Assembly: GCF_044324875.1 (NCBI RefSeq)
Contig: NZ_CP172185.1
From: Escherichia coli
Lineage (GTDB): Bacteria; Pseudomonadota; Gammaproteobacteria; Enterobacterales; Enterobacteriaceae
Direction: 5' to 3' (one strand)
DNA: 64,000 nt
Part shown: positions 1-64,000 of the stretch, in pieces
How the letters are laid out: the number at the start of each line of letters is the position of its first letter
Numbering within the stretch: position 1 is the stretch's first letter
Translations under genes and position numbers: made by a program
The notes under the pieces: generated by a model
Database searches by the model: none
What the model was told of the DNA's origin: nothing
What the model saw: only the letters and a program-made list of their open reading frames with translations

Positions 1-2853
1 CCCACGGTTTTCAGCAACTATGTTGATTTTCTCGCGGGCATGTTCCTGTAATGCAACGAATTTAATCTTTTTCGCAATGCCATTAAGTAGCATTAGCGCA
101 ACATCGCTGCCAATATCAGCTAATACATCCAGCCCGGACACCGCCCGTTTATGCTGGGATTCCCCAGGCCAGGCGCGGATAAGCGGGGTTGACTTACGCG
201 CGGTGTCGTCATTGCCTAAAATCCCCAGCGAAGTAAATGCCCAGTTTTCTTTTGCGGGTGCGCCAGCTTCTGTCCATGCGGTATACAGATCCCAGCCAAA
301 GTCAGCCAGTGATTCGCGGGTGAAGGTCTCTTTGATGGTCGCCAGCCCAGCGTAGGCGGTAATGTCGCGTGGAAAGCTCAACATTGTGCCCAGGTGGCGC
401 ATAGCGTCATCTGGCAGAGGCAGGTTGTTACTTTTAAGCCGTGGTCTGCGCCATAAGGTGAACTGATAAAAGCCGGGCGGTGGGGCGATTTTAGCGGGAT
501 ATTCTTCCAGCGGATCGCTATCGAACAATGTTGCCAGCGCAGCTAAAACATCAGGTTGGTTGTATCTCCGGGCGATTTCTTCAATCGTTTCTCGCTGGTT
601 TAATTTCACTAGCAGGCGGAGTGCCTGGCGGGCATATTCCCGATTTTGGCACGGTTTGCCCAGCGCCAAAGGCAGTAGCCCGGCGGTGGCATGGCGCGGG
701 TTATTTGCCAGCCAATTAACGGAATCCTTGTAAGCCATTTTTTTCTGTAACCGCTGCGCCATTGGTAAGGCTAGTTCACTGGCCCCAATAAAGAGGGTGA
801 ATATCCACAGTCGTTGATGATCTCGTTGCAAGCAGGTCATAAACGCAGGAATGGCTGTACTACCAAAAACCGCCAGAATCTCTTTCTCACCTGAATATCG
901 CTCCTCAATGATTATTTGGTTGAGAAATGAAATCGCCTGTTGTCCCGGTAAGTAACAAAGCGCAGATAGATTCCAGCTTTTGTTGGCATTGTTGTGATAT
1001 TTCGCAAACTCAGCTTTTAGTGCTGGAAAATCAAAGCGCAACAACGCATCAACAGCGCTTTGCGGTATATATTTTTTTTCATGTAAGTCATCTTCGCAAT
1101 GCAGCCATTCATTAAAACCTAATTGCCAAAGGATTTGTTGTTCTGGTGTAAAAGGAATGAAAGATGTCTCCCAGCTTTCTTTTTCAATTAGTGGCAGGTC
1201 GGTAAATAAGGTTTGCTGTGATGACTGAAATTGCGCGATTTTACTGAATCTGGATATGTCAGTATGACTGATTAACTCTGTAATTCCTGGCGTGATGTCA
1301 GTGACGGCAGGGATGGGAAGCACCGGTAAATCAAATACGGGTATTACATTCGTTTTCTTATTTATTACCCACGGTGGAGCGACAAACAGCTCCGGCAACA
1401 TATCCGCAGTGGCGTATTCACATTCTTCAGCGACTAACTGAGTACGACATTCAGATAAAATTCCTGCCGCTTTAGCATTAACCCTGGGAATGACGTCAGT
1501 GACTAACTCTGGCGTGGCGGTAATCAGTTTGACAAGCGCTTTACGCCACTCTTTGTCTTCATGTATTGCCAGCAAAGTAGCATAAGCGGCAAGAGCCGCA
1601 GCGGGATGTTTTTGACAGGCTTTGCTTAAGTATTCCAGGTGCTTTTTCTTGCCAATCACACCGAGGATCAGAATTTGAATCGCATCCGGGTGATTCGTTT
1701 TCCATAGCCATTTGACAAGATCTTCAGTCTCGCTGATACGCTCGAAAAGATAAGTGGGATTGTCAGAATGCTCTTCCGTAAACTCAAGAAGTATCCGGCT
1801 TACACCGCGCACCCCATTATTTGCCAGCAACATTGCCAGATAAGCGCGAAAATCATGATACAACGGTGGGAAGTCGTATTTTTCTGCTGTAGTCAGAGCG
1901 GCGTCATCGGTTACCACCAGTCTTAACCAGGTCATCGCCGGAACGTTTTGATCTGCATAACGTAGCGCCATAGCATTGGCAATATCCGGGCGTTCAGGGA
2001 GCAGTAACGCCGCAAAAGGTTGTCGTGCTGGGGATAGCGAGGGAATAGCAGCGAGTACTTTATCTACACAGCGTTGCCACTCATCTTCTGAAGCGAGTGA
2101 AAGATGATGACATAGACGTTGATGCCAACTAGGTAGCGATTCTGCTTCGTGATTAGGTGGAATGATGGTGGTTACTGCGCCTTTTACTGGTTTATATTTG
2201 AGTTGAAGAGCGAGAAGGGCGATTTCAACGGCACTTTCCAGACCACAGCGAATGACTAAGTCATCGACCAGTTCATCTTGAGAGTAAGAGTTCCAAAAGC
2301 CCCAGAGCAATGCTGCATCAGATTGCGCACTCCCTGTCGGTTGATTACCCTTAACTCGAATTTGTAACTCAGCAAAAGCCTGCTGCCAGTTTTCTGGATA
2401 AGAGCGGTAATTGTTGTCGGGATCATATGCCCTGGTGTTATTCGCGATGCGCTTCCATATTTGGCCATCTTTGTACAGATAATTGATCTCTCTGGGGCGA
2501 GAGCGATGAGGAAAAGCAAATCGATTAATATCGTCAGTGACCGGAATGACTGCATCATCAGCCAGCCATGGGCGTTTGTTTTTACTCTCAAGGGAGGTTT
2601 CAACTTCAGGAGTGGCTTTGGTGATGGGGGGGATATGCACGTTTGCTGAAGCATTTTCCACATAGCCTTTTTTCGTTTTCTCTGCGATCAGCTTAAGCTC
2701 CGCTTTTGCCGCTGCCGCAGCATCCGCAAAGCTTTTTACCTGGTTTTGCCCGTTGGTGCCAATTTTTCCCCAACTGATATGCAACTCGTTTCCCTGTTGC
2801 TCCACCGCCCAGAATTTATGTGATTTTTCGTCCTGAAAGATAAAGTGTCTCAT
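1..2853 (-). CDS. molR: Large WGR-domain protein, MolR (molybdate-metabolism regulator) homologue; N-terminal 951 codons only, 3' end beyond window start
   Basis: ATG at 2853-2851 (minus). Hand translation MRHFIFQDEKSHKFWAVEQQGNELHISWGKIGTNGQNQVKSF... (WGR-like). I checked every in-window codon of this frame (plus-strand triplets 1-3, 4-6, ...) and found no stop. Absent from ORF track because it runs off the window edge. Confidence 0.7.
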   Translation of the reverse strand, partial: MRHFIFQDEKSHKFWAVEQQGNELHISWGKIGTNGQNQVKSFADAAAAAKAELKLIAEKTKKGYVENASANVHIPPITKATPEVETSLESKNKRPWLADDAVIPVTDDINRFAFPHRSRPREINYLYKDGQIWKRIANNTRAYDPDNNYRSYPENWQQAFAELQIRVKGNQPTGSAQSDAALLWGFWNSYSQDELVDDLVIRCGLESAVEIALLALQLKYKPVKGAVTTIIPPNHEAESLPSWHQRLCHHLSLASEDEWQRCVDKVLAAIPSLSPARQPFAALLLPERPDIANAMALRYADQNVPAMTWLRLVVTDDAALTTAEKYDFPPLYHDFRAYLAMLLANNGVRGVSRILLEFTEEHSDNPTYLFERISETEDLVKWLWKTNHPDAIQILILGVIGKKKHLEYLSKACQKHPAAALAAYATLLAIHEDKEWRKALVKLITATPELVTDVIPRVNAKAAGILSECRTQLVAEECEYATADMLPELFVAPPWVINKKTNVIPVFDLPVLPIPAVTDITPGITELISHTDISRFSKIAQFQSSQQTLFTDLPLIEKESWETSFIPFTPEQQILWQLGFNEWLHCEDDLHEKKYIPQSAVDALLRFDFPALKAEFAKYHNNANKSWNLSALCYLPGQQAISFLNQIIIEERYSGEKEILAVFGSTAIPAFMTCLQRDHQRLWIFTLFIGASELALPMAQRLQKKMAYKDSVNWLANNPRHATAGLLPLALGKPCQNREYARQALRLLVKLNQRETIEEIARRYNQPDVLAALATLFDSDPLEEYPAKIAPPPGFYQFTLWRRPRLKSNNLPLPDDAMRHLGTMLSFPRDITAYAGLATIKETFTRESLADFGWDLYTAWTEAGAPAKENWAFTSLGILGNDDTARKSTPLIRAWPGESQHKRAVSGLDVLADIGSDVALMLLNGIAKKIKFVALQEHAREKINIVAENRG

Positions 2854-2950
2854 TCTGCATCCCTGTAATTTTATCCAGTTGAATGCAGATGCTACCAGTA
2901 TTTATGCGGGTTAGAGAGAGACAAAATCGCAAGAAAACAACTTTAGGAAT

Positions 2951-2984
2951 TTATAAAGAAAAGGCGCTGTCGATACAGCGCCTT
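2951..2984 (-). terminator. Rho-independent terminator downstream of metG
   Basis: Perfect 10-bp inverted repeat aaggcgctgt/acagcgcctt (2961-2984, 4-nt loop) followed on the minus strand by a U-rich tract. Confidence 0.6.
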
Positions 2985-2993
2985 GAAAGGAGA

Positions 2994-5027
2994 TTATTTC
3001 ACCTGATGACCCGGTTTAGCACCGGCATCCGGGCTTAGCAGGAAAATATCTTTCCCGCCAGGACCGGCAGCCATCACCATGCCTTCAGAGATACCGAAGC
3101 GCATTTTACGTGGTGCCAGGTTAGCCACCATAATGGTGTGACGACCAATCAGTGCCTGCGGATCCGGGTAGGCAGAACGAATGCCGGAGAAGACATTGCG
3201 TTTTTCACCGCCGAGATCCAGCGTCAGGCGCAGCAGTTTGTCAGAACCTTCAACAAACTCTGCGTTTTCAATCAGCGCCACGCGCAGGTCAACTTTAGCG
3301 AAGTCGTCAAAGGTGATGGTTTCCTGAATCGGATCATCTGCCAGTGGGCCAGTTACTGGCGCGGCAGTGGCTTTCACTTCTTCTTTAGAGGCTTCCACCA
3401 GTGCTTCAACCTGCTTCATGTCGATGCGGTTATACAGTGCTTTGAACGGATTCACTTTATGCGCCAGCAGCGGTTGCTGGATACCATCCCAGGTCAGTTC
3501 CGTATTCAGGAATGCTTCTGCACGTTCAGTCAGTTTCGGCAGTACCGGTTTCAGGTAGGTCATCAGCACGCGGAACAGGTTGATGCCCATCGAGCAAATT
3601 GCCTGCAGGTCGGCATCGCGGCCTTCCTGTTTCGCCACCACCCACGGAGCCTGTTCATCGACATAGCGGTTAGCCAGATCTGCCAGCGCCATAATTTCGC
3701 GTACTGCTTTACCAAATTCGCGGCTTTCCCACGCTTCACCAATCACTTCAGCGGCATCCGTGAAGGTTTTGTACAGCTGCGGGTCAGCCAGTTCGCCTGC
3801 CAACACACCGTCAAAACGCTTGTTGATAAAGCCAGCGTTACGGGATGCCAGGTTAACCACTTTATTCACGATATCGGCATTCACACGCTGAACGAAATCT
3901 TCCAGGTTGAGATCGATATCATCAATGCGCGAAGAGAGTTTCGCAGTGTAGTAGTAACGCAGGCTGTCAGCGTCAAAATGATTCAGCCAGGTGCTGGCTT
4001 TAATAAAGGTGCCGCGAGACTTGGACATCTTCGCGCCGTTCACCGTCACATAGCCATGAACAAACAGGTTAGTCGGCTTGCGGAAGTTGCTGCCTTCCAG
4101 CATGGCAGGCCAGAACAGGCTGTGGAAGTAAACGATATCTTTACCGATGAAGTGGTAAAGCTCGGCGGTGGAATCTTTCTTCCAGTATTCATCGAAGCTG
4201 GTGGTGTCGCCGCGTTTGTCGCACAGATTCTTGAAGGAACCCATGTAGCCAATCGGTGCGTCCAGCCAGACGTAGAAATATTTGCCCGGCGCGTTCGGAA
4301 TTTCAAAACCGAAGTAAGGGGCGTCGCGGGAGATATCCCACTGTTGCAGGCCAGATTCAAACCACTCCTGCATTTTGTTTGCCACCTGCTCCTGCAATGC
4401 ACCGCTGCGGGTCCATGCCTGCAACATTTCGCTGAAAGAAGGCAGATCAAAGAAGAAGTGTTCAGAATCACGCATTACCGGCGTAGCACCAGAAACCACC
4501 GATTTAGGCTCGATAAGCTCAGTCGGGCTGTAGGTCGCGCCGCAGACTTCGCAGTTATCGCCGTATTGATCCGGGGATTTACATTTCGGGCAGGTGCCTT
4601 TTACAAAACGGTCCGGCAGGAACATGCCTTTTTCCGGATCGTACAGCTGTGAGATGGTGCGGCTTTTAATAAAACCGTTCTCTTTCAGGCGAGAATAAAT
4701 AAGTTCTGACAACTGGCGGTTCTCTTCGCTGTGCGTCGAGTGATAGTTGTCATAGCTGATGTTAAAGCCCGCAAAATCAGTCTGATGTTCCTGACTCATT
4801 TCGCCAATCATCTGCTCCGGGGTGATACCAAGCTGCTGAGCTTTCAGCATGATCGGTGTGCCGTGGGCATCGTCGGCGCAGATGAAGTTGACCTCGTGGC
4901 CGCGCATTCGCTGGTAACGGACCCAGACATCAGCCTGGATGTGCTCCAGCATATGGCCGAGGTGGATTGAGCCGTTAGCGTACGGCAGTGCGCACGTCAC
5001 CAGAATTTTCTTCGCGACTTGAGTCAT
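2994..5027 (-). CDS. metG: Methionyl-tRNA synthetase
   Basis: 680-aa ORF 2994..5036; class I aaRS HIGH-type motif ([12 protein letters not shown]), KMSKS, Zn knuckles CPKC...CEVC, C-terminal tRNA-binding domain. Start placed at MTQVAKK, 3 codons inside the ORF. Confidence 0.96.
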
Positions 5028-5158
5028 AGTAGGCATTACTTCTTAATAGTGAAAAGGGGTTAGATAGTACCAAATGGGAAAATGTTAAGTAAGTACTTCT
5101 CTATATTCTTCAGGTAAACTATCAGCTGATGGTTTATCTATACAAAAAAGGAGTCGGG

Positions 5159-6268
5159 ATGAACGAACAATCCCAGGCCAAATCACCAGAAGCCTTGCGC
5201 GCAATGGTCGCCGGGACACTGGCCAATTTTCAGCACCCAACCCTGAAGCATAACCTCACCACGCTGAAAGCGTTGCACCATGTCGCCTGGATGGACGACA
5301 CGTTGCATGTGGAACTGGTTATGCCATTCGTCTGGCATAGCGCGTTCGAAGAGTTAAAAGAGCAATGTAGCGCCGAACTGCTGCGCATCACCGGGGCGAA
5401 AGCTATCGACTGGAAACTGTCGCACAATATCGCCACCTTAAAACGCGTGAAGAATCAGCCGGGAATTAACGGCGTGAAGAACATCATTGCGGTCAGCTCC
5501 GGTAAAGGCGGCGTGGGTAAATCCTCCACGGCGGTAAACCTGGCGCTGGCACTGGCGGCGGAAGGGGCGAAAGTCGGCATTCTGGACGCCGATATCTACG
5601 GCCCATCAATACCCACCATGCTGGGTGCAGAAAATCAGCGTCCAACTTCGCCGGACGGTACCCATATGGCACCGATTATGTCTCATGGACTGGCAACCAA
5701 TTCAATTGGTTATCTGGTCACTGACGACAATGCGATGGTGTGGCGTGGTCCGATGGCGAGCAAGGCGTTAATGCAGATGTTGCAGGAAACCTTGTGGCCG
5801 GATCTCGACTATCTGGTGCTTGATATGCCGCCAGGCACCGGTGACATTCAATTGACACTGGCACAAAACATTCCAGTAACTGGCGCGGTAGTGGTCACCA
5901 CCCCGCAGGACATTGCGTTGATCGATGCGAAAAAAGGCATTGTGATGTTCGAGAAAGTCGAGGTTCCGGTGCTCGGTATTGTCGAGAACATGAGTGTGCA
6001 CATTTGCAGTAACTGTGGTCACCATGAACCGATTTTCGGTACCGGTGGTGCAGAGAAACTGGCCGAGAAATACCACACGCAGTTGCTGGGGCAGATGCCG
6101 TTACACATCTTCTTACGTGAAGATCTCGATAAAGGCACGCCAACGGTTATCAGCCGTCCGGAGAGCGAATTTACCGCTATCTACCGCCAGCTGGCTGACC
6201 GCGTTGCAGCCCAGCTTTATTGGCAGGGTGAAGTCATTCCTGGCGAGATTTCCTTCCGCGCGGTCTAA
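5159..6268 (+). CDS. apbC: Fe-S cluster carrier ATPase ApbC/Mrp
   Basis: ORF 5129..6268; P-loop GKGGVGKS, CxxC (CSNCGHH), Mrp/NBP35 family; start taken at MNEQSQAK; divergent from metG. Confidence 0.93.
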   Translation: MNEQSQAKSPEALRAMVAGTLANFQHPTLKHNLTTLKALHHVAWMDDTLHVELVMPFVWHSAFEELKEQCSAELLRITGAKAIDWKLSHNIATLKRVKNQPGINGVKNIIAVSSGKGGVGKSSTAVNLALALAAEGAKVGILDADIYGPSIPTMLGAENQRPTSPDGTHMAPIMSHGLATNSIGYLVTDDNAMVWRGPMASKALMQMLQETLWPDLDYLVLDMPPGTGDIQLTLAQNIPVTGAVVVTTPQDIALIDAKKGIVMFEKVEVPVLGIVENMSVHICSNCGHHEPIFGTGGAEKLAEKYHTQLLGQMPLHIFLREDLDKGTPTVISRPESEFTAIYRQLADRVAAQLYWQGEVIPGEISFRAV

Positions 6269-6298
6269 CGCGCATTAACCTTTTTGGTTGTTTTTCAT

Positions 6299-6340
6299 AC
6301 ACCGCAGAGATGTTACATTGATGCGGTGTATTTGTTTTTG
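6299..6340 (+). terminator. Putative terminator after apbC
   Basis: Stem acaccgca/tgcggtgt (6299-6306 / 6322-6329) followed by atttgtttttg; long loop lowers confidence. Confidence 0.4.
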
Positions 6341-6530
6341 CCGCATTAATGAACACTTATTTAATGCTGCGAATATTCTGCGGACCTTCGTCCGAAACGC
6401 TATAAAGTCGATTGATCGTACAGGCAATGCTTCATTATCATCCTTCGTGGCTGTGTAGTGGATGTACAGCTATAGTTTGTTATGCACTCATTCTATCCAG
6501 GCATAACCTTTACTACAGGGATAACGTTCA

Positions 6531-6812
6531 ATGAATAAGTACTGGCTGTCAGGAATTATTTTTCTTGCCTATGGAATGGCTTCTCCCGCGTTCTCTTCAC
6601 AGACTGCCACATTAACGATTAATGGCAGGATCAGTTCCCCAACATGCAGTATGGCTATGGTTAATGGTCAACCTCAACAGCATTGTGGTCAGTTAACGTA
6701 TGATGTTGATACCCGTCATCAGGTTTCTTCGCCAGTCAAAGGTGTAACGACAGAAGTGGTTGTTGCAGGTAGCGATAGCAAACGTCGAATCGTGTTAAAT
6801 CGCTACGATTAA
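6531..6812 (+). CDS. yehE: Small secreted protein YehE
   Basis: 93-aa ORF with N-terminal signal peptide; position upstream of yehDCBA. Confidence 0.8.
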   Translation: MNKYWLSGIIFLAYGMASPAFSSQTATLTINGRISSPTCSMAMVNGQPQQHCGQLTYDVDTRHQVSSPVKGVTTEVVVAGSDSKRRIVLNRYD

Positions 6813-6843
6813 TTTGCCACCCTGGTTTTTTAATCGAATTCAG

Positions 6844-6883
6844 AAAGCTGAAATCATTCGTGTGAATGATTTCAGCTTTTTTA
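6844..6883 (+). terminator. Rho-independent terminator after yehE
   Basis: 16-bp stem aaagctgaaatcattc / gaatgatttcagcttt with 4-nt loop, then T-run. Confidence 0.7.
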
Positions 6884-7107
6884 TTTATATCAATAATACC
6901 ATTTACAAAAATATGCATTAATTAATAGATGTGATAAATATTTAATATGCTTAAGTATTTGTTGTATTTATATTGCAATAGTTGATTTGTTTTAAATCAA
7001 TAAAACAATATGTTTACATTGCGGCAACTTTTTTGATGTGAGAAATTTGTTTCCAAGAGATACAGACTCTTAACAACCAAAAAATAAATTTTATTAAGGA
7101 ACATATT
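6884..7107 (+). promoter_or_regulatory. AT-rich upstream region of the yehDCBA fimbrial operon (probable promoter, typical of nucleoid-protein-silenced loci)
   Basis: Extended AT-rich tract immediately upstream of yehD; no exact promoter mapped. Confidence 0.35.
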
Positions 7108-7650
7108 ATGAAACGTTCAATTATTGCTGCCGCTGTCTTTTCTTCTTTTTTTATGAGCGCTGGGGTATTTGCCGCAGACGTTGATACCGGAACATTAACC
7201 ATTAAAGGGAATATTGCAGAATCTCCGTGTAAATTCGAAGCGGGTGGCGATTCAGTAAGTATTAATATGCCAACTGTACCAACCACTGTCTTTGAAGGTA
7301 AAGCTAAATACTCGACCTATGATGATGCAGTCGGTGTAACCAGCAGCATGTTAAAAATTAGCTGTCCGAAAGAAGTTGCTGGTGTAAAACTCTCGTTGAT
7401 TACCAACGATAAAATAACCGGAAACGATAAGGCGATAGCCAGTAGCAACGATACCGTGGGGTACTATCTCTATTTAGGTGATAACAGCGATGTCCTGGAT
7501 GTTTCTGCACCTTTTAACATTGAGAGTTATAAAACAGCGGACGGTCAATATGCTATTCCGTTTAAAGCAAAATACCTGAAGCTGACAGATAATTCAGTGC
7601 AATCAGGTGATGTGTTATCTTCTCTGGTTATGCGTGTGGCGCAGGATTAA
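7108..7650 (+). CDS. yehD: Fimbrial major subunit (chaperone-usher pathway)
   Basis: 180-aa ORF, signal peptide MKRSIIAAAVFSSFFMSAGVFA, fimbrial subunit size and composition. Confidence 0.88.
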   Translation: MKRSIIAAAVFSSFFMSAGVFAADVDTGTLTIKGNIAESPCKFEAGGDSVSINMPTVPTTVFEGKAKYSTYDDAVGVTSSMLKISCPKEVAGVKLSLITNDKITGNDKAIASSNDTVGYYLYLGDNSDVLDVSAPFNIESYKTADGQYAIPFKAKYLKLTDNSVQSGDVLSSLVMRVAQD

Positions 7651-7730
7651 TAAATAAAATTTCAAGTTTCTCCAGGTAATAAACATGGCTGCTATCCCCA
7701 TGGCGGCCTTTTAATTTAAGAGGCATTAAG

Positions 7731-8405
7731 ATGAAAGGATTATTTGCTTTACTCATTTCTTCTATGGTCCTTCCTGCACATGCCGGTATTGTTATCTACG
7801 GGACGCGTATTATTTACCCGGCAGAAAATAAAGAAGTGATGGTGCAGTTGATGAATCAGGGAAACCGTTCTTCGCTGCTGCAGGCGTGGATTGATGATGG
7901 TGATACGTCGTTACCACCAGAAAAAATTCAGGTTCCTTTCATGTTAACGCCACCAGTGGCAAAAATAGGGGCAAATTCCGGGCAGCAAGTAAAAATCAAA
8001 ATTATGCCGAATAAACTGCCCACTAATAAAGAGAGCATTTTTTATCTGAATGTTCTGGATATTCCACCAAATAGTCCAGAGCAAGAGGGCAAGAATGCAC
8101 TGAAATTTGCAATGCAAAACAGAATCAAATTGTTTTACCGGCCTGTGGGTATTGCACCGGTAAATAAAGCGACATTTAAAAAGTTACTGGTAAATCGCAG
8201 TGGCAATGGATTGGTGATAAAAAATGAATCAGCAAATTGGGTGACGATTTCGGATGTCAAAGCTAATAATGTCAAAGTCAATTATGAAACTATTATGATT
8301 GCCCCCTTAGAAAGTCAGAGTATTAATGTCAAAAGTAATAATGCGAATAACTGGCATCTGACCATTATCGATGACCATGGCAACTATATTAGTGACAAAA
8401 TTTAA
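7731..8405 (+). CDS. yehC: Periplasmic fimbrial chaperone (PapD-like)
   Basis: 224-aa ORF with signal peptide; RBS aagagg 8-13 nt upstream; no in-frame upstream ATG before a stop. Confidence 0.88.
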   Translation: MKGLFALLISSMVLPAHAGIVIYGTRIIYPAENKEVMVQLMNQGNRSSLLQAWIDDGDTSLPPEKIQVPFMLTPPVAKIGANSGQQVKIKIMPNKLPTNKESIFYLNVLDIPPNSPEQEGKNALKFAMQNRIKLFYRPVGIAPVNKATFKKLLVNRSGNGLVIKNESANWVTISDVKANNVKVNYETIMIAPLESQSINVKSNNANNWHLTIIDDHGNYISDKI

Positions 8406-8420
8406 TTGCAGGAGCTGCCT

Positions 8421-10901
8421 ATGTTGAGAATGACCCCACTTGCATCAGCAATCGTAGCGTTATTGCTCGGCATTGAAGCTTATGCAGCTGAAGAAACCTT
8501 TGATACCCATTTTATGATAGGTGGAATGAAAGACCAGCAGGTTGCAAATATTCGTCTTGATGATAATCAACCCTTGCCGGGGCAGTATGACATCGATATT
8601 TATGTCAATAAGCAATGGCGCGGGAAATATGAGATTATTGTTAAAGACAACCCGCAAGAAACATGTTTATCAAGGGAAATTATCAAGCGGTTAGGCATTA
8701 ATACCGATAACTTTGCCAGCGGTAAGCAATGTTTAACATTTGAGCAACTTGTTCAGGGTGGGAGCTATACCTGGGATATCGGGGTTTTTCGTCTCGATTT
8801 CAGTGTACCGCAGGCGTGGGTGGAAGAACTGGAAAGTGGCTATGTTCCACCGGAAAACTGGGAGCGGGGTATTAATGCGTTTTATACCTCTTATTATGTG
8901 AGTCAGTATTACAGCGACTATAAAGCGTCGGGTAATAGCAAGAGTACATATGTACGTTTTAACAGCGGGTTAAACTTACTGGGGTGGCAACTGCATTCTG
9001 ATGCCAGTTTCAGTAAAACAAATAGCAATCCAGGGGTGTGGAAAAGCAATACCCTGTATCTGGAACGTGGATTTGCCCAACTTCTCGGCACGCTTCGCGT
9101 GGGTGATATGTACACATCAAGCGATATTTTTGATTCTGTTCGCTTCAGCGGTGTGCGGTTGTTTCGTGATATGCAGATGTTGCCTAACTCGAAACAGAAT
9201 TTTACTCCACGGGTGCAGGGGATTGCTCAGAGTAACGCGCTGGTAACTATTGAACAGAACGGTTTTGTGGTTTATCAGAAAGAGGTTCCTCCTGGCCCGT
9301 TTGCGATTACAGATTTGCAGTTGGCCGGTGGTGGAGCAGATCTTGATGTCAGCGTGAAAGAGGCGGACGGTTCGGTAACCACCTATCTGGTGCCTTATGC
9401 AGCGGTGCCGAATATGCTGCAACCTGGCGTGTCGAAATATGATTTTGCGGCGGGTCGTAGCCATATTGAAGGGGCGAGCAAACAAAGTGATTTTGTTCAG
9501 GCGGGTTATCAGTATGGTTTTAATAACTTATTGACGCTGTATGGCGGATCGATGGTCGCGAATAATTATTACGCGTTCACTTTGGGGACTGGCTGGAATA
9601 CACGCATTGGTGCCATTTCCGTCGATGCCACGAAGTCGCATAGTAAACAAGACAACGGCGATGTGTTTGACGGGCAAAGTTATCAAATTGCCTACAACAA
9701 ATTTGTGAGCCAAACGTCGACGCGTTTTGGTCTGGCGGCCTGGCGTTATTCGTCGCGTGATTACCGGACATTTAACGATCACGTTTGGGCAAACAATAAA
9801 GATAATTATCGCCGTGATGAAAACGATATCTATGACATTGCCGATTATTACCAGAACGATTTTGGCCGTAAAAATAGCTTTTCTGCCAATATGAGCCAGT
9901 CATTGCCAGAAGGCTGGGGTTCTGTGTCCTTAAGTACGTTATGGCGAGATTACTGGGGGCGTAGCGGCAGCAGTAAGGATTATCAGTTGAGTTATTCCAA
10001 CAACCTGCGACGGATAAGCTATACCCTCGCTGCAAGCCAGGCTTATGACGAGAATCATCATGAAGAGAAACGTTTTAATATTTTTATATCGATTCCCTTT
10101 GATTGGGGTGATGACGTTACGACGCCTCGTCGGCAAATATATATGTCTAACTCAACGACGTTTGATGATCAGGGTTTTGCCTCAAATAATACGGGATTAT
10201 CGGGAACCGTTGGAAGCCGGGATCAATTTAACTATGGGGTCAACCTGAGTCATCAGCATCAGGGAAATGAAACGACAGCTGGAGCGAATTTAACCTGGAA
10301 CGCGCCGGTGGCAACGGTGAATGGCAGTTATAGTCAGTCGAGTACTTATCGACAGGCTGGAGCCAGTGTTTCAGGGGGCATTGTCGCCTGGTCGGGTGGC
10401 GTTAATCTGGCGAACCGTCTTTCCGAAACGTTTGCTGTGATGAATGCGCCAGGAATTAAAGATGCTTATGTCAATGGGCAAAAATATCGCACAACAAACC
10501 GTAATGGAGTGGTGGTATACGACGGAATGACACCTTATCGGGAAAATCACCTGATGCTGGATGTGTCGCAAAGCGATAGCGAAGCAGAATTACGTGGCAA
10601 CCGGAAAATTGCCGCCCCTTTTCGCGGCGCGGTTGTACTGGTTAATTTTGATACCGATCAGCGCAAGCCCTGGTTTATAAAAGCGTTAAGAACGGATGGG
10701 CAACCATTAACGTTTGGTTATGAAGTTAATGATATCCATGGTCTTAATATTGGCGTTGTCGGCCAGGGAAGCCAGTTATTTATTCGCACCAATGAAGTAC
10801 CGCCATCGGTTAATGTAGCAATTGATAAGCAACAAGGACTTTCATGCATAATCACCTTCGGTAAAGAGATTGATGAAAGTAGAAATTATATTTGCCAGTA
10901 A
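8421..10901 (+). CDS. yehB: Outer membrane fimbrial usher
   Basis: ORF track 8406..10901 starts at a TTG; ATG at 8421 (MLRMTPLASAIVALLLGIEAYA signal peptide) preceded by ggag; usher-size protein. Confidence 0.9.
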   Translation: MLRMTPLASAIVALLLGIEAYAAEETFDTHFMIGGMKDQQVANIRLDDNQPLPGQYDIDIYVNKQWRGKYEIIVKDNPQETCLSREIIKRLGINTDNFASGKQCLTFEQLVQGGSYTWDIGVFRLDFSVPQAWVEELESGYVPPENWERGINAFYTSYYVSQYYSDYKASGNSKSTYVRFNSGLNLLGWQLHSDASFSKTNSNPGVWKSNTLYLERGFAQLLGTLRVGDMYTSSDIFDSVRFSGVRLFRDMQMLPNSKQNFTPRVQGIAQSNALVTIEQNGFVVYQKEVPPGPFAITDLQLAGGGADLDVSVKEADGSVTTYLVPYAAVPNMLQPGVSKYDFAAGRSHIEGASKQSDFVQAGYQYGFNNLLTLYGGSMVANNYYAFTLGTGWNTRIGAISVDATKSHSKQDNGDVFDGQSYQIAYNKFVSQTSTRFGLAAWRYSSRDYRTFNDHVWANNKDNYRRDENDIYDIADYYQNDFGRKNSFSANMSQSLPEGWGSVSLSTLWRDYWGRSGSSKDYQLSYSNNLRRISYTLAASQAYDENHHEEKRFNIFISIPFDWGDDVTTPRRQIYMSNSTTFDDQGFASNNTGLSGTVGSRDQFNYGVNLSHQHQGNETTAGANLTWNAPVATVNGSYSQSSTYRQAGASVSGGIVAWSGGVNLANRLSETFAVMNAPGIKDAYVNGQKYRTTNRNGVVVYDGMTPYRENHLMLDVSQSDSEAELRGNRKIAAPFRGAVVLVNFDTDQRKPWFIKALRTDGQPLTFGYEVNDIHGLNIGVVGQGSQLFIRTNEVPPSVNVAIDKQQGLSCIITFGKEIDESRNYICQ

Positions 10902-10916
10902 TAGTCAGGTGGTTCT

Positions 10917-11951
10917 ATGAAAATTCGCATAATGCTATTTATATTAATGATGATGGTTATGCCAGAGAGCTATGCGGCATGTTATGGCGTGTTGTCAGCA
11001 CAGCATAATTTGGTTGTTCAGGGGGATTTTACGCTAACTCAAAATCAAACAGCAACTCATACATATACTTTTAATGATACTTCTTGCGTCAGTACTAATA
11101 CAATAGCGCAGATAGACCCCTCGGATATTGTGATTGGACTCTATAATGACACCATCAAACTTAAGTTGCATTTTGAATGGGAGAAAAAAGGTAGCATCAC
11201 GCTTTCAAATAACCAAACTAGTTTTACGAGTGGATATAATGTCACTGTGACATCGGCAGCGAGCGATGCCATAGTGAATTTGTCTGGTGGGGGAAGTGGA
11301 TCTCTCATGATTAATAGTGTCGCGACATTAAGCAGTGCTTCATCATCTACTCGTTTGGCTGCTTTTTTACAATTTGCAGGTTGTTTTCTAGGCGGCACCT
11401 CATGGGATACCTGTGTGCAAAACTATAAAAATGCATTATCAAAAAATGCCGGTATCTATTCCTTTAATCTGGCATTGTCATATAACCCGATAACCACAAC
11501 CTGCAAACCGGACGATTTATTAATTACTTTAGAGAGTATTCCCGATTCACAATTACCAGCCACAGGTAACAAAGCAACAATAAATAGTAACAAAGGGGAT
11601 ATTGTTCTGCGTTGTAAAAACTTATTAGGTCAACAAAATCAAACATCACGGAAAATGCAGGTGTATTTATCAAGTTCTGACTTGTTAACCAACAGCAACA
11701 CGATACTGAAAGGTGCGGAAGATAATGGCGTAGGATTTATTCTTGAAAGTAATGGTTCGCCAGTCACACTTTTAAATATCACTAACAGCAGTAAAGGATA
11801 CACAAATTTAAAAGAAATTGCGGCAAAGTCAAAACTTCCAGATACAACGGTTTCAATTCCGATAACAGCCAGTTACTACGTCTACGATACAAACAAAGTT
11901 AAATCTGGCGCACTGGAGGCAACCGCATTAATCAACGTGAAATACGACTAA
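10917..11951 (+). CDS. yehA: Fimbrial adhesin-like tip protein
   Basis: 344-aa ORF with signal peptide, last gene of the chaperone-usher cluster. Confidence 0.85.
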   Translation: MKIRIMLFILMMMVMPESYAACYGVLSAQHNLVVQGDFTLTQNQTATHTYTFNDTSCVSTNTIAQIDPSDIVIGLYNDTIKLKLHFEWEKKGSITLSNNQTSFTSGYNVTVTSAASDAIVNLSGGGSGSLMINSVATLSSASSSTRLAAFLQFAGCFLGGTSWDTCVQNYKNALSKNAGIYSFNLALSYNPITTTCKPDDLLITLESIPDSQLPATGNKATINSNKGDIVLRCKNLLGQQNQTSRKMQVYLSSSDLLTNSNTILKGAEDNGVGFILESNGSPVTLLNITNSSKGYTNLKEIAAKSKLPDTTVSIPITASYYVYDTNKVKSGALEATALINVKYD

Positions 11952-12006
11952 TAACAAGCAAGACGAGCAAGTGACTAATAATAAAAATAATAAGGTATCT
12001 GCATTT

Positions 12007-12034
12007 CCCCCTCTCTTCGAGGGGGCTTTTTTTT
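12007..12034 (+). terminator. Rho-independent terminator of the yeh operon
   Basis: ccccctc(tcttc)gaggggg hairpin followed by T9. Confidence 0.7.
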
Positions 12035-12371
12035 AGCGATGATAAAAAATCTCACCGTCGTAGGCTTTAATGATTTTACCGTCGGTGTCGCTGATCAACA
12101 CGTACGCGCCACCCATATAGGTCCAGTGCGTCCCGGCATCAGGCGCGGGCAGGTTACGTAACTGCCACTGCTTAATGTTGTACTCATCGGTGCGGTACAT
12201 CTCTGGGACGGTATCGCCTGGTTTGAAATGCTTAAAGTCAGCAATGAAACTGCTTAACTCATACTTAGAAATTCCCGAGGTATTGGTCGAACCCGCGGTG
12301 GCTGGTGCGGCCCAGGCGGCACTGGTAACCAGCAAAAGCGCACCCAGCAACATCTTATTTTTAATGGTCAT
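12033..12371 (-). CDS. rcnB: Periplasmic Ni/Co homeostasis protein RcnB
   Basis: ORF track gives 12033..12551; start taken at internal MTIKNKMLLGALLLVTSAAWA (signal peptide), giving 112 aa. Confidence 0.85.
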   Translation of the reverse strand: MTIKNKMLLGALLLVTSAAWAAPATAGSTNTSGISKYELSSFIADFKHFKPGDTVPEMYRTDEYNIKQWQLRNLPAPDAGTHWTYMGGAYVLISDTDGKIIKAYDGEIFYHR

Positions 12372-12589
12372 AAACTCTCCACTTTGGGGATCTGTAATAT
12401 CAGTCGCATATCTTTCCTGCCATACAATATAACTGACAAGCGATATTTTGTTAGTGATCCCATGATTTCGTAAAAAGTGTAAATGAAAGGATGCCTTAAA
12501 AGCATCCTTAGCGAGCAGAGAGTCAGCGGAAATAGCTGATTTAAGAATCATCCTGGGCTGAAGATAACATGCAAGCCTAAAGGATTGAG

Positions 12590-13420
12590 TTATCGCATTA
12601 TGCCCATAAAGCCATGCACACCCATATACACACCAACTAAGCCAATCAACAGACTGGAAAAATAGGGGGCGCGTTTAGCGAGAGTGTTAAATCCGCCCCA
12701 GCGTTTTGCAACCTGCTGAACGCTGATTGCTGCGCCAACGCCTACGGTGACCAGCGTTAACGCCAGGCCGATGCTGAAACTGACGACCAGTGTTGCGCCC
12801 AGTGTCAGGGCTTTCAACTGAATGCAAATCAACAGCACGGTAATTGCTGCCGGGCAGGGGATAAGGCCACCGGTTAAGCCAAATAACAAAATTTGCCAGT
12901 TGGTGACCTCTCTACCATCAAAGCGTCGTTTAATGTCATTGGCATGGGCTCGTGCATGAGCATCCTGATACTCCCAGTGTTCGTGATGGTGATGATGTCC
13001 ATGGTCGTGGTGATCTTCGTGATCGTGATGACGGTGATGATGCTCATGATCATGCCCGTGCATATTCTCCAGCCAGTTGCGTTCGCCGCGCCAGGTACGC
13101 CAGAACATCCAGAACGCGGTGCCAATAATGATCACCGCGGAAATCAACTGGAGCCACGGTTCCGCCGACTGCGCAGTAAAGCGTTTGCTGATCACCATCC
13201 CGCCAAAGGCAATTAACCAGACCACTGCGGTATGCGAAATAGTTGCTGCCAGTCCGAGCATCACCGCCTGTTTAATGGTGCCTTTGATGGCGATGATAAA
13301 CGCCGCCATCATCGTTTTTGAGTGCCCTGGTTCCAGGCCATGAAGCGCACCAAGTAAGATGGTGCTGGGGATGAAGAACCAGGCGTTTCCTTGCTGAAGA
13401 AGAGTGGTAAATTCGGTCAT
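12590..13420 (-). CDS. rcnA: Nickel/cobalt efflux pump RcnA
   Basis: 276-aa membrane protein with His-rich loop HDHEHHHRHHDHEDHHDHGHHHHHEH (NicO family). Confidence 0.93.
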   Translation of the reverse strand: MTEFTTLLQQGNAWFFIPSTILLGALHGLEPGHSKTMMAAFIIAIKGTIKQAVMLGLAATISHTAVVWLIAFGGMVISKRFTAQSAEPWLQLISAVIIIGTAFWMFWRTWRGERNWLENMHGHDHEHHHRHHDHEDHHDHGHHHHHEHWEYQDAHARAHANDIKRRFDGREVTNWQILLFGLTGGLIPCPAAITVLLICIQLKALTLGATLVVSFSIGLALTLVTVGVGAAISVQQVAKRWGGFNTLAKRAPYFSSLLIGLVGVYMGVHGFMGIMR

Positions 13421-13457
13421 GATAATAATTCTTAGTATTAATTCGGCAATCCGATTC

Positions 13458-13472
13458 TACTCCCCCCCAGTA
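13458..13472 (+). promoter_or_regulatory. RcnR operator site 1 (TACT-C7-AGTA)
   Basis: tactcccccccagta in the rcnA–rcnR divergent intergenic region; matches the G/C-tract inverted-repeat operator type of RcnR. Confidence 0.7.
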
Positions 13473-13477
13473 CCTGA

Positions 13478-13492
13478 TACTACCCCCCAGTA
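13478..13492 (+). promoter_or_regulatory. RcnR operator site 2 (TACT-A-C6-AGTA)
   Basis: tactaccccccagta, 6 bp downstream of site 1. Confidence 0.7.
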
Positions 13493-13540
13493 GATTAATA
13501 GTGCTATGATTTTTCATGTTCTTGTTAACCAGGTGTTGCC

Positions 13541-13813
13541 ATGTCTCATACAATCCGTGATAAACAGAAACTGAAAGCGCGTGCCAGTAAGATTCAGGGC
13601 CAGGTCGTGGCGCTCAAGAAAATGCTCGACGAGCCGCACGAATGCGCTGCATTTTTACAACAGATTGCTGCTATCCGTGGCGCGGTAAACGGTCTGATGC
13701 GGGAAGTGATTAAAGGTCATCTGACGGAACACATCGTTCACCAGGGGGATGAGCTAAAACGTGAAGAAGATCTGGATGTCGTTCTGAAGGTGCTGGATTC
13801 TTATATCAAATAA
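13541..13813 (+). CDS. rcnR: Ni/Co-responsive repressor RcnR (CsoR/RcnR family)
   Basis: 90-aa [45 protein letters not shown]... Confidence 0.93.
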
Positions 13814-13884
13814 TTTATTAACGCGATTGTAAAACTGCGGTTTTTCCTCGTTTACAACGCGTGCGCTGGACATTACCATCCTCC

Positions 13885-14035
13885 TCTGCGATTTATCATC
13901 GCAACCAAACGACTCGGGGTGCCCTTCTGCGTGAAGGCTGAGAAATACCCGTATCACCTGATCTGGATAATGCCAGCGTAGGGAAGTCACGGACCACCAG
14001 GTCATTGCTTCTTCACGTTATGGCAGGAGCAAACT
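13885..14035 (+). promoter_or_regulatory. TPP riboswitch (THI-box) in the thiM leader
   Basis: ggggtgcccttctgcgtgaaggctgagaaatacccgtatcacctgatctggataatgccagcgtagggaagtc (13916-13988) matches the thiM THI element; located directly upstream of thiM; 5' boundary approximate. Confidence 0.85.
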
Positions 14036-14824
14036 ATGCAAGTCGACCTGCTGAGTTCCGCGCAATCTGCGCACGCGTTACATCTTTTTCACCAACATTC
14101 CCCTCTTGTGCACTGCATGACCAACGATGTGGTGCAAACCTTTACTGCCAATACCTTGCTGGCGCTCGGTGCATCGCCAGCGATGGTTATCGAAACCGAA
14201 GAGGCCAGTCAGTTTGCGGCTATCGCCAGTGCGTTGCTGATTAACGTTGGCACGCTGACGCAGCAACGCGCACAGGCGATGCGTGCCGCTGTTGAACAGG
14301 CAAAACGCTCTCAAACACCCTGGACGCTTGATCCGGTCGCGGTTGGCGCACTCGATTATCGCCGCCGCTTTTGTCATGACCTTTTATCGTTAAAGCCTGC
14401 TGCCATACGCGGTAATGCTTCGGAAATAATGGCATTAGCAGGCATCGCCAATGGTGGTCGTGGTGTGGATACTACTGACGCCGCCGCCAACGCATTGCCC
14501 GCCGCACAAACTCTGGCAAGTGAAACAGGGGCTGTCATCGTGGTCACTGGCGAGGTGGATTATGTTACCGATGGTCGTCGCACCGTTGGCATTCACGGTG
14601 GCGATCCGCTAATGACCAGAGTGGTAGGAACTGGCTGTGCATTATCGGCGGTTGTCGCTGCCTGTTGTGCGCTACCAGGCGATACGCTGGAAAATATCGC
14701 ATCTGCCTGTCACTGGATGAAACAAGCCGGAGAACGCGCAGTCGCCAGTAGCGAGGGGCCAGGCAGTTTTGTTCCACATTTCCTTGATGCGCTCTGGCAA
14801 TTGACGCAGGAGGTGCAGGCGTGA
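14036..14824 (+). CDS. thiM: Hydroxyethylthiazole kinase
   Basis: 262-aa ORF downstream of THI-box; overlaps thiD start by 4 nt. Confidence 0.93.
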
Positions 14825-15621
14825 AACGAATTAACGCTCTGACGATTGCCGGTACTGATCCGAGTGGTGGTGCGGGGATTCAGGCCGATCTTAAAACCTT
14901 CTCGGCACTTGGCGCTTATGGTTGCTCAGTGATTACTGCACTGGTGGCGCAAAATACCCGTGGCGTACAGTCGGTGTATCGCATTGAGCCTGATTTTGTC
15001 GCCGCCCAGCTCGATTCGGTGTTCAGCGATGTGCGAATCGACACCACTAAAATCGGTATGTTGGCGGAAACCGATATTGTTGAAGCGGTGGCAGAACGGT
15101 TGCAACGTTATCAGATCCAAAACGTGGTACTCGACACCGTTATGCTGGCAAAAAGCGGCGACCCACTGCTTTCACCTTCGGCAGTTGCCACGCTACGCAG
15201 TCGATTATTGCCACAGGTTTCATTAATAACGCCAAACTTGCCCGAAGCAGCCGCCTTGCTCGACGCGGCACACGCGCGCACCGAACAGGAAATGCTGGAA
15301 CAAGGGCGATCGCTGTTGGCGATGGGCTGTGGCGCAGTGCTAATGAAAGGTGGTCATCTGGATGATGAGCAAAGCCCGGACTGGCTGTTTACTCGCGAGG
15401 GAGAACAACGATTTACTGCACCGCGCATTATGACCAAAAACACCCACGGCACTGGTTGTACGCTCTCTGCGGCGTTGGCTGCACTACGCCCGCGCCATAC
15501 AAACTGGGCTGACACCGTACAGGAGGCAAAAAGCTGGCTTTCATCGGCGTTAGCCCAGGCCGACACGCTGGAAGTTGGTCACGGTATTGGTCCGGTTCAC
15601 CACTTCCACGCCTGGTGGTGA
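14821..15621 (+). CDS. thiD: Hydroxymethylpyrimidine / phosphomethylpyrimidine kinase
   Basis: 266-aa ORF, PfkB-like ribokinase fold, operon partner of thiM. Confidence 0.93.
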
Positions 15622-15676
15622 GCACCGTACTATAGCTGCTTTGGTTATTGTCAGCCTTTGGCACTGACATTCAGGG

Positions 15677-16504
15677 ATGAAACCAATGCAGCTAAGAATC
15701 ACCAGTCGAAAAAAACTCACCGCTTTATTATGCGCTCTTGGGCTAATTTCCATCGTTGCGATTCATCCGCGTCAGACGGTGAATTTTTTCTACTCGACAG
15801 CAATTCAGATTAAAGACTACATCCACTTCTACGGTTATCGTCCGGTCAAATCTTTTGCTATTCGCATTCCTGCCAGTTACACCATTCATGGTATTGATGT
15901 TTCACGCTGGCAGGAGCGAATCGACTGGCAGCGGGTGGCACAAATGCGCGATAACGGTATTCGCTTGCAGTTTGCTTTTATTAAGGCTACGGAAGGCGAA
16001 AAGCTGGTGGACCCCTATTTTTCGCGTAACTGGCAACTAAGCCGCGAAAATGGCCTGCTGCGCGGGGCGTATCATTATTTTTCCCCGTCGGTATCCGCTT
16101 CAGTTCAGGCGAGATTATTTCTGCAAACGGTGGATTTCTCACAAGGCGATTTCCCTGCCGTGCTGGACGTAGAAGAACGGGGAAAATTATCGGCAAAAGA
16201 ATTACGCAAGCGGGTAAGTCAGTGGCTAAAAATGGTCGAAAAACGCACGGCAAAAAAGCCGATTATTTACTCAGGAGCCGTTTTTTATCACACGAATCTG
16301 GCGGGCTATTTTAATGAATATCCGTGGTGGGTGGCTCACTATTATCAACGTCGTCCGGACAATGACGGCATGGCATGGCGCTTCTGGCAGCATTCCGACC
16401 GTGGACAGGTAGATGGCATTAATGGTCCGGTGGATTTTAATGTGTTTAATGGCTCGGTGGAGGAGTTGCAGGTATTCGTTGATGGGATTAAAGAAACCCC
16501 TTAA
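15677..16504 (+). CDS. yegX: Glycoside hydrolase family 25 (lysozyme-like) protein
   Basis: 275-aa ORF with N-terminal hydrophobic segment; exact start (15677 vs 15686) uncertain. Confidence 0.8.
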   Translation: MKPMQLRITSRKKLTALLCALGLISIVAIHPRQTVNFFYSTAIQIKDYIHFYGYRPVKSFAIRIPASYTIHGIDVSRWQERIDWQRVAQMRDNGIRLQFAFIKATEGEKLVDPYFSRNWQLSRENGLLRGAYHYFSPSVSASVQARLFLQTVDFSQGDFPAVLDVEERGKLSAKELRKRVSQWLKMVEKRTAKKPIIYSGAVFYHTNLAGYFNEYPWWVAHYYQRRPDNDGMAWRFWQHSDRGQVDGINGPVDFNVFNGSVEELQVFVDGIKETP

Positions 16505-16555
16505 ATAAGAAGCAGTGATATACTCCCACCAGACTCCTTGGCAGGAAAAAGACAA

Positions 16556-17302
16556 ATGGAACAAGCGCATACCCAGCTGATTGCCCAACTGAACGAACGT
16601 ATTTTAGCGGCGGATAACACGCCGCTTTATATTAAGTTTGCCGAAACGGTAAAAAATGCCGTGCGCAGCGGGGTGCTGGAGCATGGCAATATTTTGCCCG
16701 GTGAGCGTGATTTAAGTCAGTTAACCGGCGTTTCGCGCATTACGGTGCGCAAGGCGATGCAGGTGCTGGAAGAAGAGGGCGTGGTGACGCGTTCGCGTGG
16801 TTACGGTACGCAGATCAACAACATCTTCGAATACTCGTTGAAAGAAGCGCGAGGTTTTTCTCAGCAGGTGGTATTGCGCGGGAAAAAGCCCGATACACTA
16901 TGGGTTAACAAGCGTGTCGTGAAATGTCCCGAAGAAGTCGCGCAGCAGCTAGCGGTCGAAGCAGGAAGTAATGTCTTTTTGCTTAAGCGTATTCGCTATG
17001 TCGATGAAGAAGCGGTATCAATTGAGGAATCGTGGGTTCCTGCGCATTTAATTCATGATGTTGATGCCATCGGAATTTCTCTTTATGACTACTTCCGCAG
17101 CCAGCACATTTACCCACAACGTACGCGTTCCCGCGTTAGCGCCCGGATGCCGGATGCCGAGTTTCAGTCACATATTCAGTTAGATAGCAAAATACCGGTG
17201 CTGGTGATCAAGCAAGTGGCGCTTGACCAACAGCAACGGCCTATTGAGTACAGCATCAGCCACTGTCGCAGCGATCTATACGTTTTTGTGTGCGAGGAGT
17301 AG
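16556..17302 (+). CDS. yegW: GntR/HutC-family transcriptional regulator
   Basis: ORF 16538..17302; N-terminal GntR HTH (GERDLSQLTGVSRITVRKAMQVLEEEG) plus UTRA-like C-terminus; start taken at MEQAHTQL. Confidence 0.85.
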   Translation: MEQAHTQLIAQLNERILAADNTPLYIKFAETVKNAVRSGVLEHGNILPGERDLSQLTGVSRITVRKAMQVLEEEGVVTRSRGYGTQINNIFEYSLKEARGFSQQVVLRGKKPDTLWVNKRVVKCPEEVAQQLAVEAGSNVFLLKRIRYVDEEAVSIEESWVPAHLIHDVDAIGISLYDYFRSQHIYPQRTRSRVSARMPDAEFQSHIQLDSKIPVLVIKQVALDQQQRPIEYSISHCRSDLYVFVCEE

Positions 17303-18241
17303 TTCCTCGCGCGTTGGCGCACAATCACCGCCCCGATGCCCGACAACCCACGACGCCACTGCATTGCCCAGTAATACAGCATCCGCCAGTGGCAGACCAG
17401 AGGCCAGCCCGGCAAGTACGCCACCTGCATGACTGTCGCCCGCCCCAATGGTGTCTACAACTTGCGTTGGAAATGCCGGAATGCAGCCAGAAGCGTCGTT
17501 GCTGAAATACCATGCGCCCTCTTTATCGAGACGAATGATCAACGGCGCGGCAAATTTCTCCTGCCATTGCTTGCCAAGTGTTGTTATCTCTGCGGATAAA
17601 GCAAAACGTTCGGCGGCAATCTCAGCCTCTTGACGATTGAGTGATACTAAAGGTCGACAGGCCATGATCCGCGCCAGTAATGCGTCCGGGATATCGCCGA
17701 TACGTGGGCCAAAATCGATAAACGGCGTCACGTCTTGCAGCTCTTCCAGCCATTCCACTAACAATTCGCCGCAGAGCGAGGCCAGTTGATAACCGGAAAA
17801 ATAGAGCAGGCTGCCAGGCGCAACGGTTAATCGTGCCAACCATTGGCGATTCCATTGATTTTCCACGCCGCTGAATGACATAAAAGTGCGTTCGCCATCC
17901 GGCTCAACCAGCGCCAGACACCAGCCGTTATCACCTTCGGCGTTATCGATCAGGCTGATTAAGTCCTCTTTTGCCATCCGGTTGCGAATAATCTCCGCCC
18001 AAACCCCCTGACCGAGCGGCAAGGCATTACCCGCTTCGATGCCGAGGCGCTTTAACGCCACGGCAATATTCAGTGCGCAGCCGCCAACGTTAACGCTCTG
18101 CTGTTTCAGTTCGATATCGCACCCACGCCAGGGGAGAGCATAAGCGTCGGCGATCACATCAATGACCGCCGCGCCAATCACCATAACTGGCTGACGCGTG
18201 GTTAATTCAGGCAGCAGCGTGTGTAATCGAGCGCCGCTCAT
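17276..18241 (-). CDS. yegV: PfkB-family carbohydrate/nucleoside kinase
   Basis: 321-aa ORF; PfkB signature DTIGAGDSHAGG; 3' end overlaps yegW 3' end (convergent). Confidence 0.85.
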   Translation of the reverse strand: MSGARLHTLLPELTTRQPVMVIGAAVIDVIADAYALPWRGCDIELKQQSVNVGGCALNIAVALKRLGIEAGNALPLGQGVWAEIIRNRMAKEDLISLIDNAEGDNGWCLALVEPDGERTFMSFSGVENQWNRQWLARLTVAPGSLLYFSGYQLASLCGELLVEWLEELQDVTPFIDFGPRIGDIPDALLARIMACRPLVSLNRQEAEIAAERFALSAEITTLGKQWQEKFAAPLIIRLDKEGAWYFSNDASGCIPAFPTQVVDTIGAGDSHAGGVLAGLASGLPLADAVLLGNAVASWVVGHRGGDCAPTREELLLAHKNV

Positions 18242-19242
18242 ACCGCCTCCCGTTGTTGACGATATTTCGCCAGCGCTGTGGCATAGCGGTTGAAATCAAG
18301 CTGATTTACCGCATCCAGCTCCGCCTTTAACGCAGGATCGATAGCGTTAATGCCATGCAACGCGCCGCAGATTGCCGTCGCCATAGCACCGATGGTGTCT
18401 GTATCGCCGCCAAGGTTAGCGCACAGGACGGCGCAACGGTTCGGGTCGGTTTGTGCCAGTTCAACCAGCGCAATGGCGCACGGAACGGACTCAATAGTGC
18501 TGGTACCTGCGCCAACGACCTGGTAAAGCTGTTCGCTGGCGGATTCAGTGCCGTCGGCATTGCGCACAATTTTCAGCGCAATCTCCAGCCGCGCCGCCAG
18601 TGAGGCGCTGAACGTGGTCGTGCGTTTTTGCTGTGCATGTTGCGCAATTGAAGGCAGTGAATCAACAATCGCTGACCAGCTTTCTCCGTCAATGGCACGA
18701 GAAATCGCCCATGCGATGACTACCGCACCTGCAACTGCCAGATCGGATTTATGGGTCGGGCTCGACGCCAGCGCCACATCATCAATAAAGGAATCAACAT
18801 CACGCGCCGGAAGCAAACAACCTAATGGCGAGACGCGCATCGCTGCGCCGTTGGTCACGCCGTTGTTTTCCAGTTCAGCAACGGGTTTACCGTCGCGAAT
18901 GGCGTTGAGAGCAATCTTCGAGGTCGGACCTAGTACGTTTTTGTTAAAGGCATCGAAACGCAGCGCCCAGTCGAGAATATTACGCCCAATCAGATCCGGA
19001 TCGATCTTGCCTTTACGTTCCAGTAACGCATCCGCCAGACACAGCGCCATCGAGGTATCGTCGGTGAATTCGGCGCGGTTAAAATAACAGGCCGCGTTAT
19101 TCTCCTTTGGTCCAGGCAGAAAATGGTCAATCCAGCCAAAGTGTGCTTTAACGCGGCTGCGTGGCCAAAGCTCGGAGGGCATCCCCATCGCATCCCCTAA
19201 CGCCTGCCCATAAAGAGCACCGAGAATACGTTCTGTTTTCAT
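18238..19242 (-). CDS. yegU: ADP-ribosylglycohydrolase-family protein
   Basis: 334-aa ORF; 4-nt overlap with yegV start and yegT stop (operon yegTUV). Confidence 0.85.
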   Translation of the reverse strand: MKTERILGALYGQALGDAMGMPSELWPRSRVKAHFGWIDHFLPGPKENNAACYFNRAEFTDDTSMALCLADALLERKGKIDPDLIGRNILDWALRFDAFNKNVLGPTSKIALNAIRDGKPVAELENNGVTNGAAMRVSPLGCLLPARDVDSFIDDVALASSPTHKSDLAVAGAVVIAWAISRAIDGESWSAIVDSLPSIAQHAQQKRTTTFSASLAARLEIALKIVRNADGTESASEQLYQVVGAGTSTIESVPCAIALVELAQTDPNRCAVLCANLGGDTDTIGAMATAICGALHGINAIDPALKAELDAVNQLDFNRYATALAKYRQQREAV

Positions 19243-20516
19243 TTAACTTCCCCTTGTGTCAACGCAATATCGCGATCATCGACCTTGATAGCCGTAATTT
19301 CGTTGTCGGATTCGCGGAAAAAAATCATGAACAGCACGGCGATAATGGCAATCATCACCGCGCCAAAAGTCCACATCCCGGACCAGTTGAAAGTCAGTCC
19401 GTTTACCGGTTCCTGATAAGCGAACATCTTTTCCATCATCACACCGCCAAGACGATAGCCGAGCAAACTGCCGAAGCCCTGGCAGCAGAGTGTGATCAGC
19501 CCCTGCGCGGCGGTACGCATATGCACGGGGGCTTTTTTATCGACATAGATGTAAGCGGTAACGTAGTAAAAATCGTAACTTACGCCGTGCAGCAAAATGC
19601 CGAGGAACAGTAACGCGTAGGTGAAATATTCATCCGCACTACCGTAAATAAAGAAGCCATAGCGGATCGCAGCGGTGACCAGACCAAGTAATAATACCTT
19701 TTTGATACCAAAGCGTTTGGTGAAAAACGGCAATGCCAGCATAAAGAAGATTTCAGAGAACTGGCCGAGCGTCATCCAGCCAGTGGCGTTTTTCATACCG
19801 ACTTCGGTCAGATAACCGTTGGCAAAGATGTAATAGAACGCCAGTGGCATCGCAAACAGGAATGAACAGAAGAAAAAGACGAGGAAGTTTTTATCGCGCA
19901 GCAGGATCAGCGCATCCAGGCCGAGCATGACTTTAATGTCCATTTTGCCGGTGCTTTTTGGCGGCGTGTCGGGCAGGAAAAACGCAAACACACCGAGCAG
20001 AGCAGAACTTCAGGCGGTAATCAGCAGCGGGATGTTAGTCGGAGAGATATCGGCATAACCCAGCATTTGCGGCAAAAATCCACATGCAAGACCGGAGGCA
20101 ATCCAGCCGATAGTGCCCATCACACGAATGCGTGGGAAATCACGCTCCACATCCGGCACGTTGGCAAAAGCGATACTGTTAGTCAGCGCAATGGTCGGCA
20201 TATAGGTTAGCGAGTAGGCCAGCAGTAACGGGAAGAACCCGGCAAAAGTGGTCTGTTGCGCAGCGAAATACATCAACGCCGCACCAGCGAACATCAATAC
20301 CGCCAGCACTTTCTGCGCCGAGAAAAAGCGGTCAGTGATGGAGCCAACCAGAATTGGCGACAGGATCGCCGCAATGGCGGTACAGGCATACGACCAGCCA
20401 ATTTCTCCGGCACTAAAACCGCTTTTACTTAACCACAACCACAATGGCACAAACCACGCGCCCCAGATAAACCATTCAACAAACATCATGAACGACAGCT
20501 TTGCTGTTGTTTTCAT
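19239..20516 (-). pseudogene. yegT: Nucleoside:H+ symporter-family transporter yegT, interrupted by an in-frame TGA
   Basis: Two same-frame ORFs (20010..20516, 168 aa; 19239..19991, 250 aa) separated by TGA (plus-strand tca at 20010-20012); translation reads ...PLLITA*SSALLGVFAFFLPDTPPK... Confidence 0.75.
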
Positions 20517-20772
20517 CTTTTAATTCCTTCATGACAGGTAATGTAAGGTACGCGATGACAATACCATTTAATAATACCTTTTAAATACCTTTGCGGTGAA
20601 AACTTGACCGCGGTAACATTTTTTCTGATGAATCGAGCCAACAGAAAACGCTGAAAAAACATCCAAAAGATGGAAAAACTCGCCTGTAACGACCAGGATT
20701 ATGATTGCCCGCAAAAGGCGGGCCAGGACAATCCATAGCCGATATCCAATCGGAATTTACGGGAGCATAGTA

Positions 20773-21825
20773 ATGACAGATATTGCGCAGTTGCTTGGCA
20801 AAGACGCCGACAACCTTTTACAGCACCGTTGTATGACTATTCCTTCTGACCAGCTTTATCTCCCCGGACATGACTACGTAGACCGCGTGATGATTGACAA
20901 TAATCGCCCGCCAGCGGTGTTACGTAATATGCAGACGTTGTACAACACTGGGCGTCTGGCTGGCACAGGATATCTTTCTATTCTGCCCGTTGACCAGGGC
21001 GTTGAGCACTCTGCCGGAGCTTCATTTGCCGCTAACCCGCTCTACTTTGACCCGAAAAACATTGTTGAACTGGCGATCGAAGCGGGCTGTAACTGTGTGG
21101 CGTCAACTTACGGCGTGCTGGCGTCGGTATCGCGGCGTTACGCGCATCGCATTCCATTCCTCGTCAAACTTAATCACAACGAGACGCTAAGTTACCCGAA
21201 TACCTACGATCAAACGCTGTATGCCAGCGTGGAGCAGGCGTTCAACATGGGCGCGGTGGCGGTTGGTGCGACTATCTATTTTGGCTCGGAAGAGTCACGT
21301 CGCCAGATTGAAGAAATTTCTGCGGCTTTTGAACGTGCGCACGAGCTGGGCATGGTGACAGTGCTGTGGGCCTATTTGCGTAACTCCGCCTTTAAGAAAG
21401 ATGGCGTTGATTACCATGTTTCCGCCGACCTGACTGGTCAGGCGAACCATCTGGCGGCAACCATAGGTGCAGATATCGTCAAACAAAAAATGGCTGAAAA
21501 TAACGGCGGCTATAAAGCGATTAATTACGGTTATACCGACGATCGCGTGTACAGCAAGTTGACCAGCGAAAACCCGATTGATCTGGTGCGTTATCAGTTA
21601 GCTAACTGCTATATGGGCCGCGCAGGGTTGATAAACTCCGGCGGTGCTGCAGGCGGTGAAACTGACCTCAGCGATGCAGTGCGTACTGCGGTTATCAACA
21701 AACGCGCTGGCGGAATGGGGCTGATTCTTGGACGTAAGGCGTTCAAGAAATCGATGGCTGACGGCGTGAAACTGATTAACGCCGTGCAGGACGTTTATCT
21801 CGATAGCAAAATTACTATCGCCTGA
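20773..21825 (+). CDS. fbaB: Class I fructose-bisphosphate aldolase
   Basis: ORF 20701..21825; start taken at [16 protein letters not shown] (350 aa). Confidence 0.9.
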
Positions 21826-21859
21826 TACGCCTTATACGAACAGCACTACCCCGTATGAC

Positions 21860-21890
21860 GGAAAAGGCGTTTACGTCGCATCCGGCATAA
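21860..21890. repeat. REP-like palindromic element
   Basis: gaaaaggcgtttacgtcgcatccggcat resembles REP consensus (gccggatgcgacg...). Confidence 0.45.
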
Positions 21891-21910
21891 AAACACGCGC
21901 ACTTTGCTAC

Positions 21911-21938
21911 GGCTTCCCTATCGGGAGGCCGTTTTTTT
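21911..21938 (+). terminator. Rho-independent terminator after fbaB
   Basis: ggcttccc(tatc)gggaggcc hairpin followed by T7. Confidence 0.7.
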
Positions 21939-21998
21939 GCCTGTCATTCTGATTAATTTTCGAATTGTCGTTTTTGTGATCGTTATCTCGACATTTAA

Positions 21999-24198
<2,200 letters not shown>

Positions 24199-24207
24199 GG
24201 ACGGTAT

Positions 24208-24660
24208 ATGACTAACCTGTTTGTTCGTAGCGGAATTTCTTTTGTCGATCGTAGCGAAGTTTTAACCCATATCGGTAATGAGATGCTCGCGAAAGGTGTG
24301 GTTCATGATACATGGCCACAGGCATTAATTGCCAGAGAAGCAGAATTCCCTACCGGGATAATGCTTGAGCAGCACGCCATTGCAATACCGCATTGTGAGG
24401 CGATTCATGCTAAGTCGTCAGCCATTTATCTGTTAAGGCCAACAAATAAAGTTCATTTTCAGCAAGCGGATGATGATAACGACGTGGCGGTATCGTTGGT
24501 TATTGCGTTAATTGTGGAAAATCCGCAGCAGCAATTGAAACTTTTACGCTGTTTATTTGGCAAGTTACAACAGCCCGAGATCGTCGAGACACTAATCACT
24601 CTTCCTGAAACCCAGTTAAAGGAATACTTCACAAAGTATGTTTTAGATTCAGACGAATAA
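24208..24660 (+). CDS. gatA: PTS galactitol-specific EIIA
   Basis: 150-aa ORF, operon position. Confidence 0.9.
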   Translation: MTNLFVRSGISFVDRSEVLTHIGNEMLAKGVVHDTWPQALIAREAEFPTGIMLEQHAIAIPHCEAIHAKSSAIYLLRPTNKVHFQQADDDNDVAVSLVIALIVENPQQQLKLLRCLFGKLQQPEIVETLITLPETQLKEYFTKYVLDSDE

Positions 24661-24690
24661 ATCCCTCTGTAACAATAAAAAGGACTATTT

Positions 24691-24975
24691 ATGAAACGCA
24701 AGATTATTGTCGCTTGCGGAGGCGCGGTTGCGACCTCTACGATGGCGGCGGAAGAAATTAAAGAGTTGTGTCAGAGTCATAATATTCCTGTTGAATTAAT
24801 CCAGTGTCGGGTTAATGAAATAGAAACCTATATGGATGGCGTGCATTTGATATGCACCACTGCCAGGGTGGATCGAAGTTTTGGCGATATTCCGTTAGTT
24901 CACGGCATGCCTTTTGTTTCTGGTGTCGGTATCGAAGCATTACAAAATAAAATTCTGACTATCTTACAGGGGTGA
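24691..24975 (+). CDS. gatB: PTS galactitol-specific EIIB
   Basis: 94-aa ORF with N-terminal Cys ([11 protein letters not shown]). Confidence 0.9.
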
Positions 24976-24978
24976 CCT

Positions 24979-26334
24979 ATGTTTTCAGAAGTCATGCGTT
25001 ATATTCTCGACCTCGGCCCTACGGTGATGCTGCCAATTGTCATCATTATTTTTTCTAAAATATTAGGCATGAAGGCAGGCGATTGCTTTAAAGCGGGTCT
25101 GCATATCGGGATTGGCTTTGTTGGCATTGGCCTTGTGATTGGCTTAATGCTGGATTCCATTGGTCCGGCGGCGAAAGCGATGGCGGAAAATTTCGACCTG
25201 AATCTGCATGTGGTCGATGTCGGTTGGCCGGGCTCTTCACCAATGACCTGGGCGTCGCAAATTGCGCTGGTGGCGATTCCGATTGCGATTCTGGTTAACG
25301 TGGCGATGCTACTGACCCGTATGACGCGGGTGGTAAATGTTGATATCTGGAATATCTGGCATATGACCTTCACCGGCGCATTGCTGCATCTGGCAACCGG
25401 TTCATGGATGATAGGGATGGCGGGTGTGGTAATTCACGCGGCGTTTGTTTATAAGCTCGGCGACTGGTTTGCCCGCGATACCCGAAATTTCTTTGAGCTG
25501 GAAGGCATTGCTATTCCGCACGGTACGTCGGCGTATCTGGGGCCAATTGCGGTGCTGGTGGATGCTATCATCGAGAAAATCCCAGGCGTTAACCGTATTA
25601 AATTTAGCGCCGACGATATTCAGCGCAAATTTGGTCCGTTTGGCGAGCCTGTCACCGTGGGTTTTGTGATGGGGCTGATTATCGGCATCCTCGCGGGTTA
25701 CGATGTCAAAGGTGTATTGCAGCTGGCGGTAAAAACGGCGGCAGTTATGCTGCTGATGCCACGGGTGATTAAACCCATCATGGATGGTTTAACGCCTATC
25801 GCTAAGCAGGCCCGTAGTCGTTTACAGGCGAAGTTCGGCGGTCAGGAGTTCCTGATTGGCCTTGATCCGGCGTTGCTGCTGGGGCATACGGCGGTGGTAT
25901 CGGCAAGCCTGATTTTTATCCCGCTCACCATTTTAATTGCTGTTTGTGTTCCGGGTAATCAGGTACTGCCGTTTGGCGACCTTGCCACCATCGGTTTCTT
26001 TGTGGCGATGGCGGTCGCCGTGCATCGTGGAAATCTGTTCCGCACCTTAATCTCGGGTGTCATCATTATGAGCATCACCCTGTGGATCGCGACGCAAACT
26101 ATTGGTTTGCACACCCAACTGGCGGCTAACGCTGGGGCGTTAAAAGCCGGAGGCATGGTGGCATCAATGGATCAGGGCGGTTCTCCCATTACCTGGTTAC
26201 TGATTCAGGTTTTCTCCCCGCAAAATATTCCCGGTTTCATTATTATCGGTGCCATTTATCTTACCGGTATTTTCATGACCTGGCGTAGAGCGCGCGGCTT
26301 TATTAAACAAGAGAAAGCCGTTCTCGCAGAATAA
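24979..26334 (+). CDS. gatC: PTS galactitol-specific EIIC permease
   Basis: 451-aa polytopic membrane protein. Confidence 0.92.
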   Translation: MFSEVMRYILDLGPTVMLPIVIIIFSKILGMKAGDCFKAGLHIGIGFVGIGLVIGLMLDSIGPAAKAMAENFDLNLHVVDVGWPGSSPMTWASQIALVAIPIAILVNVAMLLTRMTRVVNVDIWNIWHMTFTGALLHLATGSWMIGMAGVVIHAAFVYKLGDWFARDTRNFFELEGIAIPHGTSAYLGPIAVLVDAIIEKIPGVNRIKFSADDIQRKFGPFGEPVTVGFVMGLIIGILAGYDVKGVLQLAVKTAAVMLLMPRVIKPIMDGLTPIAKQARSRLQAKFGGQEFLIGLDPALLLGHTAVVSASLIFIPLTILIAVCVPGNQVLPFGDLATIGFFVAMAVAVHRGNLFRTLISGVIIMSITLWIATQTIGLHTQLAANAGALKAGGMVASMDQGGSPITWLLIQVFSPQNIPGFIIIGAIYLTGIFMTWRRARGFIKQEKAVLAE

Positions 26335-26499
26335 TTTTTACCTGAGGGGGAGTTTATCCCCCTTAATAATCAGGAGTTTTTATGAAATCAGTGGTGAATG
26401 ATACTGATGGTATCGTGCGCGTTGCCCAACGAGTCATTCCTGAAATTAAACATCAGGATGAGGTGCGGGTAAAAATTGCCAGCTCGGGATTATGTGGTT

Positions 26500-26508
26500 C
26501 CGATTTAC
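26500..26508. repeat. IS1 target-site duplication (left copy), ccgatttac
   Basis: Identical 9-mer abuts both IS1 termini. Confidence 0.9.
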
Positions 26509-26523
26509 GGTAATGACTCCAAC

Positions 26524-27027
26524 TTATTGATAGTGTTTTATGTTCAGATAATGCCCGATGACTTTGTCATGCAGCTCCACCGATTTTGAGAACGACAGCG
26601 ACTTCCGTCCCAGCCGTGCCAGGTGCTGCCTCAGATTCAGGTTATGCCGCTCAATTCGCTGCGTATATCGCTTGCTGATTACGTGCAGCTTTCCCTTCAG
26701 GCGGGATTCATACAGTGGCCAGCCATCCGTCATCCATATCACCACGTCAAAGGGTGACAGCAGGCTCATAAGACGCCCCAGCGTCGCCATAGTGCGTTCA
26801 CCGAATACGTGCGCAACAACCGTCTTCCGGAGCCTGTCATACGCGTAAAACAGCCAGCGCTGGCGCGATTTAGCCCCGACATAGCCCCACTGTTCGTCCA
26901 TTTCCGCGCAGACGATGACGTCACTGCCCGGCTGTATGCGCGAGGTTACCGACTGCGGCCTGAGTTTTTTAAGTGACGTAAAATCGTGTTGAGGCCAACG
27001 CCCATAATGCGGGCAGTTGCCCGGCAT
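26524..27027 (-). CDS. insB: IS1 transposase InsB (expressed as InsAB' fusion by -1 frameshift)
   Basis: 167-aa [61 protein letters not shown]... Confidence 0.93.
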
Positions 27028-27221
27028 CCAACGCCATTCATGGCCATATCAATGATTTTCTGGTGCGTACCGGGTTGAGAAGCGGTGTAAGTGAACTGCA
27101 GTTGCCATGTTTTACGGCAGTGAGAGCAGAGATAGCGCTGATGTCCGGCGGTGCTTTTGCCGTTACGCACCACCCCGTCAGTAGCTGAACAGGAGGGACA
27201 GCTGATAGAAACAGAAGCCAC
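26946..27221 (-). CDS. insA: IS1 InsA (transposition inhibitor / N-terminal part of transposase)
   Basis: 91-aa [45 protein letters not shown]... (zinc finger). Confidence 0.93.
26964..26970 (-). promoter_or_regulatory. IS1 programmed -1 ribosomal frameshift motif (A6C)
   Basis: Minus-strand ttaaaaaactc at the insA/insB overlap (plus-strand gtttttt). Confidence 0.7.
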
Positions 27222-27276
27222 TGGAGCACCTCAAAAACACCATCATACACTAAATCAGTAAGTTGGCAGCATCACC

Positions 27277-27285
27277 CCGATTTAC
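27277..27285. repeat. IS1 target-site duplication (right copy), ccgatttac
   Basis: Identical to 26500-26508. Confidence 0.9.
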
Positions 27286-28298
27286 CCAGAATATTTAAAA
27301 ATGGTGCACATTATTATCCAATAACGTTAGGCCATGAATTTAGCGGCTATATTGATGCTGTGGGATCCGGTGTTGATGATTTACATCCTGGCGATGCGGT
27401 TGCCTGTGTGCCGTTATTACCCTGTTTTACTTGTCCAGAGTGTTTGAAAGGGTTTTATTCCCAGTGCGCAAGATATGATTTTATTGGCTCGCGGCGTGAT
27501 GGTGGATTTGCTGAGTATATTGTCGTTAACCGAAAAAATGTCTTTGCTCTACCCACGGATATGCCTATTGAGGATGGGGCTTTTATTGAACCGATTACCG
27601 TTGGCCTGCATGCTTTCCATTTAGCGCAAGGTTGTGAGAATAAAAACGTTATTATTATTGGTGCCGGAACCATTGGCCTGCTGGCCATTCAGTGCGCTGT
27701 CGCGCTGGGAGCAAAGAGTGTGACGGCTATCGACATTAGCTCAGAAAAACTGGCACTGGCAAAATCTTTCGGTGCGATGCAAACATTTAACAGCCTTGAA
27801 ATGAGCGCGCCGCAAATGCAGAGCGTTTTACGCGAACTGCGTTTTAATCAGCTTATCCTCGAGACGGCTGGCGTCCCGCAAACCGTCGAACTGGCGGTAG
27901 AGATTGCCGGGCCTCATGCCCAGCTGGCGCTGGTGGGCACGTTGCATCAGGATCTGCATTTAACATCGGCAACGTTTGGCAAAATATTGCGTAAAGAGCT
28001 GACGGTTATCGGCAGTTGGATGAACTACTCCAGCCCTTGGCCGGGGCAGGAGTGGGAAACGGCGTGCCGGTTGCTGACAGAACGTAAGTTAAGCCTGGAG
28101 CCATTAATCGCTTACCGTGGAAGCTTTGAAAGCTTCGCCCAGGCGGTGCGTGACATCGCTCGTAATGCTATGCCGGGCAAAGTGTTGCTCATTCCCTGAA
28201 ACCGCGGGCCAGCGTGATGCTGGCCCGGTATTGTGCAAAACAGATCATTCACCAATGGTCCCCCTTCGTTTACACTAGCCACAATTGAATATGGGTAA

Positions 28299-29078
28299 AT
28301 GACGATGAATTCATTCGAGCGAAGGAATAAGATCATCCAATTAGTGAATGAACAGGGAACCGTGCTTGTTCAGGATCTGGCGGGAGTATTTGCTGCCTCG
28401 GAAGCGACAATCCGTGCCGATTTGCGCTTTCTCGAACAAAAAGGCGTGGTTACGCGCTTTCATGGCGGTGCGGCGAAAATAATGTCCGGTAATAGTGAAA
28501 CCGAGACCCAGGAAGTTGGGTTTAAAGAGCGATTTCAGCTCGCCAGCGCGCCAAAAAACAGAATAGCGCAGGCGGCAGTCAAAATGATCCACGAAGGGAT
28601 GACCGTTATTCTCGACAGCGGAAGTACGACAATGCTTATCGCCGAAGGATTAATGACCGCCAAAAATATCACGGTGATTACCAACAGTCTCCCGGCAGCA
28701 TTTGCCCTTTCCGAAAATAAAGACATTACTCTGGTCGTCTGTGGTGGGACCGTCCGCCATAAAACACGCTCGATGCATGGTTCCATTGCCGAGCGTTCAT
28801 TGCAGGATATTAATGCCGATTTAATGTTTGTCGGTGCTGATGGTATTGATGCGGTTAATGGTATTACGACCTTTAATGAAGGTTATTCGATTAGCGGGGC
28901 GATGGTTATAGCCGCAAATAAAGTGATTGCCGTTCTCGATTCATCGAAATTTAATCGTCGCGGTTTTAATCAGGTACTGCCAATCGAAAAAATTGACATT
29001 ATTATTACCGATGATGCCGTGTCAGAGGTGGATAAACTGGCATTGCAGAAGACACGGGTGAAATTAATTACGGTGTAG
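28299..29078 (+). CDS. gatR: DeoR-family repressor of the gat operon, apparently intact
   Basis: 259-aa uninterrupted ORF with N-terminal DeoR HTH and C-terminal sugar-binding domain. Confidence 0.85.
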   Translation: MTMNSFERRNKIIQLVNEQGTVLVQDLAGVFAASEATIRADLRFLEQKGVVTRFHGGAAKIMSGNSETETQEVGFKERFQLASAPKNRIAQAAVKMIHEGMTVILDSGSTTMLIAEGLMTAKNITVITNSLPAAFALSENKDITLVVCGGTVRHKTRSMHGSIAERSLQDINADLMFVGADGIDAVNGITTFNEGYSISGAMVIAANKVIAVLDSSKFNRRGFNQVLPIEKIDIIITDDAVSEVDKLALQKTRVKLITV

Positions 29079-29089
29079 TATTGCTCTGT

Positions 29090-29123
29090 ATGCCGGATAA
29101 AGTTTTTACACCGCATCCGGCAT
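29090..29123. repeat. REP-like palindrome / bidirectional hairpin between convergent gatR and yegS
   Basis: atgccggat ... atccggcat inverted repeat. Confidence 0.5.
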
Positions 29124-29159
29124 TACGGATTCTCCCTGGTTCAAGAGAGAATAGTGTGA

Positions 29160-30059
29160 TTAACGCAACAATGGGCAATCTGGTGGTAATCGACAACGCA
29201 ACGCCGCCGGAAGTATTTCAATATGAAAGTTTTGTCCGCTCAACGGTTCGCCATCAAGATTAAAAGTGATTTCGTGTGGGGCTTGTATATCAAACCACGA
29301 CGAAGCGCCTTCGATAATATTCGGGTTATCTTCGTCAGATTTTAATGTTGATACGAGAGCCGGAAGAATTTCATCGCCGGTAAAAATGCGCAGTTGCAGC
29401 AAGCCATCGTTAATTAACGCGTTCGGGCACAATTGCTGACCGCCACCGGCCTGACGCCCGTTACCAATACCAATGACCAGGGCGTCACCTTGCCAGTGAA
29501 AGTTTTCACCGCGGATCTCACAACGGTCCGGTTGCAGAGTATCCATGCGCATTAAGCCATGAATGATGTAAGAGACGCCACCCAGCGCGGCTTTTAATTT
29601 TTCCGGCGTTTCTGTGGTAATACGCGTCCCAAATCCGCCTGTCGCCATATTAATAAAACAGGTTTGTTTGTTGACCTGCGCCATATCTATCGCAATGGCG
29701 TCACCGGCAATTGCCAGTTTCAGCGCCTTATCCAGTGCCTCAGGAATCCTTACACTGGTGGCAAAATCATTGGCGGTTCCTAATGGCAAAATTCCTAGCG
29801 CGGGTATGTCATCCCCCTCACACTGAATCAACGCCGTAGAAACTTCATTAATGGTGCCATCGCCACCACCGGCAATCACCGTTGCGACGCCCAACTTCCG
29901 GGCCTCCTCTACATATCGTGCGGCATCGCCTTTCTCCCAGGTGACCCGCACATGGATCGTCATTCCTTCCTCACGCAACAGCATAATTGCTTCGCGCAAT
30001 GGTAAATTGTCAGTACTTTTGCCATTAAGAATCAGTAAGCTGGCGGGAAATTCTGCCAT
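29160..30059 (-). CDS. yegS: Lipid kinase YegS (DAG-kinase catalytic domain family)
   Basis: 299-aa ORF; GGDGT motif ([12 protein letters not shown]). Confidence 0.9.
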
Positions 30060-30473
30060 GATCGTATGTGCCTTTATGATTGGTCTGTAGATAGTGTAGA
30101 GCAGAAAAGAAAAGGTGGAGTCAGAACAGGATGAAAGTCGGAGGATAAAAAATCAGTTCAAGTATGGAGGATTCAGTGGTTACCACCAGGAGCTTGCAAT
30201 GGGGACAGTGAATGTTAACGGTAGCCACCGGTAAATTTCAAAAAAGAGCATATACCTAATATTCAACTAAACAGTGGCATCTTCACTATCTTATTCTAAA
30301 TATATTAAAGCCCTCATGGGGATACCTGGGCAGGGCTTCATGTTTGTAATTCCTACTTATGTAGGAAATGTTGTACAGAACATTTATTATAATCCTATTC
30401 AATTATAATAATCATGCCATTATTATATTTTAACACCAGAGCGTGTCGTTGGTATTTAATGGGGGAAGGTAAG

Positions 30474-30791
30474 ATGAAAAAGATAGCTGCTATATCATTA
30501 ATTAGTGTTTTTCTTATGTCTGGGTGTGCTGTACATAATGATGAGACAAGTATCGGTAAATTTGGTCTTGCATATAAAAGTAATATTCAGCGTAAACTCG
30601 ATAACCAATACTACACCGAAGCCGAAGCTTCTTTAGCCAGGGGCAGAATATCTGGTGCAGAAAATATAGTAAAAAATGATGCAGCTCATTTCTGTGTTAC
30701 TCAGGGCAAAAAAATGCAGATAGTTGACCTGAAGACAGAAGGTGCAGGATTACATGGCGTCGCTCGTCTGACATTCAAATGTGGAGAGTGA
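30474..30791 (+). CDS. yegR: Small lipoprotein YegR
   Basis: ORF 30414..30791; start taken at MKKIAAISLISVFLMSGC (lipobox LMSGC) with ggaagg RBS. Confidence 0.8.
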   Translation: MKKIAAISLISVFLMSGCAVHNDETSIGKFGLAYKSNIQRKLDNQYYTEAEASLARGRISGAENIVKNDAAHFCVTQGKKMQIVDLKTEGAGLHGVARLTFKCGE

Positions 30792-30961
30792 GAATATTTT
30801 TTGGTAAGCGTCAAACATGCGCGTTCTGGTTGTGCTTAGCCGGAACCTGTGCGAGCACGATGCCGTTACGTGAAAGGCATCGTGCTATGAAGGGAGATTC
30901 TATCGATGTGGTCAATGGAAGACGGTCACCTGGGATCAATCCGTCTCTATGGTTTATGCAC

Positions 30962-31048
30962 AAAAAATAAGCCCGTGTAAGGGAGATTACACAGGCTAAG
31001 GAGGTGGTTCCTGGTACAGCTAGCATTTTATGGGTTATGTTTTTCAGC
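30962..31048 (-). ncRNA. cyaR: CyaR (RyeE) Hfq-dependent sRNA
   Basis: Minus-strand sequence gctgaaaaacataacccataaaatgctagctgtaccaggaaccacctccttagcctgtgtaatctcccttacacgggcttatttttt matches CyaR as I remember it, including the terminator hairpin and U-tail. Confidence 0.9.
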
Positions 31049-31079
31049 GAAACAGATGATAACCTTAATAAATGCAGCT

Positions 31080-31101
31080 GTATGTGATCGGTTTCTAAGA
31101 A
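31080..31101 (-). promoter_or_regulatory. Probable CRP site of the cyaR promoter (centred near -41.5)
   Basis: tgtgatcggtttctaa (TGTGA half-site at 31083-31087) about 41 bp upstream of the CyaR 5' end; -10 tatcat 7 nt upstream of the start. Confidence 0.5.
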
Positions 31102-31132
31102 TTTTCCATCCGGGAAAAATAATCGAAATTAA

Positions 31133-32494
31133 TCACTTACCGTGGGGGTTACGCGTGGTTTCCCCGGAGAAATTACGCATCAGCAGCGCGTAATTTAGCT
31201 CAAGATCCTGCGGCACCGGGATCCACACAGTATAACCATCGCCCGGTGCGACCGGCATTGCTTCGCCTTTGGCGTTTTCCATGTGCTCAAGGGTAAAGTT
31301 AATGTTCCCTTGCGGCGTCATCAGCTCAAGGCTGTCGCCAACGGAGAATTTATTTTTCACCGCTACCGCCGCGAGGTCGCCCTTGCGCTCACTGGTAAAC
31401 TCACCAACAAACTGCTGGCGGTCAGAAACTGAATAACCGTATTCGTAGTTCTGATAATCGTCGTGAGTATGACGACGCAGGAAACCTTCGGTATAGCCAC
31501 GATGCGCCAGACCTTCCAGGGTTTCCAGCAGGCTGGTATCGAATGGTTTTCCCGCAGCTGCGTCATCGATAGCTTTACGGTAAACCTGCGCGGTGCGTGC
31601 GCAATAGTAGAAAGATTTGGTACGGCCTTCGATTTTCAGCGAATGCACGCCCATTTTGGTCAGGCGTTCAACATGGGCGATGGCGCGCAGATCTTTCGAG
31701 TTCATGATGTAAGTGCCGTGCTCATCTTCAAACGCGGTCATATACTCGCCCGGACGCTGGGCTTCTTCGATCATAAACACTTTGTCGGTTGGTGCGCCGA
31801 TCCCCAGCGTCGGTTCAACGTTTTGCACCGGAATCGGTTCGTACTTGTGTACGATGTTGCCGACGTCATCTTCTTTCCCTTCCTGGACGTTATACTCCCA
31901 GCGGCAGGCGTTGGTGCAGGTGCCCTGGTTCGGGTCGCGCTTGTTGATATAGCCAGAGAGCAGGCAGCGACCGGAGTAGGCCATGCACAGCGCGCCGTGA
32001 ACGAAGATTTCGATCTCCATATCTGGCACCTGATTGCGGATCTCTTCAATCTCTTCCAGTGACAGTTCGCGAGAGAGGATCACGCGGGTCAGACCCATTT
32101 GCTGCCAGAATTTCACCGTCGCCCAGTTCACGGCGTTAGCCTGTACTGAGAGATGGATCGGCATTTCAGGGAAGTGCTCGCGCACCAGCATAATCAGCCC
32201 TGGATCAGACATAATCAGCGCATCCGGCCCCATTTCCACCACCGGTTTCAGGTCACGGATAAAGGTTTTCAGCTTGGCGTTGTGCGGTGCAATGTTGACC
32301 ACGACATAAAACTTTTTCCCCAGCGCGTGGGCTTCATTGATGCCGAGCTGAAGATTTTCGTGGTTAAATTCGTTGTTGCGCACACGCAGGGAGTAACGCG
32401 GCTGGCCCGCATAAACAGCATCTGCGCCATAAGCGAAAGCGTAACGCATATTTTTCAGCGTTCCCGCCGGGGAAAGGAGTTCCGGTTTAAACAT
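31133..32494 (-). CDS. yegQ: Peptidase U32-family protein
   Basis: 453-aa ORF MFKPELLSPAGTLKNMRYAFAYGADAVYAGQPRYSLR... Confidence 0.9.
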   Translation of the reverse strand: MFKPELLSPAGTLKNMRYAFAYGADAVYAGQPRYSLRVRNNEFNHENLQLGINEAHALGKKFYVVVNIAPHNAKLKTFIRDLKPVVEMGPDALIMSDPGLIMLVREHFPEMPIHLSVQANAVNWATVKFWQQMGLTRVILSRELSLEEIEEIRNQVPDMEIEIFVHGALCMAYSGRCLLSGYINKRDPNQGTCTNACRWEYNVQEGKEDDVGNIVHKYEPIPVQNVEPTLGIGAPTDKVFMIEEAQRPGEYMTAFEDEHGTYIMNSKDLRAIAHVERLTKMGVHSLKIEGRTKSFYYCARTAQVYRKAIDDAAAGKPFDTSLLETLEGLAHRGYTEGFLRRHTHDDYQNYEYGYSVSDRQQFVGEFTSERKGDLAAVAVKNKFSVGDSLELMTPQGNINFTLEHMENAKGEAMPVAPGDGYTVWIPVPQDLELNYALLMRNFSGETTRNPHGK

Positions 32495-32695
32495 AATTCT
32501 CTCGTTCTGATGACAGGTCAGATCCGCTTCACCTGATGAAGCGGCCAGGGGAGTGCCCCCACTTTAAGGGCGGGCATTGTAGCGCAATCGTCGGGGTTGG
32601 CTCCAGTGTAATTGTGATGAGCTTTTCGATGCCTGGCGTACAATTGACATCAGAATTGAGTATATTTACGACCGTGAATGCTAAGGAGTTAAAAC

Positions 32696-33301
32696 ATGTG
32701 GATGTTAAAGAAGGGAATCACGCTGGCTCTGTTGGTTCTGTTTTCTCTGCCCGCTACTGCCGGTCTTTCGCTGGAGGAGACTGCTCGTAAGGTGATTATC
32801 GGCTTTCAGCAAAAAGATGCTCAATTAATCAACTCGTTAATTGATAAAAAAACGGGGTTGTATGTTCTCTTCCAGCGTGGCGCTTCGATGGATGTCGAAA
32901 ATTTTAAGTCAATTGATTTTAAAACGCCTGTTCCCGAGTATTTGCTGTGGCCTTCGGCAGGGGAACATATTCCGCGAGATGAAGAGTTTGATAAGAAAAC
33001 TATCCCGGAATTTGACTGTGAACGTGGCTGGAATAAGCACGGATATTTTATTAGCAGCAGCGATACACACCATAAAGTCAGCCGTAATTTGGTCTTCACG
33101 CAGATGTTTGGTTCACCGCGAAACACTATTTCTGATGCGCAGATTGCCGCAGCGCGTCGAATGGAGTACGGGGCCGTGCGTGTGGTCGCTGCGCCAGAAG
33201 GGGGTAGCGATGGACTGGTATTTTATTTAAGTCAACTTTACGGTTATGACCGTGACTGGTATCTGACGGTGGTGGATCAGATTGGTGATTGTGGGGCGTG
33301 A
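32696..33301 (+). CDS. Hypothetical secreted protein (201 aa), unknown function
   Basis: Strong RBS aaggag 7 nt upstream; predicted Sec signal peptide MWMLKKGITLALLVLFSLPATA; two Cys in mature part; not recognised as a K-12 gene. Confidence 0.6.
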   Translation: MWMLKKGITLALLVLFSLPATAGLSLEETARKVIIGFQQKDAQLINSLIDKKTGLYVLFQRGASMDVENFKSIDFKTPVPEYLLWPSAGEHIPRDEEFDKKTIPEFDCERGWNKHGYFISSSDTHHKVSRNLVFTQMFGSPRNTISDAQIAAARRMEYGAVRVVAAPEGGSDGLVFYLSQLYGYDRDWYLTVVDQIGDCGA

Positions 33302-33331
33302 TAAAGATTTATTCGCCCGCAAGCAGTGATG

Positions 33332-34732
33332 CTATTTAAAAGGTATGTAACCCCTTAATCTGTTGTGAAGTTCCGGATTGCGGGTAAAAAGCGCCTGAAG
33401 TTGCTGACGCTGAAGAGCATTCGGTTGAATGCCCGAAAGATTGAAATTGCGTTGCCATATCGCGAGCTGTTTACCTGCAAATTCTTCAGTTAGCTTGTGT
33501 TGCGATTGCAGAAGAAGAATTAAACCGTCCCATTTGTTCAAGTTATGATACAACCGACAATATGCGCAAGCATGTTTAACTGACGGTGCGTTTTCCAGCA
33601 ACTGACGTATTTCCTCGAACGTGAGCGGAACTCGACACCATACACAGATGTTAACCATAAATCGAAGCCCGGAGGCGTCCGGGTTAGCTAGTGTGGTCAG
33701 AATAATCCCTTTGACACCACCATCAGGATTGGCTTTCGCAAGAATATACATAGCGGCTAATCGCAGTGGGAATACATCCTGTGATAATCCCCATTCAGCC
33801 AGTTTTAAAATATTGGCATCATGAATGGAGTCCAGCCCGTATAAAGCTGCCCGGCGCTGTGAGGGAGTATATTCAGTCGAGGTGACAACATGACGCCAGA
33901 ATTGCGCAACATCCATGACGTCATTAAGCATGTTTTTAGCGCGTAGACGGATCAACATATTGTTATCCAGCAGTAATGCGCTGTACAGAGCCGGAGGAAT
34001 TTCTATAGCTCGGTCAGTAAGGCTAAACAACGTTGCTTGTCGAATACGCGGCCAGCGGTCTTTTAACAGACGAGTTAATACCGCTTCGCTTAACGATAAT
34101 TGTTGACGCAGCCAGTGGGTGACTGCCAGCATTCGTAAACCTTCGTCGGGCTGCTTGAGTATTAAAAGCAGCGAAGATTCATCATTAAAGTAGCCATATT
34201 CAATCAGCGTTTGTAATACTGCGCGGGAAAGTTTTTTATCAGGGCAAGTAAGCCAGCACGTTAATTGCGGGCGGTTATTTTCTTCCAGCAAGAAGCTCAG
34301 TATCTCGTTTACAAATGCACGATGATCGTAACGCTGGCATTGGAGAAGGTTACGTATCATGGGAAGATTAACCGCAAATGCCGCTGCATTCTTATCCTTC
34401 TTTAAATGACGTAACGCTATGGTTGCAGCAAGGCGAACCTCTTTTACCCAGTCATTAGCTGCAAGTAATAATTCTTCTATAGCTGCAACATCCTCTTTTT
34501 GTCCCAGACATTGCACGGCCTTTTCTCGTATATATCCATTGTGGTGATGGGTAAGCTGGCAAAGAACCAGAGTATCGTTGAGATCACAATCATGCGCTAT
34601 ATAATTGCCTGGATCGGCTATCATCGCCTGGAGTTGTTGCTGGATAAGAAATAATTCACAGTCAACAGAATTATTCATTTCGACGTTAAACAAAACCCTG
34701 CGTGTAAATAATGTACGCAATCCTTTGAGCAT
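33332..34732 (-). CDS. Hypothetical cytoplasmic protein (466 aa) with HEAT/armadillo-like repeats, unknown function
   Basis: Long ORF with recurring alpha-helical repeat motifs (IREKAVQCLGQ, VRLAATIALRHL, LRMLAVTHWL, QRRAALYGLDSI, LRLAAMYILAKA); aagga RBS; no nucleotide-binding motifs seen. Confidence 0.6.
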   Translation of the reverse strand: MLKGLRTLFTRRVLFNVEMNNSVDCELFLIQQQLQAMIADPGNYIAHDCDLNDTLVLCQLTHHHNGYIREKAVQCLGQKEDVAAIEELLLAANDWVKEVRLAATIALRHLKKDKNAAAFAVNLPMIRNLLQCQRYDHRAFVNEILSFLLEENNRPQLTCWLTCPDKKLSRAVLQTLIEYGYFNDESSLLLILKQPDEGLRMLAVTHWLRQQLSLSEAVLTRLLKDRWPRIRQATLFSLTDRAIEIPPALYSALLLDNNMLIRLRAKNMLNDVMDVAQFWRHVVTSTEYTPSQRRAALYGLDSIHDANILKLAEWGLSQDVFPLRLAAMYILAKANPDGGVKGIILTTLANPDASGLRFMVNICVWCRVPLTFEEIRQLLENAPSVKHACAYCRLYHNLNKWDGLILLLQSQHKLTEEFAGKQLAIWQRNFNLSGIQPNALQRQQLQALFTRNPELHNRLRGYIPFK

Positions 34733-34854
34733 AATTTTCCTTATCAGTTATGAGGAGAAAACTCATTTCATGATTAATAATTTCTTGAGGGATAGTAACT
34801 CTGTGGTGAGAGAAAATAAAGCCGGACGCCAACAACCCACGCCCGGCATCGTAA

Positions 34855-35187
34855 TTACGTATTGTCTTTCACCGTCTGGCTTGTGCCATTGGCTTTAACG
34901 GAGGCAATTCCGGTTTCACGAGATTGCGCGGTGGCGTACATCTGGCTGGAGCCGATAATTTGATGATTGGCGGCTTTCAGATTGAAATAGAATTTGCCGT
35001 TGCTTGCCGTTTTTTTCTCATAGCGTTCTTCTTGCGGGCTGTTGCTACGCACCGATGCGATGCCCTTTTCCGCAGAGGCTTTTGAGGTATACAGCTCGCT
35101 GGTGAGGATAGTCTCACCATTGCCCGCTTTTAGCACAAACCGGAACTGATTATCACTGCTCTTACTGAGTTCAAACCAACCAGCCAT
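34855..35187 (-). CDS. yegP: YegP (UPF0339 / DUF1508 tandem-repeat small protein)
   Basis: ORF 34855..35226; start taken at MAGWFELSKSSDNQFRFVLKAGNGE (110 aa). Confidence 0.85.
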   Translation of the reverse strand: MAGWFELSKSSDNQFRFVLKAGNGETILTSELYTSKASAEKGIASVRSNSPQEERYEKKTASNGKFYFNLKAANHQIIGSSQMYATAQSRETGIASVKANGTSQTVKDNT

Positions 35188-35366
35188 AATGACTCCTTGA
35201 TTGAAATTGCGTATCGAAAACAGCATCTAAAAGAACTGTTTACCGATTAAAGTATGAGCGATTTTCAGGCGGTTGCCAGGGCGGAGAGATAATGTCAGTT
35301 TGCTGACCATGCGCGGGATAATGTTGCCGGATGCGGCGTGAATGCCTTCTCCGGCAGGTAAAAATG

Positions 35367-36089
35367 TTAAACGATGCGGCAGGCGTCGGCTTCCCAGCGG
35401 TAACCGACGCCGTAAACGGCACGGATAAAAGACTGTTCGGCGTCGAGAGATTCCAGCTTGCGACGCAGGTTTTTAATGTGGCTGTCGATGGTGCGGTCGG
35501 TTACTACGCGGTAGTCGTCATAAAGATGATTGAGCAATTGCTCGCGGGAGAACACTTTTCCTGGTTCATGAGAGAGCGTTTTCAACAGACGAAATTCCGC
35601 AGGCGTCAGGTCAAGCATTTTACCGCGCCATGAAGCCTGAAAACGACCTTCGTCGATAATCAACGGGCTTTCGGCATCCTGTTGCTGAAGTTCGCGTTGC
35701 GGTTTGCAACGGCGCAAAATGGTTTTGACGCGCGCTACCACTTCCCGTGGGCTGTACGGTTTGCAGATGTAGTCATCTGCGCCAATTTCCAGCCCCAGCA
35801 GGCGGTCGATCTCTTCGATTTTTGCTGTCACCATCACGATCGGAATGTCAGAAAAACGACGAATCTCCCGGCACAGCGTCAGGCCATCGGTGCCAGGAAG
35901 CATAAGATCCAACAGAATCAGATCCGGTGGTGTCTGGCGTACATATGGCAGTACCTGATCGCCGTGGCTAATCAACGTTGGCGCATAGCTCGCAGCACGC
36001 AGATAATCAATGAGTAACTGCCCCAGCTTCGGTTCATCTTCCACGATCAAAATACGCGGTGTGTTTTCGTCGATTGGTAACTCGGTCAT
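35367..36089 (-). CDS. baeR: OmpR-family response regulator BaeR
   Basis: 240-aa ORF; receiver domain ([10 protein letters not shown]...D) plus winged-helix output; 4-nt overlap with baeS. Confidence 0.93.
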
Positions 36090-37489
36090 ACTTCTCTCTG
36101 TAAATCCCGTTCCAGCGGTAACTCTACTGTAATGCTTACCCCGCCAAAAGGCGAATGGGCAGCAATAATGCGACCATTATGTGCTTCAACAATGTTCAGG
36201 CAAATCGCCAGCCCCAGCCCGGAACCGCCGCTGGCTCGGTTGCGGGAACCTTCGGTGCGATAAAAACGTTCAAACAATTTTTGTAGCTGATCGTCACTGA
36301 CGCCCGGCGCGCTGTCGGCAAAGGTCAGTCGCACCGTTTTGTCGTGCTGCTCGGCAGAGATTTTCAGGCTACCGCCGCTGTCAGTGTAGCGCAGGCTGTT
36401 TTCCAGTAAGTTATTGAATAACTGCATTAAACGGTCGCGATCGCCAAATACGGTAATACTGTCTGGCAGGGAAAATTGCAGTTTCAGGCCACGGCTGGCG
36501 AATCGTTCGCGAAATGCGCCGCCCGCCACTTCCAGCAGTGGGATCAAATCTACCGGTGCTTTTTGATAGGCGAGAGCGCCTTCATCAGACATCGACAACT
36601 GATGGAGATCGTCAACCAGTTTGGTCAGTGTACCGACCTCCGCCTGTAAAGACGCCACCGTCTCCGGCGTGAATTTACGCACGCCATCCTGAATGGCTTC
36701 CAGTTCACCGCGCAGCACCGCTAATGGCGTACGCAGTTCGTGAGAAATATCGGCCATAAAATCGCGCCGCATTTGCTGGTTTTTCTCCAGCGTGCTGGCA
36801 AGCTGGTTGAAGTCTTGCGCCAGTTTGCCCAGTTCATCTTCACTGGTGGGTGTCACGCGGGTAGTGAAATCGCCCGCCGCCAGTTTGTGCGTGCCGTCCA
36901 CCAGCCGTTTGACCGGGGCCAACAGACCACGCGCCAGCAGAAAGGTGGCGAGTGCCGCGAGTAACGTAGCCAGGGCGACAATCAGCCAGCTGGTTTGCCG
37001 CTGTTGTTTATCGAAATTGATATCAGTATTGCGGGTCAGTCGCTCAACAGGGGAGGCAATCACCGCACCCACTTCCGCACCGTTGACCAGAATGGGTCGC
37101 CGTGTACCGTCAGGTGGAATCGGCGCTCGCGGACCAACCAGCACTTTGTTGTTTTGATCGATCACCCAGAACTGAGTACGCCAGCCGTGCGGAGGCATAC
37201 CCGGGCCGGGTTTATCTTCCGAATTATCGTGTTCAAATGAACGCAGGATCTGAAAGACAAAGCGATCGTTGTTGCGCAGGAAGCGCCAGTTGCCATGCTG
37301 CGCATACTGCTCGCCAAGCGCATCACTTAACAGCTGTAATCGCTGTTCATTGCCGTGTTTGATGTAATCAATAAAGCCACGCTCAAAACTGATACGCACC
37401 GCCCAGTGCATACTGATCAGCAAGACAATGCAGGTGGCGAAAATCGCCAGAAACAGTTTGCCGGTAATACCGGGTCGCCAGAACTTCAT
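36086..37489 (-). CDS. baeS: Envelope-stress sensor histidine kinase BaeS
   Basis: 467-aa ORF, two TM segments, H-box (HELRTPL), HATPase domain. Confidence 0.93.
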
Positions 37490-38901
37490 TGCGCGCTCCT
37501 TTTTCGCCGCGAAATAGCTACATTTTGATGCGTATCGTTCGGCACTCTGGCAAAGATGAACGCCGGAAGGGCGATGATAAACGCCATGCTAAGCCAGGTG
37601 TACATAAAGACGGTTTGTGTGGTGCCGCTGTCGACGCTGACATGCTGCGAACCAAAAAGTCCCAGCAACAGCCCGGCGATAGTGACGCCGATACTCATCG
37701 ACAATTGCATAATCATCGACAGCAGGCTGTTTCCGCTGCTCGCCAGATTGTCCGGGAGATCTTTCAGCGTCAGGGTGTTCATGGAGGAGAAACGGGTCGA
37801 GTTGACCATCCCTTGTAAAAACAGGACGAACGGCAAAACGTAGTACCAGCCCAACAGAGCGGTAGTCATAAACAATAGGGTGACCAGCGACAGACCCAGC
37901 GTGGTCGCTACCAGTACCCGACGATAACCAAAGCGATTCACTACCTGTACCACAATTCGCTTCATCCCCATGCTGCCGAGCACCATCGGGATCATCATCA
38001 GTCCGGCATGAAACGGTGAGAAGCCAAGGCCAATTTGCAGGAAAACCGGCGTCATAAAGGGCAACATGCCGCTACCGATACGTCCGGCAAAACTCCCCGC
38101 CAGGCCCAGCGAAAAGGTACGAGTACGGAACAGTTTCAGACTGAAAAGAGCGCGGTTGTTATTTCTGGCGTGCAGCAGATAAAGCACCAGTGCTACCACG
38201 CCAACTGCGACCAGGCCAGCAATCGCCAGCGGCGATAAACCTGTACCTTTACTGCCGTCCAGCGCCAGGGTTAATACCGCCATGCCAACCGCCAGCAATA
38301 AAAAGCCGGAGAGATCGAAGCGCCGCGTCTGCATGGTATAGTTCGGCATTAACATCAATGTGGCGATCGCGCCAATAATCCCCACCGGAATGTTGATTAA
38401 AAAGATCCAGTGCCACGACGCATATTCCACCAGCAGACCGCCGAGCGCCGGACCGAGCAGCGGACCGACCTGACCGGGTAACGTGACAAAGGTCATCGCC
38501 GCCATATACTGCTCGCGCGGTACGATTTTCATCACCGTCAACCTGCCGACCGGCACCATCATCGCACCGCCAACGCCCTGTAACGCGCGTGCCAGCAACA
38601 GTTCGTTCAGCGTGCCGGAAAGCGCGCAAAACAGTGAACCGAGAGTAAACAGTACGATGGCGGTAAAGAAAATATTGCGCACGCCGACTTTGTCCGCCAG
38701 CCAGCCGCTGGCGGGCAGCATCACCGCCACGGTCAGCACATAAGAGACAATGACCATGTGCATATGCAACGGACTTTCCCCGAGGCTTTGCGCCATTGAG
38801 GGAAGGGCGGTGTTTACGATGGTGGTGTCCAGCGACTGCATAAAGAAGCCGAAAGCCACAATCCACAATTGCCAGCGGGTGCTGTCGGGAAGATCTGTCA
38901 T
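37486..38901 (-). CDS. mdtD: MFS transporter MdtD
   Basis: 471-aa polytopic membrane protein between mdtC and baeS. Confidence 0.9.
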
Positions 38902-41900
38902 TTACTCGGTTACCGTTTGTTTAGGTTTACGCGAAAAACGCAGCCGCAGACGGTCGAAAAAGAGATACACCACCGGCGTGGTATACAGCGTCAGAAGCTG
39001 GCTCATTACCAGACCGCCGACAATGGTGATCCCCAGGGGTTGCCGCAGCTCCGAGCCGTCACCGCCCGACAATACCAGCGGCAGCGCACCAAACAGCGCC
39101 GCCAGGGTAGTCATCATAATCGGGCGAAAACGCAGCAGACAGGCCTGGAAAATAGCTTCCTGCGGCGTGAGGTTACCGTGCCGTTGGGCTTCAAGCGCAA
39201 AATCGACCATCATAATGGCGTTTTTCTTCACGATGCCGATTAATAGCATGATCCCTATCAGGGCGATTAGGCTGAACGGGGCATTGAACAGCTCCAGCGC
39301 CAACAGCGCTCCAACGCCCGCCGAGGGCAGGGTGGAGAGAATCGTCAGCGGATGTACGTAACTCTCGTAAAGGATACCCAGCACGATATACACCGTGGCG
39401 ATGGCGGCGATAATCAGGATCACCTGCGAGTTCATCGTCTCCTGGAACACCTGCGCCGTGCCGGCAAAACTACCGCGCACCGTCGAAGGCACACCAAGCT
39501 GGGTCATTGCGCGATCGATCGCCGCACTGGCGTCCGAGAGCGATTTCCCGGTCGGCAGGTTAAACGAAATGGTCGAGGCCGCCGATAATCCCTGATGATT
39601 CACCGACAGCGGAGCATTCGCCGGTTGCCATTTAGCGAAATACGACAGCGGGATCGCTTTTCCTTCGTTATTGATAACGAACATTTTTTCCAGCGCACTG
39701 ATGTCCTGGGTATAGCGCGGATCCACTTCCATCACCACTTTATACTGGTTCATCGGCTGGTAAATGGTCGAGATTTGTCGCTGACCGAAGGCGTTATTTA
39801 ACAGGCTGTTGGCGGCCTGCACGTCGATTCCCAGCCGTGCCATAGTGTCGCGGTCGTAAACCAGATTCATCTCCGCGCCGTTATCCTGCTGGTCGGAGTT
39901 CACGTCCGCCAGTTCCGGCAATGTCGCCAGTTTTTTGCGGATTTTCGGTTCCCATTCGCGCAGTGCCGCCAGGTCGTCGGACAGTAACGTGTACTGATAG
40001 CTGGCGTTCGACTGACGTCCGCCAACGCGAATATCCTGTACCGCCATCAGGAACAGATTCGCCCCTGGTTCTTTCGCCAGCTTCACGCGCAGACGGTCGA
40101 TAATTTGCTGCGCCGTTTCGCTGCGTTCGCCGCGTGGCTTGAGGGTGATAAACATCATCCCGCTGTTCACCCGCGAACCGCCGGTAAATCCGGTGACATT
40201 ATCCACTGCCGGATCGTCACGGATAATTTTCATGAAATCCTGCAACTTACCGCGCATCGCCTGAAACGAAATACTCTGATCCGCCTGTATCCCGCCCATC
40301 AACACGCCGGTGTCCTGCTCCGGGAAGAAGGTTTTCGGGATCGAGATATACAGCCAGATATTCAAAGCAATGGTGCCAAGCAGCACCACGCCCACCAGAC
40401 GGGTATGATTAAGCCCCCATTTCAGCGACTTACCATAGCCTTGTTGCAGGGCTACCAACATGCGACCAAAACCACGTAGTCGCTTTTGCTCGCGCGGCTT
40501 GCTGGCTTTTAGCATCCAGCCGCACATCATCGGCGTTAGCGTCAGGGAAACCAGCAACGAAATCCCAATGGCGACAGAAAGCGTCACGGCAAATTCGCGT
40601 AACAGTCGGCCCGGCAATCCGCCCATCAACAGCAGCGGCAGGAACACCGCCACCAGTGACAGACTCATCGACAGCACCGTAAAACCGACTTCGCGAGTGC
40701 CTTGCAGCGCGGCCTGTAGCGGTTTCATCCCCGCCTCCAGATGACGGGCGATGTTTTCCAGCACCACGATGGCGTCATCCACCACGAAACCAGTAGCGAT
40801 GGTGAGCGCCATTAACGAAAGATTATTGAGACTGAATCCGCACAGGTACATCGCCGCAAACGTACCAATCAGCGAAACCGGCACCGCAACGGCGGGAATA
40901 ATAGTGGCGCGACCCGAGCGCAGGAATAAAAAGACCACCAGAATGACCAGCGCCACCGAGATAATCAGCGTTTGCTCGACTTCCTCCAGCGAGGCGCGAA
41001 TAGTGGGGGAGCGATCCTGGGCAATTTGCAGATCAATCGCCGCCGGAATGGTCTCCTGCAACTCCGGTAATTTTGCCCGGATGCTGTCAACCGTCTGGAT
41101 AATATTGGCTTCCGGCAGCTTGCGGATCATCAGCAAAATAGCCGGTTTGGCGTTGGTCATCCCGGCGTTGCGCACATCCTGCACTGAGTCGGTCACCGTC
41201 GCCACATCGCCCAGACGAACCGCGCCGCCGTTGTTGTAATGAATAATCAGCGGCTGATATTCAGCGGCGGTTTTCAGTTCATCGTTAGTCTGGATCTGCC
41301 AGCGGTGAGTGCCATCTTCCAGCGCCCCCTGCGGTTTACGCACGTTGGCATTGCTGATGGCAGTGCGAACATCGTCCAGCGACACGCCCTGATTAAACAG
41401 CGCCTGCGGATTCAGCCCGACGCGTACGGCGGGCAGTGAGCTGCCGCCGACATCGACATCACCAACACCGTCGATTTGCGAAATCGTCGGAGCCAGCTGC
41501 GTCGAGGCGAAATCGTACAGTTCACCCTGCGAATAAGTATCGGATGTCAGCGTGAGGATCATTATTGGCGCATCCGACGGGTTCGCTTTGCGATAGGTCG
41601 GACGGCTTGGCATCCCGCTGGGCAGCAAACTTTGCGCGGCGTTGATCGCCGCTTGCACATCGCGCGCTGCGCCGTTGATATCGCGGTCAAAATCAAACTG
41701 CAAAATAATGCGCGTGCTGCCGAGCGAACTGCTGGAGGTCATTTCACTGACCCCGGCAATGCGCCCAAGTGAGCGCTCCAGCGGCGTGGCAACGGAAGAC
41801 GCCATTGTTTCTGGTGACGCACCGGGCAGCGAGGCGCTGACCATAATCACCGGAAAATCGACCTGCGGCAGCGGGGCGACCGGCAGCATACGGAAGCCCA

Positions 41901-41979
41901 GTATGCCGCACAGGGTAATGGCGACCGACAGTAAAATCGTCGCCACCGGGCGGTAAATGAAGAGGGCAAAAAACTTCAC
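38902..41979 (-). CDS. mdtC: RND multidrug efflux pump subunit MdtC
   Basis: 1025-aa RND permease. Confidence 0.93.
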
Positions 41980-44900
41980 TTACGCCTCCTCTTCATGACG
42001 AGCAAAGCGGCTTTTGGTCCACAATGCCAGGCGGTCGAATAGCAGATAAATCACCGGCGTGGTGAACAGCGTCAGCACCTGGCTGACAATCAGACCGCCG
42101 ACCATGCCGATACCTAACGGACGACGCAGTTCCGCGCCGACCCCGGTACTCAACATCAGCGGCAGCGCGCCAAGCAGAGCCGCCAGGGTGGTCATCAGGA
42201 TCGGACGAAAACGCAACAGACAAGCCTGGTAGATTGCATCGCGCGGCGACATGCCTTGCTCGCGCTCAGCAGCCAGCGCGAAGTCGATCATCATGATGGC
42301 GTTCTTCTTCACGATACCGATCAGCAAAATAATGCCGATAATTGCAATCACATCCAGTTCGCTACCGGCAATCATTAACGCCAGCAGTGCGCCAACACCT
42401 GCCGTGGGTAGCGTCGAGAGAATGGTGATCGGGTGAATAAAGCTCTCGTACAGAATGCCGAGCACGATATACATCGCCACCACCGCCGCGACAATCAGCC
42501 AGACAGTGCTGCCCAGCGCCGACTGGAAAGCGAGGGTGCTGCCCTGGAACTGCGTGGTGATATCCACCGGCAGATTCAGCGTCTTTTCGGTGTCCATAAT
42601 CGCCTGCACCGCATCGCCCAGCGAATAGTTATCCGGCACGTTAAAGGAGATAGTCGTTACCGGGAACTGATCCAGATGGTTGATGGAGAGCGGCGCAAAA
42701 CGCTGCTCAATTTTGGCAATTGAGCTTAGCGGCACCACGCCGCCGTCGCTGCTGGTCAGGCGAATGGTATCCAGCGCCGCGAGGCCTGGGGTATTTTCGG
42801 TGTTGTGTTCCAGCACCACGCGATACTGGTTAGCCTGAGTATAAATAGTGGAAATCAGCCGCTGACCAAACGCGTTGTACAGGGCGTTATCGACATCCGC
42901 CATGCTGATCCCCAGACGGCTGGCGCTGTCGCGATCAACATTGACATACGCCACCAGCCCTTGGTCCTGCCAGTCGCTGGAGACATCAGAAAGCTGTGGC
43001 AACTGCTGGAGTTTTTCCATCAACTGTGGCACCCAGGTACTGAGCGCATCCAGTGACGTGGCCTGCAAGGTAAACTGGTACTGGGTGCGGCTGACCTGAG
43101 TATCGATGGTCAGGTCCTGCGTTGGTTGCAGGAAGAGATCGACGCCCGGCACTTTATCCACCGCCGTTTGCAGACGGGCGATGACTTTTTGCACCCGGTC
43201 ATCTCGTTCATCCAGTGGTTTGAGATTGATCTGTAAACGCGCACTGTTCAGCGACGGGTTAGTGCCATCAACGCCAACAAATGAGGTCAAACTTTGCACT
43301 GCCGGATCCTGCAAAATCACGTCCGCGACCTGGCGTTGCCGCTGGGCCATATTGGCAAAGGAGCTGGATTGCGGTGCCTGCAAAGTGCCCTGAATAATGC
43401 CGTTGTCCTGCACCGGGAAGAAACCTTTCGGAATGAACACCCACAGCAGCACGCTAAGCAGCAGCGTGCTGAGTGCCACGCTTAAGGTCAGCCACGGATG
43501 ATTCAGCACTTTCGCCAGTCCACGACCATAGGCGGCGATTATCCTGTCGAACATTTTCTCCGAGGCTCGGGAGAAGCGATTCTGTTTACGCAGCGACTCC
43601 TGGCTGAGCATCCGCGCGCACATCATCGGCGTCAGAGTCAGCGACACCACGGCTGAGATCAAAATCGCGACTGCCAGAGTAATAGCAAATTCGCGGAACA
43701 GTCGCCCGACGATATCGCCCATAAATAGCAGTGGGATCAACACTGCAATCAGTGAGAAGGTCAGCGAGATAATGGTAAAGCCGATTTCACCCGCGCCTTT
43801 GAGCGCCGCCGCCAACGGTTTTTCGCCTTTTTCGATATAGCGGGAAATGTTTTCGATCACCACGATGGCGTCATCGACCACAAATCCGGTGGCGATAGTT
43901 AACGCCATCAGCGTCAGGTTATTGATTGAAAAATCGAGAAACACCATGACCGCGAAGGTGCCGATTAACGACAGCGGCACTGCGACGCCGGGAATGATGG
44001 TCGCCGGAATATTACGCAAAAACAGGTAGATAATCATGACTACCAGCGCGATAGCCATCATCAATTCAAACTGAGTATCATCGACGGATGCGCGAATATT
44101 GGTGGTACGGTCAGAAAGTACTGTCACCTTCACCGATTTCGGCAGACTCTCGGTGAGCTGTGGCAGCATCTGCCGGATGCTGTCGGCGGTGGAGATAATG
44201 TTAGCACCGGGCTGGCGCTGAACATTCATCACAATGGCCTGTTCTTTGTTCGCCCACGCGCCGAGCCAGCTGTTTTCTGCTCCTTGCTCTACGGTTGCGA
44301 CATCGCCCAGACGAATCGGCGCGCCGTTCTGGTAGGCGATGATTAGCTGGCGATACTCTTCGGCGGATTGCATCTGGTCGTTAGCGGAAAGCGTAACCGC
44401 ACGGGAAGGGCCGTCGAGGCTACCTTTTGCCGAGTTAACGTTAGCGCCGGTAATGGCGGTGCGCACGGTTTCGCTGGTCAGGCCGAGGGCGGCAATCGCC
44501 TGAGCGTTAAGTTTGACGCGAACAGCCGGACGCTGGCCGCCGGAAAGCGTCACCAGGCCGACGCCGGAAATCTGCGAGATTTTCTGCGCGACGCGGGTTT
44601 CCACCATATCTTCCACTTGCGTCATCGGCATGGCGGTTGAGGTGACGGCGAGCGTCATGATTGGTGGATCTGCCGGGTTCACTTTGCTGTAAACCGGCGG
44701 GTTAGGCAGATCGCTCGGCAACAAGTTGGTCGCAGCGTTAATCGCGGCCTGCACTTCCTGCTCGGCGACATCGAGCGGTAATGTTAGCTGGAACTGCAAA
44801 GTGATAACTGACGCACCGCCGGAACTTTGCGACGACATCTGTTTCAGGCCAGACATCTGCCCAAACTGGCGTTCAAGCGGCGCGGTAACGGCAGAGGTCA

Positions 44901-45102
44901 TGACATCCGGGCTCGCACCTGGGTAGAGCGTGACTACCTGAATGGTCGGATAGTCCACTTCCGGCAGCGCCGAAACGGGCAGGGCTCGATAACCGATAAT
45001 CCCGGCGAGTAAGATCGCCACCATCAGCAGCGTGGTGGCGACAGGACGCATAATAAACAGGCGCGACGGGCCGCCTGTGCTGCTCGGGGGTAACACCTGC
45101 AT
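41980..45102 (-). CDS. mdtB: RND multidrug efflux pump subunit MdtB
   Basis: 1040-aa RND permease; ATGA overlap with mdtA stop. Confidence 0.93.
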
Positions 45103-46349
45103 CAGGAGCGTGCTCCTTTTTTCGCGTATTCGCGGCTGGTGGCTTTCTCTTCCGGAGTGGTGGCGCTCTGGGCTTCCACTACTTCCACTTTCGCCCCTTC
45201 GGTCAGGCGATCAATGCCGTCCGTCACTACGCGGTCGCCCGCAGAAATACCTGCGCGGATCACCACTTTCTGACTGTCCTGAATGCCCGGCGTCACCAGA
45301 TGTTTGCTGACCTTGTTTTCGCTATTCAGCACCCAGACAAAATGGCCTTCGTTGCCCATTTGCAGAGCGGCGGTGGGGATCACCACGGCGTTTTGTTCGG
45401 TGTCGACTAACATACGCGCGTTAACAAACTGATTGGGAAACAGCGCATCATCCTGATTATTAAAGCGGGCTTTCACTTTAATCGTACCGGTAGTGGCATC
45501 GATTTGGTTATCGAGACTTAACAGCGTGCCTTCACTTAATTTCTTCGAGTTGGTGCGATCCCAGGCTTCAACAACCAGCGGTTTTCCGGCTTTTTGCGCC
45601 TGTACTACGGTAGCGATATCGCTTTCCGGCAGGGTAAAGAGCAAATCGATAGGATGCGTCTGGGTGATCACCACGATCCCGGTGGTATCACCACTGGAGA
45701 TTTGGTTACCAACATCAACCTGCTTGAGACCAACGCGACCATCAACTGGTGCAGTAATACGGCTCCAGTCGAGTTGCAGCTGCGCGCTGGCGACGCTTGC
45801 TTCATCAGCCTTAATGGTGCCTTCGGTTTCACTGACCAGCGCTTGTTGGGCATCCAGTTCCTGACGAGATACGAGATTGGTTTTTGCCAGTTGCTGATAA
45901 CGCGCCAGGTCACGGCGGGCGTTGGCAAGCGTGGCTTTATCTTTTGCCAGTTGGCCCTGGGCTTGTGCTAATGCAACTTTGAACTGGCTGGGGTCAATTT
46001 CTGCCAGTAAATCGCCTGCTTTGACCTGCTGGCCTTCCTGGAAATGTAACGCTATCAGTTGGCCGTCCACGCGGCTGCGCACCGTAACGGTATTAGCGGC
46101 GGTAATGGTGCCAAGCCCGGTGAGGTAACGCGGAACTGCCTGTTCTACGGCGGTCGCCGCCTGAACCGGGGCTAATGGGCCGGAACGCATACCACGGCGA
46201 CCACCCGCTGGCGATTGCTGCGCTTGTTTCGTCGCCCCTGGGGCTGCACTCCGGGAGTCATTGCGGCCTTGCCAGAACCAGAATGCGGCGATGGCGGCGA
46301 TAACCACCACGATTACGATTACCCAACGGGATTTATAACTGCCTTTCAT
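45102..46349 (-). CDS. mdtA: Membrane fusion (periplasmic adaptor) protein MdtA
   Basis: ORF 45102..46496; start taken at [25 protein letters not shown] (415 aa). Confidence 0.9.
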
Positions 46350-46401
46350 CGTTAAGAGTTTCTCTTCCTGAAACGTTTCGCGGAATGATACTAGTGTAGC
46401 C

Positions 46402-46419
46402 AGCCAATAAGGGAGAAAA
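46402..46419 (-). promoter_or_regulatory. BaeR box in the mdtA promoter
   Basis: Minus-strand tttttctcccttattggc, close to the BaeR consensus as I recall it (TTTTTCTCCATDATTGGC), about 55 bp upstream of mdtA. Confidence 0.6.
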
Positions 46420-46579
46420 ATGGAGGAATTATGAAACACTGTCGGGAATCGTCTGAATGACGGGCACATTTGCGAGCACGCATCCAGTAATAACACATGA
46501 AACTATTTTATCTACGCGTTAGCGATAGACTGCTTGCATGGCGAAAGGAGGTAAGCCGACGATTTCAGCGGGACGCTGA

Positions 46580-46720
46580 AACGGGAAAGCCCCTCCCGAG
46601 GAAGGGGCCTTAAATAAGGAAAGGGTCATGATGAAGTGGATCATCATCGTGGTGCTCTTAGTGATTAGCTACCCAGCATACTAAGACTACCAGGGCGGGG
46701 GAAACCCCGCTCTACCCTCA
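46580..46720 (-). ncRNA. Putative Sib antisense sRNA, copy 1 (antitoxin of the overlapping ibs)
   Basis: Minus-strand promoter ttgaca-17-tacttt (weaker -10 than copies 2 and 3); terminator hairpin gcccct...aggggc then tttcccgttt; boundaries approximate. Confidence 0.45.
46628..46684 (+). CDS. Ibs-family small hydrophobic toxin, variant MMKWIIIVVLLVISYPAY (copy 1)
   Basis: 18-codon ORF at the same position in the repeat unit as the other two ibs genes. Confidence 0.6.
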   Translation: MMKWIIIVVLLVISYPAY

Positions 46721-46907
46721 CTCCTGAAAGTATGCCTTCACGATAAGATTGTCAATCTGCAGGCTTTGCAGTCTGCGATCCTGCCAGCAAATATTCTTTG
46801 CGAGACGTTACGCAATAATCACACTGGAAACTATTTTATCCGCAAGTCAGCGATAGACTGCATACAGGGCGAAAGGAGGTAAGTCGACGATTTCAGCGGG
46901 ACGCTGA

Positions 46908-47048
46908 AACGGGAAAGCCCCTCCCGAGGAAGGGGCCTTAAATAAGGAAAGGGTCATGATGAAGCTACTCATCATCGTGGTGCTCTTAGTCATAAGCTTC
47001 CCCGCTTACTAAGACTACCAGGGCGGGGGAAACCCCGCTCTACCCTCA
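46908..47048 (-). ncRNA. sibB: Putative Sib antisense sRNA, copy 2 (SibB-like)
   Basis: Minus-strand promoter ttgaca-17-taattt (-35 at 47078-47083, -10 at 47055-47060); terminator hairpin 46917-46936; boundaries approximate. Confidence 0.55.
46956..47012 (+). CDS. ibsB: Ibs-family small toxin MMKLLIIVVLLVISFPAY (IbsB-like)
   Basis: 18-codon ORF; matches my recollection of IbsB. Confidence 0.65.
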   Translation: MMKLLIIVVLLVISFPAY

Positions 47049-47237
47049 CTCCTGAAATTATGCCTTCACGATAAGATTGTCAATCCGCAGGCTTTGCAGT
47101 CTGCGATCCTGCCAGCAAATATTCTTTGCGAGTCGTTACGCAATAATCACAGAGGAAACTATTTTGTTCACGCGTTAGCGATAGACTGCATTCAGGGCGA
47201 AAGGAGGTAAGCCGACGATTTCAGCGGGACGCTGAAA

Positions 47238-47383
47238 CGGGAAACCCTCTCCCGGAGAAGAGGGCTTTTAATAAGGAAAGGGTTATGATGAAGCACGTCA
47301 TCATACTGGTGATACTCTTAGTGATTAGCTTCCAGGCTTACTAAGAACACCAGGGGGAGGGGGAAACCTCTCCCTAACCCTCA
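47238..47383 (-). ncRNA. sibA: Putative Sib antisense sRNA, copy 3 (SibA-like)
   Basis: Minus-strand promoter ttgaca-17-taattt (-35 at 47413-47418, -10 at 47390-47395); terminator hairpin ccctct...agaggg then tttcccgttt; boundaries approximate. Confidence 0.55.
47285..47344 (+). CDS. ibsA: Ibs-family small toxin MMKHVIILVILLVISFQAY (IbsA-like)
   Basis: 19-codon ORF. Confidence 0.65.
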   Translation: MMKHVIILVILLVISFQAY

Positions 47384-47564
47384 CTCCTGAAATTATGTCA
47401 CTCCGCCCTTAGTGTCAATCGACGGCTCTCCGTTCTTGCGAGGCGAATAGCAAAATTTTCTGCGCCGCCGGGCCTAATTCTGAAAGTTGCTTTGCCTGCT
47501 CATATTTCATTGTTGCAGTCGGTATGATACCGGACCTCAATAATTCTCTAAGAAAGGATTTCTT

Positions 47565-48224
47565 ATGAGCGAACAAATCACGTTTGCCACCAGCGATTTT
47601 GCCAGTAACCCGGAACCACGTTGCCCCTGCATTTTGCTGCTGGATGTTTCTGGTTCTATGAACGGTAGACCCATTAATGAACTTAACGCCGGATTGGTTA
47701 CCTTTCGCGATGAGCTGCTTGCCGATTCGCTGGCCTTAAAAAGAGTGGAACTCGGTATTGTGACGTTCGGCCCGGTGCATGTGGAACAACCCTTTACCAG
47801 CGCCGCTAATTTTTTCCCGCCCATCCTGTTTGCCCAGGGCGATACACCAATGGGGGCCGCCATTACCAAAGCCCTGGATATGGTTGAGGAGCGCAAACGT
47901 GAGTATCGCGCCAATGGTATTTCCTATTATCGCCCGTGGATTTTCCTGATCACCGATGGCGCTCCAACCGATGAGTGGCAGGCTGCCGCCAACAAAGTGT
48001 TTCAGGGGGAAGAAGATAAGAAGTTTGCCTTCTTTTCCATCGGTGTTCAGGGGGCGGATATGAAGACTTTGGCACAAATCAGCGTTCGTCAGCCTTTGCC
48101 ACTGCAGGGATTACAATTCCGTGAACTGTTTAGCTGGTTATCCAGTTCGCTGCGTTCGGTTTCCCGCTCCACGCCGGGAACGGAAGTTGTGCTGGAAGCG
48201 CCAAAAGGCTGGACGTCAGTGTGA
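47565..48224 (+). CDS. yegL: von Willebrand factor A (TerY-like) domain protein
   Basis: 219-aa ORF; MIDAS-type motif [11 protein letters not shown] near N-terminus; stop overlaps yegK start. Confidence 0.85.
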
Positions 48225-48982
48225 GCTGGCGTCTGGTCTATGCATCAACCGTTGGAACGTCGCACATCAGCGCGGACTTGCCTTGCCAGGATGCCTGCCA
48301 GATGCAGGTTGCCTGGTTAAATGACCAGCAGCCATTATTGTCGGTATTTGTCGCTGATGGCGCAGGCAGCGTCTCGCAGGGTGGCGAAGGTGCGATGCTC
48401 GCCGTCAATGAAGCGATGGCTTATATGTCGCAAAAAGTGCAGGGCGGGGAATTGGGGCTTAATGATGTCCTCGCAACGGACATTGTGCTGACCATTCGTC
48501 AGCGACTTTTTGCCGAGGCGGAAGCCAAAGAATTAGCGGTTCGCGATTTTGCCTGCACGTTTTTGGGATTGATTTCATCAGCTAATGGCACCTTGATTAT
48601 GCAGATTGGCGATGGCGGCGTGGTGGTAGATTTGGGTCACGGTCTGCAATTGCCTCTCACGCCGATGGTGGGTGAATATGCCAACATGACGCACTTCATT
48701 ACCGATGACGATGCTGTTTCCAGACTGGAAACTTACACCAGCACTGGGCGTGCGCATAAAGTTGCAGCATTTACGGATGGTATCCAGCGACTGGCGTTAA
48801 ATATGCTGGATAATTCTCCTCATGTGCCTTTCTTTACCCCGTTTTTCAATGGACTGGCGTCAGCAACGCAGGAACAACTCGATTTATTACCTGAATTGTT
48901 AAAGCAGTTTTTGTCCAGCCCGGCGGTAAACGAGCGTACGGATGATGATAAAACGTTGGCACTGGCGCTGTGGTTACCATGA
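48221..48982 (+). CDS. yegK: PP2C-family Ser/Thr protein phosphatase
   Basis: 253-aa ORF from GTG (GTGA overlap with yegL stop); acidic metal-binding residues typical of PP2C (VADGAG...DGGVV...FTDG). Confidence 0.8.
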
Positions 48983-50919
48983 AACCCACTTTATATACTG
49001 CTACTGGTGAGTGCGTTACGCCAGGCCGTGAACTGGGAAAAGGTGGCGAAGGCGCGGTTTATGATATCGAGGAGTTTGTCGATAGCGTCGCCAAGATTTA
49101 TCACACGCCGCCACCCGCCTTAAAACAGGACAAACTTGCCTTTATGGCTGCGACAGCTGACGCGCAATTGTTGAATTATGTCGCCTGGCCGCAGGCAACG
49201 CTTCACGGTGGACGAGGCGGAAAGGTTATCGGTTTTATGATGCCAAAAGTTTCTGGTAAAGAACCGATTCATATGATCTATAGCCCGGCACATCGTCGCC
49301 AACGTTACCCTCATTGTGCGTGGGATTTTCTACTCTATGTTGCGCGCAATATTGCTTCATCTTTTGCTACGGTTCACGAGCACGGGCATGTCGTGGGTGA
49401 CGTAAACCAGAACAGCTTTATGGTAGGCCGTGACAGCAAAGTGGTGTTGATTGATAGCGACTCCTTTCAGATTAACGCCAATGGCACGCTGCATTTATGC
49501 GAAGTCGGCGTGTCGCATTTTACGCCGCCAGAGCTGCAAACCTTGCCATCATTTGTCGGCTTTGAACGCACCGCGAATCACGATAATTTTGGCCTTGCGT
49601 TGCTGATTTTTCACGTCTTGTTTGGTGGGCGGCATCCTTATTCCGGTGTAACGCTTGTCTCTGATGCGGGTAATGCACTGGAGACGGATATTGCCCATTT
49701 CCGTTATGCCTACGCGTCAGATAATCAGCGACGTGGTTTAAAACCGCCGCCACGATCTATTCCGCTGTCGATGTTACCGGGCGATGTTGAAACCATGTTT
49801 CAGCAGGCATTCACGGAAAGTGGCGTGGCAACCGGGCGTCCGACGGCAAAAGCGTGGGTTGCGGCACTTGATTTACTACGCCAACAGTTAAAGAAATGTA
49901 CCGTTTCGGCAATGCATGTTTACCCCGGTCATTTGACTGACTGCCCGTGGTGTGCGCTGGATAATCAAGGCGTTATCTATTTTATTGATCTCGGCGAAGA
50001 GGTCATTACCACCAGCGGTGATTTTGTGCTGGCGAAAGTCTGGGCGATGGTGATGGCGTCAGTAGCACCGCCAGCATTGCAACTGCCATTACCCGATCAT
50101 TTCCAACTGACTGGCAGGCCGCTTCCTTTAGGCCTGTTACGGCGCGAATACATCATTCTGATTGAGATCGCACTGTCAGCGTTATCGCTGTTGCTTTGCG
50201 GCCTTCAGGCAGAACCGCGTTATATTATTTTGGTTCCTGTGCTGGCGGCTATCTGGATTATTGGCAGCCTGACAAGCAAAGCGTACAAAGCAGAAATCCA
50301 GCAACGCCGTGAGGCGTTTAATCGCGCGAAAATGGACTATGACCATTTAGTCAGCCAGATCCAACGGTTGGGCGGGCTGGAAGGTTTTATCGCCAAACGG
50401 ACGATGCTCGAAAAAATGAAGGACGAAATTCTTGGGTTACCGGAAGAAGAAAAGCGCGATCTGGCAGCACTTCAGGACACCGCAAGGGAACGGCAGAAGC
50501 AGAAGTTTCTGGAGGGATTTTTTATTGATGTTGCCTCTATTCCCGGCGTTGGCCCTGCGCGTAAAGCGGCGTTACGGTCCTTTGGTATTGAAACGGCGGC
50601 AGACGTTACCCGACGGAGCGTTAAGCAAGTTAGAGGTTTTGGTGATCATCTGACCCAGGCGGTTATCGACTGGAAAGCGAGTTGCGAACGCCGTTTTGTT
50701 TTCAGGCCGAACGAAGCGGTAACGCCTGCAGACAGACAAGCGGTAATGGCAAAAATGGCCGCCAAACGACATCGGCTGGAATCGACGTTGACTGTCGGTG
50801 CGACAGAGTTGCAGCGATTCCGCCTTCATGCTCCAGCACGGACCATGCCGTTGATGGAACCGTTACGTCAGGCGGCAGAAAAACTGGCTCAGGCGCAGGC
50901 AGATTTAAGCCGCTGCTGA
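48970..50919 (+). CDS. yegI: Membrane-anchored Ser/Thr protein kinase-like protein with C-terminal helix-hairpin-helix region
   Basis: 649-aa ORF overlapping yegK by 13 nt; N-terminal kinase-like region (GKGGEGAVYDI, HGHVVGDVNQNSFMV, LIDSDSFQ), two hydrophobic segments, C-terminal IPGVGPARKAALRSFGIETAADV (HhH-like). Confidence 0.8.
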   Translation: MVTMKPTLYTATGECVTPGRELGKGGEGAVYDIEEFVDSVAKIYHTPPPALKQDKLAFMAATADAQLLNYVAWPQATLHGGRGGKVIGFMMPKVSGKEPIHMIYSPAHRRQRYPHCAWDFLLYVARNIASSFATVHEHGHVVGDVNQNSFMVGRDSKVVLIDSDSFQINANGTLHLCEVGVSHFTPPELQTLPSFVGFERTANHDNFGLALLIFHVLFGGRHPYSGVTLVSDAGNALETDIAHFRYAYASDNQRRGLKPPPRSIPLSMLPGDVETMFQQAFTESGVATGRPTAKAWVAALDLLRQQLKKCTVSAMHVYPGHLTDCPWCALDNQGVIYFIDLGEEVITTSGDFVLAKVWAMVMASVAPPALQLPLPDHFQLTGRPLPLGLLRREYIILIEIALSALSLLLCGLQAEPRYIILVPVLAAIWIIGSLTSKAYKAEIQQRREAFNRAKMDYDHLVSQIQRLGGLEGFIAKRTMLEKMKDEILGLPEEEKRDLAALQDTARERQKQKFLEGFFIDVASIPGVGPARKAALRSFGIETAADVTRRSVKQVRGFGDHLTQAVIDWKASCERRFVFRPNEAVTPADRQAVMAKMAAKRHRLESTLTVGATELQRFRLHAPARTMPLMEPLRQAAEKLAQAQADLSRC

Positions 50920-50931
50920 GCCATTTTTCAA

Positions 50932-52284
50932 TTAACGAAACACCACTTCCGCCCAGCGTGCCAGCCCGGCGGTGACGGAGCCAAAGTCATCGCCGCCTGC
51001 AATCGGAATGCCCGGCAACTGTTCTGCCAGCGCTTTTTTAATCAGCGGTGAACGGGCGCTACCGCCGGTCAGATAGATAACATCCGGTTTTTCCTGGGCG
51101 TTATCCAGCGCCAGTTGCACCTGTTCCAGAATCCGCGCCAGTGGCTGGTTGAGGGCGCTTTCCAGCCCTTGCTGGCTAATCAGCGTAGCCAGTTCATCGC
51201 TGATAAACGGCAGTGAGGCGCGGGTTTCCGCTACGCTTGAAAGCGCAATTTTGCTCTCTTCTGCGCTACGTACCAGGCGATAGCTTAAACGCTGACGCCA
51301 GACTTTCTGTAACAGGGCCACTTTTTCCGGTTCGCGGGCATCGCGTACCAGATCGTTAAGCAGACGACCGTTGGCACTACTGTAGAAATCACTTTGCGCA
51401 GGTACGTCGTTGATGGCAACCGCATTCCACCACGGCAGAATCGGCAGGGCGATGCCTTTTTCGGTTTCGCCACCCATGCCCAGTAACGGCATCAGGTTTT
51501 TAAACGCCAGTGCGATATCCAGATCGTTACCGCCAATACGGCAACCACTGTGACCCAGCAGGCTGGCTTCACGATCGAGACGCGAACGCCACTGCGGCCC
51601 CATCAGCAGCAATGAACAGTCAGTCGTACCACCGCCGATATCCACCACCAGCACCCGTTTTTCTTCCTGCAAGGTGGCTTCGTAATCCAGCCCAGCCGCG
51701 ACCGGCTCGTACTGGAATACCACATCCTTAAACCCGGCACGCTTCGCCGCGCGTTCCAGAATCCCCTGCGCCTGGGTGTTTGCTTCATCGCCGCCCAGCC
51801 CCTGGAAGTTGATAGGGCGACCAATCACCGCCTGAGTAATCGCTTCTGGCAGCTGTGCCTGCGCCTGCTGGCGAATGTGCAACATCATTGCGCAGACCAG
51901 ATCCTCAAACAGCGCTACCTGCTGCGGTTTTAAGCCGCTGGCACCGAGGAACGATTTTGGTGATTTCACAAACCACACTTCTTCTGGATCATCAATGTAC
52001 TGTGCCAGTGAGGAAAGACCGAACTGCACGCTTTTCGCCGTAACATCGATATATTCTTCGCGGTTATAACGAATCGCCCGACGCAGCAGCGCCTGCGTTT
52101 CATCGTCGTCTGCCGGAACATCATGATGGCGGTACAGCCATTCGCTTACCGCTTCACGCGTTGGCGCGCAAAGCATTGAAGGCAGCAGCGTGCTGTCGTT
52201 TTCCATTTTCAGTAATTGCGGCTTACCGTCGCGCATGACCGCCACTGAACAGTTTGCTGTACCGTAATCAAAACCAATAAACAC
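50932..52284 (-). CDS. yegD: Hsp70-family (actin-fold) ATPase YegD
   Basis: ORF 50932..52347; start taken at GTG giving (M)FIGFDYGTANCSVAVMRDGKP, which aligns with the DnaK N-terminal phosphate-1 motif; 450 aa. Confidence 0.85.
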   Translation of the reverse strand: MFIGFDYGTANCSVAVMRDGKPQLLKMENDSTLLPSMLCAPTREAVSEWLYRHHDVPADDDETQALLRRAIRYNREEYIDVTAKSVQFGLSSLAQYIDDPEEVWFVKSPKSFLGASGLKPQQVALFEDLVCAMMLHIRQQAQAQLPEAITQAVIGRPINFQGLGGDEANTQAQGILERAAKRAGFKDVVFQYEPVAAGLDYEATLQEEKRVLVVDIGGGTTDCSLLLMGPQWRSRLDREASLLGHSGCRIGGNDLDIALAFKNLMPLLGMGGETEKGIALPILPWWNAVAINDVPAQSDFYSSANGRLLNDLVRDAREPEKVALLQKVWRQRLSYRLVRSAEESKIALSSVAETRASLPFISDELATLISQQGLESALNQPLARILEQVQLALDNAQEKPDVIYLTGGSARSPLIKKALAEQLPGIPIAGGDDFGSVTAGLARWAEVVFR

Positions 52285-52357
52285 GAAATAATCCCCATGC
52301 CGGTGAAGAAGGGGCGTGACTTTAGCGAAATGTTGCCGTCGCGACAACCGGAATATG

Positions 52358-52368
52358 AAAGCAAAGCG
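52358..52368 (+). promoter_or_regulatory. Candidate Ada box in the alkA promoter
   Basis: aaagcaaagcg about 50 bp upstream of alkA; resembles the Ada-binding A/B box as I recall it; unverified. Confidence 0.3.
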
Positions 52369-52417
52369 TAACGTCTGAATAACGTTTATGCTGAAAGCGG
52401 ATTAACAAGGAGATGCG

Positions 52418-53275
52418 ATGTATACCCTGAACTGGCAGCCGCCGTATGACTGGTCGTGGATGTTGGGATTTCTCGCCGCCCGTGCGGTGAACGGTGTGGA
52501 AACGGTCGCTGACGATTATTATGCCCGTAGTCTGGCGGTGGGCGAATATCGCGGCGTGGTGACTGCTATTCCGGATATAGCCCGCCATACTCTGCACATA
52601 AATTTAAGTGCAGGTTTAGAACCAGTTGCCGCAGAGTGTCTGGCGAAAATGAGCCGCCTGTTTGATCTGCAATGTAACCCGCAGATTGTTAACGGTGCGT
52701 TGGGCAAGTTAGGCGCGGCGCGGCCCGGATTGCGTTTACCCGGCAGTGTTGATGCTTTTGAGCAGGGCGTGCGGGCGATTTTAGGCCAGCTGGTGAGCGT
52801 GGCGATGGCGGCAAAATTGACCGCCAGAGTGGCACAGCTTTATGGCGAACGGCTGGATGATTTTCCGGATTATGTCTGCTTCCCCACGCCTCAGCGGCTG
52901 GCAGCAGCCGACCCGCAGGCATTAAAAGCGTTAGGTATGCCGTTGAAACGGGCAGAGGCGCTGATTAATCTGGCAAATGCGGCGCTGGAGGGCACCTTAC
53001 CAATGACAATTCCGGGCGACGTAGAGCAAGCGATGAAAACGCTGCAAACTTTTCCGGGTATCGGGCGCTGGACGGCGAATTATTTCGCCTTACGTGGCTG
53101 GCAGGCGAAAGATGTTTTCCTGCCGGATGATTATCTGATTAAACAGCGATTTCCGGGAATGACACCGGCACAAATCCGCCGTTATGCCGAACGCTGGAAG
53201 CCCTGGCGTTCTTATGCGCTGTTGCATATCTGGTATACGGAAGGCTGGCAACCAGACGGAACGGACGAATTGTAG
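52418..53275 (+). CDS. alkA: 3-methyladenine DNA glycosylase II
   Basis: 285-aa ORF; HhH-GPD superfamily; adjacent to yegD and dgcE as in E. coli. Confidence 0.9.
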   Translation: MYTLNWQPPYDWSWMLGFLAARAVNGVETVADDYYARSLAVGEYRGVVTAIPDIARHTLHINLSAGLEPVAAECLAKMSRLFDLQCNPQIVNGALGKLGAARPGLRLPGSVDAFEQGVRAILGQLVSVAMAAKLTARVAQLYGERLDDFPDYVCFPTPQRLAAADPQALKALGMPLKRAEALINLANAALEGTLPMTIPGDVEQAMKTLQTFPGIGRWTANYFALRGWQAKDVFLPDDYLIKQRFPGMTPAQIRRYAERWKPWRSYALLHIWYTEGWQPDGTDEL

Positions 53276-53300
53276 GCCTGATACGCCGCATCAGGCGATG
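53274..53300. repeat. REP-like palindrome between convergent alkA and dgcE
   Basis: ggcctgatacgccgcatcaggcg. Confidence 0.5.
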
Positions 53301-53312
53301 GGGAAGCACGCC

Positions 53313-56300
53313 TCAGTTAATCGCGAAATAACTGCTATTCACCAGCAAATCCAGCGGTTGGGCATCGGCAAACACATCGCCATAAATCAGATCGACGCCG
53401 ATGCCAGAAAGCGTATCCATCACCAGGGGTAAAACTACTGGCCCGGCGATGGTCTTCATCCCGAGCCGCTGAGCGTGCCCCTGAATGATCGTAATCAGCA
53501 TCTCATCCATCAAATTTCCCTGCACATTGGCGCATAACTCACCATCAAGTAGCAGGTAATCTGCCATATTCGCTTTCAGCGAGTTGAAGATTTGCAGATC
53601 GCGGCCCACCTGACTGAATACGATCCGACATCCCGCCAGCCGCAGTTTTTGCACGCTTTCTGCGTGATCTAAAATCGCGTCTGCCGGAATAATCAGATGT
53701 AATAACCGTGGTGGTAGAGGGCTATTTTCCAGCTGCTCAATTAGTTCATTCACCAGCGTGGCGCTACTCAAACCGGCAACGGAAAGCGGGAGGGCGATGC
53801 TTATACCTTTACTGGCAACCGCTTTGGCGGCCTGCTGGAAAAAATCGTGGAATACCCGTCGGTCAAGAGCATGGCTAAGTGCCGGATCGCTGAAGCTACG
53901 ACGAAATGTTTGTTCATCAATAATCTCGCCTTCGCAACTCCAGAGCTTAAGTGAAATCAGCCACAAATTACGCGCTTGCGGGATCCGCGGCGAAGCGACA
54001 CCGTGGGCGATCATCATCAACTGATTCTCTTTAATCATCCGCCACTGTTCATCAAGCGATATCGCCGCCCGTTCGCTATGTGCGGCAGCTTGCTGCGGTT
54101 CGTAAATCGTCACCCGGCCCCGGCCACCATTTTTGGAGGCATAACAGGCGATATCAGCCTGCGACATCACTTCAGCCGCCTGATGATTGTTGTCATCAAT
54201 CAAGGTAATCCCGGCACTGGCACCTACCCGATGTACACGTCCTTCCCAGATAAAGTGATAGTCATTCACGGCGCTGATAATGCGTGTAGCGATAAAACGC
54301 GCACTTTCGACATTACAATCTGGCAGCAGCAGACCAAATTCATCGCCACCGAGTCGCGCCAGCACGTCGCTGGAGCGCAGCATACTCAGCATCAACGACG
54401 CCAGTTCGCGCAGCAAAGCGTCGCCAGCGGCGTGCCCGGCGCTGTCATTCACCGCTTTAAAGCGATCAAGATCGATAAACACCAGTGCATGTCGCTGATG
54501 TGTACTGTTTACCGTTTGCAGCAGGATACGCAGTTGCTTCTCAAAACTGGCGCGATTGGCGAGATGCGTCAGTGCATCATGGGAGGCGCTGTAGCTCAGC
54601 TGGCGCAGCATTTTGCGTGATTCGGTGACGTCCTGAATCACCAGAACCGAGCCTATATTGCTGCCGTCCAGAGTACTTAACGGCGTAATACTGTAATGCA
54701 CGTCGTAGCTGCCGCCGCTCCGGCAGTGCAACACCACATCTTGTTCAATCGCGGAACGTGAGGTGTCGGCACTGTAAATGTTCTCCATTAATGGTCCGTT
54801 GTCGCCAAAAGTAATATGCAACACCGTCAGGAGTGGAACACCTAACGCTTCTTCCTGCGTCCAGCCGCTCATCTTCTCCGCCACCGGATTCATAAAGGTA
54901 ATTTTCATTGCCATATCAATACAGACCACGGCTTCGCCGATGGAATCCAGCGTTATGTGCAGGCGCTCTTTTTCCTGAAACAATGCCTCGTTAAGATGTT
55001 TCACTTCGGTCATATCCATATTAATGCCGAGCAGGCGTTCGACTTCGCCTTCTTTATTCAGTACCCGGTTAGCGAGGGCGCGGATATGGCGGATGCCATC
55101 TTTCACGGCAATGCGAAATTCCAGCTTAAAGGGCGAGCGTGATTGCAACGAATCACGAATCACTTTTTCGGCATGCTGGCGATCTTCCGGCAGCACGCAC
55201 TCGTACCACACCTGCCAGTTCGGTTTGATATGCGGAGGAATTTCATACAGCTCGAACATCCGCTTATCCCAGCTAAAAATATTCGGCTTTAGCTCCCACT
55301 CCCAGATGCCAATCCCGCCCGCTTCGTTAGCCAGCGTGATGCGCTCCATCAGTTGCTGGTTCACCTGTTCGGTGCGTTTTAGCTCGTTAATGTCTTCAAT
55401 CTGAGCGATAAAATAGAGCGGCGTGCCATCGGTGTGGCGCACCAGTGAGACGGCAAGCAACGCCCAGACAACATCGCCATTGCGGTTGTAGTAGCGTTTT
55501 TCCATGGAATAGGTGTTTATTTCACCGCTGATCAGCTTTTCAACCTGTTGCAGATCTTTATTGAGATCCTCCGGCCAGGTCAGTTGCTGAAAGGTGAGTC
55601 CGCGCAGTTCTTCCTGACTGTAACCGAGAAACTGGCAGAGTGCTTTGTTGGATTGCAGCCATTGCCCTTCGGTGCCCACTAATGCCATGCCGATGGCGGA
55701 ATATTCCATGGCGTTACGAAAACGGGTTTCGCTTTCGGAAATGTGTTTGCGTTCCGCACGAAAGGCATACATCACCATGGTCATGATGTTGGCGGGCAGC
55801 AGGATCAGCAAAAACGGTAGCCACGGCATATGGCTCATCAGGTATGTACGCGGCGTAGCAAGCAGGGAGGGATCAGCGGCCATCATCAGTGACACCATCA
55901 TCACCGTGGTAAGGAAGATCAAAAAGGCTTCCATTCGTGGCAGGCGCACGGCGCTCCACATCAACAGCACAATAATGAAAGTAAAAGGCCACGGCAGATA
56001 CAGCATCGAAAGCCAGCTTAACGTCAGTGTGATGGCTAACGTGAGCAGCGACTCAAAAAGCAACCGTGGGTTGCGATGGCGCAGCAGATAGTGTGGTTTA
56101 AATAACAATCCCAGCGGCACCAGTGCCAGTGCGCCGATGGATTCTGACAGTACCCATATCAAAAATGCCCTGAGAGGATCGTCTCCGGGCGTCAGCAGGA
56201 TAACCAGAACACCCCCCAACAGAGGCGGAACAATGGCGCTGCCGAGTGCCAGACGCAGCCAGTCAGCCAGATTTTGCAATGGGTTATACCACGGCAGCAA

Positions 56301-56630
56301 TTTACGCAGTAGCACTGCCCCGACCACGGCTTCAACAATATTGATGGTCGTCCAGGTCATGTTCAGCGAGCTGGTGGAAAAAAGCAGGATGGATGCGGCG
56401 ATATTTCCCAGCGAGCAGCTCAGCGCAATTCCCGGCCACATGCGCCCGGCATGGCGATAAAACGCCACCATCATGATGGACGTCGGGAACCACAATGGGG
56501 CGAGTTGGGTGCCAAACTGCGAAAGCTCAAGCGAGAAAAGGGTAAAGATAAACGAGACTAAACCTAAACTGACCAGGTGAAGCAGCGGGTGGGGCAGGGC
56601 AATTAATACATGCTGTGATTGTTTGCTCAT
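53313..56630 (-). CDS. dgcE: Diguanylate cyclase DgcE (MASE1-PAS-GGDEF-EAL)
   Basis: 1105-aa ORF; N-terminal multi-TM sensor region, PAS repeats, GGDEF motif (RLGGDEFGLLL), C-terminal EAL-like domain. Confidence 0.9.
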   Translation of the reverse strand: MSKQSQHVLIALPHPLLHLVSLGLVSFIFTLFSLELSQFGTQLAPLWFPTSIMMVAFYRHAGRMWPGIALSCSLGNIAASILLFSTSSLNMTWTTINIVEAVVGAVLLRKLLPWYNPLQNLADWLRLALGSAIVPPLLGGVLVILLTPGDDPLRAFLIWVLSESIGALALVPLGLLFKPHYLLRHRNPRLLFESLLTLAITLTLSWLSMLYLPWPFTFIIVLLMWSAVRLPRMEAFLIFLTTVMMVSLMMAADPSLLATPRTYLMSHMPWLPFLLILLPANIMTMVMYAFRAERKHISESETRFRNAMEYSAIGMALVGTEGQWLQSNKALCQFLGYSQEELRGLTFQQLTWPEDLNKDLQQVEKLISGEINTYSMEKRYYNRNGDVVWALLAVSLVRHTDGTPLYFIAQIEDINELKRTEQVNQQLMERITLANEAGGIGIWEWELKPNIFSWDKRMFELYEIPPHIKPNWQVWYECVLPEDRQHAEKVIRDSLQSRSPFKLEFRIAVKDGIRHIRALANRVLNKEGEVERLLGINMDMTEVKHLNEALFQEKERLHITLDSIGEAVVCIDMAMKITFMNPVAEKMSGWTQEEALGVPLLTVLHITFGDNGPLMENIYSADTSRSAIEQDVVLHCRSGGSYDVHYSITPLSTLDGSNIGSVLVIQDVTESRKMLRQLSYSASHDALTHLANRASFEKQLRILLQTVNSTHQRHALVFIDLDRFKAVNDSAGHAAGDALLRELASLMLSMLRSSDVLARLGGDEFGLLLPDCNVESARFIATRIISAVNDYHFIWEGRVHRVGASAGITLIDDNNHQAAEVMSQADIACYASKNGGRGRVTIYEPQQAAAHSERAAISLDEQWRMIKENQLMMIAHGVASPRIPQARNLWLISLKLWSCEGEIIDEQTFRRSFSDPALSHALDRRVFHDFFQQAAKAVASKGISIALPLSVAGLSSATLVNELIEQLENSPLPPRLLHLIIPADAILDHAESVQKLRLAGCRIVFSQVGRDLQIFNSLKANMADYLLLDGELCANVQGNLMDEMLITIIQGHAQRLGMKTIAGPVVLPLVMDTLSGIGVDLIYGDVFADAQPLDLLVNSSYFAIN

Positions 56631-56947
56631 TACCGCTTTATCCGCAAGACCAGGTCGCCAGTATTCGTTTCTGTGTTTATGCTAGTACAAAAGTTTTACA
56701 TTTTATATGCGAATTGCTCATAAAGTGACGTAAAGGCGGATAATTTGCGCAACTTCGTATAACAATTTTTACCTTGCATTAAAACTGAACAACGTAATTT
56801 GCCACCGGGAATTATTCGTCAACAATTACTCTGAGCGCGCGGCAACGCTATTCGACTGGTATCAGGCGGATGAAATCCCTATAATTGCCGCGTTTGGCGC
56901 TTCGTCGCCCCCTTCCTAACATCCAGGTTAATCAGGTCGCTAAATAT

Positions 56948-57589
56948 ATGACTGATCAGTCTCATCAGTGCGTCATTATCGGTATCGCTGGCGCATCGGC
57001 TTCCGGCAAGAGTCTTATTGCCAGTACCCTTTATCGTGAATTACGTGAGCAAGTCGGTGATGAACACATCGGCGTAATTCCCGAAGACTGCTATTACAAA
57101 GATCAAAGCCATCTGTCGATGGAAGAACGCGTTAAGACCAACTACGACCATCCCAGCGCGATGGATCACAGCCTGTTGCTTGAGCATTTACAAGCGTTGA
57201 AACGCGGCTCGGCAATTGACCTGCCGGTTTACAGCTATGTTGAACATACGCGTATGAAAGAAACGGTGACGGTTGAGCCGAAGAAAGTCATCATTCTCGA
57301 AGGCATTTTGCTGCTAACGGATGCGCGTTTGCGTGACGAACTTAACTTCTCAATTTTCGTTGATACCCCGCTGGATATCTGCCTGATGCGCCGCATCAAG
57401 CGTGACGTTAACGAGCGTGGGCGTTCAATGGATTCAGTGATGGCGCAATATCAAAAAACCGTGCGTCCGATGTTCCTGCAATTCATTGAGCCTTCTAAAC
57501 AATATGCGGACATTATCGTGCCGCGCGGCGGGAAAAACCGCATCGCCATCGATATATTGAAAGCGAAAATAAGTCAGTTCTTTGAATAA
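56948..57589 (+). CDS. udk: Uridine/cytidine kinase
   Basis: ORF 56885..57589; start taken at [22 protein letters not shown] (P-loop); 213 aa. Confidence 0.92.
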
Positions 57590-57680
57590 GCTTGATAAAT
57601 TGTGTACCGTTCAGTGATAACCTGGTATGCCCTTGACGTAATTGGCGTTAAGGGAGTGATGCACGAAAGGAGAAAATGCC

Positions 57681-58262
57681 ATGCGTCTGTGTGACCGAGA
57701 TATTGAAGCCTGGCTTGATGAAGGCCGTTTGTCGATCAACCCACGTCCGCCAGTGGAGCGTATTAATGGCGCGACGGTGGATGTGCGCCTGGGCAATAAA
57801 TTTCGTACCTTCCGTGGTCACACGGCAGCGTTTATCGATCTGAGCGGTCCCAAAGATGAAGTGAGCGCCGCGCTTGACCGCGTGATGAGCGATGAGATCG
57901 TACTCGATGAAAGCGAGGCGTTTTATCTTCACCCAGGAGAGCTGGCGCTGGCGGTGACGCTGGAGTCGGTGACGCTGCCAGCCGATCTGGTGGGATGGCT
58001 GGACGGTCGTTCCTCACTGGCGCGTCTGGGGCTTATGGTGCACGTCACCGCGCACCGTATCGATCCGGGCTGGTCTGGCTGTATTGTGCTGGAGTTCTAC
58101 AACTCCGGTAAGCTGCCGCTGGCGCTGCGTCCGGGCATGTTAATTGGTGCGCTGAGCTTTGAGCCGCTTTCCGGCCCGGCGGCGCGACCTTACAACCGCC
58201 GTGAAGATGCGAAATATCGCAACCAGCAGGGCGCGGTAGCCAGCCGAATCGATAAAGACTAA
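57681..58262 (+). CDS. dcd: dCTP deaminase
   Basis: 193-aa [26 protein letters not shown]... Confidence 0.93.
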
Positions 58263-58283
58263 TTCAGGCCCATTGAGGATACC

Positions 58284-60137
58284 ATGAGACGATTTCTGAC
58301 GACGCTGATGATACTCCTGGTCGTGCTGGTGGCCGGGTTATCTGCGTTAGTGTTGCTGGTGAATCCGAATGATTTCCGCGACTATATGGTCAAGCAAGTT
58401 GCTGCACGTAGCGGTTATCAATTGCAGCTCGACGGGCCACTGCGTTGGCACGTCTGGCCGCAACTTAGTATCCTCTCCGGGCGAATGTCTCTCACTGCCC
58501 AGGGCGCGAGCCAGCCACTGGTTCGCGCAGACAACATGCGTCTGGACGTGGCGCTTTTACCACTGCTGAGTCATCAACTGAGCGTTAAGCAGGTGATGCT
58601 AAAAGGGGCAGTGATTCAACTGACGCCGCAGACGGAAGCGGTGCGCAGTGAAGACGCTCCGGTTGCACCGCGCGACAATACCTTGCCGGATCTGTCAGAC
58701 GATCGCGGATGGTCGTTTGATATATCCAGTCTTAAGGTGGCGGACAGCGTGCTGGTGTTCCAGCATGAAGATGACGAGCAGGTGACAATCCGCAATATTC
58801 GCCTGCAAATGGAACAAGATCCCCAACATCGTGGTTCATTTGAGTTCTCCGGGCGGGTTAATCGCGATCAGCGCGATCTCACGATATCCCTTAACGGTAC
58901 GGTAGATGCTTCTGATTATCCGCATGATTTAACGGCGGCTATTGAACAAGTTAACTGGCAGTTGCAGGGTGCAGATTTACCAAAACAAGGTATTCAGGGG
59001 CAGGGGAGTTTCCAGGCCCAGTGGCAGGAGTCACATAAACGCCTTTCATTTAACCAAATTAGTTTGACCGCCAATGACAGTACGCTGAGCGGGCAAGCAC
59101 AGGTCACACTGACAGAGAAACCGGAATGGCAGCTGAGACTGCAATTTCCGCAACTGAATCTTGACAACCTCATCCCGCTTAATGAAACAGCGAACGGTGA
59201 AAACGGTGCCGCGCAGCAGGGGCAGAGCCAATCAACGTTGCCGCGCCCGGTCATTTCTTCGCGTATTGATGAACCGGCCTATCAGGGACTGCAAGGCTTT
59301 ACGGCTGATATTTTGTTGCAGGCCAGTAACGTGCGCTGGCGCGGAATGAATTTTACAGATGTTGCCACGCAAATGACCAACAAGTCGGGTTTGCTGGAAA
59401 TTACTCAACTGCAGGGCAAACTTAACGGTGGACAGGTTTCACTGCCGGGCACGCTGGACGCGACATCAATAAATCCGCGGATAAACTTCCAGCCACGGCT
59501 GGAAAACGTTGAGATTGGTACCATTCTGAAGGCGTTTAACTATCCGATTTCGTTGACCGGAAAGATGTCACTGGCTGGTGATTTCTCCGGTGCTGACATA
59601 GATGCCGACGCATTCCGCCATAACTGGCAAGGACAGGCACATGTCGAAATGACCGACACGCGCATGGAAGGGATGAACTTCCAGCAGATGATTCAGCAAG
59701 CGGTAGAACGTAATGGTGGTGATGTGAAGGCCGCTGAAAACTTCGATAACGTAACGCGTCTTGACCGCTTTACCACCGATTTGACGTTGAAGGATGGCGT
59801 CGTGACGTTAAACGACATGCAAGGTCAATCGCCCATGCTGGCGCTTTCCGGGGCTGGTACGTTGAATCTGGCGGAGCAAACCTGTGACACCCAGTTTGAT
59901 ATTCGGGTCGTGGGGGGCTGGAACGGGGAAAGCAAACTGATTGATTTCCTCAAAGAAACGCCAGTACCGCTGCGGGTTTATGGCAACTGGCAGCAACTCA
60001 ATTACAGTCTGCAAGTGGATCAGTTACTGCGCAAACATCTACAGGACGAAGCGAAACGTCGCCTGAATGACTGGGCCGAGCGGAATAAAGATTCCCGCAA
60101 TGGCAAAGATGTGAAGAAGTTGCTGGAGAAGATGTAG
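58284..60137 (+). CDS. asmA: Outer membrane assembly protein AsmA
   Basis: 617-aa ORF with N-terminal TM anchor; follows dcd. Confidence 0.9.
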   Translation: MRRFLTTLMILLVVLVAGLSALVLLVNPNDFRDYMVKQVAARSGYQLQLDGPLRWHVWPQLSILSGRMSLTAQGASQPLVRADNMRLDVALLPLLSHQLSVKQVMLKGAVIQLTPQTEAVRSEDAPVAPRDNTLPDLSDDRGWSFDISSLKVADSVLVFQHEDDEQVTIRNIRLQMEQDPQHRGSFEFSGRVNRDQRDLTISLNGTVDASDYPHDLTAAIEQVNWQLQGADLPKQGIQGQGSFQAQWQESHKRLSFNQISLTANDSTLSGQAQVTLTEKPEWQLRLQFPQLNLDNLIPLNETANGENGAAQQGQSQSTLPRPVISSRIDEPAYQGLQGFTADILLQASNVRWRGMNFTDVATQMTNKSGLLEITQLQGKLNGGQVSLPGTLDATSINPRINFQPRLENVEIGTILKAFNYPISLTGKMSLAGDFSGADIDADAFRHNWQGQAHVEMTDTRMEGMNFQQMIQQAVERNGGDVKAAENFDNVTRLDRFTTDLTLKDGVVTLNDMQGQSPMLALSGAGTLNLAEQTCDTQFDIRVVGGWNGESKLIDFLKETPVPLRVYGNWQQLNYSLQVDQLLRKHLQDEAKRRLNDWAERNKDSRNGKDVKKLLEKM

Positions 60138-60157
60138 GTTACCAGGTGACCTGTCCT

Positions 60158-60195
60158 GTAGGCCTGATAAGACGCGTAAAGCGTCGCATCAGGCG
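60158..60195. repeat. REP element
   Basis: gtaggcctgataagacgcgtaaagcgtcgcatcaggcg, classic REP palindrome. Confidence 0.7.
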
Positions 60196-60429
60196 TTCGT
60201 GGCGGCACCATTATATTCTGAATATGTAAGATCGAAGGCTGTTCCGTTCACTTGATGTTCCTCGCTACTATGGAACGCTCAAGCCGGTGAACGTGCCAGG
60301 GTGGCTCAATCTCCACCACCCTGGCAACCCGGACCCACACCCCCGCTGTGATGTCCGTTTACCACAGACAATGCTTCATTGCTGAAGTTATAAGGCGTTA
60401 CGCAGCATTGGGTAAAATGGCCGATACCA

Positions 60430-62013
60430 TCACACCTCGTACTCCATCTCGCTATCCTTACGCAGCGGTATAATCTGCACCTTCTGCACGCGATGGCTTT
60501 CCACCTGCAACGTTTTAAGCAAATAATCCCCCACCTGAACTTCTTCGCCAGGTTTTGGAATACGCTGCAAATATTCCATCAGCAGCCCGGCAATGGTGTG
60601 ATATTCGCGTTTCTCATCCAGCGGTAGCGGCACATATTGCACCAGATCTTCCAGTGGCATATGACCATTCGCCGTCCAGGAACCGTCGGCGTTTTTCTGA
60701 ATATCATGGCGGGCGTCGATCTCTTCCACTTCGTTCGGCAAGTTACCGGCAATAGTTTCCGTGACGTCACTTAATGTCACAATCCCTTCCACCGAGCCAA
60801 ACTCATCCACTACAAAAGCAAAGTGCGTGCGGGCATTACGGAACTGCTCCAGGGCAGGTAACAACGGCAAGGTTTCCGGGAACACCAGCGGCTGGCGAAT
60901 CAACACCCGCAGGTTGAGCGGTTCGCCGCGCAGAGACTGTTGTAGCAGGTCGATAACGTGAACAACACCGAGCAAATCTTCTGCGTCATCACCGTCGGTA
61001 ACCACCAACCGCGTATGCTGATTTCGCTCCAGCAACTGGCGGATTTCTTCTTCCGGCGCGTTGAGATCGATATGCTCAATATCGTGGCGCGACGTCATAA
61101 TGCTGCTGACGGTACGCTGGTTAAGATTAAGTACCCGCTCAATCATCCGCCGTTCCTGCGGATTAAAGATCTGCTGGTTACCATGATCCACCAGCATGGA
61201 CGCGGTTTCGGCGTCCAGTTCCGCATCTTCTTTTTGCCCGCTAAGCAGGCGCATTACCGCTTCGGTAGTCCGCTGGCGCAGCGTCTGGTTAGCGGAAAGA
61301 AAACGTCGCCGGTTAAAGATAGCCAACTGATTGAGCGCCTCGATCATCACCGAGAAACCAATAGCAGCGTACAGGTAGCCTTTCGGAATGACGAAGCCGA
61401 AACCTTCTGCCACCAGGCTAAAGCCAATCATCAACAGGAAGCTTAAGCAGAGAATAACGATCGTCGGGTGACTGTTAACAAATTGCGTTAACGGCTTGCT
61501 GGCCATCAACATCAGGCTAATAGCGATAACGACGGCGGCCATCATGACCAGTAAATGGTCGACCATCCCGACGGCGGTAATCACCGAGTCGAGTGAGAAG
61601 ATGGCGTCCAGTACCACAATTTGTGTCACCACCCCCCAGAACTTCGCACCTTTGCGTTGCGTGGGGTTATTGCTGTCTTTCCCTTCCAGCCGTTCGTTCA
61701 GCTCCATCGTGGCTTTGAACAGCAGGAAGAAACCACCAAACAGCATGATTAAGTCGCGGGCGCTAAAGGTAAACGAGCGAAAGCTGAATAGCGGTTGTGT
61801 CAGGGTGACCAGCCAGGAGATTGACGCCAGCAGTAACAGGCGCATTAACATCGCCAGCAGCAGCCCGGTAACCCGTGCGCGGTCGCGCTGCTTCGGCGGT
61901 AGTTTTTCGGCGAGGATGGCAATAAAGACCAGGTTATCAATGCCGAGGACCAGTTCGATCACAATCAGCGTGATTAACCCGGCCCAGATAGACGGATCGG
62001 CAATCCATTCCAT
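60430..62013 (-). CDS. yegH: Inner membrane protein YegH (TerC-like membrane domain, CBS pair, CorC/HlyC-type C-terminus)
   Basis: ORF 60430..62079; start taken at [34 protein letters not shown] (527 aa); domain assignment from memory. Confidence 0.8.
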
Positions 62014-62481
62014 AGTAAGTACAAAACCTATTCGTTGTATGACAAATGTCACAATTCGATCATGGATAAATCGGGGCAAAAATGCAATGTTGCAGCACTA
62101 TTTATCTCATATTATTTGAGGGTAATAACCTCACATTATCCCTGAATTAAAAGTGGTAATAATAAAATATTATTTAAGAAATATCGCATGTGGAGACGCA
62201 ATATTAAATATTGTCAACCTAAAGAAACTCCTAAAAACCATATTGAATGACACTTAATATAATTCTTAAAAATAGCCAATTGCCGAATTGTTACCTTGCC
62301 TGCTATTCCGTTAGCTGTAACACTTCCTCCTGCATTATTGGAGAGCCAATATTCAATTACCATAATGTCACCTTATATTCGGAAGTTAATTTCCGTAATA
62401 ACCCTTTCTCATCAACGACTGCATGCTGAGAGGGTGTGAAAAATTAAACTAAATCAGTGTATTGGTAGCTAAAAAGCCAGG

Positions 62482-62493
62482 GGCGGTAGCGTG
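62482..62493 (+). promoter_or_regulatory. ops element (RfaH recruitment site) within a JUMPstart sequence upstream of wza
   Basis: ggcggtagcgtg matches ops consensus GGCGGTAGnnTG; in the long 5' leader of the colanic acid cluster. Confidence 0.8.
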
Positions 62494-62671
62494 TCTGGAT
62501 GCCTGAAAGACCAGTCTGAATTATTCTGTCAATAGCCTGCGGATGAAATCAATTTTTTTAGGACTGATGCCAGTTAAATTTTTATTCAATTAACTGCAAG
62601 GTAAATGTGCATGGCGACATTGCTATTAATAGTGCACAGGATAATTACTCTGCCAAAGTGATAAATAAACA

Positions 62672-63811
62672 ATGATGAAATCCAAAATGAAATTGATGCC
62701 ATTATTGGTGTCAGTAACCTTGATAAGCGGTTGCACAGTACTTCCGGGCAGCAATATGTCGACGATGGGTAAAGACGTCATCAAACAGCAGGACGCTGAT
62801 TTCGATCTCGACAAAATGGTGAATGTTTATCCGTTGACCCCGCGCCTGATTGATCAATTACGTCCACGACCCAATGTAGCGCGCCCCAATATGACGCTGG
62901 AAAGTGAGATCGCGAATTACCAGTATCGCGTCGGGCCGGGGGACGTTCTTAATGTCACCGTCTGGGATCACCCGGAACTCACCACGCCAGCCGGTCAGTA
63001 CCGCAGCTCCAGCGACACCGGCAACTGGGTACAGCCTGACGGCACTATGTTTTATCCGTATATCGGCAAAGTTCACGTGGTGGGGAAAACGCTCGCTGAA
63101 ATCCGCAGTGATATTACCGGGCGCTTAGCGACGTACATCGCTGACCCGCAGGTGGACGTTAATATCGCCGCCTTCCGCTCGCAAAAAGCCTATATCTCCG
63201 GCCAGGTGAATAAATCCGGCCAACAGGCGATCACCAACGTGCCACTGACCATTCTCGACGCCATCAACGCCGCAGGTGGCCTGACCGACACCGCTGACTG
63301 GCGCAACGTGGTGTTAACACACAATGGTCGTGAAGAACGCATTTCATTGCAGGCGCTGATGCAAAACGGCGACCTCAATCAGAATCGACTGCTTTATCCT
63401 GGCGATATTCTCTACGTGCCGCGTAATGATGATCTGAAAGTGTTTGTGATGGGTGAAGTGAAGAAACAGAGCACCCTGAAAATGGACTTTAGCGGCATGA
63501 CCCTGACTGAAGCCCTTGGTAATGCTGAAGGCATCGACATGACCACCTCCAACGCCAGCGGCATCTTTGTCATTCGTCCGCTGAAAGGCGAGGGTGGGCG
63601 TAACGGCAAGATTGCCAATATCTACCAGCTGGATATGTCCGATGCCACGTCGCTGGTGATGGCGACAGAATTCCGCCTGCAACCTTATGACGTGGTGTAT
63701 GTCACCACCGCACCGGTTTCCCGCTGGAACCGTCTGATCAATCAGTTGCTGCCAACTATTAGCGGTGTCCGTTACATGACGGATACAGCCAGCGACATTC
63801 ATAACTGGTAA
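62672..63811 (+). CDS. wza: Outer membrane polysaccharide export lipoprotein Wza
   Basis: 379-aa ORF; lipobox LISGC; first gene of colanic acid cluster. Confidence 0.93.
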
Positions 63812-63816
63812 TCGTC

Positions 63817-64000
63817 ATGTTTAACAACATTTTAGTTGTCTGTGTCGGCAATATTTGCCGTTCCCCGACGGCGGAACGCTTACTGCAACGTTATCACCCG
63901 GAGCTAAAAGTGGAGTCCGCTGGACTCGGCGCGCTGGTCGGAAAGGGCGCTGATCCTACCGCTATCAGCGTCGCCGCAGAACATCAACTGTCTCTGGAAG
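63817..64000 (+). CDS. wzb: Low-molecular-weight protein-tyrosine phosphatase Wzb (5' part; continues beyond window)
   Basis: MFNNILVVCVGNICRSPTAERLL, CX5R P-loop of LMW-PTPs; truncated by window end. Confidence 0.85.
   Translation, partial: MFNNILVVCVGNICRSPTAERLLQRYHPELKVESAGLGALVGKGADPTAISVAAEHQLSLE

Follow-up and report, generated by a model that had tools for sequence, protein, structure and literature searches.

Variable islets have been described at the yegQ locus of Salmonella, including SAIDI-1 in S. Typhi and an islet of the Paratyphi C type (Barretto & Fowler 2020, PMC7400221). SAIDI-1 is an orphan-immunity islet, with t0721 as a flanking gene; t0721 and t0736 are common residents of the locus, and homologs of these two genes occupy it in other proteobacteria without an islet (PMC7400221). 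Zhang et al. (2012, PMC3482391) listed HEAT and NTF2 folds among immunity families, with Imm-HEAT, Imm-NTF2 and Imm-NTF2-2 acting as toxin-binding immunity domains, and described strain-variable polyimmunity loci that are free of toxin genes.

Here we analyzed the same chromosomal site in a 64,000-nucleotide stretch of Escherichia coli DNA (assembly GCF_044324875.1, contig NZ_CP172185.1), referred to below as the window. Two convergent genes lie between yegQ and yegP, one encoding a predicted exported protein of NTF2-like fold (ORF A) and the other a cytoplasmic HEAT-type solenoid (ORF B), the same two folds as those immunity domains. The segment that carries them very probably represents one of the remaining alleles of an old accessory region of mosaic make-up, which would extend from baeR/yegP to yegQ across the Enterobacteriaceae and correspond to the yegQ locus of Salmonella, rather than a freshly integrated element.

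Structure of the yegQ–yegP interval

The original prediction placed two convergent ORFs between yegQ and yegP and held that K-12 lacks them; both claims agree with the comparison of the window with K-12. The gap between the two flanking genes is 146 bp in K-12, somewhat more than the roughly 100 bp first given. The interval of about 2.4 kb in the window is real: K-12 homology is lost after position 32585 and regained at 34821, so that 2,235 bp stand in place of 21 bp (Table 1). The identities of the flanking genes are backed by the RefSeq annotation of the strain N3 locus, which is 99.1% identical. A higher AT content of the insert, first judged by eye, was recovered by computation, with 44.5% GC in the extra segment versus 50.5% across the window and GC3 values of 0.475 (ORF A) and 0.415 (ORF B) versus 0.56–0.68 for yegP, baeR, baeS, yegQ and mdtD. 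CyaR lies nearby, as had been stated; the P2-like prophage remnant that had been invoked alongside it belongs to the opposite side of yegQ and does not occur in the window. Candidate sigma-70 promoters for either ORF scored no better than shuffled sequence.

Table 1. Coordinates of the features of the interval and its surroundings (positions in the window).
Feature	Position	Strand	Remarks
CyaR	30965-31050	-	
yegQ, core flank	31133..32494	-	tRNA ho5U modification, peptidase U32 family; ORF and N3 RefSeq annotation
yegQ upstream leader	32495..32585		91 bp; also in K-12; 84-88% conserved in other genera
Segment without K-12 counterpart	32586..34820		2,235 bp; 44.5% GC
yegQ-side stretch	32586..32617		about 32 bp; common to all occupied alleles examined (ParDE, B2 block, TPR, HEAT)
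Shine-Dalgarno of ORF A	32683-32688	+	AAGGAG, 7 nt ahead of ATG; read from sequence
Predicted signal peptide of ORF A	32696..32761	+	22 residues, cleavage ATA/G; sequence inspection, hydropathy
ORF A	32696..33301	+	predicted exported 201-aa protein, NTF2-like fold; sequence, AlphaFold model
ORF B	33332..34732	-	cytoplasmic protein of 466 aa, modeled as an all-alpha HEAT/PBS-type solenoid with 29 helices
yegP terminator hairpin	34821..34850	-	GCCGGGCGTGGGTTGTTGGCGTCCGGC on minus strand; right-hand junction in every allele
yegP, flank	34855..35187	-	DUF1508 family; ORF and N3 RefSeq annotation

The yegQ leader on the left holds a hairpin with a 9-bp stem, and the T-tract of the yegP terminator on the right falls inside variable DNA. 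A reading of K-12 as a plain deletion, lacking about 30 bp common to all occupied alleles, was rejected because K-12 retains a diverged 21-nt version of the yegQ-side stretch. The junctions show TAAA microhomology only and thus cannot by themselves separate a deletion from an ancestral empty site; the argument for antiquity is therefore based on synteny across genera.

Distribution in E. coli and position in other genera

Among 5,426 complete E. coli genomes, ORF A DNA was found in 302 (5.6%), comprising 6 close alleles and 296 copies at about 88% identity inside a block encoding PcfJ, DUF1266 and DUF4034 proteins, for which UTI89, CFT073 and LF82 are example strains. ORF B DNA occurs in 96 genomes, mostly without ORF A; it is full length in 39 and present only as fragments in 57, and about 98% of E. 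coli do without it but retain BaeSR. The whole interval with both genes is confined to about 5 of the 5,426, and the breakpoints indicate that ORF A (approximately 32618–33332) and ORF B are exchanged separately. The two genes are thus independent single-gene modules, and the two-gene insertion of the original prediction does not hold. A near-exact peptide-pattern scan of genome contigs for ORF B returned one locus, which carries little information on distribution. Other cargo at the same E. coli junction includes ParDE (1,846 of the 5,426 genomes), IS1, the PcfJ/DUF1266/DUF4034 block and a TPR gene, and Rhs-orphan arrays occupy this junction in Salmonella.

Homologs of both genes occupy this site in other genera. 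Those of ORF A are divergent from yegQ in Klebsiella aerogenes (55% identity), Klebsiella sp. MISC125 (51%, with a second, tandem paralog) and Salmonella (45%). Homologs of ORF B lie directly behind baeR in Yokenella regensburgei and four further Enterobacteriaceae assemblies; across six distinct non-Escherichia gene orders the homolog is first after baeR or, in one of them, second after a TPR gene, always on the strand of baeR and with a gap of only about 85–130 bp. In E. coli, yegP alone intervenes between baeR and ORF B. The flanking baeR and yegQ of these genera are 91–93% identical to those of the window, whereas the homologs of the two ORFs are only 37–60% identical, with both reading frames kept. 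Such diverged homologs at the same site argue that the genes are old residents that have been repeatedly lost in E. coli. Their ancestral positions would be divergent from yegQ for ORF A and, for ORF B, close behind baeR in the same orientation; in most E. coli both would have been lost or swapped for other cargo.

ORF A, a predicted exported NTF2-fold protein

The strong ribosome-binding site and Sec-type signal peptide that had been noted for ORF A accord with its AAGGAG element and hydropathy. By inspection, the N-terminus (MWMLKKGITLALLVLFSLPATA/GLS) combines two lysines, a hydrophobic core and an A-x-A cleavage motif, and the 19-residue Kyte-Doolittle mean peaks at 2.03 at residue 8. Given these n, h and c regions and the A-x-A site, the protein is predicted to be exported by Sec. 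Signal or lipobox-like leaders are also visible at the N-termini of the printed homologs, and AFDB relatives carry the name "Lipoprotein." The AlphaFold model (pLDDT 88) is an alpha+beta cone in which N-terminal helices pack against a curved antiparallel sheet, as in the NTF2-like fold. Within the mature protein of about 180 aa, the model shows two additional helices and an insertion of about 45 residues that lacks regular structure. Two conserved cysteines, C108 and C199, probably form a disulfide, and the C-terminus carries a D-C-(S/G)-A motif.

Pfam yielded no match for ORF A even at E<=10, and none of 80 family members matched any Pfam family at E<=0.001. NCBIfam likewise yielded no match, and the sequence falls outside described NTF2-like families such as SnoaL, DUF4440, Imm-NTF2 and Imm-NTF2-2. 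Whatever its function, ORF A defines an exported NTF2-fold family without a Pfam model, comprising about 215 clusters at 50% identity. The family ranges over Bacteroidota, Campylobacterota, Acinetobacter and Enterobacterales, mostly as secreted proteins or lipoproteins of about 195–230 aa. A putative 2,822-aa homolog (P0135) was discarded, its match being restricted to a short repeat.

A rival explanation regards ORF A as a housekeeping-type envelope protein with a cell-wall or lipid ligand or a partner in the periplasm, unrelated to conflict and dispensable in E. coli. The breadth of the family and its mostly secreted or lipoprotein character favor this explanation, as do unremarkable homolog neighborhoods and a place beside yegQ that is stable across genera. 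Structural relatives further away bear annotations as SPOR-domain protein or DUF4348, and the former hints at a peptidoglycan-associated envelope role, which argues against immunity. Two fusions also count for the envelope role: one ORF A-type domain is joined to lipocalin-like DUF4923 (E 2e-4) and another to a faint BamE match (E 0.016). Two further proteins were instead counted for a link with bacterial conflict: in the secreted or lipoprotein-type P0151 the domain is fused to an LRR domain, and in P0054 it stands alongside faint MORN-type repeats; as the MORN_2 match in fusion proteins is faint (E 0.18), it was left out as evidence for polyimmunity fusions. However, a housekeeping role is difficult to reconcile with carriage by so small a fraction of E. 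coli and with rapid evolution: dN/dS between E. coli alleles is 0.33, and identity is 45–55% between genera whose yegQ is 92–93% identical. Tandem divergent paralogs in Klebsiella and the frequency of frameshifted copies also speak against it. We consider it unlikely.

ORF B, a cytoplasmic HEAT-type solenoid

ORF B begins 122 bp past the stop of yegP, on the same strand, as originally described, and its assignment as a cytoplasmic HEAT-like protein has been upheld. Pfam HEAT_2 (PF13646) matches residues 57–108 (i-Evalue 8e-5), and alphaRep chains, which represent the PBS-HEAT consensus, match down to 7e-8. The AlphaFold model (pLDDT 87) is all-helical and forms a right-handed solenoid of paired antiparallel helices; about 2 of the roughly 14 repeats are visible by sequence. 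No hydrophobic segment was found in the protein (maximum KD 1.07), and a search of NCBIfam at E<=1 returned only a weak PRK13800 repeat match.

The constant location of ORF B homologs close behind baeR, on the same strand in six non-Escherichia gene orders and with only yegP between in E. coli, raises the alternative that ORF B is an accessory of BaeSR/MdtABCD, a HEAT scaffold binding BaeR, BaeS or an efflux component and expressed with or after the operon. Translational coupling, suggested by a called 4-bp overlap between the HEAT gene and baeR (L017–L020), was rejected as a gene-calling artifact because the N-terminal extensions are unconserved and the conserved start lies about 85–125 nt downstream, past a hairpin. 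A hairpin follows baeR in both intergenic sequences read (L017 and L019), and in the window the terminator of yegP lies ahead of ORF B. Regulation of ORF A or ORF B by BaeR was also dropped, since the only BaeR box found is at the mdtA promoter (46403–46420) and none lies near either gene. Moreover, the great majority of E. coli keep BaeSR without ORF B, a Rahnella homolog (32% identity) is sited elsewhere, and flank synteny alone would hold any resident in place. An accessory role is accordingly distinctly unlikely. Whatever the function, the fixed place of the HEAT gene after baeR offers a testable lead for BaeSR biology.

Selection and mobility

Both ORFs can be regarded as genuine genes given dN/dS values of 0.1–0.35, confident AlphaFold models and homologs in other genera, and the concern that they might be spurious is thereby removed. 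The dN/dS of ORF B is 0.19–0.35 among E. coli alleles and 0.11 against a 60% homolog; taken together, the two ORFs span 0.11–0.35 versus 0.01–0.07 for the flanks, values that indicate purifying but relaxed selection. Neither gene belongs to a characterized family, as had been anticipated. Degraded copies are nevertheless numerous, being truncated, IS1-interrupted or frameshifted, with a split copy in Escherichia sp. MOD1-EC7003. Together with the 57 of 96 ORF B genomes that hold fragments only, they could be taken to mean that both genes are functionless relics heading for loss. This is improbable, as intact copies keep dN/dS well under 1 over short and long distances and their frames are maintained across genera.

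A recently integrated foreign cassette, with the two genes forming a functional pair at an integration hotspot, would account for the absence of the segment from K-12 and most E. coli, its GC content below that of the flanks, and the many cargos with identical junctions. However, the two genes are distributed separately, and other genera carry diverged homologs at this very site. The segment is accompanied by no tRNA, integrase or other recombinase and shows neither terminal repeats nor a target-site duplication, and neither PHROGs nor INPHARED contained phage copies of either gene. PLSDB held no clearly mobile plasmid copy, its matches being a homolog on a Rahnella megaplasmid, a Salmonella chromosome filed under the wrong label and a fragment of 100 aa. 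The cassette explanation is thus largely refuted and very improbable; of the hotspot proposed in the original prediction, the variable site stands and evident integration does not. The least probable explanation, that the segment carries anti-phage defense genes, which variable islets often house, draws on weak PADLOC-DB v2 matches that span generic repeats of far larger models (ORF B versus HEAT-ARM_XIII at 1.8e-7, repeats only, 196 residues of a 1,972-position model; TPR and DUF4034 proteins of neighboring alleles versus PDC-S39 and PDC-S32 at E 1e-3 or weaker) and conflicts with the lack of any ORF A match or significant full-length component match for either ORF in that database, the lack of an enzymatic or NTPase domain in Pfam and NCBIfam searches, and the predicted periplasmic location of ORF A.

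A possible role in immunity

The old mosaic locus thus remains the preferred evolutionary and anatomical account, and the most likely role of its two residents, proposed with low confidence, is that of two independent toxin-neutralizing binding proteins. Each protein alone may act as a stoichiometric binder of a toxin delivered by competing bacteria. ORF A, whose NTF2-like cone contains a loop-and-helix insertion, would be exported by Sec to the periplasm and neutralize an effector acting there, while ORF B, with its approximately 14 HEAT-type hairpins, would stay in the cytoplasm and neutralize an effector acting in that compartment. Both would then be orphan immunity-type genes, like the cargo gathered by the same locus in Salmonella, where Rhs core-end fragments with small downstream ORFs and co-directional immunity arrays are found; the locus is strain-variable, and in the window it is free of toxin genes. 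An immunity function is a tentative proposal for which the odds are rather unfavorable, and the full account, joining the old mosaic locus to toxin neutralization, is plausible but falls somewhat short of even odds.

Several observations weigh against immunity. No toxin gene, Rhs or other, was found beside ORF A, ORF B or their homologs in about 15 contexts, a small sample for the wide family of ORF A. Neither protein matched the Pfam Imm families or the YibA model. Polyimmunity arrays run in one direction, whereas these two genes converge, and immunity cargo does not usually keep one chromosomal position while genera diverge. Furthermore, the authors of the SAIDI-1 study considered t0721 and t0736 to differ in source and function from immunity genes (PMC7400221). 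A HEAT-like gene near a filamentous hemagglutinin gene in Paraburkholderia was set aside, as it is divergent from the 5' end of that gene and not in an immunity position.

The recurrent residents of the baeR–yegQ region are exported NTF2-like (t0721-like), HEAT solenoid, TPR (t0736-like), DUF4034, DUF1266 and PcfJ-like proteins. The idea that they are what uneven erosion has left of a single ancient enterobacterial module, either of previously unrecognized immunity families or of a BaeSR-linked set, seems a long shot. In the BaeSR version, the module would be an envelope-stress accessory set with the HEAT protein as a connector downstream of baeR.

If the immunity reading of ORF A and ORF B is true, carrier E. 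coli would withstand particular effectors of the Enterobacteriaceae that compete with them in the gut, and the baeR–yegQ interval would be a pan-enterobacterial store of resistance genes, extending the SAIDI-1 concept of Salmonella. As two hypothetical genes at an already known variable locus, they are useful for annotation and not surprising.

Comparison with described systems

The resemblance to the Imm-HEAT and Imm-NTF2 families is one of fold. Neither ORF matched them by sequence; the segment consists of two convergent genes with no recognized Imm domain and forms no co-directional array. Imm-NTF2 pairs with the nuclease-type Tox-NucA (PMC3482391), a toxin expected to work in the cytoplasm, whereas ORF A is predicted to be exported. 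From the NTF2-like superfamily at large, including SnoaL and ketosteroid isomerase, ORF A differs by its insertion, extra helices, cysteine pair and D-C-(S/G)-A motif. The likeness of ORF B to E. coli YibA (PDB 1OYZ), a HEAT-repeat protein encoded after rhsA, is a generic match of the HEAT fold at only 8% identity. YibA has about 280 aa versus 466 aa for ORF B, no rhs gene adjoins ORF B, neither phmmer nor a profile search with ORF B recovered 1OYZ from the PDB at E<=10, and ORF B did not match PRK09687 in NCBIfam, which places it outside the YibA family.

The Salmonella islets are the closest counterparts by location. The window lacks their AT-rich orphan-immunity, Rhs, PAAR and CdiI cargo, and the SAIDI-1 paper does not feature ORF B; its HEAT protein, SPC1578, is of the YibA/PRK09687 type and is unmatched by ORF B. 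The yegQ-adjacent gene of a Salmonella islet of the Paratyphi C type is the 45% homolog of ORF A, and its position, rather than its sequence, identifies it as t0721. Similarly, the TPR gene that part of the E. coli alleles carry shares 61% identity with the TPR gene adjoining DUF4034 in Salmonella, which by position is t0736.

The interval between yegQ and yegP

The window runs opposite to the gene order of K-12 and reads locally yegS, yegR, CyaR, yegQ, the interval, yegP, baeR, baeS and mdtD. Two genes were found in the interval exactly where, and on the strands on which, the original prediction had placed them (table below). The K-12 gap is indeed short, at 146 bp. In alignment, homology of the window to K-12 stops at 32585 and restarts at 34821; thus, 2,235 bp in the window replace 21 bp of K-12. 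This extra segment has a GC content of 44.5% against 50.5% for the whole window, and GC3 is 0.475 in ORF A and 0.415 in ORF B versus 0.56–0.68 in yegP, baeR, baeS, yegQ and mdtD, which agrees with the AT-richness previously judged by eye.

The 91-bp yegQ 5' leader (32495-32585) is kept at 84–88% across genera and contains a perfect 9-bp-stem hairpin, CCGCUUCAUCAGGUGAAGCGG (yegQ strand); an Rfam search of this leader matched no family, and its overall folding z-score was unremarkable (-0.49). The P2 remnant (ogrK and a D-gene fragment) of the K-12 yegR–yegQ gap is absent at 30791-31133 of the window, where yegR and CyaR are spaced by ~170 bp.

Features of the window and of L025, the Salmonella Abortusequi record CP075030.1 (5000-30000)
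Feature	Sequence	Coordinates	Strand	Remark
CyaR sRNA	window	30965-31050	-	Rfam, 100.7 bits
yegQ	window	31133-32494	-	
ORF A	window	32696-33301	+	201 aa
ORF B	window	33332-34732	-	466 aa
yegP	window	34855-35187	-	
Rhs core-end fragment	L025	4451-4807		
Rhs core-end fragment	L025	5565-5717		
Rhs core-end fragment	L025	6665-7013		
H-repeat transposase fragment	L025	3724-3984		

Coding status and protein families

Both ORFs, annotated in RefSeq as "hypothetical protein" (ORF A) and "HEAT repeat domain-containing protein" (ORF B), are real genes; the concern that they might be spurious is answered by their dN/dS and by confident AlphaFold models. Comparison of E. coli alleles gave a dN/dS of 0.33 for ORF A and 0.19–0.35 for ORF B; with a 60% homolog as the reference, ORF B gave 0.11. 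The flanking genes have values of 0.01–0.07. Both are therefore selected as proteins, yet evolve 5–10 times faster than their neighbors.

ORF A represents an exported NTF2-fold family outside Pfam, one of the two main points of this analysis. A ribosome-binding AAGGAG lies 7 nt 5' of its ATG, and a signal peptide of the classical type is predicted, as had been anticipated (MWMLKKGITLALLVLFSLPATA/G). ORF A had no match in Pfam, NCBIfam, PADLOC or PHROGs, and none of 80 relatives matched a Pfam family. When 1.84 billion representative proteins were searched with a profile, 215 clusters were recovered (E ≤ 1e-3); most members are 195–230 aa long and carry signal or lipoprotein leaders. In some relatives, the domain lies C-terminally in a larger protein of secreted or lipoprotein type; one such protein fuses it to an LRR domain. 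G54, G62, P104, C108, W112, G116, E157, W188, D194 and C199 are conserved, and the family ends in a D-C-(S/G)-A motif. A Foldseek search of AFDB50 with the AlphaFold model (pLDDT 88, pTM 0.83) found members in Salmonella, Leminorella, Limnobaculum, Entomomonas, Acinetobacter, Arcobacter, Sulfurovum and numerous Bacteroidota, with remoter relatives annotated as SPOR-domain or DUF4348 proteins.

In a metagenome assembly (L028, 6590-12585), a co-directional gene run adjoins a distant ORF A homolog. The run, made up of an LRR/DUF6892 protein, seven small ORFs (131–288 aa, almost all without a Pfam match) and a 1,663-aa DUF4132 protein, resembles a candidate polyimmunity-type array.

The HEAT-like character proposed for ORF B was borne out: residues 57–108 match HEAT_2 (8e-5), alphaRep proteins derived from PBS-HEAT are also matched, and the AlphaFold model (pLDDT 87, pTM 0.74) is an unbroken solenoid of 29 helices. 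A hydropathy calculation found no hydrophobic segment. The family is narrow, covering Escherichia, Shigella, Pseudocitrobacter, Yokenella, a few further assemblies and a Rahnella megaplasmid (32% homolog). A 43-kb E. coli plasmid (NZ_CP083887.1, 14857-15156) carries an unannotated 100-aa fragment that is 85% identical to the ORF B C-terminus.

Distribution and residence at the locus

The two genes had been proposed as a unit, which their distribution contradicts. A survey of 5,426 complete E. coli genomes placed ORF A DNA of any allele in 302, ORF B DNA of any part in 96 (full length in 39) and the whole interval, at least 80% covered, in only 5. Close ORF A alleles are present in 6 genomes, and an ~88% allele within a PcfJ/DUF1266/DUF4034 block in 296 (UTI89, CFT073, LF82 and others). 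ORF B mostly stands alone or adjoins a ParD remnant, the rest of the positive genomes carrying IS1-cut or 300-bp relics. ParDE occupies the site in 1,846 genomes and a TPR gene in 4; by subtraction, most remaining genomes look K-12-like. Pairwise breakpoints revealed that ORF A (~32618-33332) and ORF B were swapped independently.

In Escherichia sp. MOD1-EC7003 (L012, 3870-5329), ORF A is intact and the HEAT gene, another decaying allele, is broken into 233- and 232-aa ORFs. Toxin–antitoxin modules at the baeR–yegQ spot (L021, 1603-2197; L017, 7598-8343; L004, 2642-2800) include ParDE, a TacA/GNAT pair in one enterobacterial assembly and ParD relics adjoining the HEAT gene.

Evident integration, as originally predicted, was not observed: no flanking direct or inverted repeats, tRNA or recombinase were found at the segment, and phage collections held no copy of it or its genes. 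Plasmid-database matches comprised the Rahnella homolog (at another site), the 100-aa fragment, a mislabeled Salmonella chromosome and two weak distant matches in Paraburkholderia (conjugative megaplasmid) and Niallia. A mobile-cassette origin finds no support. All cargo shares its junctions, starting after ...GTGTAA(A/T)T and ending before ATAAA/GCCGGACGCC, the yegP terminator stem. The left segment survives in K-12 as a diverged 21-nt version, so the junction alone decides neither gain nor loss.

Diverged homologs occupy this position in other genera as well. Most simply, the segment is read as old and accessory, with its members differentially retained and perhaps shuffled by recombination in the conserved flanks. 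ORF A homologs there are divergent from yegQ across ~165–200 bp, in K. aerogenes (55% identity), Salmonella (45%) and Klebsiella sp. MISC125 (51%, with a second paralog behind it). The MISC125 copies (L010, 7001-8285) are tandem divergent paralogs of 199 and 204 aa, the second being 76% identical to the Salmonella copy, closer than to its neighbor's type. ORF B homologs (37–60%) lie 3' of baeR on the same strand, either first or, behind a TPR gene, second, in Yokenella regensburgei and four other assemblies. This constant baeR-proximal position is the second main point. The flanking BaeR and YegQ are 91–93% identical to those of the window. PcfJ, DUF1266, DUF4034 and TPR proteins are common to E. 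coli and Salmonella at 59–65% identity. Automatic calls in which the HEAT gene overlaps baeR by 4 bp (L017, 6001-6090; L019, 6001-6125) were rejected as artifacts, as the upstream extensions are unconserved and span the hairpin after baeR.

Candidate functions

An immunity-type role is a candidate for both genes. It is favored by the kind of locus, by rapid evolution and patchy distribution, by the tandem ORF A paralogs and the LRR fusion, and by the folds, since HEAT and NTF2 are among listed immunity families (Zhang et al. 2012, PMC3482391). ORF B also resembles YibA, and yibA neutralizes RhsA-CT toxicity (Poole et al. 2011, PMC3150448). However, none of ~15 contexts examined contained a toxin neighbor, neither gene belongs to a known Imm family by sequence, the two are convergent, and their chromosomal position is unusually stable. 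For ORF A, SPOR annotations of distant relatives and the Bacteroidota lipoproteins suggest an envelope or peptidoglycan-associated role. The constant place after baeR suggests a BaeSR-linked role for ORF B, but terminator-like hairpins separate it from baeR, the gene is missing from ~98% of E. coli, and no BaeR box lies near either gene; the only one in the window is in the mdtA promoter (46403-46420, minus strand, TTTTTCTCCCTTATTGGC, 1 mismatch). An anti-phage defense role of the segment has no support.

Comparison with the Salmonella yegQ locus

L025 is labeled a plasmid; it is chromosomal DNA, because it carries fbaB, yegS, yegQ, baeSR and mdtBC. Its interval reads yegQ, ORF A homolog, ~9 kb of low-GC DNA, TPR, DUF4034, DUF1266, PcfJ and baeR. 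The ~9 kb (31–40% GC) contains Rhs core-end fragments, at least three in number (NCBIfam RHS_core, 3e-39), together with the H-repeat transposase fragment and small ORFs, candidate immunity genes, including a Sel1 protein. Strain-variable polyimmunity loci were defined by Zhang et al. (2012, PMC3482391). The L025 interval is the "yegQ locus" of Barretto and Fowler (2020, PMC7400221), who describe the SAIDI-1 islet of S. Typhi as orphan T6SS/CDI immunity genes arranged in an array. Its end genes, t0721 and t0736 (TPR protein), have homologs at the locus in other, islet-free proteobacteria, and those authors consider their origin and function probably distinct from the immunity genes, which argues against an immunity-type role here. 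ORF A corresponds to t0721 by position. The original prediction, a novel insertion of two genes into an integration hotspot, is only partly right: the variable locus and the uncharacterized genes stand; ORF A and ORF B are two independent, fast-evolving residents of a locus already known from Salmonella.

Follow-up and report, generated by a model that had tools for sequence, protein, structure and literature searches.

Translation of threonyl-tRNA synthetase in E. coli is autoregulated through the thrS operator, which mimics the anticodon arm of tRNA-Thr. A related case of tRNA likeness in mRNA is that of TadA, which edits hokB and other mRNAs at loops like that of tRNA-Arg2. Hairpins in the 5′ leader can also be merely protective, and such hairpins are common, with the ompA and papA leaders as examples. 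The product of trhP (yegQ) catalyses the oxygen-independent first step of the synthesis of cmo5U34, which widens decoding by six E. coli tRNAs, hydroxylating U34 of tRNAs Ala1, Leu3, Pro3, Ser1, Thr4 and Val1 (PMC6599085). In the literature searched, nothing published on the control of trhP expression was found. The region upstream of this gene was found to hold a conserved leader with three predicted hairpins, P1, P2 and P3. The middle one, P2, is probably a transcribed architectural helix of this leader, and P3 shares several features with the thrS operator.

The window (the whole stretch of DNA that was analysed, 64,000 nucleotides of E. coli contig NZ_CP172185.1) shows the locus in the reverse of the K-12 orientation, in the order yegS (29160-30059, minus strand), CyaR, yegQ/trhP, an island, yegP (34855-35226, minus strand) and baeR. 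The CyaR/RyeE sRNA is located directly downstream of yegQ at 30965-31050 on the minus strand (Rfam match of 100.7 bits, terminator at 30970-30997). Only about 170 bp separate it from a yegR-like ORF (30414-30791) in this strain, so the remnant of the cryptic prophage PR-X (ogrK, yegZ) found after cyaR in K-12 is absent here.

Table 1. Features of the yegQ/trhP leader and of the adjoining island, in window coordinates.
Feature	Position	Strand	Basis or remark
yegQ/trhP CDS, 453 aa, prephenate-dependent tRNA U34 hydroxylase	31133..32494	-	Function from PMC6599085
Shine-Dalgarno-like GAGAG (weak)	32499..32503	-	3 nt after P3, 4 nt before AUG; GAGA conserved in alignment
P3 hairpin, UCUGA-CCUGUCA-UCAGA, 5-bp stem and 7-nt loop	32506..32522	-	Near-invariant in Enterobacteriaceae; one nucleotide after P2
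P2 hairpin, 8-bp stem (32537-32544 with 32524-32531), loop UCAGG	32524..32544	-	
P1 hairpin, GGGG(G)-CACU-CCCC	32548..32560	-	Leader comparison
G+C-rich block GCCCGCCC, directly 3′ of the -10 hexamer	32568..32575	-	Nearly invariant columns
-10 hexamer TACAAT of predicted trhP promoter	32576..32581	-	Leader comparison
Stretch replacing the K-12-type -35 region	32586..32617	-	Derived from 3′ end of a parE/relE toxin gene
Strain-specific two-gene island	32618..34815	.	Genome comparison
Degenerate second trhP core promoter, TTTATT-17-TACTAT	34792..34820	-	yegP-side junction; HEAT-repeat gene 60 nt downstream

P2 had been picked out in an earlier note as a hairpin 30 bp upstream of the yegQ start, and the distance measured from P2 to the AUG is 29 nt. 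The plus-strand DNA reads ccgcttca(cctga)tgaagcgg and the minus-strand RNA CCGCUUCA-UCAGG-UGAAGCGG. The stem is a perfect 8 bp, and a U.G pair extends it in RNA to 9 bp with a 3-nt loop. Folded alone, P2 has a predicted energy of -12.1 kcal/mol (z = -5.5), with none of 200 shuffled sequences as stable, and the minimum-energy fold of the leader contains both P2 and P3. Perfect 8-bp hairpins gave 22 matches at approximately 14 distinct sites in the 64-kb window, compared with 7.7 ± 4.5 in Markov shuffles. A hairpin of 8 bp is not rare by itself, and the significance of P2 therefore rests on its conservation.

Of 5426 complete E. coli genomes, 5423 have the 146-bp core at 32440-32585 in which P2 lies. 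The hairpin is identical in K-12, whose yegP-trhP spacer measures 146 bp and has no island. Eighty Enterobacteriaceae trhP loci were collected and the 130 nt upstream compared, and 70 distinct leaders were aligned with plain MAFFT to assess covariation. Each of the 8 pairs of P2 has changed on both sides, with 88.6% of cells paired. Besides CCGCUUCA/UGAAGCGG, the arms take the forms UCGCCGCA/UGCGGCGA, CCGUCCCA/UGGGACGG, UCACCACA/UGUGGUGA and GCCUCAC/GUGAGGC, among others. When the three leader helices are taken jointly, 90.7% of cells pair, versus 38-58% with the 3′ partners slid, and their covariation score was reached by none of 500 shuffles. RNAalifold independently predicts P2 and P3. The compensatory changes at all 8 pairs indicate that the structure of P2, not its sequence, is conserved. 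As a helix kept by such changes at a fixed position, P2 is, on comparative grounds, a real, structure-constrained RNA element. The hairpin of the earlier note is thus borne out by its exact sequence, its stable fold and its covariation across the 70 leaders, and in other strains, with or without the island, it was neither absent nor unstructured.

Outside this set, further genera have at the P2 position a G+C-rich hairpin whose sequence is unrelated, namely Yersinia, Providencia, Pectobacterium, Morganella, Photorhabdus, Erwinia, Musicola, Sodalis, Proteus and Aeromonas, and an unrelated hairpin stands there in Mixta too. The covariance model derived from the leader alignment has a single match in the window, at 32492-32581 with 109.8 bits, and also recovers distant Enterobacterales leaders. 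An Rfam scan of 28000-37000 (E ≤ 1) detected no family at the trhP leader, reporting only CyaR and a sub-threshold naRNA4 match. The trhP leader as a whole has no description in Rfam or in the open-access literature searched. The promoter-plus-leader module is conserved from Aeromonas to E. coli, and P3 extends further to Pseudoalteromonas.

The same covariation excludes that P2 is a functionless hairpin produced by chance, for which the 64 kb offer room, as 8-bp hairpins do arise by chance over such a length. Its position in the K-12 yegP-yegQ intergenic region would also fit a terminator of the upstream gene, either yegP or the baeSR operon. However, yegP has its own hairpin and T-run at 34821-34847, and P2 lies downstream of the conserved trhP promoter. 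A terminator or a chance hairpin is thus considered very improbable. As a separate candidate, an intrinsic terminator was rejected: after P2 the minus strand reads AUCUGACC and the plus strand CCAGGGGA, with no U-tract on either strand. The terminator scan does not report P2.

The leader modules are arranged in the order sigma-70 promoter, G+C-rich start region, P1, P2, 1-nt linker, P3, weak Shine-Dalgarno and AUG. The promoter consensus, TTTAC[CT]-17-TACAAT, is of the sigma-70 type, and the -35 hexamer TTTAC[CT] was found in 69 of 81 leaders, the 17-nt spacer in 68 of 81, and the -10 hexamer TA[CT]AAT in 81 of 82. Across Enterobacteriaceae leaders the G+C-rich block has the form (G/T)CCCGCCC, and the promoter geometry suggests that it comprises the discriminator and the predicted transcription start region. 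The predicted -35/-10 pair lies 32 nt upstream of P2, and the 29 nt from P2 to the AUG leave no room for a promoter downstream of P2. No experimental yegQ/trhP transcription start, promoter or regulator was found in the literature searched, so the status of this region as a leader rests on the promoter prediction. In its G+C-rich discriminator the trhP promoter (TACAAT followed by GCCCGCCC) resembles the K-12 thrU/tufB promoter (TAGAAT followed by GCGCGC). A G+C-rich discriminator is a hallmark of stringently controlled promoters.

P1 differs in length and sequence between genera, with compensating changes (GAGGA/UCCUC, GUGG/CCAC), and its G-run could alternatively pair with an upstream CCC. 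Its formal count is weaker (83% of cells paired) because of insertions and the alignment register. The gap between P1 and P2 (32545-32547, minus strand) reads UGG here and in locus L006, and UAA in K-12. UGG removes the stop of a 10-codon K-12 ORF, MPALKVGALP, and is not conserved across genera. In the predicted fold of the UGG variant, CUGG pairs with CCGG in trhP codons 4-5 and encloses the ribosome-binding site. A leader peptide was considered and rejected, as the K-12 ORF (ATG-CCC-...-TAA, overlapping the -10 hexamer) has ATT in place of ATG in many genera; in this window the corresponding ORF has lost its stop and runs to 41 aa. Downstream of P2 the leader ends in a near-invariant box, UCUGACCUG(U/A)CAUCAGAACGAGA, followed by the AUG. 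An in-frame N-terminal extension of YegQ through P3 was also rejected, as no codon position of the box varies and no start codon is conserved.

The earlier note had offered two alternatives for P2, a regulatory structure for yegQ or a mark of the boundary of the neighbouring insertion. For the first, the comparison supports a conserved leader structure before yegQ, which would be regulatory as far as sequence analysis goes. The second does not hold, as P2 belongs to the core shared with island-free K-12 and the breakpoints are 41-73 bp further upstream. The island contains two genes. The first (32696-33301, plus strand) predicts a hypothetical protein of 201 aa whose N-terminus resembles a signal peptide and which has no Pfam match, and the second (33332-34732, minus strand) a 466-aa HEAT-repeat protein (Pfam HEAT_2 and HEAT; the annotation of strain N3 was used). 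The island is rare, with 5 genomes holding at least 80% of it and 6 holding the yegQ-side junction. K-12-type strains share homology as far as 32585/32586, directly upstream of GCGCTACAAT, and homology to strains with ParDE or PcfJ/DUF1266/DUF4034 cassettes continues to approximately 32615-32617. The island therefore joins the core at least 41 bp upstream of P2, just before the conserved -10 box, and as the core is near-universal P2 is not the island boundary.

The stretch that replaces the -35 region is common to strains with ParDE or PcfJ/DUF1266 cassettes, and its occurrence with several island types suggests successive cassette replacement at one site. Other E. coli strains carry, at this intergenic position, either a ParDE toxin-antitoxin pair or PcfJ/DUF1266/DUF4034 genes. 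At its yegP end the island starts past the terminator of yegP. The degenerate second core promoter at this junction was aligned by eye with TTTACC-17-TACAAT of K-12, and has the same spacing and CCACAG in common. The T-run of this duplicate doubles as the T-run of the yegP terminator hairpin. In Salmonella, the sequence upstream of yegQ has been described as a hotspot for islets (PMC7400221), and the island is similar to an orphan-immunity islet, SAIDI-1, found at yegQ in that genus. The hotspot thus breaks the trhP promoter between -35 and -10, not the leader, and island-bearing strains may for this reason express trhP differently.

A near-perfect 21-bp palindrome beside a known island hotspot, where three different cassettes were found in E. 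coli and for which islets have been described in Salmonella (PMC7400221), could in principle act as DNA, either as the operator of a dimeric transcription factor or as a site of recombination or attachment marking the edge of the island. However, the arms of P2 drift between genera while staying complementary, which is the opposite of operator behaviour and rules out a protein operator. P2 also lies inside the core of island-free K-12, with all junctions 41-73 bp upstream. The search for repeats found no copy of P2 at the other end of the island, hence no direct repeat flanking it, and the island includes no integrase. A role at the DNA level is consequently held to be extremely unlikely. In an informal comparison, the known operator consensuses for FNR, CRP, FadR and TyrR did not fit P2 in spacing or sequence, and these candidates were rejected.

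P3 has the predicted geometry of an anticodon arm and an anticodon-like loop, two of the features that characterise control of the thrS type. A third, that the mimic adjoins or overlaps the ribosome-binding site, is also found: in 22 taxa 11-21 nt separate the 3′ end of P3 from the start codon, and a Shine-Dalgarno-like GAGA, GGAG or GAGG begins 2-9 nt after it. The hairpin folded alone is weak (-3.4 kcal/mol). The anticodon arm of tRNA-Thr4 (thrU, anticodon UGU) is ACUGA-CUUGUAA-UCAGU, and 13 of its 17 positions are identical in E. coli P3, with the outer pair swapped. Among 15 distinct K-12 tRNA arms, tRNA-Thr4 was the best match to P3 in every taxon examined. Identity rises to 14/17 in Pectobacterium (loop CUUGUGA) and to 15/17 both in Proteus (loop CUUGAAA) and in Pseudoalteromonas HL-AS2 (ACUGG-CUUGUAA-CCAGU). 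Random hairpins with 5-bp stems and 7-nt loops, compared with the best of five substrate arms, reach 13/17 with P = 0.0023 and 15/17 with P = 1e-4, both values being post hoc. The window contains the 15-nt pattern CTGAYYTGNNNTCAG once, against an expectation of 0.01, and each trhP locus that has the pattern has it exactly once; the one other place where it was found is the thrU gene.

In Enterobacterales and Aeromonas the P3 loop is always C/U-Y-U-G-N-N-N. Its positions 34-36 read UGU, UGA or UGC, which are the anticodons of tRNAs Thr4, Ser1 and Ala1. The stem is invariant in Enterobacterales although the stems of the six substrates differ, which indicates that the constraint is not on shape alone. 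The stem covaries in Pseudoalteromonas (CCGA/UCGG, CUGG/CCAG), with 3 of 5 pairs changed on both sides and 92% of cells paired compared with 14-34% in slid controls, but sequences for this P3 alignment (A3) were picked by a pattern that restricts the stem letters and the pairing count may be flattered. The likeness to tRNA is incomplete, as positions 33 and 37, U and a purine in tRNAs, are both C in E. coli P3, and 3 of 8 Pseudoalteromonas loops are without U34 or G35 (CCCGUAA, CCAGCAC and CCAAGAC). Hairpins that loosely resemble an anticodon arm occur about once per kb per strand, so the geometry alone is no evidence. One Erwinia contig is without the 5′ half of P3. A P3-type hairpin was not found in the trhP leaders of Acinetobacter, Francisella and Neisseria, nor was a P3-type box found upstream of cmoA/cmoB or trhO in K-12.

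The trhP leader therefore compares with the thrS operator in having an anticodon-arm hairpin with a Thr-type loop (UGU in E. coli) directly upstream of the ribosome-binding site, a gene product that binds tRNA anticodon arms, and a second helix, P2, that adjoins P3. It differs in that TrhP is a tRNA U34 hydroxylase and not a synthetase, and that the mimicry is here a prediction from sequence. P3 also has C33 and C37 in E. coli, its loop is not Thr-like (UGA, UGC) in many taxa, and the loop is degenerate in some Pseudoalteromonas. With the mRNA sites of TadA it shares that a short hairpin copies a specific tRNA anticodon stem-loop (tRNA-Thr4, 13-15 of 17 positions). However, TadA sites are mostly in coding sequence and are modified, whereas P3 is a conserved leader element by the enzyme's own Shine-Dalgarno.

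We tentatively suggest that P3, with P2 as a stacked helper, may mimic an anticodon arm of the cmo5U class, closest to that of tRNA-Thr4(UGU). TrhP, or another anticodon-loop-binding factor of the pathway, would bind P3 beside the Shine-Dalgarno, and translation of trhP would be repressed when unmodified substrate tRNA is scarce. The order of P2 and P3 is the same as that of the D-arm, nucleotide 26 and the anticodon arm in tRNA. When applied to thrU, the leader covariance model places P2 on the D-arm and P3 on the anticodon arm with the same 1-nt linker, but as this alignment scores only 15 bits it is a resemblance and not evidence. If the suggestion is true, no tRNA-modification enzyme before TrhP would have been found to control its own synthesis through a tRNA mimic, and the mRNA hairpin P3 might itself be hydroxylated at U34. 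The likeness of P3 to the anticodon arm of the enzyme's own substrate, beside the ribosome-binding site, makes a link between tRNA-modification capacity and tRNA supply testable for TrhP.

If a trans-acting factor controls translation initiation here, it probably recognises P3 and not P2. As an architectural helix P2 may lock up the G/C-rich upstream leader, such that the weak P3 and the weak ribosome-binding site can fold on their own, and it may stack coaxially on P3. The linker between them is one nucleotide throughout the Enterobacteriaceae and widens to 3-8 nt in Mixta, Sodalis and Photorhabdus. Pseudoalteromonas leaders keep P3 and have no P2. This absence and the variable P2-P3 distance outside the Enterobacteriaceae indicate that P2 is accessory and not part of the core. 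Loop-loop kissing of P2 (CAGG) with P3 (CCUG) was rejected: the two loops complement each other in E. coli, but P2 loops elsewhere read CCUGG, CCCGU, CUGCGG and others, and Aeromonas and Yersinia also misfit. A CsrA-type GGA loop was rejected as well, as the P2 loop is not conserved.

That P2 can be lost in Pseudoalteromonas, and that its sequence and loop are free to vary in a stable, G+C-rich stem (-12.1 kcal/mol), would also be expected if P1 and P2 were pure mRNA stabilisers that slow 5′-end-dependent decay by RppH and RNase E, with no link to P3 and no regulatory input. Like the stem-loops of ompA-type 5′ UTRs, P1 and P2 are stable, G+C-rich, conserved in structure only, and located upstream of the ribosome-binding site. 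However, protective hairpins act at the extreme 5′ end, and P2 follows P1 and is preceded by about 30 nt (at least 23) of the predicted transcript. A stabiliser would also not need the fixed 1-nt junction that joins P2 to a near-invariant third hairpin in Enterobacteriaceae. Stabilisation without further function is for these reasons rated as unlikely, though an architectural or insulating role of P2 would be hard to tell from simple mRNA stabilisation by the present type of analysis alone.

The elemental pause consensus is G-10/Y-1/G+1, and the final G of P2 precedes a U-to-G step in the near-invariant box by 10 nt in Enterobacteriaceae. P2 could accordingly be a hairpin that stabilises a transcriptional pause, or part of a Rho-dependent attenuator, ahead of the ribosome-binding site. 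With P2 in the RNA exit channel, GCGG-AUCUGACCU followed by G (G(-10)...Y(-1)G(+1)) would halt RNA polymerase, and the pause would couple transcription to translation or give a window for Rho termination. A hairpin ending 10-11 nt upstream of the Y-to-G step is likewise found in class I pauses of the his/trp type, but those leaders differ from the one described here, which has no conserved leader peptide and in which the P2-P3 spacing is not kept outside the Enterobacteriaceae. In the available text of one report, yegQ is up more than 30-fold in a rho N340S mutant and an elemental pause sequence is listed in yegQ (PMC9160355), both of which would agree with a pause or Rho-dependent event. However, the same text gives no position for the yegQ pause or terminator, and the increase, obtained by RT-qPCR relative to wild type, could be explained by read-through from yegP or by antisense transcription from the ogrK prophage remnant of K-12. 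The available supplementary files of the 3′-end mapping study give no 3′ end for the yegQ leader, and a highly structured leader disfavours the loading of Rho. Pausing or attenuation at P2 is considered quite improbable, and the architectural helix is retained as the preferred reading.

Three further observations were made in the flanking sequence and in related loci. In several Pseudoalteromonas a gene for a 4Fe-4S dicluster ferredoxin of the YfhL family follows trhP by 2-25 nt, with ndk divergent upstream, and this ferredoxin could be an electron partner for TrhP in that genus. The sub-threshold naRNA4 match is located in the yegP-baeR gap at 35316-35356 on the minus strand (26.4 bits against a gathering score of 59.5, E = 0.2) and is probably a REP-like element. 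A tandem repeat at 46488-47397 consists of 2.8 copies of a 328-bp unit with 89% matches, and each unit holds a perfect hairpin, TTTCAGCG-GGA-CGCTGAAA, at 46563, 46891 and 47219.

Follow-up and report, generated by a model that had tools for sequence, protein, structure and literature searches.

The region between mdtA and yegL of Escherichia coli raises the question whether three tandem sib/ibs type I toxin-antitoxin units are an exceptional state, since judged by K-12 only two are expected there. The window analysed in this study is a stretch of 64,000 nucleotides of an E. coli genome (contig NZ_CP172185.1 of assembly GCF_044324875.1). A sequence-only reading of this window had described three repeat units of about 328 bp and had regarded the additional one as a copy-number change beside a putative defence triad and an efflux operon. 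Here the integrity of the units, their number in other strains and the direction of the change are considered.

Materials and methods

The ends of the Sib RNAs were transferred from the annotation of sibA (144 nt) and sibB (136 nt) in NC_000913.3, the +1 positions being placed by homology. The assignment of peptides to the Ibs family follows the PGAP naming in RefSeq; with 18-19 aa they lie below the 20-aa and 30-aa minima of the profile searches. For the census of copy numbers, positions 46150-47800 were compared by megablast with 5,426 complete E. coli genomes, and 5,419 of these matched. The proportions were taken from 40 and from 60 evenly spaced rows of the list ranked by coverage x identity and are not a full count. 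Rows with an alignment starting at query position 320 or later under-report the units; four- and five-unit arrays were found there. B-type units were collected from the window, from K-12 and other E. coli arrays (including APEC O1, ST131, SX4 and O104:H4) and from cryptic Escherichia.

Results

The intergenic region of mdtA and yegL (46350-47564, 1215 bp) houses the whole array (Table 1). Tandem Repeats Finder reported a single array at 46488-47397 with a period of 328, 2.8 copies, 89% matches and a score of 1422. The repeat search detected three in-register copies spaced 328/328 to 328/335 apart. Over 300 nt, unit 1 shares 90% identity with unit 2, whereas unit 3 is 76-79% identical to both. 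The SIB_RNA model (Rfam RF00113, gathering score 56) matched three times on the minus strand, each time over its full length (model positions 1-147) and with E-values of 1e-30 to 1e-32. Furthermore, translation gave three intact plus-strand ibs ORFs, so that every unit holds the ORF of 18-19 codons that had been read from the letters. The three tandem units in the gap are thereby borne out by repeat finder, covariance model and translation alike. On the sequence evidence they are members of the Sib/Ibs type I toxin-antitoxin family, which every test applied supports.

Table 1 Features of the sib/ibs array and its flanks (positions of the 64,000-nt window)
Feature	Positions	Strand	Remarks
mdtA	45102-46349	-	left flank of the array; ATG at 46349
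Three-unit tandem SIB (QUAD) repeat array	46469-47420		about 328 bp per unit; from repeat finding
Unit 1	46469-46796		adjoins mdtA side; extra B-type unit
Inferred unequal-crossover site	46557-46636		80 nt, unit 1 = unit 2; partner 46885-46964
Unit 1 Sib RNA, predicted	46584-46719	-	136 nt; by SibB homology, 10 substitutions vs K-12 SibB
Unit 1 Sib terminator hairpin	46586-46611	-
RF00113 match, unit 1	46613-46755	-	139.2 bits
Unit 1 ibs ORF	46628-46684	+	18 aa, MMKWIIIVVLLVISYPAY; ribosome-binding site AAGGAAAGGG upstream
Unit 1 Sib -10 TACTTT	46732-46727	-
Unit 1 Sib -35 TTGACA	46755-46750	-
Unit 2	46797-47124		middle; sibB/ibsB
SibB RNA (unit 2), predicted	46912-47047	-	136 nt; 1 substitution vs K-12 SibB
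SibB terminator hairpin	46914-46939	-
RF00113 match, unit 2	46941-47083	-	143.5 bits
ibsB ORF (unit 2)	46956-47012	+	MMKLLIIVVLLVISFPAY; = K-12 IbsB, WP_001386899.1
SibB -10 TAATTT	47060-47055	-
SibB -35 TTGACA	47083-47078	-
Unit 3	47125 to about 47420		adjoins yegL side; sibA/ibsA
SibA RNA (unit 3), predicted	47239-47382	-	144 nt; 1 substitution vs K-12 SibA
SibA terminator hairpin	47242-47267	-
RF00113 match, unit 3	47270-47418	-	149.5 bits
ibsA ORF (unit 3)	47285-47344	+	MMKHVIILVILLVISFQAY; = K-12 IbsA, WP_010723109.1
SibA -10 TAATTT	47395-47390	-
SibA -35 TTGACA	47418-47413	-
yegL	47565-48224	+	vWA-domain protein; right flank; followed by pphC and yegI

No Sib match beyond the three of the array was detected by the Rfam scan of the 64-kb window. 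RNA elements found elsewhere in the window include the sRNA CyaR/RyeE (30965-31050, minus strand, RF00112, 100.7 bits), a TPP riboswitch (13905-14001, plus strand, RF00059, 71.2 bits) and a JUMPstart element (62455-62493, plus strand, RF01707, 57.3 bits). JUMPstart elements are typical of the leaders of polysaccharide gene clusters.

For all three Sib RNAs a promoter of the form TTGACA-17 nt-TACTTT (unit 1) or TTGACA-17 nt-TAATTT (units 2 and 3) lies 7 nt before the inferred +1 G. The strings quoted in the sequence-only reading are therefore present upstream of each inferred start. A generic sigma-70 promoter scan of the region missed them, since the -10 hexamers TAATTT and TACTTT each agree with TATAAT at just three of six positions; the promoters left unscored are those driving SibA and SibB in K-12. 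At the 3' end of every Sib RNA, a G+C-rich hairpin of 11 bp precedes UUUCC. The three RNAs have a common fold consisting of a closing stem, three internal hairpins and the 3' terminator hairpin, with z-scores of -4.68 (unit 1), -4.41 (unit 2) and -4.91 (unit 3) against dinucleotide shuffles; the fold energy of the unit 1 Sib is -60.1 kcal/mol. Each RNA spans the entire ibs ORF, the ribosome-binding site AAGGAAAGGG and 37-46 nt 5' of the ATG. Covariance model, K-12-mapped ends and promoter strings agree on an antisense RNA of about 140 nt with promoter and terminator in every unit, as had been proposed. By these elements, each unit is predicted to give a Sib transcript of about 136-144 nt from its own promoter to an intrinsic terminator.

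The terminator hairpin of SibA was also scored on the plus strand (47245-47264), where the stem is followed by CTTTTAATAA within the 5' leader of ibsA. At the equivalent plus-strand site units 1 and 2 have CCTTAAATAA, and no terminator was scored. The terminator-like site could attenuate the transcription of ibsA.

The peptides of the three units fit the hydrophobic form of 18-19 residues, MMK-(hydrophobic core)-S-aromatic-P/Q-A-Y. The unit 1 peptide equals WP_100249716.1 of strain GMF054, annotated as 'type I toxin-antitoxin system Ibs family toxin'. For the ibs mRNAs no convincing promoter consensus was visible upstream of the ORFs. In K-12, 5' ends have been published for ibsC and ibsD only (Han et al. 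2010, PMC2943612).

Unit 1 was examined as a possible decaying copy, non-functional through a silent promoter or an inactive peptide. In favour of decay, its covariance-model score is below those of units 2 and 3, the -10 hexamer reads TACTTT and not TAATTT, and a peptide joining W-I (residues 4-5) to Y (residue 15) turned up only once among the 26 B-type units sampled. Yet 139 bits far exceed the gathering score, TACTTT is the -10 of K-12 sibB too, and the fold z-score equals those of the other two units. The unit retains an intact ORF, ribosome-binding site, -35, -10 and terminator, the peptide MMKWIIIVVLLVISYPAY is complete and annotated in other genomes, and the whole region was matched at an identity of at least 99% in 227 records. 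A decayed unit 1 is thus improbable. From -35 to +1, TACTTT included, its Sib core promoter matches K-12 sibB at every position, and the region upstream of its ibs differs from that of K-12 ibsB by 1 nt. The promoter identity makes expression of unit 1 a well-grounded expectation. Toxicity of its peptide and repression by the cognate Sib would be expected from the literature together with the identity to the K-12 promoters.

Two units, sibA/ibsA and sibB/ibsB, are present at this locus in K-12 MG1655, as stated in the sequence-only reading. In the sampled census, three units were found in about 40% of the genomes, corresponding to roughly 2,100-2,200 of 5,422 records, which matched as one collinear piece at 100% coverage. 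These were rows 1-16 of 40 and 1-24 of 60, each with ibsA and two more annotated Ibs genes. Two units accounted for about 41% (rows 25-48 of 60, two-piece matches with two Ibs genes), four or five units for about 12% and one unit for about 3%; the remaining rows include fragments. Inspection verified one unit in MB7671 and O25:NM 2014EL-1343-2, two in K-12, APEC O1 and ST131, three in GMF054, O157:H7 PA11 and O104:H4 FDAARGOS_348, four in strain 10 and PRO_A-1490, and five in SX4. Hence, three units are an unexpected number only relative to K-12, and O157:H7 PA11 and O104:H4 FDAARGOS_348 show that reference strains carry three as well. The three-unit array is a co-modal, RefSeq-annotated and previously reported state of a polymorphism of one to five units and is not specific for the strain of the window.

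Statements specifically on the copy number of sibA/sibB were not found in a literature search. Ibs counts by strain were reported as 6 for EDL933 and 7 for Sakai, S. boydii, S. sonnei and E. fergusonii, against 4 for S. flexneri (range in Shigella, 4-7); duplication and loss in individual lineages were given as the cause (Fozo et al. 2010, PMC2887945).

Several of the inspected arrays differ in composition. In APEC O1 and in the ST131 strain 4993 both units are B-type (779-1163 of each retrieved locus) and sibA/ibsA is absent. The two-copy state of these strains is therefore independent of that of K-12, which consists of IbsB and IbsA. The largest array was seen in SX4 with five tandem Ibs genes (974-2346 of the retrieved locus). 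Two adjacent ones are identical (WP_100792650.1), which looks like a recent duplication. For O25:NM 2014EL-1343-2 an IS66-family tnpA was found in the place of mdtA, beside a lone sibA/ibsA unit (1-547 of the retrieved locus); this array is truncated by insertion or rearrangement and not by recombination between units. The ibsA at the yegL end does not vary among the compared arrays that have it.

Apart from this one strain with IS66 replacing mdtA, the array is flanked by mdtA and yegL at every copy number from one to five, and pphC comes after yegL wherever the retrieved stretch extended that far. Since the flanks are constant at all copy numbers, the number of units is not tied to the neighbours. 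The significance attached to the adjoining putative defence triad and efflux operon is not supported, as the same flanks at one to five units give no link. The copy number of the array is uninformative about the efflux operon or the genes yegL, pphC and yegI.

Aligned globally, the intergenic regions of K-12 and of the window show a single gap of exactly 328 nt and are otherwise about 98% identical. Left of 46557, the B-unit of K-12 has the base of unit 1 at 19 of 20 informative sites; right of 46636 it has the base of unit 2 at 10 of 11. The switch falls inside the stretch of 80 nt that is identical in units 1 and 2 (Table 1). The sibB unit of K-12 is a hybrid with unit 1 on the left and unit 2 on the right: the part upstream of ibs is of the unit 1 type, the part with ORF and Sib of the unit 2 type. 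The hybrid and the exact 328-nt gap together mean that K-12 is best read as a deletion derivative and not as the baseline. By parsimony, its two-unit array probably arose from a three-unit array by an unequal-crossover deletion of 328 bp. Gene conversion could in principle also be the source of the hybrid unit. The gain in the strain of the window that the sequence-only reading implied is probably the reverse of what occurred, K-12 having lost 328 bp.

Outgroup arrays were found in cryptic Escherichia. Between mdtA and yegL, Escherichia sp. MOD1-EC7003 (6977-7119) and E. whittamii (13720-13862) have one unit and Escherichia sp. E1V33 (1768-2238) has two, all positions being those of the retrieved loci; the stretches of E. 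whittamii and of the E. coli representative are cut close to the array, so clean outgroup copy numbers come from MOD1-EC7003 and E1V33 only. Three units as the deep ancestral state are unsupported, with these outgroups having one or two.

A recent, strain-specific duplication of sibB/ibsB, i.e. a gain over a two-unit norm, would agree with the two units of K-12 and the one or two of cryptic Escherichia, which demand gains somewhere in the lineage. But with 31 differences in 328 positions, units 1 and 2 have not arisen by a recent duplication. Three units recur across many unrelated lineages, among them O157:H7, O104:H4 and isolates from pigs, cattle, dogs, humans, soil and water. Moreover, had a K-12-like unit simply been duplicated, K-12 sibB would not be expected to be a mosaic of both units. 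We consider such a duplication very unlikely. Deletion in K-12 remains the preferred reading for this pair of strains, and at the mdtA-yegL locus as a whole the copy number evidently rose and fell repeatedly. The shifts would result from unequal homologous recombination of one 328-bp unit with another.

That a two-unit array was mis-assembled as three can practically be dismissed: short-read assemblers can mis-count tandem repeats of 328 bp, but the three units are too distinct to be collapsible copies, the collinear three-unit architecture recurs in roughly 2,100+ complete genomes, and the array of GMF054 is identical to that of the window, the only differences in 1651 nt being 2 in mdtA.

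Discussion

We regard the region with high confidence as a tandem of three intact sib/ibs type I toxin-antitoxin modules, representing a common repeat-number allele. Overexpressed Ibs proteins were reported to be toxic, causing membrane depolarisation and growth arrest (Wen and Fozo 2014, PMC4147584; Han et al. 2010, PMC2943612). According to these studies, Sib pairs with the ibs mRNA, which blocks translation and is followed by decay of the mRNA. Following the K-12 mechanism, each unit of the window would encode a small hydrophobic Ibs membrane toxin on the plus strand and a constitutive Sib RNA of about 136-144 nt on the minus strand, complementary to the whole ibs ORF and its ribosome-binding site. 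Pairing of Sib with the cognate ibs mRNA would block translation, lead to mRNA decay and keep the toxin off.

Sib has been described as recognising its target through two independent domains, TRD1 being directed at the ORF and TRD2 at the translation-initiation region; paralogues are told apart by the sequence differences within these domains (Han et al. 2010, PMC2943612; Wen and Fozo 2014, PMC4147584). Between the Sib RNAs of unit 1 and unit 2 there are only nine differences, at +42, 45, 49, 54 and 57 and at +80-83. By our own mapping, which is not an alignment with SibC, the differences at +42-57 would lie in the TRD1 equivalent, and those at +80-83 would fall in the P6 loop, facing codons 4-5 of ibs. 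In the TRD2 region the two units do not differ. The shared TRD2 makes cross-repression between units 1 and 2 conceivable; the two RNAs might repress each other's toxin, and the third unit might be partly redundant.

Among the 26 B-type units from 13 arrays, residues 4-5 (IL, LL or WI) are combined with the C-terminal block (F, Y or W at residue 15) in nearly all ways. This mosaic of B-type peptides points to frequent recombination or conversion among the units. The variable Ibs blocks lie opposite the P6 loop and the TRD1 equivalent, which suggests that recombination shuffles determinants of specificity. As a tentative model, B-type units may be recombining cassettes, in which unequal crossover and gene conversion continually create new toxin/antitoxin specificities as well as new copy numbers.

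The three-toxin array is already contained in the RefSeq annotation, and variable Ibs counts were published in 2010. Mildly new are the clean hybrid nature of K-12 sibB and the mosaic B-type units. The two units of K-12, used as yardstick for the mdtA-yegL locus, are not the norm of the species; three are equally common within a range of one to five. For the annotation of sRNAs and small proteins and for read mapping in strains other than K-12, extra near-identical Sib/Ibs units should be expected. The locus is a natural variable-number repeat of 328 bp that can be mis-counted in short-read assemblies. K-12 sibB itself would be a small and tidy case of unequal crossover reshaping a toxin-antitoxin array.

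The closest known system is the pair sibB/ibsB and sibA/ibsA of K-12 MG1655 (QUAD1a/b, SIB repeats; b4437/b4668 and b4436/b4667), which has the same locus and orientation. The IbsA and IbsB peptides are identical in both strains, SibA and SibB are 1 nt off each, and promoters and terminators are the same. In contrast to K-12, the window has an extra B-type unit by mdtA. The Sib RNA of this unit is 9-10 positions off SibB, and its peptide differs from K-12 IbsB at residues 4, 5 and 15 (W-I...Y vs L-L...F). GMF054, O157:H7 PA11 and O104:H4 FDAARGOS_348 have the same three-unit layout with three toxins of the RefSeq Ibs family. The B-type peptides vary from strain to strain, with I-L/Y and W-I/F in O157:H7 and L-L/Y and L-L/F in O104:H4.

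Small hydrophobic toxins with RNA antitoxins, arranged in tandem in one intergenic region, are also known from the ldr/rdl LDR repeats and from zorO-orzO/zorP-orzP of EHEC. The copy number of these tandem loci varies by lineage as well (Fozo et al. 2010, PMC2887945). However, ldr/rdl and zor-orz are sequence families other than sib/ibs. Sib is fully cis-antisense to the whole ORF of its toxin, whereas for Rdl and OrzO the pairing is with the 5' region of the mRNA that encodes the toxin (Wen and Fozo 2014, PMC4147584).

Follow-up and report, generated by a model that had tools for sequence, protein, structure and literature searches.

The TerY-P triad was described by Anantharaman, Iyer & Aravind (2012), and its definition is taken here from the summaries in PMC11090510 and PMC4978471. 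TerY-P has been described as a hypothesised metal-sensing switch, an idea originally proposed for triads linked to ter operons. In the ter cluster of IncHI2 plasmids, the genes encode in order a TerY-type vWA protein with a MIDAS motif, a PP2C phosphatase and a Ser/Thr kinase carrying a zinc ribbon. Stand-alone TerY-P cassettes, which are self-contained and code for the same vWA-PP2C-kinase set, were reported as anti-phage systems (Gao et al. 2020) and are represented in PADLOC and DefenseFinder; published TerY-P systems protect against T7-like phages, and the kinase of the phage-validated system is described as having a C-terminal OB fold. A Pseudomonas aeruginosa TerY-P variant (Costa et al. 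2024) is likewise active against phage and is missed by both PADLOC and DefenseFinder, so that triads overlooked by detection tools can still defend. A second point of comparison is provided by the Hanks-type pairs PknB-PstP, PrkC-PrpC and PpkA-PppA, in which activation-loop autophosphorylation of a bilobal kinase is reversed by a co-encoded PP2C.

In Escherichia coli, YegI has been reported to be an active Mn2+-dependent Ser/Thr kinase that requires K39 and D141 and possesses 7 of the 10 Hanks-type invariant residues. It autophosphorylates on activation-loop serines, with a preference for Mn2+, and is dephosphorylated at these positions by PphC (YegK), a published, active Mn2+-dependent phosphatase. 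Published PhoA-LacZ fusions indicate a two-pass topology in which both termini of YegI are cytoplasmic. While these genes and the TerY-P architecture are already known, we show here that yegL-pphC-yegI is the E. coli chromosomal copy of a TerY-P-type cassette, and we consider what role this cassette might have.

Organisation of the yegL-pphC-yegI locus

The window that we analysed is a stretch of 64,000 nucleotides of E. coli contig NZ_CP172185.1 (assembly GCF_044324875.1). Between positions 47565 and 50919 of this window, yegL, pphC and yegI are co-directional, with start codons that overlap the preceding stops (Table 1). The three plus-strand frames encode 219 aa at 47565-48224, 253 aa at 48221-48982 and, depending on the start taken, 649 or 646 aa at 48970/48979-50919. 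An original prediction, made for this DNA from its letters alone, had proposed a GTGA overlap between yegL and yegK, and direct reading of the sequence confirmed it, with the GTG start at 48221-48223 and the TGA stop at 48222-48224. The overlap proposed between yegK and yegI is real too, but not its length of 13 nt. This length follows from an in-frame GTG at 48970, which is a start in the longest-ORF reading only, whereas the accepted ATG at 48979, which is the start both in RefSeq/PGAP and for Rajagopalan & Dworkin, and with which the N-termini of homologues align, gives a 4-nt overlap (ATGA). The gene identities and domain calls made at the outset hold in analyses with Pfam, AlphaFold/Foldseek and BLASTP.

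Table 1 Genes and YegI regions at the locus, with positions in the 64,000-nucleotide window
Feature	Position	Strand	Description and basis
yegL	47565..48224	+	219-aa stand-alone TerY-type vWA protein; ORF, Pfam VWA, BLASTP
pphC (yegK)	48221..48982	+	253-aa PP2C-type Ser/Thr phosphatase, GTG start; Pfam PP2C_2
yegI	48979..50919	+	646-aa inner-membrane Ser/Thr kinase, ATG start; published activity, AlphaFold
YegI kinase domain, ~aa 1-300	48979..49878	+	Foldseek and invariant catalytic residues
YegI zinc-ribbon-like element, ~aa 303-330	49885..49968	+	C307, H313, C322, C325; model
YegI transmembrane hairpin, ~aa 389-436	50143..50286	+	two hydrophobic helices in model
YegI cytoplasmic helical/coiled-coil linker, ~aa 437-512	50287..50514	+	model helices
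YegI (HhH)2-like putative DNA-binding module, ~aa 515-575	50521..50703	+	Pfam HHH_5, G-h-G motifs
YegI C-terminal helix, ~60 residues, possible dimerisation element	50725..50913	+	helix 583-645 in model
yegD	50932..52284	-	Hsp70/actin-fold protein, convergent neighbour; NCBIfam PRK11678 at 805 bits

The triad lies in a housekeeping region, adjoining alkA, and the TerC-family gene yegH is found ~8 kb away, with unrelated core genes between. In K-12 strains, a 725-bp low-GC insertion (yegJ) separates pphC from yegI; in this window the operon is uninterrupted (B-type). Upstream of yegL, Rfam identifies three SIB_RNA copies at 46613-47418, where K-12 has two ibs genes at the same site, in agreement with the expanded sib/ibs array that had been noted beside the triad. 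The 12-bp distance claimed between yegI and the end of yegD was also borne out, as the yegI stop (TGA) occupies 50917-50919 and the yegD stop, on the minus strand, 50932-50934. Across the locus, promoter- and terminator-like sites were no commoner than in shuffled sequence, and none lay upstream of yegL.

The three proteins compared with TerY-P and Hanks-type systems

Each of the three proteins matched its counterpart in the IncHI2 ter-cluster triad, in the same gene order, with E-values of 2e-20 for YegL, 7e-5 for PphC (25% identity) and 1e-6 for YegI, the last in an alignment spanning the zinc ribbon. Since all three are homologous to the ter-plasmid triad and identically ordered, the TerY-P-like architecture originally proposed for the locus holds. 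YegL matches Pfam VWA (2e-9) and has a complete MIDAS (D27-x-S29-x-S31, T94 and D131) that is invariant in 46/46 relatives, as expected of the TerY-like vWA protein with a MIDAS that had been predicted. The BLASTP alignment to the ter-cluster TerY/TerY-C protein (28% identity) includes the C-terminal tail, for which the two proteins have the pattern W-x-[ST]-x-S...S-R-S in common; in YegL this reads W-L-S-x-S...S-R-S, and the tail residues are invariant in the same 46/46 relatives. Over the ter-plasmid TerY proteins as a group, identity to YegL is 28-36%, with E-values from 2e-20 (BLASTP) to 1e-10 (tblastn). YegL does, however, lack the metal-binding TerY-C extension of the ter-cluster protein. 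Similarly, PphC is shorter than the ter-cluster PP2C (253 versus 545 aa). The phosphatase assignment of YegK, known in the literature as PphC, is supported by a match to Pfam PP2C_2 (1e-51) and by metal-binding Asp residues (D24, D46, D131, D186 and D241-243) that are invariant among relatives.

The AlphaFold model of YegI has a pLDDT of 93, and its top Foldseek matches are the kinase domains of PknA, PknB and BRAF (TM 0.64-0.74), so structure prediction favours the kinase fold that had been proposed. E. coli YegI alone gives no match to Pfam Pkinase; 63/78 of its relatives do. The canonical Hanks motifs (HRDxxxxN and DFG) are absent from YegI, which is active nonetheless: its catalytic loop has the atypical form VGDxxQxS and DSD replaces DFG, while K39, D141, N143, D159, D161 and S162 are invariant in the 78 relatives. 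Directly after the kinase domain, the model has a segment of two short strands and a helix containing C307, H313, C322 and C325, all of them invariant, and it aligns with the part of the ter-plasmid TerY-P kinase that contains CPxC. As judged from sequence, YegI thus resembles TerY-P kinases in having a kinase domain followed by a zinc ribbon, and these four residues are predicted metal ligands.

Beyond this point YegI departs from the ter-cluster kinase: the zinc ribbon leads into a membrane hairpin, which is followed by a coiled coil and then by an (HhH)2 module, the C-terminal half being all helical in the models. Helices of the linker region are modelled at residues 415-465, 467-485, 487-500 and 502-512, and the C-terminal helix corresponds to residues 84-146 of a separate C-terminal model. 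The C-terminal HhH region called in the original prediction was recovered, at a level that is sub-threshold both by Pfam (HHH_5 at E=1e-3; 25/78 relatives at E<=0.1) and by Foldseek. It contains a conserved GIGPxRK/GFG motif, and the isolated C-terminal model matches only (HhH)2 modules, namely the Rad51/RadA N-terminal domain, the HhH of Y-family polymerases and DisA, none of them significantly (E>=0.2). The description of YegI as a membrane-anchored kinase-like protein was therefore correct as to the membrane hairpin and kinase fold and understated as to activity, given the published Mn2+-dependent Ser/Thr kinase function. PDB sequence searches with YegL, PphC and YegI returned no close solved relative for any of the three, and a family-profile search of the PDB returned generic kinases only.

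Compared with the kinases of PknB-PstP, PrkC-PrpC and PpkA-PppA, YegI, with its unusual VGDxxQxS and DSD motifs, lacks an extracytoplasmic sensor. In addition, the YegI/PphC pair differs from these Hanks-type pairs in its obligate linkage to a vWA gene and in having a C-terminal module that is cytoplasmic and HhH-like.

The original prediction had also counted the TerY-P triad among experimentally validated anti-phage systems. TerY-P has indeed been validated against phage, but the validated systems belong to a different subfamily, as seen in the PADLOC result and in the presence of an OB fold where YegI has its membrane hairpin, coiled coil and HhH region. Defence validation is for this reason not automatically transferable to YegLKI. 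When the PADLOC TerY-P HMMs were applied, none of the three proteins was significant: the best score was that of YegL against PDLC02224 TerY (E=0.013, 13 bits), and PphC and YegI had no match. Since the canonical triad of the ter cluster is not recognised by these models either, they are narrow, and the miss for YegLKI is not decisive. To place the phage-active P. aeruginosa TerY-P variant relative to the YegLKI family, we scanned two metagenome sets and one viral set with its sequencing primers, which matched nothing.

Conservation and genomic contexts of the cassette

The yegL-pphC-yegI locus is present in 5423/5426 complete E. coli genomes, and in every genome sampled from these 5423 the triad genes were intact and annotated. 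Two cryptic-clade drafts carry a truncated yegI ORF. For all three genes dN/dS was 0.02-0.22 (0.02-0.08 for yegL), values indicative of purifying selection and comparable to, or moderately above, those of flanking core genes. Such selection, in combination with the near-universal presence of the locus, implies that the module is maintained. Diversifying selection was rejected as the cause of the 92% PphC identity reported between K and B strains, as a dN/dS of at most 0.22 points to relaxed purifying selection.

Among distant loci of bacteria and archaea, the vWA-PP2C-kinase order was kept in 66 of 71 (effectively 70 of 71), a degree of conservation that rules out chance; the loci with conserved order came from Proteobacteria, Actinobacteria, Acidobacteria, Cyanobacteria, Clostridiales and Methanoregula. 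We then consider a scan of GTDB with one genome per species, from which the best 80 loci were taken. The only enterobacteria among these 80 were Escherichia and Klebsiella spallanzanii, and a protein search found a homologue in Klebsiella aerogenes. Clustering of the ORFs flanking the 80 loci yielded lineage-restricted synteny and generic families, with no conserved fourth gene. This is a large family, with 3200 clusters (50% identity) at E<1e-30; E. coli and Burkholderiales members are ~60% identical, and relatives are also found on plasmids. Together these features indicate horizontal transfer. At the level of sequence comparison, these data establish a three-gene cassette that is both strictly conserved and horizontally mobile. 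Carriage of the triad by phages was discounted, with one weak partial match in 50,697 phage records.

Recognised defence genes were found within 8 kb of the triad in 7 of 17 independent contexts, and comprised type I RM, Mrr, McrBC, GmrSD, AbiH, AbiEii, KAP NTPase, BrxR, JetB and a Gabija-like OLD+UvrD pair; the 10 contexts without recognised defence genes included five of housekeeping type. On Pseudomonas megaplasmids the triad adjoins umuDC-like genes and RNase HII, and an SOS-response-associated peptidase is a further neighbour of plasmid-borne triads. Neither E. coli nor any of the 17 annotated contexts outside the ter plasmid had terZABCDE/TerD genes next to the triad, and no ter-like family recurred among the ORFs flanking the 80 GTDB loci. 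TerY-P triads are found in the IncHI2 ter cluster and in Type II/III-A CoCoNuT systems; in E. coli, neither ter genes nor McrBC/CoCoNuT nor any other DNA-processing module is linked to the triad.

A possible role in conflict or stress, and its alternatives

Taken as a whole, the locus is in our view best explained as a TerY-P-type phospho-switch that serves as a conflict/stress module, a reading that we hold tentatively and with slightly less than even confidence. A defence or DNA-stress role for the E. coli triad is plausible, and its most likely form is that of an anti-phage or anti-mobile-element conflict/stress module. YegL, PphC and YegI would then act together as one switch. Tethered to the membrane, YegI may use the coiled coil and the (HhH)2 module to detect an event at the inner membrane that involves DNA, candidate triggers being damage to DNA or the entry of phage or plasmid DNA. 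The trigger would cause YegI to dimerise and to autophosphorylate in trans; the second-order kinetics published for YegI autophosphorylation are consistent with dimer formation. PphC would hold the switch off and subsequently reset it. YegL could be a third partner, with a MIDAS that recognises a phosphorylated or acidic ligand carried by the kinase or by a target; alternatively, the invariant C-terminal serines of YegL might be the substrate. The output of the switch would probably influence the metabolism of DNA or the life cycle of the phage, and the module may have been gained by an ancestor of Escherichia, to become fixed and nearly silent under laboratory conditions. The defence neighbours of relatives in 7 of the 17 contexts speak for a defence or stress role, as does the protection that TerY-P confers against T7-like phages and the activity of the P. 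aeruginosa variant that detection tools miss, and overproduction of YegL or YegI has been reported to increase endogenous DNA damage. The homology to the ter-cluster triad, the conserved gene order, the signs of horizontal transfer and the purifying selection on all three genes count on the same side, and a yegI mutation that became fixed early in the long-term evolution experiment fits a cost of carrying the kinase. Against it stand the published finding that expression of the triad in E. coli is barely detectable, the 10 contexts without recognised defence genes, the lack of a significant PADLOC match and the sub-threshold HhH assignment. Defence systems are seldom fixed core genes among housekeeping loci, as this triad is, and the stand-alone TerY-P defence system is by contrast accessory. 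Our literature search found no paper linking yegL, pphC or yegI to phage.

It is possible, though in our estimation unlikely, that YegI and PphC instead form an endogenous signalling pair with no part in immunity, regulating host physiology (e.g. stationary-phase exit or DNA damage and repair) via cellular proteins, with YegL as a regulatory subunit or substrate. Such a pair would suit a triad that nearly every E. coli carries as a core gene set, among housekeeping genes beside alkA and under purifying selection, as well as the umuDC-like, RNase HII or SOS-response-associated neighbours of plasmid triads, the DNA damage seen on overproduction and the weak stationary-phase expression that has been published; it fits less well with a patchy phyletic pattern shaped by horizontal transfer, with a self-contained cassette that has no conserved host partner, and with the frequent location of the triad in defence or mobile islands. 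Homology of all three proteins to the triad of the IncHI2 tellurite-resistance cluster, together with an invariant MIDAS, two enzymes that prefer Mn2+ and a TerC-family gene (yegH) in the vicinity, might suggest a Ter-type sensor of metal or xenobiotic stress, in which the YegL MIDAS and the Mn2+-dependent enzymes respond to divalent-metal or tellurite-like stress. The absence of terZABCDE/TerD from E. coli and from the 17 contexts outside the ter plasmid, and of any recurrent ter-like family from the 80 GTDB flanks, makes this improbable, and yegH is itself set apart by unrelated core genes.

We also think it very unlikely that the triad is a silenced relic in E. coli, that is, horizontally acquired, transcriptionally silent, functionally irrelevant and decaying. 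Hardly detectable expression and the want of a promoter-like site upstream of yegL would accord with decay, as would the yegJ insertion in K-12 and the truncations in the two cryptic-clade drafts. A yegI mutation was moreover selected in the long-term evolution experiment. Yet dN/dS in all three genes is comparable to, or moderately above, that of flanking core genes, the genes are intact in every sampled genome, the catalytic, MIDAS and zinc-binding residues are preserved, and both enzymes are active in vitro. Scant credence, finally, can be given to the Hsp70-like YegD as a functional fourth component, whether as substrate or as chaperone partner of the triad. In favour of this idea, which the original prediction had raised, are the convergent arrangement of yegD and yegI with closely spaced stop codons, the strong induction of yegD upon YegJ overexpression and, in Burkholderiaceae, a gene for a membrane J-domain protein that converges on the kinase gene just as yegD does. 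The idea found no comparative support: of the 80 loci, the three from Escherichia were the only ones with a YegD homologue adjoining the triad, which led us to reject YegD as a conserved partner, an Hsp70-like gene was seen in no other context examined, the J-domain pairing is limited to one lineage, and convergent genes such as yegD and yegI cannot be co-transcribed.

By placing YegL and the YegI/PphC pair in a conserved, mobile TerY-P-type cassette, the analysis makes the role of the kinase experimentally addressable. To our knowledge, YegI and PphC are the only Hanks-type kinase/PP2C pair of E. coli. Were the favoured defence role to be true, the locus would be a core-genome immune module in the best-studied bacterium and a TerY-P branch undetected by PADLOC models; without such a role, it would be an ordinary, previously annotated gene cluster. 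A more far-reaching proposal, which we consider conceivable but doubtful, is that YegLKI represents a distinct and very widespread TerY-P branch (more than 500 bacterial species plus Methanoregula archaea), with a membrane-tethered kinase bearing an (HhH)2 DNA sensor, that acts as a stand-alone anti-phage/anti-plasmid system missed by detection tools and survives in E. coli, including K-12 and B, as a silent, domesticated core copy. DUF4236 proteins, and a small ORF together with an SNase nuclease, recur as neighbours of the relatives, and would under this proposal be accessory effectors.

The YegLKI cassette in Escherichia coli

The genes yegL, pphC (yegK) and yegI, their enzyme activities, the yegJ polymorphism and the triad architecture are already in the literature and annotation. 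To these our analysis adds a direct comparison of all three proteins with their counterparts in the canonical ter triad for homology, a putative zinc ribbon conserved in YegI by sequence and model, a cassette that is strictly conserved and mobile, a lack of support for partnership with YegD, and the observation that PADLOC models of the TerY-phosphorylation triad (TerY-P) recover neither the canonical ter triad nor the YegLKI branch. The description and the cautious 'TerY-P-like' reading in the original prediction are supported, with corrections.

All three co-directional ORFs were present where predicted, and the GTGA overlap between the yegL stop and pphC start was read directly in the sequence. 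The predicted 13-nt pphC/yegI overlap, which starts from an in-frame GTG at 48970 because the longest ORF had been taken, is replaced by an ATGA overlap at ATG 48979; published work (646 aa) and RefSeq, for the closest genome, both use this start, and the N-termini of distant YegI homologues line up with it. As noted previously, the yegI stop lies 12 bp from the convergent yegD stop (50932-50934). The locus is flanked by the mdtABCD-baeSR efflux operon on one side and yegD-alkA-dgcE on the other. The expanded sib/ibs array was also confirmed, with three tandem type I toxin-antitoxin modules in the window and three in strain Ch1 versus two ibs genes at the K-12 site, so that their number varies between strains. 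About 8 kb past yegD, beyond alkA, dgcE, udk, dcd and asmA, lies yegH; TerC belongs to Ter systems, and nothing in the window ties yegH to the triad.

Features of the locus (window coordinates) and of YegI (residues)
Feature	Position	Strand	Remark
SIB_RNA copy 1	46613-46755	minus	Rfam, 5' of yegL
SIB_RNA copy 2	46941-47083	minus	Rfam, 5' of yegL
SIB_RNA copy 3	47270-47418	minus	Rfam, 5' of yegL
ibs ORFs	46628-46684, 46956-47012, 47285-47344	plus	paired with the sib RNAs at 46613-47418
yegL	47565-48224	plus	219-aa ORF
pphC (yegK)	48221-48982	plus	253-aa ORF
yegI	stop at 50919 (TGA codon 50917-50919)	plus	ORF, two candidate starts
yegH	60430-62079	minus	TerC-family membrane protein
Hydrophobic helical hairpin	YegI ~389-436		after putative zinc-ribbon segment
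Long helices	YegI 437-512
Small module	YegI ~515-575		two Gly-hydrophobic-Gly motifs
C-terminal helix	YegI, last element		~60 residues

The triad locus is core in E. coli: a 6-kb query matched 5423 of 5426 complete genomes, strain Ch1 being the closest (98.8%), and the annotation throughout is yegL (vWA), pphC, yegI (protein kinase) and yegD. The window has the uninterrupted pphC-yegI arrangement, as do B strains and many pathogens. In strains of the K-12 type, a 725-bp, 38% GC insertion with yegJ on the opposite strand (5256-5980 of the K-12 locus L002; window junction 48979-48982) swaps out the last pphC codons (ALWLP to ALWAE) and the first ~18 yegI codons, so that the YegI N-terminus differs in K-12. 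According to a 2026 paper, YegJ binds RNase E, and yegD is induced when YegJ is overexpressed. In two cryptic-clade Escherichia drafts the yegI ORF is cut to 462 aa (L013:8671-10059) and 519 aa (L014:4500-6059), and pphC of E. coli E69 (L035) shows only 81% identity, with indels; all of these may reflect pseudogenes or faulty assembly.

Homology to TerY-P triads

The predicted vWA and phosphatase assignments both stand. YegL matches Pfam VWA (2e-9), its MIDAS residues (D27, S29, S31, T94, D131) are invariant across 46 relatives, and across phyla conservation reaches 90% or more at about 95 of its 219 residues. PphC matches PP2C_2 (1e-51), its metal-binding aspartates are invariant, and Rajagopalan & Dworkin showed that this PP2C is active, depends on Mn2+ and removes phosphate from YegI. 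YegI had been called membrane-anchored and kinase-like. The anchor agrees with the two inner-membrane crossings and cytoplasmic termini described in that report, and 'kinase-like' proved too weak: the same authors found YegI to be an active, Mn2+-preferring kinase that requires K39, D141 and the DSD loop and autophosphorylates at S153, S160 and S162 with second-order kinetics. The Pfam kinase profile gave no match for E. coli YegI itself and matched 63 of 78 relatives; an AlphaFold model from the 78-sequence alignment (pLDDT 93) supports the fold, its N-terminal 300 residues superposing on PknA, PknB and BRAF (TM 0.64-0.74). The published work explicitly left open substrates, inducing conditions and physiological role.

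Later summaries (PMC11090510, PMC4978471) describe TerY-P as comprising a TerY-like vWA protein together with a PP2C and a Ser/Thr kinase that has a C-terminal zinc ribbon, which in the phage-validated stand-alone form is replaced by an OB fold. We compared the E. coli proteins one by one with the triad of an IncHI2 tellurite-resistance plasmid, whose ter cluster runs TerW, vWA, TerD, vWA, TerY+TerY-C, PP2C, kinase. YegL matches the TerY/TerY-C protein at 28% identity over 188 aa (E=2e-20) and shares with it a C-terminal W-x-[ST]-x-S...S-R-S tail; PphC matches the PP2C at 25% identity (E=7e-5); and YegI 202-338 matches the kinase at 23% identity (E=1e-6) across the C-lobe and the CPxC zinc-ribbon segment. 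Since each protein and the putative zinc ribbon match the ter triad, YegLKI belongs, in each of these features, to TerY-P in the comparative-genomics sense, bearing out the predicted architecture. The COG database names YegL a 'TerY-type vWA' protein and YegI a 'protein kinase with HhH domains'.

The original prediction also placed TerY-P among validated anti-phage systems. This is correct for the stand-alone system, which protects against T7-like phages, and for a P. aeruginosa variant missed by PADLOC and DefenseFinder, which protects against Autographiviridae with no culture collapse. YegLKI does not match the validated subfamily: the PADLOC TerY-P models, a check proposed at the outset, returned only YegL against 'TerY' (E=0.013) and nothing for PphC or YegI, and YegI, unlike the validated kinase, has no OB fold. 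Two things lessen the force of this negative: the canonical IncHI2 triad, taken as a control, likewise fails these models, and the P. aeruginosa variant is a published precedent for a protective triad that the tools miss.

YegI beyond the kinase domain

Directly after the kinase domain, C307, H313, C322 and C325 are invariant in the family alignment and the model builds this stretch as two short strands plus a helix, consistent with a zinc ribbon. The C-terminal HhH assignment of the original prediction is weak by every measure applied. Pfam HHH_5 matches YegI at E=1e-3, and its relatives at E<=1e-3 in 2 of 78 and E<=0.1 in 25 of 78; the top structure matches of residues 500-646, modelled separately (pLDDT 92), are exclusively (HhH)2 DNA-binding modules (Rad51/RadA N-terminal domain, Y-family polymerase thumb, DisA, Hjm), none of them significant (all E>=0.2). 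The putative module would probably bind DNA.

The published core of the system is a membrane-anchored autophosphorylating kinase, YegI, whose phosphorylation is reversed by its cognate PP2C, PphC. Strict co-inheritance and very high conservation suggest that YegL would be an obligate third partner, in direct physical coupling with this switch. The input may be the putative (HhH)2 module, which would stand at the membrane on a helical stalk, probably a dimer, and sense DNA at the membrane's inner face. The output may touch DNA metabolism: YegL and YegI, each independently of the other, raise endogenous DNA damage when overproduced. In the long-term evolution experiment a mutation in yegI swept at an early stage, in keeping with an active kinase being costly.

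Spread, neighbourhoods and possible roles

The YegI family comprises 3200 clusters at 50% identity (E<1e-30), more than 150 of which keep the full-length ~645-aa architecture, and a one-genome-per-species scan confirmed at least 526 relatives; those listed include Proteobacteria, Actinobacteria, Acidobacteria, Chlorobi, Cyanobacteria, Synergistetes, Clostridiales and Methanoregula archaea. The vWA-PP2C-kinase order on one strand held strictly in 66 of the 71 loci with enough upstream sequence, and in four more when over-extended ORF starts were allowed for. Clustering of flanking ORFs revealed no fourth gene family beyond single lineages. E. coli YegI is ~60% identical to Burkholderiales and Chromobacterium proteins; the only enterobacteria among the best 80 of at least 526 loci (one genome per species) are Escherichia and Klebsiella spallanzanii, a Klebsiella aerogenes homologue being seen in a protein search; and plasmid copies occur in Pseudomonas, Cupriavidus, Rhizobium and others. 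This likeness, patchiness and plasmid carriage point to horizontal transfer, with probable acquisition by an Escherichia ancestor. A search of 50,697 phage genomes gave one weak partial match.

Among 17 independent annotated loci outside Escherichia, five were mobile, toxin-antitoxin-rich or plasmid contexts, five were housekeeping, and seven had recognised defence genes within 8 kb: Piscinibacter (Schlafen-like helicase, ScoMcrA-like, BrxR, JetB), Chromobacterium (AbiH, KAP NTPase, Tn7-like element), K. spallanzanii (GmrSD, type I RM), a metagenome contig (type I RM, Mrr), a Sphingobium plasmid (AbiEii, GIY-YIG), an R. rhizogenes plasmid (OLD nuclease with UvrD, DUF262) and Georgenia (McrBC). 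Counted without a matched control, this proximity is suggestive, not compelling. A role in conflict or stress, anti-phage or anti-plasmid, is the reading we rank first, tentatively and at somewhat under an even chance. Endogenous signalling or repair comes second, as a possible though less likely role.

Ter-like metal stress, third, seems improbable. That the E. coli triad is a silenced relic we consider slightly more improbable still. Published expression is hardly detectable, which speaks for a relic; against it, purifying selection acts on each of yegL, pphC and yegI. Comparing the window with Ch1, K-12 and cryptic-clade Escherichia, dN/dS was 0.02-0.08 for yegL, 0.09-0.22 for pphC and 0.16-0.18 for yegI, the last two somewhat relaxed, not diversifying; values were 0.01-0.08 for mdtA, 0.15-0.25 for alkA, and for yegD 0.02-0.09 in four comparisons and 0.32 against Ch1, the latter resting on very few substitutions.

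YegD was rejected as a conserved partner, its homologues flanking the triad in three Escherichia loci only among 80 scanned. Proteins whose N-terminal domain is the rare DUF4236 lie ~0-3.5 kb from YegLKI-type triads in at least seven independent loci, counted without a background rate (L010-12, L021, L030/L102, L042, L049, L053/L069, L091/L106), and another is directly 5' of terW and TerY genes in an IncHI2 tellurite-resistance cluster (L093:4813-6021); the E. coli window has none. In several relatives a 69-70-aa small ORF and then an SNase (staphylococcal-nuclease) gene directly precede the vWA gene in the same orientation (L003:5719-6474; L010:5700-6501; L016:8155-8481), a pair that could be an accessory effector; sib/ibs modules occupy this position in E. 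coli. In Burkholderiaceae, a convergent pair encoding a ~300-aa secreted Cys-repeat protein and a ~500-aa membrane J-domain protein directly follows the kinase gene (L104:10983-13402; L097:7865-10251; L058/L059), matching the position and orientation of Hsp70-like yegD in E. coli, a parallel that may be coincidence because it involves two lineages only. On pQBR103-type Pseudomonas megaplasmids (L094-L096), the triad is bordered on one side by a umuD/umuC-like pair (S24 peptidase plus Y-family polymerase) and on the other by genes for RNase HII, HU and TraR, with a second, unrelated ~740-aa HhH-domain protein encoded 7 kb away.

Follow-up and report, generated by a model that had tools for sequence, protein, structure and literature searches.

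An uninterrupted yegL–pphC–yegI kinase–phosphatase triad in Escherichia coli and its relation to the yegJ-bearing form of K-12

Results

Organization of the locus

The analysed stretch of DNA, hereafter the window, comprises 64,000 nt of the Escherichia coli contig NZ_CP172185.1 (assembly GCF_044324875.1). Three genes lie in it head to tail, all on the plus strand, namely, yegL (47565–48224; 219 aa, with a vWA domain, the orthologue being named yegL in RefSeq), pphC, also known as yegK (48221–48982; a PP2C-type Ser/Thr phosphatase of 253 aa with a GTG start), and yegI (48979–50919; a membrane Ser/Thr kinase of 646 aa, whose longest open reading frame runs from 48970). The stop codon of yegL and the GTG start of pphC share 4 nt (GTGA, 48221–48224), and the same holds for the next junction, ATGA (48979–48982, plus strand), where the yegI ATG (48979–48981) overlaps the pphC TGA (48980–48982); the latter is a likely site of translational coupling.

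The triad is flanked by sib/ibs–mdtABC on one side and yegD–alkA on the other. On the yegL side, mdtA (45102–46496, minus strand) is separated from yegL by three SIB RNAs (46613–47418, minus strand). On the opposite side, yegD (50932–52284, minus strand; Hsp70/actin-like) converges with yegI, starting 12 nt from the yegI stop, and is followed by alkA (52418–53275, plus strand). The longest open reading frame of yegD extends to 52347; the 450-aa form given here agrees with the RefSeq yegD. The SIB RNA/ibs toxin modules occupy 46613–46755, 46941–47083, and 47270–47418 (Rfam RF00113, 139–150 bits), that is, three tandem modules between mdtA and yegL compared to two (sibA, sibB) in K-12, and the third one accounts for 328 nt that the window has in excess of K-12. 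Other strains have three or four ibs genes; hence, the copy number is variable.

The interval between pphC and yegI contains no gene, and the list of the window's open reading frames holds none with family support there. Scans with consensus promoters and terminators yielded nothing above the shuffle expectation at this junction, a simple promoter search of the region preceding yegL was negative, and no clear Shine–Dalgarno sequence precedes either of the two candidate yegI starts (GTG at 48970 and ATG at 48979).

In a comparison with 5,426 complete E. coli genomes, the top identity was 98.4–98.5% both for the locus (47500–51000) and for a second part of the window (20000–40000). The latter contains a full-length IS1 (26509–27276; 99.2% identity over 768 nt to IS1A of strain 510016), which explains the many multi-copy and plasmid matches obtained with that query.

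Protein families and similarity to the TerY-P triad

The vWA domain of YegL is recognized by Pfam models VWA (PF00092, E 8.7e-10) and VWA_2 (E 2.4e-7) over 47565–48221. PphC matches PP2C_2 (PF13672, E 1.1e-51) and is 94–96% identical to E. coli PphC clusters; its PP2C-like phosphatase activity has been demonstrated, and it removes phosphate from autophosphorylated YegI (10.1101/303594), YegI itself being an inner-membrane Ser/Thr kinase capable of autophosphorylation (10.1101/819920). No Pfam kinase model matched YegI under E 0.01, and there were weak kinase matches in PADLOC and NCBIfam. The kinase elements are nevertheless invariant among 30 homologues, namely, the G-x-GG-E-G loop, K39, the H-G-D141-x-N motif, and D159. 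The N-terminal kinase domain is directly followed by a C307-x5-H313-x8-C322-x2-C325 motif, invariant in 30 out of 30 homologues, then by hydrophobic segments and a C-terminal helix-hairpin-helix (a match to HHH_5).

This composition resembles the TerY-P triad of Anantharaman, Iyer & Aravind (2012), which, in the part of its description quoted in PMC11090510, consists of a vWA protein, a PP2C phosphatase, and a kinase with a C-terminal zinc ribbon. In both cases a vWA protein, putatively TerY-like in the case of YegL, comes first, the PP2C phosphatase second, and the Ser/Thr kinase third, and the genes form a tight cassette read in one direction. The invariant Cys/His motif of YegI lies where the zinc ribbon is expected and may correspond to it. 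The differences are the extra membrane segments and the C-terminal helix-hairpin-helix of YegI (10.1101/819920), and the lack of adjacent tellurite-resistance or restriction genes at the window locus. Thus, judged by domain content, yegL–pphC–yegI would work like a TerY-P triad; a defence role is not claimed. A TerY-P-like stand-alone anti-phage system (Gao et al., 2020), as far as its description is cited in PMC11090510, shares the three-domain logic and differs in that its kinase carries a C-terminal OB fold. At E ≤ 0.001, PADLOC-DB v2.0.0 gave no match for YegL, PphC, or YegJ, and for YegI the matches were limited to PD-T4-6 (E 8.5e-5) and MkoA (E 5.8e-4), both over the kinase core. The triad of the window does not match the PADLOC defence-system models.

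Comparison with the K-12 locus

The first-pass annotation of the window placed a small, divergently oriented gene, yegJ, between yegI and yegK of K-12, and named a direct yegK/yegI overlap in K-12 as the observation that would speak against it. In MG1655, the order is yegD(+), yegI(−), yegJ(+), pphC(−), yegL(−), sibA/ibsA, sibB/ibsB, mdtA(+), so that this placement is correct and yegJ does intervene. The other half of the claim, that the triad of the window is contiguous, with no gene between yegK and yegI, agrees with the open reading frames and with a search (tblastn and blastn) of the K-12 yegJ segment against the whole window, in which only the 40-nt 3' end of pphC was found. The pairwise alignment suggested by the annotation contains a single gap of 735 nt in the window, located exactly at the junction.

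This gap is the net result of a replacement. The stretch swapped in K-12-type genomes, as delimited by alignments, is 48974–49023 of the window (50 nt, plus strand), to which 785 nt of the K-12 locus correspond (L001, 6720 down to 5936). Outside the junction, yegL, pphC, yegI, yegD, and mdtA are orthologous to those of K-12 (b2073–b2070 and flanks) and about 95% identical, whereas in place of the 50 nt K-12 has a hairpin, yegJ, and a divergent promoter region. Locally, the identity is 82% in the 150-nt bin of the junction versus 98.7–99.3% in the flanking bins.

Read from pphC, the K-12 segment comprises the two final pphC codons, which encode AE in place of LP in the window; a 64-nt spacer with a perfect 11-bp hairpin (arms at L001 6674–6684 and 6693–6703; −21.4 kcal/mol, z −2.9); yegJ on the opposite strand (153 aa, DUF2314, E 2.2e-25); a 199-nt spacer with 29% G+C, forming an AT-rich promoter region; and a different 5' end of yegI, two codons longer, encoding the N-terminus MKTNIKVFTSTGELTTLG. 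The first 18 residues of K-12 YegI (648 aa, starting with MKTNIKVF) are unlike those of the window protein (646 aa, starting with MKPTLY). By its PphC C-terminus the window is not of the K-12 type, as its PphC ends with WLP, and that of the K-12 type ends with W-[AT]-E.

In K-12, the yegI–yegJ region contains divergent RpoD-dependent promoters for both genes and is bound by H-NS (PMC3946193). Overproduced YegJ binds the catalytic half of RNase E, damages the envelope, and arrests growth; the same 2026 study of RNase E interactions lists YegJ as cytoplasmic, the recovered fragments starting from residue 16 (PMC13232886). The beginning of K-12 YegJ, MKKILLMLSLLFFTTAGFSEV (the first 30 codons, L001 6186–6275), resembles, by eye, a secretion signal peptide.

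Distribution of the two forms in E. coli

The locus was found in 5,416 of the 5,426 complete E. coli genomes. The window-type junction, counted as full coverage of a 121-nt probe spanning the junction of the window, is present in 3,471 of the 5,426 (approximately 64%), and the yegJ segment in 1,934 (approximately 36%); the two classes sum to 5,405, out of 5,416 genomes with the locus. Hence, the arrangement seen in the window is the majority form in E. coli. The yegJ carriers originate from human, poultry, pig, cattle, frog, and soil, and their identity to K-12 ranges from 100% down to about 94.5%; with such a spread of sources and sequences, they are more than laboratory derivatives of K-12.

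The presence/absence polymorphism of yegJ has already been published, and the form found in the window is common. Rajagopalan, Nagle & Dworkin (2018) described pphC immediately upstream of yegI in REL606, and yegJ between them, in opposite orientation, in MG1655 (10.1101/303594); the ATGA overlap has been noted for REL606 and O157:H7 (Rajagopalan & Dworkin, 2020; 10.1101/819920). The loci of E. coli B REL606 and O157:H7 are identical to that of the window in genes, order, orientation, the ATGA overlap, the lack of yegJ, and flanks, the differences being allelic only. Göpel et al. (2026) reported the same polymorphism and stated that yegJ occurs only in K strains (PMC13232886); given the 1,934 carriers, this is too narrow.

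Diversity at this locus is unusually high within E. coli, with about 93–98% identity between strains, pphC and yegI differing by 2–7%. In E. coli E69 (L032, 2980–5678), pphC is about 80% identical at the DNA level to all other Escherichia alleles, yegI is approximately 92–93% identical, and the YegL protein 97% identical; thus, as the comparison of E69 with positions 48221–50919 of the window illustrates, the locus is mosaic as well as diverse.

The ancestral arrangement

A profile of PphC relatives was scanned against one genome per GTDB species, yielding 48 pphC loci. The comparison relied on this species survey and on E. marmotae. The 48 loci come from Escherichia, Klebsiella, many Burkholderiales, Pseudomonas, Chromatium, Frankia, and Paenibacillus, as well as from cyanobacteria, Acidobacteriota, Planctomycetota, Chloroflexi, and Verrucomicrobia. 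In all of them (48 out of 48), the order yegL–pphC–yegI on one strand is retained, and in none (0 out of 48) is there a YegJ homologue within 4 kb. The pphC–yegI junctions, considered in the 46 loci with two measurable gene ends, mostly fall between −17 and +29 nt; 14 of these 46 have an overlap of 4 nt, the others having spacers of a few nucleotides. Within Escherichia, the contiguous triad without yegJ, located beside yegD, is seen in E. whittamii, two Escherichia sp., E. coli E69, and E. marmotae.

The protein ends point in the same direction. The family consensus of the PphC C-terminus is W-x-P, to which W-L-P of the window conforms and W-A-E of K-12 does not; likewise, the N-terminus of YegI from the window matches the family consensus, and that of K-12 YegI does not. 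The suggestion of the first-pass annotation that the arrangement in the window is ancestral and that K-12 carries an insertion is therefore supported by the outgroups, the 48 loci, both protein ends, and the majority of E. coli genomes. Since neither the 48 loci nor the Escherichia outgroups have yegJ, the uninterrupted triad is, on comparative grounds, best regarded as ancestral, and the K-12 form as derived.

Several loci in this set deserve mention in their own right. In two Escherichia sp., yegI is apparently disrupted, with an in-frame stop after codon 459 in one (L002, 4759–6699) and a break of the alignment after residue 514 in the other (L003, from 4509), which could reflect either genuine degeneration of the kinase or a sequencing artefact. 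In Klebsiella spallanzanii (L005), the triad is located away from yegD; over all genomes searched, E. coli plasmids gave two or three matching triad places; and PphC homologues of equal length, 60–65% identical, occur in very distant bacteria. From these three observations, the yegL–pphC–yegI cassette appears to move horizontally.

Origin of the yegJ form

Five yegJ haplotypes spanning the observed diversity have identical insert boundaries, as expected from a single origin. Their inserts have diverged as much as the flanking genes (94.4–96.3% identity), and the flanks of yegJ-positive and yegJ-negative genomes are interleaved; for instance, yegI of the yegJ-positive strain MZ1211 is 98.1% identical to that of the window and 95.9% identical to that of K-12. 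This combination implies that the event is old and that its surroundings have since been shuffled by recombination. Thus, the yegJ form is most readily described as the product of a single, old event.

The closest YegJ outside E. coli is that of Superficieibacter electus (75% amino acid identity). In S. electus and a related metagenome scaffold (L050, 3453–5462; L051, 3375–7273; L052), the gene order is yegD, yegJ, mdtA–mdtB–mdtC, without yegL–pphC–yegI, and the nucleotide identity to K-12 is 75% for yegJ, 77–79% for yegD, and 76.5% for mdtA. From these similar distances, yegJ looks like an old tenant of the yegD–mdtA interval and may not be simply foreign DNA. Beyond yegJ itself and its ribosome-binding region, the yegJ flanks of K-12 and Superficieibacter could not be aligned above shuffled controls. 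Low GC content as a sign of recent arrival of yegJ was rejected, as yegJ of Superficieibacter is low as well (45–47% versus 57–59% in the flanks). At the ends of the K-12 segment, a search for transposon signatures yielded only a weak inverted match of 21 nt (71%) and no target duplication. More remote YegJ homologues (55–67% identity) were discarded, as their neighbours are unrelated and include no triad.

The position of yegJ within the triad can be explained in several ways. One is that the yegJ haplotype did not arise by insertion within E. coli and instead came in as a piece of a foreign triad in which yegJ was already nested, with recombination at the conserved sequences encoding a 10-residue motif of PphC and the GRELGKGGEG motif of YegI. 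The K-12 YegI N-terminus fits the family pattern [LV][YF]T[SA]xGxxxx[IL]G; the 5' end of K-12 yegI is only about 65% identical to the window at the DNA level, with many synonymous differences, which is the distance of homologues from other orders (E. whittamii and K. spallanzanii being 77–78% identical to the window); directly beyond the two conserved motifs, identity jumps to about 99%; and searches of the segment ends revealed neither IS-like terminal repeats nor a target duplication. The location of both boundaries at the most conserved coding motifs suggests that the segment may have entered via recombination with an already interrupted foreign triad. On the other hand, no donor with pphC–yegJ–yegI was found, YegJ clusters at at least 90% identity are all from E. 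coli, the other yegJ contexts examined have no triad, the one example that seemed divergent consists of bisulfite-converted E. coli reads, and the compared segment of approximately 50 nt makes the distance estimates weak. We consider the import possible, at somewhat less than an even chance; it refines, and does not contradict, the explanation by insertion into an ancestral triad.

A broader version assumes two ancient haplotypes coexisting over the whole history of E. coli, the yegJ form having been patched from a triad of some unsampled enterobacterium into which yegJ, long resident in the yegD–mdtA interval, had been taken up, and having persisted by rewiring the kinase/phosphatase switch. 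If that were true, yegI would have gained its own H-NS-silenced promoter, and the toxic, RNase E-binding YegJ would have come under divergent control. No intermediate or donor for the nesting of yegJ inside the triad was found, and we regard this scenario as rather doubtful.

The candidates for such an intermediate all failed. Two Logan assemblies (L063 and L064, from SRR12931398 and SRR12931396) seemed to represent a divergent K-12-type locus, being collinear with K-12 yegI–yegJ–pphC–yegL at 76–78% identity; their alignments are gap-free and show C-to-T mismatches exclusively, which identifies them as bisulfite-converted reads of E. coli K-12. Such contigs can mimic divergent homologues in protein searches. 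The seemingly divergent “E. coli” YegJ sequences P0143 and P0214 trace back to the ordinary K-12-type locus, in assemblies riddled with frameshifts. A 64-nt relic (H50) proved to be a K-12-type locus from which yegJ had been removed by IS1, a secondary event; in strain 510016 (L053, 1950–4317), one IS1 splits pphC and a second replaces yegJ, leaving the 64-nt pphC–yegJ spacer. A donor search with the 40-residue N-terminus of K-12 YegI returned only short, uninformative E. coli fragments.

The reverse polarity, with yegJ inside the triad being the older state in Escherichia and the overlap in the window resulting from its deletion, draws on the yegJ orthologue in the yegD–mdtA interval of Superficieibacter and its scaffold relative, on its distance to K-12 being near those of yegD and mdtA, on the insert diversity in E. 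coli being as deep as that of the flanks, and on the possibility of secondary loss of yegJ, as mediated by IS1 in strain 510016. However, the deletion would have had to restore three features with precision, namely, the ATGA junction typical of the family, the W-L-P C-terminus of PphC, and the YegI N-terminus seen in other Escherichia; no outgroup examined has yegJ inside the triad; the Superficieibacter loci, lacking the triad, are silent on the order pphC–yegJ–yegI; and no remnant of yegJ was found in the window. This makes the deletion very unlikely, and we retain the uninterrupted triad as the ancestral state.

The start codon of yegI

The first-pass annotation placed a 13-nt overlap between yegK and yegI. 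This holds for the longest open reading frames (48221–48982 and 48970–50919) and does not hold for the functional overlap, which, with the ATG at 48979, is 4 nt. The 13 nt stem from a GTG in the yegI frame (48970–48972, plus strand) that is probably not a start codon. In a genome with a 100% identical junction (L062), the NCBI annotation puts the start of yegI 4 nt inside pphC, yielding 646 aa, and yegI of E. marmotae (L068) is annotated in the same manner. Homologues from other species align from the Met encoded at 48979, all having 16 residues before the GRELGKGGEG loop, and those with a spacer in place of the overlap begin at the equivalent Met, again 16 residues before GRELG. In E. whittamii and E. 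coli E69, the ATG is replaced by GTG, itself a possible start codon, so that the 4-nt overlap is kept. Thus, the conserved start of yegI, also annotated in RefSeq, is, by all these comparisons, most plausibly the ATG at 48979.

The GTG at 48970 is in frame with no intervening stop, opens the longest reading frame, and is found in other Escherichia loci as well, yet it is contained in the CTG-TGG codons encoding Leu-Trp251 of PphC, and the codon of Trp251, invariant in the family, accounts for its conservation; given also the GTG starts of E. whittamii and E69, the spacer-bearing homologues, the choice of ATG 48979 by PGAP, and the ATGA overlap in the literature (10.1101/819920), a functional overlap of 13 nt with translation from GTG 48970 is extremely unlikely.

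Discussion

Combining these lines of evidence, we conclude that the window very probably contains an intact ancestral TerY-P-type triad, and that the K-12 form was derived via one old replacement of 50 nt by 785 nt, which would uncouple yegI from pphC.

The anatomy of the locus suggests how the two forms would differ. In the form represented by the window, yegL, pphC, and yegI would be transcribed as a single mRNA, the GTGA and ATGA overlaps would couple translation across the triad, and ribosomes terminating at the end of pphC would re-initiate at the overlapping ATG of yegI. The kinase and its phosphatase would thus be made together, at a fixed ratio. The K-12 segment would break the link between pphC and yegI by means of the hairpin that follows pphC and of the AT-rich stretch, bound by H-NS, that carries the divergent sigma-70 promoters. 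Published groups have found no condition of robust expression of the locus (10.1101/303594; 10.1101/819920; PMC13232886).

Beyond what has been reported in the literature, yegJ extends past the K strains to approximately 36% of complete E. coli genomes, the carriers being from many hosts, and Superficieibacter, where a yegJ orthologue occupies this interval and the triad is missing, reopens the history of the K-12 form. K-12 is the usual laboratory model, and it likely carries the derived, uncoupled locus; hence, the results on expression and stoichiometry obtained with this strain may not hold for the majority of natural E. coli, which is of practical value for studies of YegI/PphC signalling.
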